From a virus (taxonomy: Duplodnaviria > Heunggongvirae > Uroviricota > Caudoviricetes), in IMG/VR virus record IMGVR_UViG_2737471822_000004, positions 1 through 21,415 of that record: DNA of 21,415 nt; one strand, given 5' to 3'. Of this stretch, positions 1-21,415 are shown one piece after another. Each line of letters opens with the position of its first letter. Within the stretch, counting starts at the first letter, position 1. The translations under genes and the position numbers were made by a program. The notes beneath the pieces were generated by a model. That model saw only the letters and a program-made list of their open reading frames with translations, had not been told where the DNA came from and made no database searches.

Positions 1-705
1 TTAATTGTCTCTGATGGTTTTGGAAAATAGATCGTTGACTTCAAAACCATACCTTACAACCAAGTCATATGCTCCAGATTCTATGTATGAGTTTTCAAAA
101 TCCTTTTTGCTGTTTTCTGTGTAACCTCCTATTCCTATTAAATAATCTTCCACCTCTTTTAATCTTGTCGATTTTTCTTTTCCAGTATTCAATAACTTGC
201 TATCGTCATCAAATTCTGCTTTATATTTTTCATGTAGTTTAGTTATAGAGGGGGATAAATTTTTAATTTTAAGAAGAATATTTTGTTGATCAGTGTCTCT
301 TAATTCCTTAATGTAAGGGTTGCTATAAAAAGTTTTTTCAAAGCAACTGGTTATATCTTTGTTTAAAAATGTTTTTAATTCCTTCATTCTTACATCATGT
401 GATTTTTTACTGTCATCTTCAGATGGTTGACGCATAAGTATTTCTGTTGGAGAACATTGGGAGATTGCATCAACAACATATTTTCTTGAATATTCCTTTC
501 TTAACTTTAAATATAGAGTTTTTTCTTTGTCTTGTAATTGTTTATATTCGATTTCTTTTTTTGCTATTGATTCCTGCAGATTTGCATTTTGGTATATCGG
601 AATTACTGTGTAAAATATTGTAAAGGTTGTCAAAAAAAACAATCCAACTTGGGCAATGTAACTTACTCTAATCAACCATAAATCAAATTTAGTATTAGTA
701 TTCAT
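1..705 (-). CDS. Hypothetical membrane-anchored coiled-coil protein, cargo gene B (234 aa), paralog of the upstream gene
   Basis: Complete ORF with stop at the window edge. N-terminal hydrophobic helix (IAQVGLFFLTTFTIFYTVIPIYQ) followed by a K/E-rich heptad-like region. N-terminal ~50 aa align with ORF 722..1570 (shared FYTV.PIYQ...E.IAKKE motif). Very AT-rich. No recognisable catalytic motif. Confidence 0.65.
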   Translation of the reverse strand: MNTNTKFDLWLIRVSYIAQVGLFFLTTFTIFYTVIPIYQNANLQESIAKKEIEYKQLQDKEKTLYLKLRKEYSRKYVVDAISQCSPTEILMRQPSEDDSKKSHDVRMKELKTFLNKDITSCFEKTFYSNPYIKELRDTDQQNILLKIKNLSPSITKLHEKYKAEFDDDSKLLNTGKEKSTRLKEVEDYLIGIGGYTENSKKDFENSYIESGAYDLVVRYGFEVNDLFSKTIRDN

Positions 706-721
706 TATAAGATATCCAATA

Positions 722-1570
722 TTAGTCTAAATGTTGAATGTCTTTTAAGAAATCCATGGCGCGGATTCTTGATTGACCATTTATCAGGAAAATATAAGAT
801 GATAGTTCTCTTTCTGCAGTGTTATTTTTCATTATTTCGTTTTCATTTTTGCGTAACTTAGTTGACTCTATAGTTTTTATCAGACTATTAATTTTTTCAT
901 CAAAACCGATAGGTTTTTTTGTTAATGAAATCTTATTTTTTTCAATAGCGCGACGGATCTTTGCTAGAATTTTGTTGCGGATATTTTCAGGGACATTTTC
1001 TGAACTTGAGATAAAGTTATGATTGCCATTTTTTAATGCTTCATTAATTGCATCATAAGGAGATATATATAAATTACTAGGAGTATTATAGGCTGTTTTG
1101 GCGTCACCCAGTGTATTGTTCACAAAATCTGTGCTCTTAGAAATATAAACTACTCCAACTAGCCCCGAAAAATTCTCCCAGAAAACAGATTCAAGATTCT
1201 TGTTGTTTGCATTGACCGCTCTTTTGGAAATGGTCTTTTGTTTATTTAGTTCATTTAAAGTTTTTCTTAGTTCAGAATTTATTGAATTTAATTTTTCTTC
1301 TGATTCTTTGTATTGTAAATCAAGTTTGGCAATGCTTCCCTCCAATTCTTTTCGTAAGATTTTATTATTCTCTATAAATTTTTGGGAGTTTTCCATTGCT
1401 GTTTTTAATTTATTTAATTCAACTTCTTTTTTTGCAATTTCTTCTGATAAAAGTTCCTTTTGGTAAATTGGTCTTACTGTATAAAAATATCCAAAAATAG
1501 CAAATGCCACCAATACAAACTGTGATACATGGCTAACTCGGCTCAAAAAAACATCAACTTTATTTGACAT
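722..1570 (-). CDS. Hypothetical membrane-anchored coiled-coil protein, cargo gene A (282 aa)
   Basis: N-terminal TM helix (FVLVAFAIFGYFYTVRPIYQ) then a long coiled-coil-like segment. Start aligns with the paralog start. GAGG 5 nt upstream of ATG. 16-nt spacing to the downstream gene suggests an operon. Confidence 0.65.
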   Translation of the reverse strand: MSNKVDVFLSRVSHVSQFVLVAFAIFGYFYTVRPIYQKELLSEEIAKKEVELNKLKTAMENSQKFIENNKILRKELEGSIAKLDLQYKESEEKLNSINSELRKTLNELNKQKTISKRAVNANNKNLESVFWENFSGLVGVVYISKSTDFVNNTLGDAKTAYNTPSNLYISPYDAINEALKNGNHNFISSSENVPENIRNKILAKIRRAIEKNKISLTKKPIGFDEKINSLIKTIESTKLRKNENEIMKNNTAERELSSYIFLINGQSRIRAMDFLKDIQHLD

Positions 1571-1604
1571 AACGCCTCTATAAGATTCTCTTTTTATCTA
1601 CAAC

Positions 1605-1610
1605 ATTATA
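1605..1610 (-). promoter_or_regulatory. Possible -10 hexamer (TATAAT on minus strand) for the cargo operon
   Basis: Perfect TATAAT about 35 nt upstream of the 282-aa start codon. The region is AT-rich, so a chance match is plausible. Confidence 0.25.
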
Positions 1611-2004
1611 ATTTTTTAATGAAAAAAATCATCTAAAAATTAGTTCAAAGCAATACGTTCAAACTGATATTGATGCTTAGGAGCTAATCGGTACGTATTG
1701 ATGGTACAACAGAAAAGAACAATAGAAAGCTTGGGGGCTGACGTTGCTACTGGCGCACATACCCATGTCGTACTAAAAGAGTTCATTTGATTTTATAACT
1801 ATATCAGCCCGTTATTTTTATGTTGATGCGAACAGCCCCGCACGCCTGCCCGCTTCGCTTAACAGACTGGTTTTCATGCACCTCATAAATCGTCTCAGAA
1901 GCCACCACACGAGGGCTTTCTCGTCAAAAATGGTGCATAAGGTTCATGCGTTTTCATGCGCTATAGACATGCACTCATGCGCTCTCAGGCCAGCCAGGGA
2001 AAAG

Positions 2005-2034
2005 GTGTTAAAAATCCCGGTACTCGACCGGGAT
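2005..2034 (-). terminator. Rho-independent terminator after the sid-psu-delta operon
   Basis: Perfect 8-bp stem ATCCCGGT / ACCGGGAT (2014-2021 and 2027-2034) with a 5-nt loop. On the minus strand it is followed by UUUUAACACC. Lies about 20 nt downstream of the delta stop. Confidence 0.7.
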
Positions 2035-2054
2035 TACGTGGGCGTTTTTTCTAA

Positions 2055-2336
2055 TCAGACAGGAATCTGCTGACGGCTTGACAGTTTTGACGCGGAGCCA
2101 TAGCGATTGAGCGTTTGCTGTTGTTTTACCGGGGGTTGTGATTTGTCTGGTTCCTGTTCATTGCGCCGGGGTTTCATGATTATCTTATCCACACTCTCCA
2201 GTGCCGTAAATGTGCAGGAACATTCCAGATTCTGGCACTGATACCACGAGCGTTTAACTGACGGAGCTTCATAGGCTGCTGTTCTGGCGTGTGCAACTGT
2301 ACCGCATTCCGGACATTTAAGTGCCATTAAAATCAC
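2055..2336 (-). CDS. delta: Ogr/Delta-family zinc-finger late transcription activator (93 aa)
   Basis: Translation carries the CPECG...HART...YQCQN.ECS zinc-finger pattern typical of P2 Ogr / P4 Delta. Start overlaps the psu stop by 4 nt. Confidence 0.85.
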   Translation of the reverse strand: MILMALKCPECGTVAHARTAAYEAPSVKRSWYQCQNLECSCTFTALESVDKIIMKPRRNEQEPDKSQPPVKQQQTLNRYGSASKLSSRQQIPV

Positions 2337-2884
2337 TCCTGTATATCGTTAATGTCATTCAGGCGTTGCTGAAAATGCAGATGTTGTGCCGGGGTGTAAG
2401 AGTCCTGGCAATCACGAATCATCCCGGGGTCAGGTATCAAACCGGATTCATCCAGGATCTCACGATAATCCCCGGCAATTTCAGGCGGTGTTATTGCCAG
2501 CTGGCGAACCAGAGCACTGCGTAATATACGGGACGCAACGTCAACCCCTCCGCGTCCCTTCAGGAACGGAGCCAGTGCAGATGTCAGGGCTGCCCCATTC
2601 GCCTGCATAAAATTGCTGAGAGCTGCTTCTGTGCAGGCCTCCATCAGTAAATGCTGCGAGTAAATGCATTCGCGCGCAGCACAGTTAATTTGCCATTTCA
2701 GCACATCCAGACGTTCCCGCAGTAATTCGAGCTGTCGGGCATAATCTGCTGGTTTTTCTGTGGCAGCAAGGAGAGATGCTATCTGTTGTTCAACGGCTTT
2801 TCGGCTCTCACTATGTCCGGCCCACAGAATACGGGCATTCCGAAAACTGGTAAGTGCCTGGTCAGGCGTGCCTCGGGCCGTCAT
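2333..2884 (-). CDS. psu: Psu-like polarity suppression / capsid decoration protein (183 aa)
   Basis: Size, all-helical composition and recalled P4 Psu motifs (LKWQIN.AA, FMQ..G.AL..ALAP, YTPAQ). Sits inside the late operon, coupled to sid and delta by 4-nt overlaps. Confidence 0.7.
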   Translation of the reverse strand: MTARGTPDQALTSFRNARILWAGHSESRKAVEQQIASLLAATEKPADYARQLELLRERLDVLKWQINCAARECIYSQHLLMEACTEAALSNFMQANGAALTSALAPFLKGRGGVDVASRILRSALVRQLAITPPEIAGDYREILDESGLIPDPGMIRDCQDSYTPAQHLHFQQRLNDINDIQE

Positions 2885-3624
2885 ACTGCTTTCTCCTTCT
2901 CAGCAAGTTCCTGACGAACCTTAATTTTATGCATAGCTGCCGGAGAGAGTTGATTACTGAAATCCAGACGCGCCGCATAATCCGGGGCAATTCCCGCCAG
3001 TTTAAACACCGGGTCCTGTTCAGGCATCGCATCGTTAGCCAGAGCCGGTCTGGTGATATGTTTATGAATAAAGTCTTTCAGCACTGTGTCCGGGTCATTA
3101 ACTGAATTCACCACACCCACAACGGCACTGGCTTCCCGGCCCATTGTGGATTTAAGCAGGCTCAGCGTCTGAATAAGCGCTTTTCCATGCGACTGCATAA
3201 AATCTTCCCAGATTTGTTTTGCACGAATATCCACAAGAATATTATGCGCGTGGATATACTTTCCGGCTAATTCTGCAGCTTTCTGCGGCAAAAGTGCATT
3301 TTCGCTTTCCTGAGCCGCCAGCAGCTCATCAAAATCCTCAAGCGTTTCTCGTCCCAGCGCAATTTCCGTGCGCAGTTTTTTCATTTCCTTTGAGACCACG
3401 CCCTGACTTTCACGAAACAGCGTGCGCCACTCCTCATTCAGTGTGTTCGTCGTGGCTTCCATTTCAGCGCGACGCTGGCGGATTGTCGCAATATTATCCG
3501 CTGCCGCTTTCTGCTGACGACGTGCTTCAAGCCATGCGTTTCTGGCTGTGTTCATGGTTTCCAGTGCCCGCTGCGTTACAGCCGGAAAAGTGGAAAGGTT
3601 GTTATTCACTGCGGTGTTGTTCAT
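2881..3624 (-). CDS. sid: Sid-like external scaffold / capsid size determination protein (247 aa)
   Basis: First gene of the late operon, immediately downstream of tandem TGT-N12-ACA dyads. Size close to P4 Sid, helical Ala/Glu-rich sequence. AGGAG 6 nt upstream of ATG. Confidence 0.65.
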   Translation of the reverse strand: MNNTAVNNNLSTFPAVTQRALETMNTARNAWLEARRQQKAAADNIATIRQRRAEMEATTNTLNEEWRTLFRESQGVVSKEMKKLRTEIALGRETLEDFDELLAAQESENALLPQKAAELAGKYIHAHNILVDIRAKQIWEDFMQSHGKALIQTLSLLKSTMGREASAVVGVVNSVNDPDTVLKDFIHKHITRPALANDAMPEQDPVFKLAGIAPDYAARLDFSNQLSPAAMHKIKVRQELAEKEKAV

Positions 3625-3658
3625 GACTTCTCCTGTCGGGTTGGTTCGTTACGTCAAT

Positions 3659-3714
3659 TGTGTCGTGGCTGACACAAGCACACTATCGGTGATCAGTGTG
3701 TGGTGGCTGGCACA
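3659..3714 (-). promoter_or_regulatory. Late promoter region with two TGT-N12-ACA dyads (Ogr/Delta-type activator binding sites)
   Basis: TGTgtcgtggctgacACA at 3659-3676 and TGTgtggtggctggcACA at 3697-3714, centres 38 bp apart, about 45 and 80 nt upstream of the sid ATG. Confidence 0.6.
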
Positions 3715-3802
3715 ACGGGCGCTTGCGGTTATTCAGACGTGGCTATGAAAGCCAGCCAGATAAAAATGCCCTCTGTTTCAGTCTGCTTTATGTCCCTGAT
3801 GC

Positions 3803-3991
3803 GGTGGAACAGGTGAAACATGTGTTACTGCTTTGTTTTATAAAGTATTTATATACACTGCACCGGTGGAACATCGCGGGTAACAAGGTGGAACAGCGGA
3901 TTGGCTGGCGTTACATCTGTTCCACCTCACTATTTCAGAAGGTGAAACAGGTTCAGCCCTTGTAAAATACGGTTGTTCCACCTGTTTCACC
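3803..3991. repeat. Iteron cluster: 8 copies of 9-mer GGTG(G/A)AACA in both orientations, candidate alpha-binding origin/crr
   Basis: Copies at 3803, 3812, 3866, 3887, 3941 (forward) and 3919, 3974, 3983 (inverted, TGTT(C/T)CACC). Outer pairs form an 18-bp inverted repeat. Located between the alpha stop and the sid promoter. Confidence 0.7.
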
Positions 3992-4025
3992 TGTTACCCT
4001 TAATAAATAAGACTCACGCAAAGCC

Positions 4026-6698
4026 TTAACCCGGCACCTCGCTGTTGAAGACATAGAGCCTGCGGGGATTCATCTCTGGCGGGCGAATGGTTGTCTGGAG
4101 TTTGCCATCAGTGGAGGGCAGCAGGTATCCACGATCTGCGCACAGACGCGCCACCTTGCGCGGGTCAAATCCCCTGCAGATTTCTTTCCAGCCGGACGGC
4201 ATGACATAGAACGTAGTGACAGCTTCCGTGCCCTGCGCGGTACTGCCTTTCTCCACCCTTCGCCAGCCCACCATATTGCCGGGGCGGTTGCGCTCGTCAT
4301 ACCAGTCTGCAAAGCGGCTGTACTGATTCGCGGTAAAGAAACTGCGAACCTGCTCCAGTGCGGCGATATCTTCCTGATTGGCGGTGTGCCCGCGATCTTT
4401 CAGCCATGCGTTCAGGCAGACGCGGGTTGCCCGCAGTGCTTCACCCTCAGGCCAGCCGGTGATACCCAGACGGGTTGCCAGTTCACCTGCCATCGCCACC
4501 AGTGCAAAGCGGTTCACAGCCCGGCCCACTTGATTGCCTGCATCTTTCGGAGTCAGGGCGGCAGCATATTCCTTCATCAGCGATTTTGCCTGTGCCGTTA
4601 GTCCGTTAAGATCAGCGGTCAGTGCTTTCAGCCACTCCCGGAACGGCGAACCGTAGTAGCAGGACGTGGCCCATTCAAGATGCTCTGCCAGAGCCTTGCC
4701 GCTGTCGAAGCCGTGCAGCTCCTCAAAAACGCCAAACTTCCCGGAATCGCTGGGGATCTGGATCATCCTGACTTCCATCCCGGCAAAAGTACGCTCACCG
4801 GCCTTTGCCGCATGTTCGGTCAGAGACAACTCGCCAGTTGAAAAGAACAACAGGCGCCACTGCTTACGGGTACGCAGCTCACCGTCCGTACCGGCACGGC
4901 CCTTGCCTTGACCGTTTGCCAGCATGTAGGCGATATTGCCTGCCTCGCGTCCGTCAACTTCCCGGATCTCATCAAGCATCATGGCGGCATCGTTGCGGCG
5001 GCTGGCGCATCCCTCCAGCGCGTTGCCGGTGGCCCGCCATGTCTGCCAGTAGTCAGGCCCGCCGCAGACGGAGGTTGCTGCTTTCATGGTGGTGGTCTTA
5101 CCGTCTGTCGATTCCCCTTTGAGGTGGTAGCCGCCGCCGTCCATACCAACCAGCCGTAACAGTGGTGCAGCAAAGGCCAGGCTGACAGCAAATGCCACGC
5201 GGGAGTTGCCGGTACAGTAGCGGGATACATGCTCCCGCCATTCCTCTGTTGTGCCCGACACGCGGAAATCACGCCCCTGCACGGAAGTGGTCTGGAGAAT
5301 GACACCCTCTGCACCTTCACCGCTGACCTCATCCTGCAGGACGTAAACCTGACCATGCCAGCCAGTACGACTGACGCAGGTCACGCGGCGTTCCGGTTTA
5401 CACAGTGAGATATATTCCATCAGGCGTGCGCGTGCCTCACCGGTGGTGCTGATATAAGACAGCCCGTTAACCAGCAGTACCCGGCGCAGTTCCTCACCAC
5501 TGCCGCTCAGCATTTCCATCGGCATCGCCCAGCGGCGACACTCACCCCACGTATCTTCCCATTCCAGCAGTCGTCCGAAGTTACCGCCATCGGCATCGCA
5601 GGTGATTGCCGTCACGCGCAGCGGGCTGCATATTTTGACGTTCTGGATCTCCGTCTCACCGTTGCGCTGTACCTGCTTTTCATACCAGAGATATTCCTGG
5701 GTAAGACGGAACCCGTGCGGCAGTTGCGTGCGGCTTTCCCCGCACAGTACCAGACCGTTGCGAAAGGCTTCACGGGCACGGGTAATACCGTGCTCCCGAT
5801 GAAAGTCATTCCAGTCAGCCTTAATCTCTCCTGGTGGCAGCGTCATCCAGCCGCCAACAGCTTTTGCCGCCCGTTCAGCAAAGGCTCTGCCGGGATTCTC
5901 ACCCCCGTCCTGAAAATCGTTATCACCGGCGATGATAATTTTTACCTCAGGCCAGCGTGCCCGCAGCGACTGCGCCACATTGGGCAGGTTGCCCGCAGAT
6001 ATGGCAGCCACTACGCATCCGGCAGTGAGCTGGCTTACCGTCAGCGCCGTAGCGTAACCTTCGGTAATCACCACCTGTATCGGTGGTTCAGACGGTAACG
6101 GGCTGAGCGACACAAACGCGCCTTTCATCGTGCTGCCGGGCAGTATGCTTTTTTCACCCGTCGGGGCGATAAGCTGTGCACCGGTCACGGCTCCGGTGTT
6201 GGTCGTGAGTGGTAACAGCAGGGAACCGGCAGGAAAATCCTTACCGCTGATATGCTGTACGCTTCCGGTCAGAGAGGCCGGGTATCCGGCGAACCCTTTT
6301 CCTGTCAGATAGGCGCTTTCTCCCGTGTGGCTCTCTTTCATCAGCGCCGCCACGGTAAGACCCATGTCGCGTTTAGGGGCTTTTTGTCTGGCAGGCTTAA
6401 CAGGCAGTTCCTGCATATCCGGCACATTAAGCACCTGCGCCACCTCCTGCGCAGCCTTTCTGACGCTGTAACCGGTTACGAGCTTAACCAGATCCAGACC
6501 GTCACCATTGCCACACTGGCTGCAGATCCACGTCCCGCGCCCGTCAAGGTCATCAAGGCGAAAACGATCCTTGCCCCCACATTTCGGGCAGGGACCGTGC
6601 CTGCCGTTTTCAGGTACATCAATACGCAGCATCTGCAGAATAACGGGCCATTTCCCCCGTGCGGCGGCTGAAACCTGCGTAACCGTCTGTATTGTCAT
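4026..6698 (-). CDS. alpha: Alpha-type primase-helicase (890 aa)
   Basis: N-terminal zinc-binding CPKCGG...CSQCG, TOPRIM-like EGYATAL / AGDND acidic motifs, C-terminal Walker A GESTDGKTT. Start overlaps the upstream ORF stop (ATGA). Confidence 0.9.
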   Translation of the reverse strand: MTIQTVTQVSAAARGKWPVILQMLRIDVPENGRHGPCPKCGGKDRFRLDDLDGRGTWICSQCGNGDGLDLVKLVTGYSVRKAAQEVAQVLNVPDMQELPVKPARQKAPKRDMGLTVAALMKESHTGESAYLTGKGFAGYPASLTGSVQHISGKDFPAGSLLLPLTTNTGAVTGAQLIAPTGEKSILPGSTMKGAFVSLSPLPSEPPIQVVITEGYATALTVSQLTAGCVVAAISAGNLPNVAQSLRARWPEVKIIIAGDNDFQDGGENPGRAFAERAAKAVGGWMTLPPGEIKADWNDFHREHGITRAREAFRNGLVLCGESRTQLPHGFRLTQEYLWYEKQVQRNGETEIQNVKICSPLRVTAITCDADGGNFGRLLEWEDTWGECRRWAMPMEMLSGSGEELRRVLLVNGLSYISTTGEARARLMEYISLCKPERRVTCVSRTGWHGQVYVLQDEVSGEGAEGVILQTTSVQGRDFRVSGTTEEWREHVSRYCTGNSRVAFAVSLAFAAPLLRLVGMDGGGYHLKGESTDGKTTTMKAATSVCGGPDYWQTWRATGNALEGCASRRNDAAMMLDEIREVDGREAGNIAYMLANGQGKGRAGTDGELRTRKQWRLLFFSTGELSLTEHAAKAGERTFAGMEVRMIQIPSDSGKFGVFEELHGFDSGKALAEHLEWATSCYYGSPFREWLKALTADLNGLTAQAKSLMKEYAAALTPKDAGNQVGRAVNRFALVAMAGELATRLGITGWPEGEALRATRVCLNAWLKDRGHTANQEDIAALEQVRSFFTANQYSRFADWYDERNRPGNMVGWRRVEKGSTAQGTEAVTTFYVMPSGWKEICRGFDPRKVARLCADRGYLLPSTDGKLQTTIRPPEMNPRRLYVFNSEVPG

Positions 6699-7078
6699 AC
6701 TTCCCCCTCATACAACGTCACACCGGTACTGCAGAAGTCATCAAAGGCCGCCGGAAGCGTGCGGTACATCTCCGCCATCACTTCACAGCCGCGCGCGGTC
6801 AGTACCGGCGGCGCGGTCAGCAGTGACGGCTCCAGCATGTCAGTCAGCAGTGCCAGCGCGGCAGCGGCGCCCTGCACTTCGCCGTACTCGTTAATCAGTA
6901 CGCACTCGATATGCAGCGCAATGGCCATTTCAATACGCTCCACTGTCAGGCTGTGCGGACCATACTGATCACTGCCAGTTTCGTTCAGCATTTTCTGCCG
7001 CCATGCTGAAGCAATAGCCCGCCGGTAAAGCGCGGTGGTCATTTCTACCGGGAAAATGGAAACCTGCGGCTGGTTCAT
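6695..7078 (-). CDS. Hypothetical protein (127 aa), immediately upstream of alpha
   Basis: ORF with ATGA stop/start overlaps on both sides. Position is analogous to the small genes preceding alpha in P4 (orf151/epsilon region). No motif recognised. Confidence 0.55.
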   Translation of the reverse strand: MNQPQVSIFPVEMTTALYRRAIASAWRQKMLNETGSDQYGPHSLTVERIEMAIALHIECVLINEYGEVQGAAAALALLTDMLEPSLLTAPPVLTARGCEVMAEMYRTLPAAFDDFCSTGVTLYEGEV

Positions 7079-7359
7079 CTGGCACCTCCTTCAATCAGTG
7101 CGCAGCTGTGTGCAATATCCGTCAAATCTGCCAGCAGGTACTCCATCAGCGCGGCGACACCAGGCGCACAGCCTGCGTCCAGTGCTCCGGCCTGAGACGG
7201 GTATTCAGAAAAGAGAAGCTGGAGCATGTCGCAGGCATTTCTTGCGCGGGTCAGCTTTCCGAAACTGTCCTCTGACAACCCATAGGCAAAAGCACCGGTA
7301 TTGTGTTTTTCAGGCAAAGTGTGGCCCTGAGCACCGTTGAGCCCGTTTGAAATATTCAT
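7075..7359 (-). CDS. Hypothetical protein (94 aa)
   Basis: GGAG 10 nt upstream of ATG. Stop overlaps the next start. Epsilon-like by position and size only. Confidence 0.5.
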   Translation of the reverse strand: MNISNGLNGAQGHTLPEKHNTGAFAYGLSEDSFGKLTRARNACDMLQLLFSEYPSQAGALDAGCAPGVAALMEYLLADLTDIAHSCALIEGGAR

Positions 7360-7390
7360 CGTGAATTACTCCGTTTTCAGCGGTATTTTG

Positions 7391-7750
7391 TCAGAGAAAC
7401 TTTGAATAGTGACCGTCGTCAGGCTCAGCAGAACGCCGTATGGTACGCTCCCGCCAGCGGATAAATAGCACAGACGGATGCAGTGTCAGCGGGCCGGAAC
7501 CACTACTGCCTGCAGGAGCTGGTGCAGGCTTAAAGAGCGGTACATCAAACAGGCGCGTATACCGCTGTTCAAACCATGCCAGAGGGCAGGAAGAAAGCTG
7601 GTTGTCGCTGTCATGACGTATCAGCACTTCACAGCTGAATTCAGGATTAACCAGCGCCACAGAGGGCGAGGCTTCTATTAATCGGATAATCGTGACCGTC
7701 CAGCCACGTTCATGCTGCCAGCGTTCGCCGGGGTGCGGATAATTACGCAT
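7391..7750 (-). CDS. Hypothetical protein (119 aa from the RBS-supported ATG; the ORF extends to 7780)
   Basis: GGAGGTG 5 nt upstream of the ATG at 7750. Overlaps the end of the upstream small ORF by 8 nt. Confidence 0.5.
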   Translation of the reverse strand: MRNYPHPGERWQHERGWTVTIIRLIEASPSVALVNPEFSCEVLIRHDSDNQLSSCPLAWFEQRYTRLFDVPLFKPAPAPAGSSGSGPLTLHPSVLFIRWRERTIRRSAEPDDGHYSKFL

Positions 7751-7919
7751 GTTCACCTCCGCAGGGAATGCGCCCGGCAAAGCTCAGTACATAGTCCGGG
7801 GCAAGTCTGCGCCGCGCTGATCGTTCGTTATCTGCGGTGATCCTTAACATCACAGGACGGGCATTGCGTTGACTGCGGTTGATCGCCGCAAATAACCAGG
7901 TACACTTCTGTTTAGCCAT
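7743..7919 (-). CDS. Hypothetical small protein (58 aa), first gene of the replication operon
   Basis: GAGGT 8 nt upstream of the ATG at 7919. The longer 76-aa ORF lacks an RBS at its first ATG. Confidence 0.4.
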   Translation of the reverse strand: MAKQKCTWLFAAINRSQRNARPVMLRITADNERSARRRLAPDYVLSFAGRIPCGGEHA

Positions 7920-8003
7920 CTTCGTTACCTCATATAACGTGCTGGTCAGACGCCTCGGTGCTGCTGCAAACACTCCGGGGCGTTGCTATTTTGTTTTTCT
8001 GTG

Positions 8004-8047
8004 TGTAATGTGTCATTACACATAAATACATTACAATGGGTGTAATT
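8004..8047. promoter_or_regulatory. Divergent promoter/operator region with GTAATG-type palindromes
   Basis: TGTAATG-tgt-CATTACA perfect palindrome at 8004-8020, further CATTACA (8029-8035) and TGTAATT (8041-8047) half-sites overlapping the start of the plus-strand regulator gene. Confidence 0.45.
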
Positions 8048-8230
8048 GACGTGTCAACACACAAAAATGAAAGACGTGGGAATCCGCCATTCCAGTTCCG
8101 ACTTGACCCTGAACTGCGTGAACTGATGGAACAAGCACAACAGCAGGATGGCGATGAATCGCTAGCGGCTTGGATCAAGCGCATTCTACGCAAAGAGTTA
8201 CAAAGCCGAGGTTTAGAACCAAAGAATTGA
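8036..8230 (+). CDS. Small ribbon-helix-helix-like transcriptional regulator (64 aa), the only plus-strand gene in the satellite
   Basis: PFQFRLDPELRELMEQ... fits the beta-strand then helix pattern of Arc/CopG/ParD-type RHH proteins. Divergent from the replication operon. No clear SD at the first ATG; the GTG at 8051 is an alternative start. Confidence 0.5.
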   Translation: MGVIDVSTHKNERRGNPPFQFRLDPELRELMEQAQQQDGDESLAAWIKRILRKELQSRGLEPKN

Positions 8231-8240
8231 TTAATACGTT

Positions 8241-8263
8241 GGGGAGGCTTTTTTCTCCCCAGC
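8241..8263. terminator. Hairpin between the converging RHH gene and alpA (possible bidirectional terminator)
   Basis: GGGGAG / CTCCCC stem with a T-rich loop. No strong U-tract on either side, so function is uncertain. Confidence 0.3.
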
Positions 8264-8279
8264 TTTGTTAATATTGTCA

Positions 8280-8495
8280 TTACACTACTTCCTCCAATCC
8301 TGCTGATTGAGCTTTAACCCACTGCCTAATTTCTTGTGCATCGTAAACAGATACCCGTTTTGAAATGCGTATAGATTTGGGAAATTCAGGATTGTTCTTT
8401 TCCCAGCGCCAGAGAGTAACCGTACTTATTTGCAAAAAGTCAGCAGTAGCTCGTGGGCGGGCATGTCCAGTGATAGGATAAGTTTTTAATGTCAT
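8280..8495 (-). CDS. alpA: AlpA-family HTH regulator (71 aa)
   Basis: FLQISTVTLWRWEKNNPEFPKSIRISKRVSVYDAQEIRQWV matches the AlpA/Xis-type winged-helix pattern. Typical position between the integrase and the primase operon. Confidence 0.8.
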   Translation of the reverse strand: MTLKTYPITGHARPRATADFLQISTVTLWRWEKNNPEFPKSIRISKRVSVYDAQEIRQWVKAQSAGLEEVV

Positions 8496-8503
8496 GAAAT
8501 TAC

Positions 8504-8531
8504 CTGCCGTATTATGTAATGAACACGGCAG
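8504..8531 (-). promoter_or_regulatory. Stem-loop in the alpA 5' leader
   Basis: 7-bp stem CTGCCGT / ACGGCAG with a 14-nt loop that contains a GTAATG motif, ending 8 nt upstream of the alpA ATG. Confidence 0.3.
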
Positions 8532-8773
8532 ATACTATGGGGATATCAAAATGCTGTGAAGGTAGTGTAATCAACTCTACCTGTAGATTGTTTCAGTCTA
8601 CCCCTTTTGTTTTAATCCCGCATGATTAACCGCTAATCGTAATTTTCTTAAGATTTCTTGTTCATTAGTGATAAATATTGGAGGTAGCTCTCCTAAATGT
8701 TTAATTATGGCGTTAGTCCACTTTTCAGGACTTATCTCTTTTCTTTCACCACGACATTCGCTTGGGTATTTTG

Positions 8774-9481
8774 CTAATATATATATATGGCTGCATTTAA
8801 TAACCCCTCCCTATTTTTTGCATGATGCTCAGCAGTGTTATTTAATCGCTTGGGGATTTTAGGTTCAGATGAAATTCTTTTCGTAAGTAAACTTGGCATA
8901 GGAATTCCAGTTTTTACTGATTTCCATATTAACTCTAAATCTCTTCGCATGATAAGAAGATCTTCAAATGGAATCTCAATGACCTTATTTCCTTCATATG
9001 AGGCCGTTGCCATCAAAACATTATCTCGTATTTTTACCGGTTTAAGCCTGAATTCATAATCTGGATCTATAGCTAATCCATTTTTTATGTCACTTATCAT
9101 ATCATCGGCGTACCAAATACCACAGGCAAATCCTATAATTTGAAGCCCATTTTCAAAATGTTCAAAGGAATCATCTTTAAGGTCATACCATATTGTTGAA
9201 AATTCCATCTCTAGTGATTGATTAGTTAATACGGGATGAATTAAGTCAATTTCCATTTTCTGATTTTTATTGAGGAAATTAACATTAAATCTAACTGCAA
9301 GTCCATCCGCCTTGAATGCGATATTAAAAGCGCCTATTTCGTATAGATGTAATAAATCATCAATCTCGCATTCTAATAGTCTTGAAGCGCGTTCAAATGA
9401 ACAATATTCTAATGGTGGTATTTTTTTGTCAATCCATAGATTTCCTAAGAATATAGTTTCATTCTCTGTTGAATGCTGCAT
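8774..9481 (-). CDS. Hypothetical protein (235 aa), AT-rich cargo gene between integrase and alpA
   Basis: Long ORF with GAGG 7 nt upstream of ATG, 30 nt downstream of the integrase stop. Lower GC than neighbours. No motif recognised. Confidence 0.6.
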   Translation of the reverse strand: MQHSTENETIFLGNLWIDKKIPPLEYCSFERASRLLECEIDDLLHLYEIGAFNIAFKADGLAVRFNVNFLNKNQKMEIDLIHPVLTNQSLEMEFSTIWYDLKDDSFEHFENGLQIIGFACGIWYADDMISDIKNGLAIDPDYEFRLKPVKIRDNVLMATASYEGNKVIEIPFEDLLIMRRDLELIWKSVKTGIPMPSLLTKRISSEPKIPKRLNNTAEHHAKNREGLLNAAIYIY

Positions 9482-9511
9482 TATGACCTCTGTTTTAAAT
9501 TATAAGAGTAT

Positions 9512-10846
9512 TTAATTGATAATGTTAATACCTGATAAGTCATAAGGAGCATGGAATTCGTCCTTATTTAGTTCCAGATAATTAGACCACCATTGCATCA
9601 TTCTGCGGCGTTCCTGCATGTGCTGCGCAAGATGCACATATGCTGCCCGCACTTCGTTTCTTTCTTGGTGACTCATCTGCCGTTCAACTGCATCGCGTGA
9701 CCAGAGTCCTGATTCGGTCAGTGCAGAGCAGGCCATCGCCCTGAACCCATGCAAGCAAACATCAGTTTGAGTGTCGTAACCCATCGTTCGCAGTGCTTTA
9801 TTAACTGTGTTTTCGCTCATCGGTTTATATGGGTTGCTGTCACCGGGAAAAACCAGCAGATATTCACCACTGATTTTCCTTATATCCTCCAGTACCCCGA
9901 TAGCCTGACTAGATAGCGGGACATAATGAGCAGCCCCCATCTTTGCACCCCGATCTGAGAATTTAACCCCTGCGATCTCTTCACGTTGTCCTGGTATCGT
10001 CCATAGCCCATTTTCAATGTCGATCTCCTCCCATCTGGCATGTCGTAGTTCGCTGGATCGCACAAAAGTGTGCAGGGAAAAGAGAACTGCTAGGCGAGTC
10101 AATGGTCTTCCCGTGTAACTTCTCGTTTTCGCTAACAGTTCAGGTAAACGTTCGAGAGGTAGTGCGGGGCGATGTCGTACTTTGGGGGCCGTAATTGCAC
10201 CTTTTAGATCGTGGGCAGGGTTGTAATCGACAATTCCACGTTGCACGGCATAACGGAAGATGCTCGTCATAGTGGTTTTTACACGGCTCGTTGTGGCACC
10301 AATTCCTTTCTCAGTCATCTCAACCAGCATCGGCATCAAGTCACGGGTTTTGAGCGTATCGATAGGCTTTGAACCGATGGCAGGAAAGAGGTGGTTTTCC
10401 ATTTCTCGGAGAATTTTTTTACGGGTGATCTCTTTCCACTCAGGATGCCCCATCGTTCCACTATGCCACTCTCTGGCAACACTCTCGAACGTGGGGGAAA
10501 TTGGGTCTTCCTTTTTGGGTTTCTTTGCTTCGCGAGGATCACGACCATCGGCTAGTAGTTGCCTGGCTTCATCACGCCGTTTCCGCGCTGTTGCAAGTGA
10601 GACATCTGGGTAGACCCCTAATGCTAATGTCACTTGTTTTCCATCAAAACGATAATTCATACGCCAGTATTTTCCACCAGTCTTTCGTACCAGTAGATAC
10701 AAACTCCCTCCATCGGTAAGTTTGTAATCATTGGTCTTCGGCTTGGCGTTTTCTATCTGTTTGGGGGAAAGCACATTAATGGCCATATCTGTACTCATTT
10801 TGGTAAATTGATGGTATCTGCATATCGAACTGGGGAATACCATCAC
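9512..10846 (-). CDS. Tyrosine recombinase, P4-family integrase (int1); probable true start at 10786 or 10798
   Basis: N-terminal arm-binding domain (KLTDGGSLYLLVRKTGGKYWRMNYRF...VTLALGVYPDVSLATARKRRDEAR) and C-terminal catalytic region (HGFRA...RAAYVH...RRRMMQWW). The canonical N-terminus begins at MAINVLSPK. Confidence 0.9.
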   Translation of the reverse strand: MMVFPSSICRYHQFTKMSTDMAINVLSPKQIENAKPKTNDYKLTDGGSLYLLVRKTGGKYWRMNYRFDGKQVTLALGVYPDVSLATARKRRDEARQLLADGRDPREAKKPKKEDPISPTFESVAREWHSGTMGHPEWKEITRKKILREMENHLFPAIGSKPIDTLKTRDLMPMLVEMTEKGIGATTSRVKTTMTSIFRYAVQRGIVDYNPAHDLKGAITAPKVRHRPALPLERLPELLAKTRSYTGRPLTRLAVLFSLHTFVRSSELRHARWEEIDIENGLWTIPGQREEIAGVKFSDRGAKMGAAHYVPLSSQAIGVLEDIRKISGEYLLVFPGDSNPYKPMSENTVNKALRTMGYDTQTDVCLHGFRAMACSALTESGLWSRDAVERQMSHQERNEVRAAYVHLAQHMQERRRMMQWWSNYLELNKDEFHAPYDLSGINIIN

Positions 10847-11057
10847 TTATACCATCACGAGGTTGTAATGTCATGAAATTAACTGAAATGAAAATCAGGC
10901 CGATTCGGTGATAACTTACTGTTTTTTTAAGTGGTTATGTAATGAAGTGAAATGTAGAGAAAGGTCTTTAAAGTGTCCCTGCAGACATCTACTTGAGGCG
11001 GCAGGGGGTTGATTAGAATGGTGTTTTTTAGATTTGAGAAATATTTTACCCGCTATT
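10847..11057. other. Inter-element junction: candidate att site region, duplicated alpA start segment, and direct repeats
   Basis: Contains a second copy of the 16-mer TAATGTCATGAAATTA that overlaps the alpA start codon (10866-10881 versus 8487-8502), a tRNA 3'-end-like GTGTCCCTGCAG (10963-10974), and a TATTTTACCC direct repeat at 11042-11063. Confidence 0.35.
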
Positions 11058-11258
11058 TTACCCATTCGCGCGGCTTAAGAGCTTATTTTTGAATTCACAA
11101 TGGTCACGATATAACCATCTTGCTCGTCCGTGGATAACTTTGGCTTTAGGCAGGTCGCCGGACTTAATCCGGTCATAGATGAAGGTTTTACCAAAGCCAG
11201 TATCAGCCATGATGAATTTCAAATCAACCAGTGAATCAGGTTGTAGTTCGTGTTGCAT
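11058..11258 (-). CDS. torI: TorI-like excisionase / recombination directionality factor (66 aa, AlpA/Xis-type winged helix)
   Basis: 66-aa protein MQHELQPDSLVDLKFIMADTGFGKTFIYDRIKSGDLPKAKVIHGRARW... with an HTH_17-like pattern. I recall this as the E. coli KplE1 TorI sequence. GGAGA upstream of ATG. Lies at the prophage end opposite the IntS-like integrase. Confidence 0.65.
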   Translation of the reverse strand: MQHELQPDSLVDLKFIMADTGFGKTFIYDRIKSGDLPKAKVIHGRARWLYRDHCEFKNKLLSRANG

Positions 11259-11300
11259 GAGTGCTATCTCCGAATAGGGAATCGAACCTGCAAATCAGGC

Positions 11301-11323
11301 AATAAAAAACCGCATTGATGCGG
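11301..11323 (-). terminator. Rho-independent terminator at the end of the early operon
   Basis: Minus-strand hairpin CCGCA-ucaa-UGCGG followed by UUUUUUAUU, between the 114-aa gene and the torI-like gene. Confidence 0.6.
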
Positions 11324-11382
11324 CAATGGTAGGTCTGGATATCTTGAGAAATGAACGGGCCTCATCGAGTGTGAGGCTGTGG

Positions 11383-11727
11383 TTAGTCCTTGCGTAACTC
11401 GCTAATTCTTCTGTAAGTCTCTGGTGCTTTGTTTCCGTGTATCTTCATTTCAGACTTCAACAGAGCAACGAGAGAATCCCATTCGTTGAGGATGCCTTTG
11501 AATGCCGGAACGCGCTTTGCAACCTTGTCGAATGAATCCCTGATTTCTGGAATCTGCTCGACAAGCGCAACGCATCGCCGGAAGTCGGCTACGTCATGTG
11601 GAGCGCCGAAGTGATGACCATAGATATTCTTTTTCAGTCCACATGCGATTGAGGCAAGAGTTGCGCTACTGATGCCAACATCGCCAGTCGATTGCCATTT
11701 CAAAACCTTCATAGCCAAATCTGACAT
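11383..11727 (-). CDS. Hypothetical prophage protein (114 aa)
   Basis: ORF co-oriented with the early operon. No motif recognised. Confidence 0.5.
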   Translation of the reverse strand: MSDLAMKVLKWQSTGDVGISSATLASIACGLKKNIYGHHFGAPHDVADFRRCVALVEQIPEIRDSFDKVAKRVPAFKGILNEWDSLVALLKSEMKIHGNKAPETYRRISELRKD

Positions 11728-11799
11728 TTCTTGTCTCCATAAAACAAAACTCGCCGTAGCGAGTTCAGATAAAAGAAATCCCCGCGAGTGCGAGGATTG

Positions 11800-12084
11800 T
11801 TATTCATTGCCGATATTCACCTTTATCGCGAACACCTTTACCGGTTTATCGCCGAAGTGCGGATGTGTGATTGTCTTGATTTCATATCCGTCATACGGGA
11901 CGTCAATTCTGCGGCTGGAATCGTCGCGCTTCGGATATCCCTTTGTGATAATCAGGCGGTCATGCTTACGGTTAACGAGGCGCTTTTTCCAGTAGTCATT
12001 ACACAAGCGATACTCTTCCGTTTTCTCCCCGCGAATCATGGCATCGAAGTATTCACCTTTGACGGCAAGTTGCAGGTTAGCCAT
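11800..12084 (-). CDS. ASCH/DUF3850-like small protein (94 aa from the ATG at 12084)
   Basis: MANLQLAVKGEYFDAMIRGEKTEEYR resembles the N-terminal pattern of ASCH/DUF3850 proteins. GGAGGTG 7 nt upstream. TAATG stop/start overlap with the upstream gene. Confidence 0.55.
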   Translation of the reverse strand: MANLQLAVKGEYFDAMIRGEKTEEYRLCNDYWKKRLVNRKHDRLIITKGYPKRDDSSRRIDVPYDGYEIKTITHPHFGDKPVKVFAIKVNIGNE

Positions 12085-12344
12085 TACCGCACCTCCAGTT
12101 TCCATACCGCCTGACCAATCCGGCTGGCATAGGTATCTTTGGATACTGCTCCGTCTTTAGCCAGCTCCATAAGAATTTTGCGCAAATCTGCCGAACGCCA
12201 TTCTTCATCAGGAAATTCCTTCTCCATTGCCAACCGCAGATTCCAGGTTGCTATCGTGAATGGATATTCCCCGCCGAGAGCTTTCTCTTGCAGGGCAGAA
12301 CGGGAACGCATCACCTGCAAAACCTTCTCTTTTACATCCATCAT
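12084..12344 (-). CDS. Hypothetical prophage protein (86 aa)
   Basis: ORF translationally coupled to both neighbours (4-nt overlap with the DUF551 gene, 1-nt overlap with the ASCH-like gene). Confidence 0.5.
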   Translation of the reverse strand: MMDVKEKVLQVMRSRSALQEKALGGEYPFTIATWNLRLAMEKEFPDEEWRSADLRKILMELAKDGAVSKDTYASRIGQAVWKLEVR

Positions 12345-13342
12345 TTTGCCTCCTGCGGCGGTTCTGGTAGTGGCATCCAGTGTGTGACATTGCTAATCAG
12401 ACCATATTCATTAGTTTGAGGATGGTTGCCGTTATCGTCTCCGTATTTAAGACTCTCCATAAAACCATAATGCTTATTCCCATTAACGCTCACAAAGCCG
12501 TAATAAGCAGGTATAACGCCGATCTCACACGTAACCAGCAAAGGAAAACCAGTTCTCCAGTTTAGTTCACCGATTTCAGGCATTCGATCACTACAGCTTA
12601 TCCAACTATCCGGAGTTACCGGAGAGTTGCCCGATAGCGCGTTCTGCAGTCGCTCCAGCTTCACGTATTCCTGAACCCTGTTTCCGTCGCATGCCTGAAG
12701 CCATTGCGCAGCCTTTTGCGCATCAGTGTGAAAGGCACAAGTGCGACCGTCATCAAATTGCATTTCGTAGAGGTCAGCAACTTGTTCAAACTGCGTGTGT
12801 TGTGACTTGTAAGTTTGGCTTACAGGTTCGGCTTCCAGTTCTGCTATGCGCTTCTCTGTGGATTCCAGCGCTGCAACCAATTCGTCTACAGTTCCGGCAG
12901 CTTGCAGTGCGTAATCGGTAATAGCCATCTCATGATCAATTTCAGTACCGTTCTCATTCGTTGAGGTGATAGCAAAATAATCAGAGTCGATTTCGTTATC
13001 AGCTAAGTGGCGTAGCGTATCGGCAACAAGCTGGCCGTTTTCGATTAGCAGCCTCCCAACCGTAAGCGCAATATCCTCGTTCTCCTGGTCGCGGCGTTTT
13101 ATGTATTGCTGGTTTCTTTCCCGTTCATCCAGCAGCGCCAGCACGGTTTCTGGTCCGGTCAGAAATTTGAAGGCGTTGAGCGCATCAATATCCACACCGT
13201 AATCTTTAAGTTCCTGTTCACTTAACAAATCATCATCAGCTGGCAACATTAACAGGCGTTCCATTGCTGGAATTGCACGTTCCGCCGCCTCACGCAGTGC
13301 CTGGTAATTAATTTCGCTCACTGGTTGCCTCCTTTGCGCCAC
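12341..13342 (-). CDS. DUF551-domain phage protein (333 aa), Ea22-like early-region protein
   Basis: C-terminal [10 protein letters not shown]...LLVTCE...YYGF...[12 protein letters not shown] matches the DUF551 pattern common in lambdoid early-left operons. Acidic N-terminal region. Confidence 0.65.
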
Positions 13343-13501
13343 ATCGCATTCAGATATTTGTTTTGATTCACTGATGGAAAAGAATTTCTCTTAAGCAATT
13401 CCTCTCTCGATGGCATTGGCTTTACGCGTTGGCGAATAATCATTTCCGCCGGAAGAATTCCGGGATTGTATGCAAGTCCTCTCATGGTAAATTCCTCTTT
13501 G

Positions 13502-13816
13502 TTAATTTATTCGTATGCCTGTTCTCTCTTCATCGAGTTTTTTTAGCTTGTATCGCATAGCTCTTACTGAATAAATTGAGCGGCAGGTTGCAATTGCTAT
13601 TTCTTCTGCGGAGAACTTACCGAAAAGTGATACTTCGGCTCTTGTCCATCGTCTTCCACGAAGTCGGCTAACAATGTCAGCGCCAATCCTTGTTGCTTTC
13701 GCCATTACTGCTTTTTCAGTCCTTTCCAGTTTTTCAGCGATAACTTCAACTGGCATTGTCGCCGCCACTTCGCGCAAGAAATCGACTTCCCATTTCTCCC
13801 ATGGAGTCTTTTTCAT
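13502..13816 (-). CDS. Hypothetical prophage protein (104 aa)
   Basis: ORF in operon context. Basic C-terminus. No firm family. Confidence 0.45.
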
Positions 13817-13827
13817 AGGCGATACCG

Positions 13828-14316
13828 TTATTTGATAAGAAGTGAAGGTTTCCCAACTTTGAGTTGAGCGCCGGGGATATTTATTCCTGCTTTTAGTTGG
13901 TGCTTGATTGCCAACTTGTCGGCTTTAATTGTCGTTTCGAACTCAACGTATTCAGGAGGAAGGGCGCTTGAGTCGATGATTTCTACAATTTCTGACGGTT
14001 TGCGGATTGTTACCTGGTGAATACCTGCTCGAATATTTTTCTTGCCAACCATTTCAAGCGATGACGCTATATATGATTTGATGCTGTCAATCTTATTTTG
14101 AATTACTGCGGCTCGCTCATTCAGTGACTTTGCCTCTTCCTTGAGGCGTTCAGCATAAGCAGATTCATTTTTAATGACGGAAAGAAGTTGCTCTATTTTA
14201 TCGGTAAATTCTCCTTCCATGCCTTCTATTGTGTCAGCAATCATCTCTGGTTCTAAATCTGAATCCATCAATTTTGCGTATTCATTGGCAATTTCATACA
14301 GTTTGCTCACTGGCAA
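13828..14316 (-). CDS. Sipho_Gp157-like protein (162 aa), frequent partner of RecT/Erf recombinases
   Basis: Coiled-coil N-terminus and C-terminal ...IKADKLAIKHQLKAGINIPGAQL... pattern. Start overlaps the 3' end of recT. Confidence 0.5.
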   Translation of the reverse strand: MPVSKLYEIANEYAKLMDSDLEPEMIADTIEGMEGEFTDKIEQLLSVIKNESAYAERLKEEAKSLNERAAVIQNKIDSIKSYIASSLEMVGKKNIRAGIHQVTIRKPSEIVEIIDSSALPPEYVEFETTIKADKLAIKHQLKAGINIPGAQLKVGKPSLLIK

Positions 14317-15205
14317 CCTCCAGTTTCGCTTTGCATTCTATGTAAATGGCTTGTACGTTCTGCTGTAATTTCATTCCAGATGTCAGGCGATATGCTTCTG
14401 CAAAATATCGCTTCAAATCATCCATGTTTTCTGCCTGAGCCATTTCATCGCAAAGAAGTTGTACTTTATCCATTATTTCCTGCTGGCGTTTCCGTTCATC
14501 TTCGCGGATATCTTCCTCTGATTTGTGCGGCATAACTGGTTCAGTCCACACACCTTCTTCTTCGTTTAGTACGTGAATAGCACTATCAAGACGTGATGCC
14601 TTAGGCCAATACTTGCTTGCACGCTTTACGACCGTCTTTCGCGCCATCTCATTCCAGTGATTTACCCATGGTCCTTTATCGCTGAATGCCGCCTTGCTTG
14701 TTTTCCTTACAGCCTCAATTTCAGCCAGACTCATCTCTTCCGTTAGATAATCACCTGCTGGCGTCTTAACTGTGCAGTAAACGCCAACGATATCACCGCG
14801 ATCACCGAAGGCGTTGTATTTATGGGTTGGTGCTTTATCAAGCCCGTTTGACTCATAGGTATCGTTAGCATGAACAAGTTTTGCCTGACCCCATGAGATA
14901 ACACCAGACTCCATTGCAATATGGAGCAACCCCATATAACTGATATCAAGGCACACCATGCCGTCGCGCGGAACCAGATAAGCCAGTTTGCTAGCCGGGT
15001 TTAAGGTGATGCCGATCGCCGCAACATTGATGATGGCGTTCTGTGCGCTGGTTGGATTTGCCAGTGCCGTTTTAGCCAGGTAATCGTTTTTCTGGAAATA
15101 CTGAATTGCAAACTGGCTTTCCTTAGCCCATGTCACCGTCTGTTCAGTCAATGCTCCGCAGAATAACTGCTCCTGCTGTTTAACGAATTCAACGATATTG
15201 CTCAT
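14294..15205 (-). CDS. recT: RecT-family single-strand annealing recombinase (303 aa)
   Basis: GPWVNHWNEMARKTVVKRASKYWP matches the conserved RecT motif (Rac RecT: GPWVTHWEEMAKKTAIRRLFKYLP). Family-level call. Confidence 0.8.
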   Translation of the reverse strand: MSNIVEFVKQQEQLFCGALTEQTVTWAKESQFAIQYFQKNDYLAKTALANPTSAQNAIINVAAIGITLNPASKLAYLVPRDGMVCLDISYMGLLHIAMESGVISWGQAKLVHANDTYESNGLDKAPTHKYNAFGDRGDIVGVYCTVKTPAGDYLTEEMSLAEIEAVRKTSKAAFSDKGPWVNHWNEMARKTVVKRASKYWPKASRLDSAIHVLNEEEGVWTEPVMPHKSEEDIREDERKRQQEIMDKVQLLCDEMAQAENMDDLKRYFAEAYRLTSGMKLQQNVQAIYIECKAKLEVASEQTV

Positions 15206-15513
15206 GCTGCTTCTCCAAAAATGTGTCTGCGCTTGAATATTGCGAAGGCATATTCAGCCTTAACTCTTTCGGTTATTGCATCCCAGAACCATTCAGCGGC
15301 TTTTTCCTGATAGTTACAGTCATCATCTTCCAGCCAGTCGATAGCGTCCTTAGTGTGTTCATCTGGTTTATATGAGCGAAGCATTTCGCTTATTGGGTCG
15401 CAACGTTTGCAGAGGCGATCAACTTCACTGTTGATTCGTTCGTAATCTTCATCAGTAAAACTTGCGATTATTTGCGATATTTCACGCTTATCATTCAGAG
15501 TCAGAATCATCAT
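15202..15513 (-). CDS. Hypothetical prophage protein (103 aa)
   Basis: ORF with 4-nt overlap to recT. Acidic. No motif recognised. Confidence 0.5.
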   Translation of the reverse strand: MMILTLNDKREISQIIASFTDEDYERINSEVDRLCKRCDPISEMLRSYKPDEHTKDAIDWLEDDDCNYQEKAAEWFWDAITERVKAEYAFAIFKRRHIFGEAA

Positions 15514-15598
15514 CTTTCTCCTGTTCTTTGTGCTGATTGAGCATTTTGTTCATCTGACGAATGAATTCTTCGTCTGACCAGTTATCCGTAAAACTCAT
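15491..15598 (-). CDS. Possible small ORF (35 aa, acidic C-terminus)
   Basis: Below the ORF-track cutoff. Its ATG overlaps the stop of the upstream 56-aa ORF (ATGA) and its 3' end overlaps the 103-aa start. Supported only by coupling geometry. Confidence 0.25.
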   Translation of the reverse strand: MSFTDNWSDEEFIRQMNKMLNQHKEQEKDDDSDSE

Positions 15599-15765
15599 GG
15601 ACGGCCTTGTTGTTTCAAAATATCCCAAAGCTTTTCGAGCAAACTTTTCATTCTTGGTTGTTTAAAGTCTGCTCCGGTTAAAATATTTTTTCGTGAATGC
15701 TGTACCGATAAAATCGGGTTGAAAGGGCGAACCGATGCCGCCCCTGCAATAGCGAACTGTTGCAT
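15595..15765 (-). CDS. Possible small protein (56 aa), leader gene of the early operon
   Basis: AAGGAG 6 nt upstream of the ATG at 15765. The longer 91-aa frame has no RBS at its first ATG. Confidence 0.3.
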   Translation of the reverse strand: MQQFAIAGAASVRPFNPILSVQHSRKNILTGADFKQPRMKSLLEKLWDILKQQGRP

Positions 15766-15825
15766 AGGATGCTCCTTCTGTTTGATTGCATAACGAAAAC
15801 GCCTCGAGTGAAGCGTTATTGGTAT

Positions 15826-15855
15826 GCATATAAAAAGGCCCTCACACTGGAGGGC
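15826..15855 (-). terminator. Rho-independent terminator downstream of the 108/141-aa gene
   Basis: Minus-strand hairpin GCCCTC-cagugu-GAGGGC followed by CUUUUUAUAU. Confidence 0.6.
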
Positions 15856-15961
15856 AAAGAAGACTTCCAATAATCAGAACAAGTCGGCTCCTGTTTAGTT
15901 ACGAGCGACATTGCTCCGTGTATTCACTCGTTGGAATGAATACACAGTGCTTATTCGCAGC

Positions 15962-16288
15962 CTACATAATCATTCCGGTTATTATTACCATTTCAATATC
16001 ACTATCTTTCATAATGATTGGAGTTGAGTTATCAACTTTACTTTTACTCCATTTTCCTGCATCAGTTTTTAACGCTCCACAATAAGAAAGCCAATCATCA
16101 TCACAATGTTCTGGAACACTAATTCTGACAAGAACACGTGATAGTGCTTTTTCGATACTTTCATCACAATTAGCATTTGTGTAATTGCCGTGAGACAATT
16201 TCAAATCGTTAACTTCATCTTCATTGGCATCAAAAATATAGATTTCAGTCGACTCTGGAACATTTTCATAAACCATTAAAACTTTCAT
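15962..16288 (-). CDS. Hypothetical protein (108 aa from the ATG at 16288; the ORF is open to 16387)
   Basis: GGGG 5 nt upstream of the internal ATG (MKVLMVYEN...). Own terminator downstream. AT-rich. Confidence 0.45.
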   Translation of the reverse strand: MKVLMVYENVPESTEIYIFDANEDEVNDLKLSHGNYTNANCDESIEKALSRVLVRISVPEHCDDDWLSYCGALKTDAGKWSKSKVDNSTPIIMKDSDIEMVIITGMIM

Positions 16289-16392
16289 TTTTACCCCATA
16301 TTGTTTATGCCAAAAATAAAGGCCACCATCAGGCAGCCTTTTTGTAAATGTTGCAGGTATCAAGTAAGTAATTAGATGGAGCGCCATAAATT

Positions 16393-18099
16393 ATGAATTC
16401 ATCGTTTGTCGGGTCCATCTCCATCTCTTGGCCTATTGCCATTCTTGCGTCAGTGTCATCAGAGGCGAAGCATAAAACAGCCCCCGTCACCATCCCAGGA
16501 GACATCATTATCGATGCTTCTACTGGAGAATTTACCTTCAATGGCATTGATTATATTTTCCATCCGCTTGGCGCAAAATCAGTAGAGATTATCGGCGGTA
16601 AGTTCACCGCAAATGCATACCACACCCAGCGTCCTCAGGTAATTTTCAATGATTACCCTGATGGGCTGGAGAATTTACCAACGCGCGTGGTGATAAAAGA
16701 TATGCAATGCTTTAACTGCGGTGTTGGCTACATCATGGTTAACTGCCAGGACCCAACAAGCATCCACGTTACGGTTGATAACAACTACTGTAAGACTGAT
16801 GACAACACTGACCAGTATATCTCTGATGCGGGTATGTCAGGTGGGCAGGGTGAGGTATACCCATATCTGATGATTCTTGGTAATACGACAGAATCCGTCG
16901 ATATTGGAACGCCTCGCAAGTCAATGTTCCATGTGACCAATAATACCTTTGATGTTTTTATGCAGAGTGGTCCTAATGCAGATTTGGGTAAAGTTGGTGG
17001 TACTACGATAGGCGGCAATGTTAACGGCAATCTTTTCTGCAACAGGAATACGGAATGTGCATGCGAATTTGACACTTTTACTGGTGGTCTTGAAGTATCT
17101 TTAACATCAAACCGTTTTGTTAACACTGCCATTAAAATGATGTCAATGCAATTTGATAGCAGCACTCGCGTCGGATTAGGTGGTAGATCTTCAATATCGA
17201 ATAACGTATTTCATTTTGAAGAAAATCCGTTAAATGACTTTGCAATATTCTTACGGACATCACTTGTTAGCATATCTAATAATGTTTTTTATTACAAAGG
17301 TGCGAGCATTCCATCAGATCAGAGGATATTTAACTTTATAGCATCACAGGCGCTCAACAATAGTAACAATGGTTTCAACGGAACATGGTGCGCAGGTATT
17401 AGTATCACCGGTAACACAATGCAAATGGTGTTAGACCCTGCCGTAAACACGTCTCTAAGATTGCAATGTATTAACCCGACTGATATGTCAGGAGCGGTTA
17501 TATCGGGTAATTTTATGGCGGGCGGAGTAGGAATGGTGCTTAACGCCAGACCAGAAAGAAACAGAAACGTATGGACAGGTAACTTCATTACGTCAGGGTT
17601 ATTTACGGCAGAAGATATCTGGCGAATGAACTCAGCTTTTGTAGGTTCAGGGAACTACATCGGCAATGGTTATGATAATACGGTTAATGGCATAGCAATG
17701 TTGAGCAAGACTATACCCGCGGTATCAGATGGTTCAAAGATAAGAATTACTCTTGACCAGCAGATATTAACCGGGGCTGCATCTGACCGCTCACTTTACC
17801 TTCTCCACATAAAAGTAACCGGTGGGGTAAAAAACAACTACGCTACATATATCATGTCTTCTGGTGCGCATGACGCAACAGCAAGAGCCGACGCAACTGA
17901 CCTTAAACCCCCTATTGACCAGCGTTTAAACCCAGGAGATACTTCCATTGCAAACCTGCAAAGTTGCTTTAAAGCCGGATACAATGGAAGTGGGTATATT
18001 GTGCTTGAGGCCCTTTCAACATTCAGCGCGGCAAATCAGCCACCAACAAAAATTGAATATGCAATAGTACCATTATCAACAAACTTCCCAACGCTGTAA
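16393..18099 (+). CDS. Parallel beta-helix protein, probable phage tailspike / receptor-binding depolymerase (568 aa)
   Basis: Repetitive Gly/Asn/Thr-rich sequence with recurring ISNNVF / ITGN / ISGNF motifs typical of right-handed beta-helix tailspikes. Adjacent to an O-antigen acyltransferase. No recognisable P22-type head-binding N-terminus. Confidence 0.55.
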   Translation: MNSSFVGSISISWPIAILASVSSEAKHKTAPVTIPGDIIIDASTGEFTFNGIDYIFHPLGAKSVEIIGGKFTANAYHTQRPQVIFNDYPDGLENLPTRVVIKDMQCFNCGVGYIMVNCQDPTSIHVTVDNNYCKTDDNTDQYISDAGMSGGQGEVYPYLMILGNTTESVDIGTPRKSMFHVTNNTFDVFMQSGPNADLGKVGGTTIGGNVNGNLFCNRNTECACEFDTFTGGLEVSLTSNRFVNTAIKMMSMQFDSSTRVGLGGRSSISNNVFHFEENPLNDFAIFLRTSLVSISNNVFYYKGASIPSDQRIFNFIASQALNNSNNGFNGTWCAGISITGNTMQMVLDPAVNTSLRLQCINPTDMSGAVISGNFMAGGVGMVLNARPERNRNVWTGNFITSGLFTAEDIWRMNSAFVGSGNYIGNGYDNTVNGIAMLSKTIPAVSDGSKIRITLDQQILTGAASDRSLYLLHIKVTGGVKNNYATYIMSSGAHDATARADATDLKPPIDQRLNPGDTSIANLQSCFKAGYNGSGYIVLEALSTFSAANQPPTKIEYAIVPLSTNFPTL

Positions 18100-18102
18100 A
18101 TT

Positions 18103-18138
18103 TGTGCGCACTATGAAAAAGTTAAATAGTGCGCACAA
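18103..18138. terminator. Bidirectional terminator between the converging tailspike-like and acyltransferase genes
   Basis: About 10-bp stem built on the self-complementary GTGCGCAC (18104-18111 and 18130-18137), followed on the plus strand by TTATTTATATTA. Confidence 0.55.
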
Positions 18139-18147
18139 TTATTTATA

Positions 18148-20103
18148 TTATATATCGATAATTATATTTCCAAACCCTTCAATTGCCTTTCTTGCTCCAT
18201 ATCTTGATAGATGATACTCATCAGAATACATAACGTCACCTTTGTCAGATACTAGGTTACATCTCCCATTCCTACACATGAAATCATAAGGGTTTATAAA
18301 CTTTATACTTCCGTTATCTGATAGCCATTTGTTTAAATAATTATTGCTATCTAACCTATCACCGCTTTCTGTACTGAAAATACTATCAATGCATTTCTTT
18401 TCAACATATGAAGGGCGACTCACACAAGAAAGACCACCGTCAGAGCCTATTGCTGCCGGGTGGCTTCCAATAACAATTACTTCCTGATTTGTGTACTCTT
18501 GAATATTTTTAATAACGGATGCATTGAATTTCATATAATCATTATTCCCGTTGAACTTATAAATGTTACCATCTTTATCAGATAACATTTCAATGTATCT
18601 AAGCCATGACTGAGCATAAACAAGTGGTATCTTATTATTTTTCGAGTAATCTATCGCTTTGGTTCCAATCTTCACGCCATATACAGAAATCTTGCCTTTT
18701 TCTGTAACGTAAACGCTATTTGATAGATACGCTCCATCAGCGAAGAATGCAACAGCTGATATATTTTTCTTTGCAAGAAACTCACTCATGGCTAATGAAT
18801 ATTGTCTTGCATAACTATCTCCCATGAAGACAAATGATGGTTTTTGTGTTTTATCTCCAAGAACTACCATTTCACCTTGCTTAACCCCAAAGCCTCCGAA
18901 TAAATATTCTTTAAATCCAGGCTTGAGCATTTCCATGTTTTCTTTATAATTTTGTATTCTAAATGCAAATCCGTTGTCTTTTATTGAAGATGAATACGAA
19001 ATCATAACCAATATAGTTAATGATAAAAACAATACTGATTTGTAGCAAAACTCATTTATTTTTATCTTTCTGAATTTATTTTCTATTGCGTTGTACATTA
19101 AGAATCCAACAGCCAGCGAAGATAAAATCAATGATGCTTTCTCGATATCATTTAACTCTCTATATATCCAGTATTTGTAAAACACAATAATAGGCCAGTG
19201 AATTAGATAAACTGAATACGATATCAGGCCTATCGTAACGCTGACCCTGTTATTCACAGCGAAGCCAGCGTATTTTGCATCATGTGAAAGAATGCAAAGC
19301 ATGGCACCCAATACGGGAATCATGGCATGCAAACCAGGGAACTGAGTTGATGATGAGTAAAGCAACGCAGATGATACTATCATCGCAAGTCCCGCAGCCA
19401 TCATAGACTCCTTCATTAGTTCAGATGGTTTTATCCATCGAGAAATGAAGAATGCGAGTCCGCCGAAAGACAACTCAAAAACCCTGAACGGCATCCAGTA
19501 GTATGCTTCAGTTTGCATGTTTATAGTTGCCCACTGAGAGGATGCCAGAGAAGCAATACTAATAATAACCAGAACCCATGGCACAAGGCTCTTTTTTACT
19601 AAATATGCTACTCCGATAATCAGAGGCCATACAAGATAGAACTGCTGTTCAACACCAAGGGACCATGTGTGCAACAATGGATTTATTTCTGATGATGTAT
19701 CGAAATAACCAACGCTTTGTGCAAAAAATATATTTGATGCTGAATACAACGCATATATTGCTGATTTAGATACACTAACAAAATCAGAAGGTGAGTACAG
19801 AATAAAGCACCCAGCAAAAACGGCGATCAGCGTTGCTATAAGAGCCGGGTACAGTCTTGCTATCCTGGCGAACATGAAATTAATGTAACTGAAAGTTCCC
19901 TTCTCAGTTTGATTAAAAATTATTCCAGTTATCAGATAACCAGAAATAACAAAAAATACATCAACGCCAACAAACCCTCCGGGAACACCACTGAACCCTA
20001 CATGGAATATAAGAACTAAAATGACGGCAACAGCACGGAGTCCATCAACTCCTGGCTGGTAATTTTTAGACAATGTTTTGTCAGTCTTCAAAAGAAAGCT
20101 CAT
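18148..20103 (-). CDS. Acyltransferase-3 family O-antigen acyltransferase with C-terminal SGNH domain (OafA/Oac-like, 651 aa)
   Basis: N-terminal GLRAVAVILVLIFH...GGFVGVDVFFVISGYLITG acyltransferase_3 signature, multiple TM segments, and C-terminal FVFMGDSYARQY (GDS motif). AT-rich. Confidence 0.85.
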   Translation of the reverse strand: MSFLLKTDKTLSKNYQPGVDGLRAVAVILVLIFHVGFSGVPGGFVGVDVFFVISGYLITGIIFNQTEKGTFSYINFMFARIARLYPALIATLIAVFAGCFILYSPSDFVSVSKSAIYALYSASNIFFAQSVGYFDTSSEINPLLHTWSLGVEQQFYLVWPLIIGVAYLVKKSLVPWVLVIISIASLASSQWATINMQTEAYYWMPFRVFELSFGGLAFFISRWIKPSELMKESMMAAGLAMIVSSALLYSSSTQFPGLHAMIPVLGAMLCILSHDAKYAGFAVNNRVSVTIGLISYSVYLIHWPIIVFYKYWIYRELNDIEKASLILSSLAVGFLMYNAIENKFRKIKINEFCYKSVLFLSLTILVMISYSSSIKDNGFAFRIQNYKENMEMLKPGFKEYLFGGFGVKQGEMVVLGDKTQKPSFVFMGDSYARQYSLAMSEFLAKKNISAVAFFADGAYLSNSVYVTEKGKISVYGVKIGTKAIDYSKNNKIPLVYAQSWLRYIEMLSDKDGNIYKFNGNNDYMKFNASVIKNIQEYTNQEVIVIGSHPAAIGSDGGLSCVSRPSYVEKKCIDSIFSTESGDRLDSNNYLNKWLSDNGSIKFINPYDFMCRNGRCNLVSDKGDVMYSDEYHLSRYGARKAIEGFGNIIIDI

Positions 20104-20257
20104 TATTCATCCGTATTCATTCTTTTTTGCTGTGCTGATATTAGCACTGACATCGCCACCGATCGACTTTTGAAGTGGTAACTAGGCGAAAACGGGATAC
20201 ACAAAGCTTTGCACTTGATTGCAAGGCGTTGTGCTCTTCGATAGTGGTTAAGGTGGA

Positions 20258-21415
20258 TCACTCTGGCTTTTCATCAAGCCAGTCCGCCCACCATTGCATC
20301 ATTTCTCTGCGCTTATCGAGATACTGAGCATGGTTGTAAATTCCACGTACAGATCCGCCGTTGGCATGTGCCAGTTGCACTTCAATGGCGTCGGCAGGCC
20401 ATTCGTGCTCGTTCATAATCGTGCTGAATTCATGCCTGAATCCGTGACCGCTTTCCAGACCCTCATAGCCGATTTGTTTGATCACAAGCAGTACCGCGTT
20501 CTCGCAGATTGGCTTCTTCTTATCGTTGCGCCCGGCAAAAACAAACTCTGATACTGGTTTGGTGATTGAGCTTAGCGTAGTGAGAAGTTCAACCACCTGG
20601 TCTGACATCGGGACCACATGAATTTTGCGTCCCTTCATCACACTGGCGTCGATGGTGATAATCCTGTTTTCAAAATCTACGTTCTTCCATTGCATGGAAC
20701 GAAGCTCTTTCGTTCTTAGGGCTGTGTAGCGTAAAACTTTGGTCGCAATGAGCGATACGATACTTCCTGAAAATGTTGCAAGTGCTTTGTTGAATGCCGT
20801 GATCTGGTCGGCAGGTAAAAACGGGAAGTTCTTCTTGCGGTATCCCTTCATGGCGTCAGCAAGGTCAGGTGCCGGGTTATATTTAGCCCTACCAGTAACA
20901 ATAGCGTAGCGGAAAACCTCGCCGCATCTTCTGCGGGCTTTGTTGGCTCGCTCCATTGCACCGCGATCTTCAAATCTGCGGATTACTTCCAGCAGTTGCA
21001 TCGGCTCAATATCCTGAATTTCAAGGCCGCCGATGATGGGTAAAATGTCGTCATCAAACATTTTGGCAAGTTCAGTTGCATAGCCTACTGACCAGACTTG
21101 CTTCTTGTGCTCGTACCATTCCTTGTAAATCGCACTAAAGGAATTGTTGTTAGACGAAGCCTTTTTCGCCTTTACCGGATCGATGCCAACCGAGATGTCT
21201 TTCCTCGCAGTCCATGCCTTATCCCTTGCCTCCTGCAAAGTCATTAGCGGATATTTTCCTACGGTCAGGATTTTCTCCTTACCGTCAATCTTGTAGCGAA
21301 GCTGCCATACCTTTTTCCCGGATACAGGGACATAAAGGTACAGGCCATTACCATCGAGAAGGCGGTATGGTTTTTCTTTCGGCTTTGCTGCTTCAATCTG
21401 CTTAACGGTGAGCAT
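20258..21415 (-). CDS. intS: IntS-like tyrosine integrase (385 aa); ATG sits exactly at the window edge
   Basis: MLTVKQIEAAKPKEKPYRLLDGNGLYLYVPVSGKKVWQLRYK... N-terminus and C-terminal HGFRHEF...GIYNHAQYLDKRREMMQWW catalytic region. Recalled as near-identical to E. coli K-12 IntS (CPS-53/KplE1). Upstream region and att are outside the window. Confidence 0.85.
   Translation of the reverse strand: MLTVKQIEAAKPKEKPYRLLDGNGLYLYVPVSGKKVWQLRYKIDGKEKILTVGKYPLMTLQEARDKAWTARKDISVGIDPVKAKKASSNNNSFSAIYKEWYEHKKQVWSVGYATELAKMFDDDILPIIGGLEIQDIEPMQLLEVIRRFEDRGAMERANKARRRCGEVFRYAIVTGRAKYNPAPDLADAMKGYRKKNFPFLPADQITAFNKALATFSGSIVSLIATKVLRYTALRTKELRSMQWKNVDFENRIITIDASVMKGRKIHVVPMSDQVVELLTTLSSITKPVSEFVFAGRNDKKKPICENAVLLVIKQIGYEGLESGHGFRHEFSTIMNEHEWPADAIEVQLAHANGGSVRGIYNHAQYLDKRREMMQWWADWLDEKPE

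Follow-up and report, generated by a model that had tools for sequence, protein, structure and literature searches.

A putative AT3-SGNH O-antigen acetyltransferase gene retained beside an intS-type integrase in a P22-like prophage remnant

The acyltransferase gene and its surroundings

In the window, the 21,415-nucleotide stretch of DNA analyzed here, a single intact open reading frame with an ATG start occupies exactly positions 18148 to 20103 on the minus strand and encodes a protein of 651 residues. Pfam, PHROGs, sequence motifs, and an AlphaFold2 model mark it as an AT3-SGNH acyltransferase gene, putatively an O-antigen O-acetyltransferase carried as lysogenic-conversion cargo. Pfam detected PF01757 (Acyl_transf_3) at residues 18 to 334 (E 3e-31; 109 bits versus a cutoff of 31) and PF19040 (the AT3-fused SGNH domain) at residues 414 to 640 (E 2.8e-25), and the PHROGs family phrog_6705, annotated "O-antigen acetylase," matched residues 12 to 643 (E 6e-141). 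The G+C content of the gene was 36.5%, lower than in the integrase gene (48.1%) and in the window as a whole (45.1%). The gene lies between a tailspike gene and the integration module, is convergent with the tailspike, and has this low G+C content, the combination that characterizes P22-like conversion modules. An earlier note made from the letters of the sequence had described an AT-rich gene with an acyltransferase-3 part and an SGNH part at this position; the reading frame, both domains, and the composition agree with that description, and every part of the note's core claim that could be checked computationally was borne out.

Immediately upstream on the same strand is an intS-type integrase gene of the Sf6/KplE1 family (20258 to 21415, minus strand). 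It encodes a full tyrosine integrase (Pfam Arm-DNA-bind_3, Phage_int_M, and Phage_integrase) that shares 380 of 383 residues (99%) with Sf6 Int, and its 96% DNA identity to K-12 intS upholds the earlier identification of an IntS-like integrase adjoining the acyltransferase. The tRNA gene argW lies just past the window end: on a 100% identical contig (L013), tRNA-Arg(CCU) was found 162 bp upstream of the int start. The gene order argW-intS-yfdG(gtrA)-yfdH(gtrB)-yfdI(gtrS) in MG1655 matches the earlier statement that gtrABS follows intS in K-12. The acyltransferase was likewise correctly placed in the gtrABS slot: in the intergenic region upstream of it (20104 to 20257, minus strand), homology to K-12 CPS-53 that runs from the intS start ends at 20199, 59 bp past the intS stop, and beyond the boundary at 20198/20199 the cargo is unrelated. 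The M9 prophage has the whole intergenic region at 100% identity.

A consensus promoter scan detected no strong sigma-70 consensus on the minus strand upstream of the acyltransferase. By eye, an extended -10-like sequence, TGcTAATAT, was seen about 35 nt before the ATG. With intS directly before it on the same strand, the gene could also be transcribed by read-through from intS. We also looked upstream of the gene for the signature of gtr-type phase variation; the region held a single GATC only and thus gave no evidence of it. At the other end, between the convergent stop codons of the tailspike and the acyltransferase, positions 18104 to 18136 contain an 11-bp perfect inverted repeat (GTGCGCACTAT, an 11-nt loop, and ATAGTGCGCAC). 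The predicted fold forms 13 pairs, with a folding energy of -22.2 kcal/mol for the plus strand and -19.3 kcal/mol for the minus strand, a stability (z about -6) that was matched by none of 200 shuffles. The E62 and M9 prophages have the 48-bp spacer between the two genes at 100% identity, whereas the adjoining tailspike DNA is only 86 to 89% identical. Sf6 has an annotated terminator at the corresponding position, and the repeat is probably a two-way terminator.

A deletion remnant that kept its putative conversion gene

The prophage in the window is a deletion remnant of roughly 10.5 kb at argW. Its far end is marked by an attR core (10973 to 10985, minus strand), a displaced copy of the argW 3' end recognized by its match to argW; the reverse complement, TCTGCAGGGACAC, agrees with the 3' end of argW and with TCTGCAGGGGACACC, the attR/pawZ sequence of K-12, less one G. 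Next to it, Pfam and PHROG matches delineate a surviving early-left operon (11058 to 16387, minus strand) comprising the cIII/kil region, RecT, Gp157, Ead/Ea22-DUF551, and others, which ends in a torI-like excisionase gene of 66 aa (11058-11258, minus strand). Early-left genes with torI at the corresponding end are also present in prophage VCSW5 and in K-12. The AT-rich open reading frames of a neighboring P4-like element had no PADLOC or Pfam matches.

Comparison with VCSW5 and with related tailspikes located the deletion junction in a microhomology patch at 16476 to 16491, where an early-left gene in antisense orientation is joined to the interior of the tailspike. VCSW5 early-left homology runs to 16491 and tailspike homology begins at 16476; the parental sequences at the junction, AACAGCCCACGCACC and AACGGCCCCCGTCACC, share short microhomology. 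An alternative view of the 15962-16387 reading frame, as an N antiterminator with pL abutting the tailspike, was rejected, as VCSW5 puts the junction inside another early-left gene. The N, repressor, replication, lysis, head, and tail genes of intact relatives are absent from the remnant. About 30 kb was lost, reaching from a point upstream of the early-left genes as far as codon 177 of the tailspike, and virions can no longer be made; the remnant is not a complete, inducible P22-like prophage. The origin of the acyltransferase gene in P22-like phages is not in doubt.

The tailspike gene (16393 to 18099, plus strand) is truncated at its 5' end and retains the receptor-binding part only, its homology setting in at codon 178 of a 718-codon gene. 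It begins to align with the full-length tailspikes of E62, M9, and phage swi2 exactly at window position 16476; of the 694 positions of the phrog_29018 profile, none before 153 is matched; and the Pfam Head_binding domain, present in intact relatives, had no match in the 16393-18099 reading frame. The gene lacks its N-terminal 177 codons because the deletion took most of the prophage. The earlier description of a "cognate-looking tailspike" therefore stands as to kinship but not as to integrity, since the missing codons include the head-binding domain. A PDB search with the tailspike fragment returned nothing meaningful, and its enzymatic activity and target are therefore not assignable by homology. 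Among phage records searched by tblastn with the receptor-binding part, only phage swi2, a siphovirus, was recovered.

The acyltransferase gene also occurs in the intact P22-like prophages of E62 (at argW) and M9 (near torT) with an identical layout. The reading frame in the window is 100% identical to the M9 copy, and comparison with the E62 allele gives a dN/dS of 0.12. In other P22-like prophages, homologues sharing 66, 49, and 41% identity fill the corresponding slot, each at a prophage end and convergent with a P22-type tailspike. Across 5,426 genomes, the gene was found in 3, and the contigs known to carry it number about 24 or more; gtrABS-like DNA is common, with some match in 1,209 of these genomes, 364 of which cover 80% or more of the K-12 gtrABS query. 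When the intS-proximal cassette was compared across E. coli, as the earlier note had suggested, the slot held differing cargo: gtrABS, AT3-only acyltransferases of 335 and 399 aa, an annotated O-antigen polymerase, or the AT3-SGNH gene. Identity to M9 (100%) spans the acyltransferase gene and both flanks, including the last 86 bp of intS. A gene and flanks identical to those of a prophage at a different integration site are the trace expected from module exchange; together with the variable cargo, this agrees with the cassette exchange proposed earlier. Remnants that keep int and a conversion gene have also arisen independently in K-12, cM2a, and ZF34.

Motifs, fold, and candidate acceptor

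Mutational work on OafA (Pearson et al. 2020, PMC7448272) showed that the R/K-X10-H motif of TMH1, the GG-F/Y-XGV-D loop motif, and the RXXR motif of TMH3 are essential, as are a conserved loop Ser and the SGNH Ser/Asp/His triad. All motifs are present in the acyltransferase (R23-X10-H34, G42GFVGVD48, F50FVISG55, R80IAR83, S123N124, G428DS430, and D628EYH631), and the OafA-essential ones are invariant across 30 homologues. The triad residues lie in the two expected SGNH blocks, the GDS block I (G428-D429-S430) and the DxxH block V (D628-E-Y-H631). The AlphaFold2 model (pLDDT 88.9) places 11 long helices in the first 374 residues and an alpha/beta domain after them, and the topology suggested by this model is a ten-helix AT3 core, an eleventh helix, a structured linker, and a periplasmic SGNH domain.

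Although a single-sequence PDB search with the protein found nothing, a profile built from 30 sequences had one significant PDB match, 6SE1 (E 1.3e-5), the periplasmic SGNH domain of OafB. The same structure was the best PDB fold match in Foldseek (E 2.7e-6; TM 0.62 on target); the other SGNH fold matches were to the generic GDSL/PatB class only, with weaker E-values. Neither the sequence nor the profile PDB search recovered an OatA structure, and a peptidoglycan OatA-type assignment was rejected, given that similarity is closest elsewhere and that the context is a prophage conversion slot, not a chromosomal cell-wall one. Among characterized proteins, BTP1 GtrC aligns over the full length at 29% identity (E 1e-58) and Sf6 Oac at 29% over about 210 residues. 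These relatives are distant, as none with experimental evidence exceeds 35% identity. Protection from BTP1 requires GtrC, which also suffices for it, and rhamnose O-acetylation has been assigned to the protein (PMC4413052, PMC9558356). The kinship to peptidoglycan or exopolysaccharide enzymes that the earlier note had named as a refuting outcome did not appear in the homology searches, in which the nearest characterized relatives were O-antigen acetylases of phages and prophages.

All three complete E. coli genomes with the acyltransferase gene carry O153/O178-family wzx/wzy, a cluster present in only 16 of 5,426 genomes. M6 and M9 are near-identical strains, so that this 3/3 association represents two independent lineages for the gene, and what strengthens it is only the tailspike family: all six genomes listed with that family are among the 16 with the O153/O178 cluster. 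One of these six, an O178:H19 strain examined closely, has in its argW prophage a tailspike 66% identical in protein to that in the window. For the published structures of O153 and O178, the searchable literature made no mention of O-acetyl groups. From the genomic co-occurrence, the acceptor is likely an O153/O178-type O-antigen.

Taken together, these data make it quite probable that the product of the gene is a two-domain membrane enzyme of the OafA/OafB (GtrC family II) type, an O-acyltransferase that acts on carbohydrate and most likely transfers acetyl, and that the gene serves as conversion cargo between the tailspike and the integrase of a P22-like (Sf6/HK620-type) argW prophage. By analogy with its characterized relatives, we infer that the protein acetylates O-antigen. 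The 10-helix AT3 domain, in which R23, H34, D48, R80, and R83 are the counterparts of essential OafA residues, would take acetyl from cytoplasmic acetyl-CoA and move it across the inner membrane. The eleventh helix and the structured linker would keep the SGNH domain periplasmic, where the Ser430-Asp628-His631 triad would hand the acetyl group to an O-antigen sugar. Tailspikes of the phage family from which the gene came would presumably no longer bind or cut O-antigen modified in this way; the O-epitope would change, and the cell would be protected from superinfection. Since the conversion gene has stayed intact in the remnant, its present role would be that of a fixed host gene.

An active enzyme could instead modify another surface glycan, such as a group 1/4 capsule, enterobacterial common antigen, or the LPS core. 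Slot cargo in P22-like phages can target whatever the tailspike binds; the neuO cargo of CUS-3, for instance, is aimed at the K1 capsule. The PDB search yielded no relative of the tailspike family in the window, and AT3 and AT3-SGNH proteins modify many glycans (PMC9558356). Against this, every genome listed with the tailspike family (6/6) or carrying the gene (3/3) has the one rare O-antigen cluster (16/5,426), the closest characterized relatives and the PHROG family are O-antigen acetylases, and the searches led to a single solved relative, which is the O-antigen enzyme OafB rather than peptidoglycan OatA. We therefore regard a different acceptor glycan as unlikely. A related question concerns the transferred group, because AT3 proteins include succinyltransferases such as OpgC (work cited in PMC9558356). 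The sole NCBIfam match of the protein was likewise to the mycobacterial acyltransferase SucT, but at 131 bits versus a cutoff of 1275 it lies far below threshold and reflects the generic AT3 domain only, and a SucT assignment was rejected. All characterized phage-borne AT3 O-antigen modifiers transfer acetyl (PMC4413052, PMC9558356), and modification of the O-antigen with another acyl group, such as succinyl or propionyl, is accordingly highly improbable.

It is also conceivable that the gene is a silent or inactive passenger of a decaying prophage that contributes nothing to the cell surface. The prophage is defective because about 30 kb has been deleted, and the promoter scan was negative. 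The contigs bearing the remnant are 0 to 3 SNPs apart in 13 kb, so that the deletion is too recent for visible decay either way; they were found by exact protein identity, and broken copies therefore cannot show up among them. However, the reading frame is intact, lacks none of the catalytic residues, and does not differ from the copy of an intact prophage, and read-through from intS on the same strand could serve for expression. Among relatives, conversion genes of this sort are expressed in the lysogen (BTP1 gtrC, PMC4413052), and the independent recurrence of remnants with int and a conversion gene also speaks against a passenger. We judge inactivity very unlikely and favor an expressed O-antigen acetyltransferase.

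A bolder proposal, which we regard as doubtful, is that the gene defines an unrecognized O-acetylated O153/O178 subtype and has been domesticated in one E. coli lineage. The remnant, having kept the integrase, the acetyltransferase, and the catalytic part of the tailspike and lost roughly 30 kb of lytic and structural genes, would then be a fixed host defense against all phages with this tailspike. If so, the defense would cover P22-like prophages of the E62 and M9 type as well as the siphovirus swi2, and the K-12, cM2a, and ZF34 remnants would reflect repeated selection for keeping the conversion gene. More immediately, the acyltransferase is a testable candidate, an uncharacterized AT3-SGNH enzyme tied to an O153/O178-type O-antigen and to one tailspike family, and its gene shows clearly how conversion cargo can outlive the prophage that carried it. 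Because O-antigen acetylation affects phage sensitivity as well as serotype and recognition by antibodies, matching such a gene to its O-antigen aids genome serotyping and phage choice.

Relation to known conversion systems

The acyltransferase is an ordinary, uncharacterized member of a well-known class, and the gene reveals neither a new mechanism nor a new kind of element. What is new here is its association with O153/O178; both the type and the arrangement were already known. Because tailspike/oac/int in Sf6 and tailspike/gtrC/int in BTP1 are canonical, the order of tailspike, acyltransferase, and integrase in the window is expected rather than unusual, and Sf6 and BTP1 are better references for it than K-12. 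K-12 CPS-53/KplE1 has the same integrase family, the same argW site, and conversion genes at the same position downstream of intS, and CPS-53 is also a deletion remnant that kept int, conversion genes, and torI. Its gtrABS genes differ, encoding three proteins for bactoprenol-glucose-dependent glucosylation from unrelated cargo DNA.

The layout is identical in Sf6, in which a plus-strand tailspike, the hairpin, and minus-strand acyltransferase and int genes recur along with the 99% identical integrase and the argW attachment site. The biological role inferred for the acyltransferase is the same as that of Sf6 Oac (OacA), but Oac is an AT3-only protein of 333 aa without an SGNH domain. OafA of Salmonella Typhimurium does share the AT3-SGNH architecture, and the acyltransferase has counterparts of all residues whose mutation abolishes O:5 acetylation; this likeness is by published residues, and OafA was not among the named matches of the protein. 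Unlike the gene in the window, oafA is chromosomal and not in a tailspike-int slot (PMC9558356). OafB of S. Paratyphi A, the source of 6SE1, is the best match by both profile and fold. BTP1 GtrC, of the same OafB/GtrC family II, is likewise an AT3-SGNH fusion, alignable end to end (640 versus 651 aa) with the same essential motifs, and gtrC lies in a P22-like prophage, convergent with the tailspike and beside the integration module. BTP1 differs in retaining a gtrA remnant and in having another integrase, with attP between gtr and int. The acceptors also differ: GtrC acts on rhamnose of the Salmonella O4/O9 antigen, whereas the acyltransferase described here probably acts on an O153/O178-type unit, whose reported composition, Hex2HexNAc2Pent, includes no deoxyhexose.

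Sequence and predicted fold of the acyltransferase

The acyltransferase gene, encoding a putative O-antigen O-acetyltransferase, occupies window positions 18148 to 20103 on the minus strand as a single uninterrupted ORF of 651 codons. Its G+C content is 36.5%, in contrast to 48% in the adjoining integrase gene. Pfam searches assigned residues 18 to 334 to the acyltransferase-3 (AT3) family (E = 3e-31) and residues 414 to 640 to the SGNH domain type found fused to AT3 domains (E = 2.8e-25), so that the coordinates and the domain call of the earlier note were both correct. Almost the whole protein is covered by the PHROGs family phrog_6705, "O-antigen acetylase" (E = 6e-141); RefSeq annotates the gene merely as "acyltransferase family protein." No relative above 35% identity was detected in the deposited phage genomes searched.

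The residues that Salmonella OafA requires to acetylate the O-antigen were established by Pearson et al. 2020 (PMC7448272), and counterparts of every one are present here. OafA R14 and H25 (R/K-X10-H) correspond to R23 and H34, the GG-F/Y-XGV-D loop (F35, D39) to G42GFVGVD48, RXXR (R69, R72) to R80IAR83, S112 to S123, and the SGNH triad (S412, D587, H590) to S430, D628, and H631. These positions were invariant across 30 aligned homologues, down to 34% identity. An AlphaFold2 model built from the homologue alignment was confident (pLDDT 88.9), with eleven long helices preceding an alpha/beta domain. The top solved-structure match of the model was 6SE1, the OafB periplasmic domain, which was also the only significant PDB match of the sequence profile. 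Relative to the E62 allele, dN/dS is 0.12.

The conversion slot beside intS

The integrase gene (20258 to 21415, minus strand) encodes arm-binding, central, and catalytic domains (Pfam). Its product is identical to phage Sf6 Int at 380 of 383 residues, and the gene is 96% identical in DNA to K-12 intS. The gene order in K-12 MG1655 is argW-intS-yfdG-yfdH-yfdI (gtrABS), and homology between the window and K-12 spans the intS start to 59 bp beyond the intS stop, no further; the acyltransferase gene therefore lies in the same slot as gtrABS, as had been proposed. Across E. coli genomes the cargo downstream of intS differs: gtrABS in K-12, a 335-aa AT3-only acyltransferase in the O178:H19 strain 2012C-4431, a 399-aa AT3 protein in cM2a, and a gene annotated as O-antigen polymerase in ZF34. 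By architecture, motifs, fold, and genomic slot, the acyltransferase fits the definitions of an AT3-SGNH O-antigen acetyltransferase and of a P22-like conversion module; it is a new and uncharacterised representative of a well-known type.

A prophage of E. coli M9 has the acyltransferase gene, both of its flanks, and the final 86 bp of intS at 100% identity. There, an 84-bp intS C-terminal fragment (M9 locus L003, 16111 to 16194) directly follows the acyltransferase gene at the end of a P22-like prophage near torT. Because that prophage occupies another integration site, the intS piece is a fossil, the footprint of transfer of a tailspike-acyltransferase module from an argW-type phage. The earlier note's "cassette exchange" is thus a fair description of the module, but the exchange occurred among phages and not in this chromosome. 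Homologues at 66, 49, and 41% identity in E. coli and Salmonella were all convergent with a P22-type tailspike gene at a prophage end, and several adjoined an intS-type integrase gene beside mlaA and yfdC. The 66%-identical AT3-SGNH homologue (L020, E. coli GCA_019859985.1, 7019 to 9862) adjoins a 947-aa tailspike with a P22 head-binding domain and a C-terminal GDSL/SGNH esterase domain, pairing a probable deacetylating tailspike with a probable acetyltransferase.

In the window, the tailspike and acyltransferase stop codons are separated by a 48-bp spacer containing an 11-bp perfect inverted repeat, with predicted folding energies of -22 kcal/mol for one strand and -19 kcal/mol for the other (z about -6). 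The spacer is 100% conserved in M9 and in E. coli E62, whereas the neighbouring tailspike DNA is just 86 to 89% identical.

A deletion-reduced prophage in tandem with a satellite at argW

Positions 8148 to 21415 are 100% identical to E. coli draft contig JUCQ01000001.1 (GCA_000798475.1), and two further assemblies differ by 2 to 3 bases. On this contig, argW, the gene for tRNA-Arg(CCU), is found 162 bp upstream of where the integrase gene starts, and yfdC, mlaA, and fadL come next, in agreement with K-12. Leftward of the acyltransferase gene is a P22-type tailspike-related ORF (16393 to 18099, plus strand), beyond which run the minus-strand early-left genes (cIII/kil region, RecT, Gp157, Ead/Ea22-DUF551), ending with a 66-aa torI-like excisionase gene (11058 to 11258). 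The attR core at 10973 to 10985, TCTGCAGGGACAC, matches the argW 3' end and K-12 attR, TCTGCAGGGGACACC, which are one G longer; the missing G might impair excision.

In intact relatives, the acyltransferase gene is located either at argW (E62, whose P22-like virion module is complete and whose tailspike has 718 aa) or in a P22-like prophage adjoining torT (M9 and M6). Homology of the window to the tailspikes of these strains and of siphovirus swi2 starts exactly at 16476 (codon 178), and the window is homologous to early-left DNA of prophage VCSW5 as far as 16491. The junction is an imperfect 15- to 16-nt patch common to both parental sequences, which indicates an illegitimate deletion; the prophage is a deletion remnant rather than a complete P22-like prophage. 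Removed were N, the repressor region, the replication, lysis, head, and tail genes, and the tailspike head-binding domain. Pfam detected no Head_binding match in the tailspike ORF, though intact relatives have one, and the alignment of the ORF to its PHROG profile begins only at position 153. The tailspike, previously described as cognate-looking, is therefore a relic unable to attach to a virion. Among 24 contigs examined that encode the identical acyltransferase protein, about 19 have the remnant arrangement and about 5 an intact prophage.

The tailspike receptor-binding region (16476 to 18099) is a fine-scale mosaic, 72 to 100% identical to E62 and M9 in 150-bp blocks. Overall, the virulent siphovirus vB_EcoS_swi2 is the closest (95.8%), even though the neighbouring acyltransferase gene is 100% identical to that of M9. 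The module boundary at 16476 is common to all relatives. The neighbouring 141-aa ORF (15962 to 16387, minus strand) is composite: residues 34 to 141 match all of phrog_4658, and residues 1 to 30 match the start of phrog_31828. Since a terminator-like hairpin (10-bp stem plus T run, 16318 to 16341) lies within its 5' part, the true start of the gene is probably close to residue 34. Independent argW remnants in cM2a, ZF34, and K-12 likewise kept intS, a conversion gene, and a portion of the early-left operon and lost the virion genes. In cM2a, a 441-aa ORF lacking a domain match abuts a truncated N gene at the place expected for a truncated tailspike, a close parallel to the window.

Immediately beyond the attR core lies a P4-like satellite (1 to 10846) with genes for delta/Ogr (2055 to 2336), psu (2333 to 2884), a sid-like product (2881 to 3624), an alpha primase-helicase (4026 to 6698), and a 444-aa integrase (9512 to 10846). 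This direct contact makes a tandem array of two integrative elements stacked at argW. Three AT-rich minus-strand ORFs (1 to 705, 722 to 1570, and 8774 to 9481; 234, 282, and 235 aa; 28 to 35% G+C) adjoin psu/delta and the satellite integrase, positions that in P4-like satellites often hold anti-phage cargo; none had a Pfam or PADLOC match.

Likely acceptor and relation to known conversion systems

Of 5426 complete E. coli genomes, only three have the acyltransferase gene: M9 and M6 (100% identity) and E62 (96.7%). The wzx and wzy genes of E62 belong to the O153/O178 family and, used as query, were present in only 16 of the 5426 genomes, M9 and M6 included. Among the matches listed, all six genomes whose match begins in the tailspike receptor-binding part (E62, M9, M6, 2012C-4431, CM185151.1, and BKQWHE) are among these 16. 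The window's tailspike fragment shares 66% protein identity with the tailspike of the O178:H19 strain. M6 and M9 being near-identical strains, the independent count is smaller than the raw one, but the association of gene and tailspike with the O153/O178-type cluster is far beyond chance. These data point to this tailspike family having the O153/O178-type O-antigen as its receptor and, by that link, to the same O-antigen as the acceptor of the acyltransferase. No published O-acetylation in O153 or O178 was found in the searchable literature. That the acceptor is instead some other glycan seems unlikely.

If it works like OafA and OafB, the protein would use its AT3 domain to carry acetyl groups from acetyl-CoA in the cytoplasm through the membrane, and its periplasmic SGNH domain to place them on an O-antigen sugar; transfer of a different acyl group is very improbable. 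The modified O-antigen would block matching tailspikes in binding or cleavage, changing the O-epitope and excluding related phages. A promoter scan upstream of the gene returned no consensus promoter, and putative expression via an extended -10-like sequence or read-through from intS is possible. A silent relic appears decidedly unlikely. In the remnant, an active O-antigen acetyltransferase would be a fixed host trait. What is modestly new is the link to O153/O178-type O-antigen, together with the finding that the gene has survived in a lineage-fixed remnant.

GtrC of phage BTP1, which is both necessary and sufficient to protect against BTP1, is now named OafB and assigned 2/3-O-acetylation of O-antigen rhamnose (PMC4413052; PMC9558356). 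It aligns end to end with the acyltransferase (29% identity, E = 1e-58), and the BTP1 tailspike gene is convergent with gtrC, adjoining the integration module. Phage Sf6 has exactly the same layout as the window, with tailspike (plus strand), terminator, oac (minus strand), oac promoter, and int (minus strand), and with attP and a torI-like gene upstream of int.
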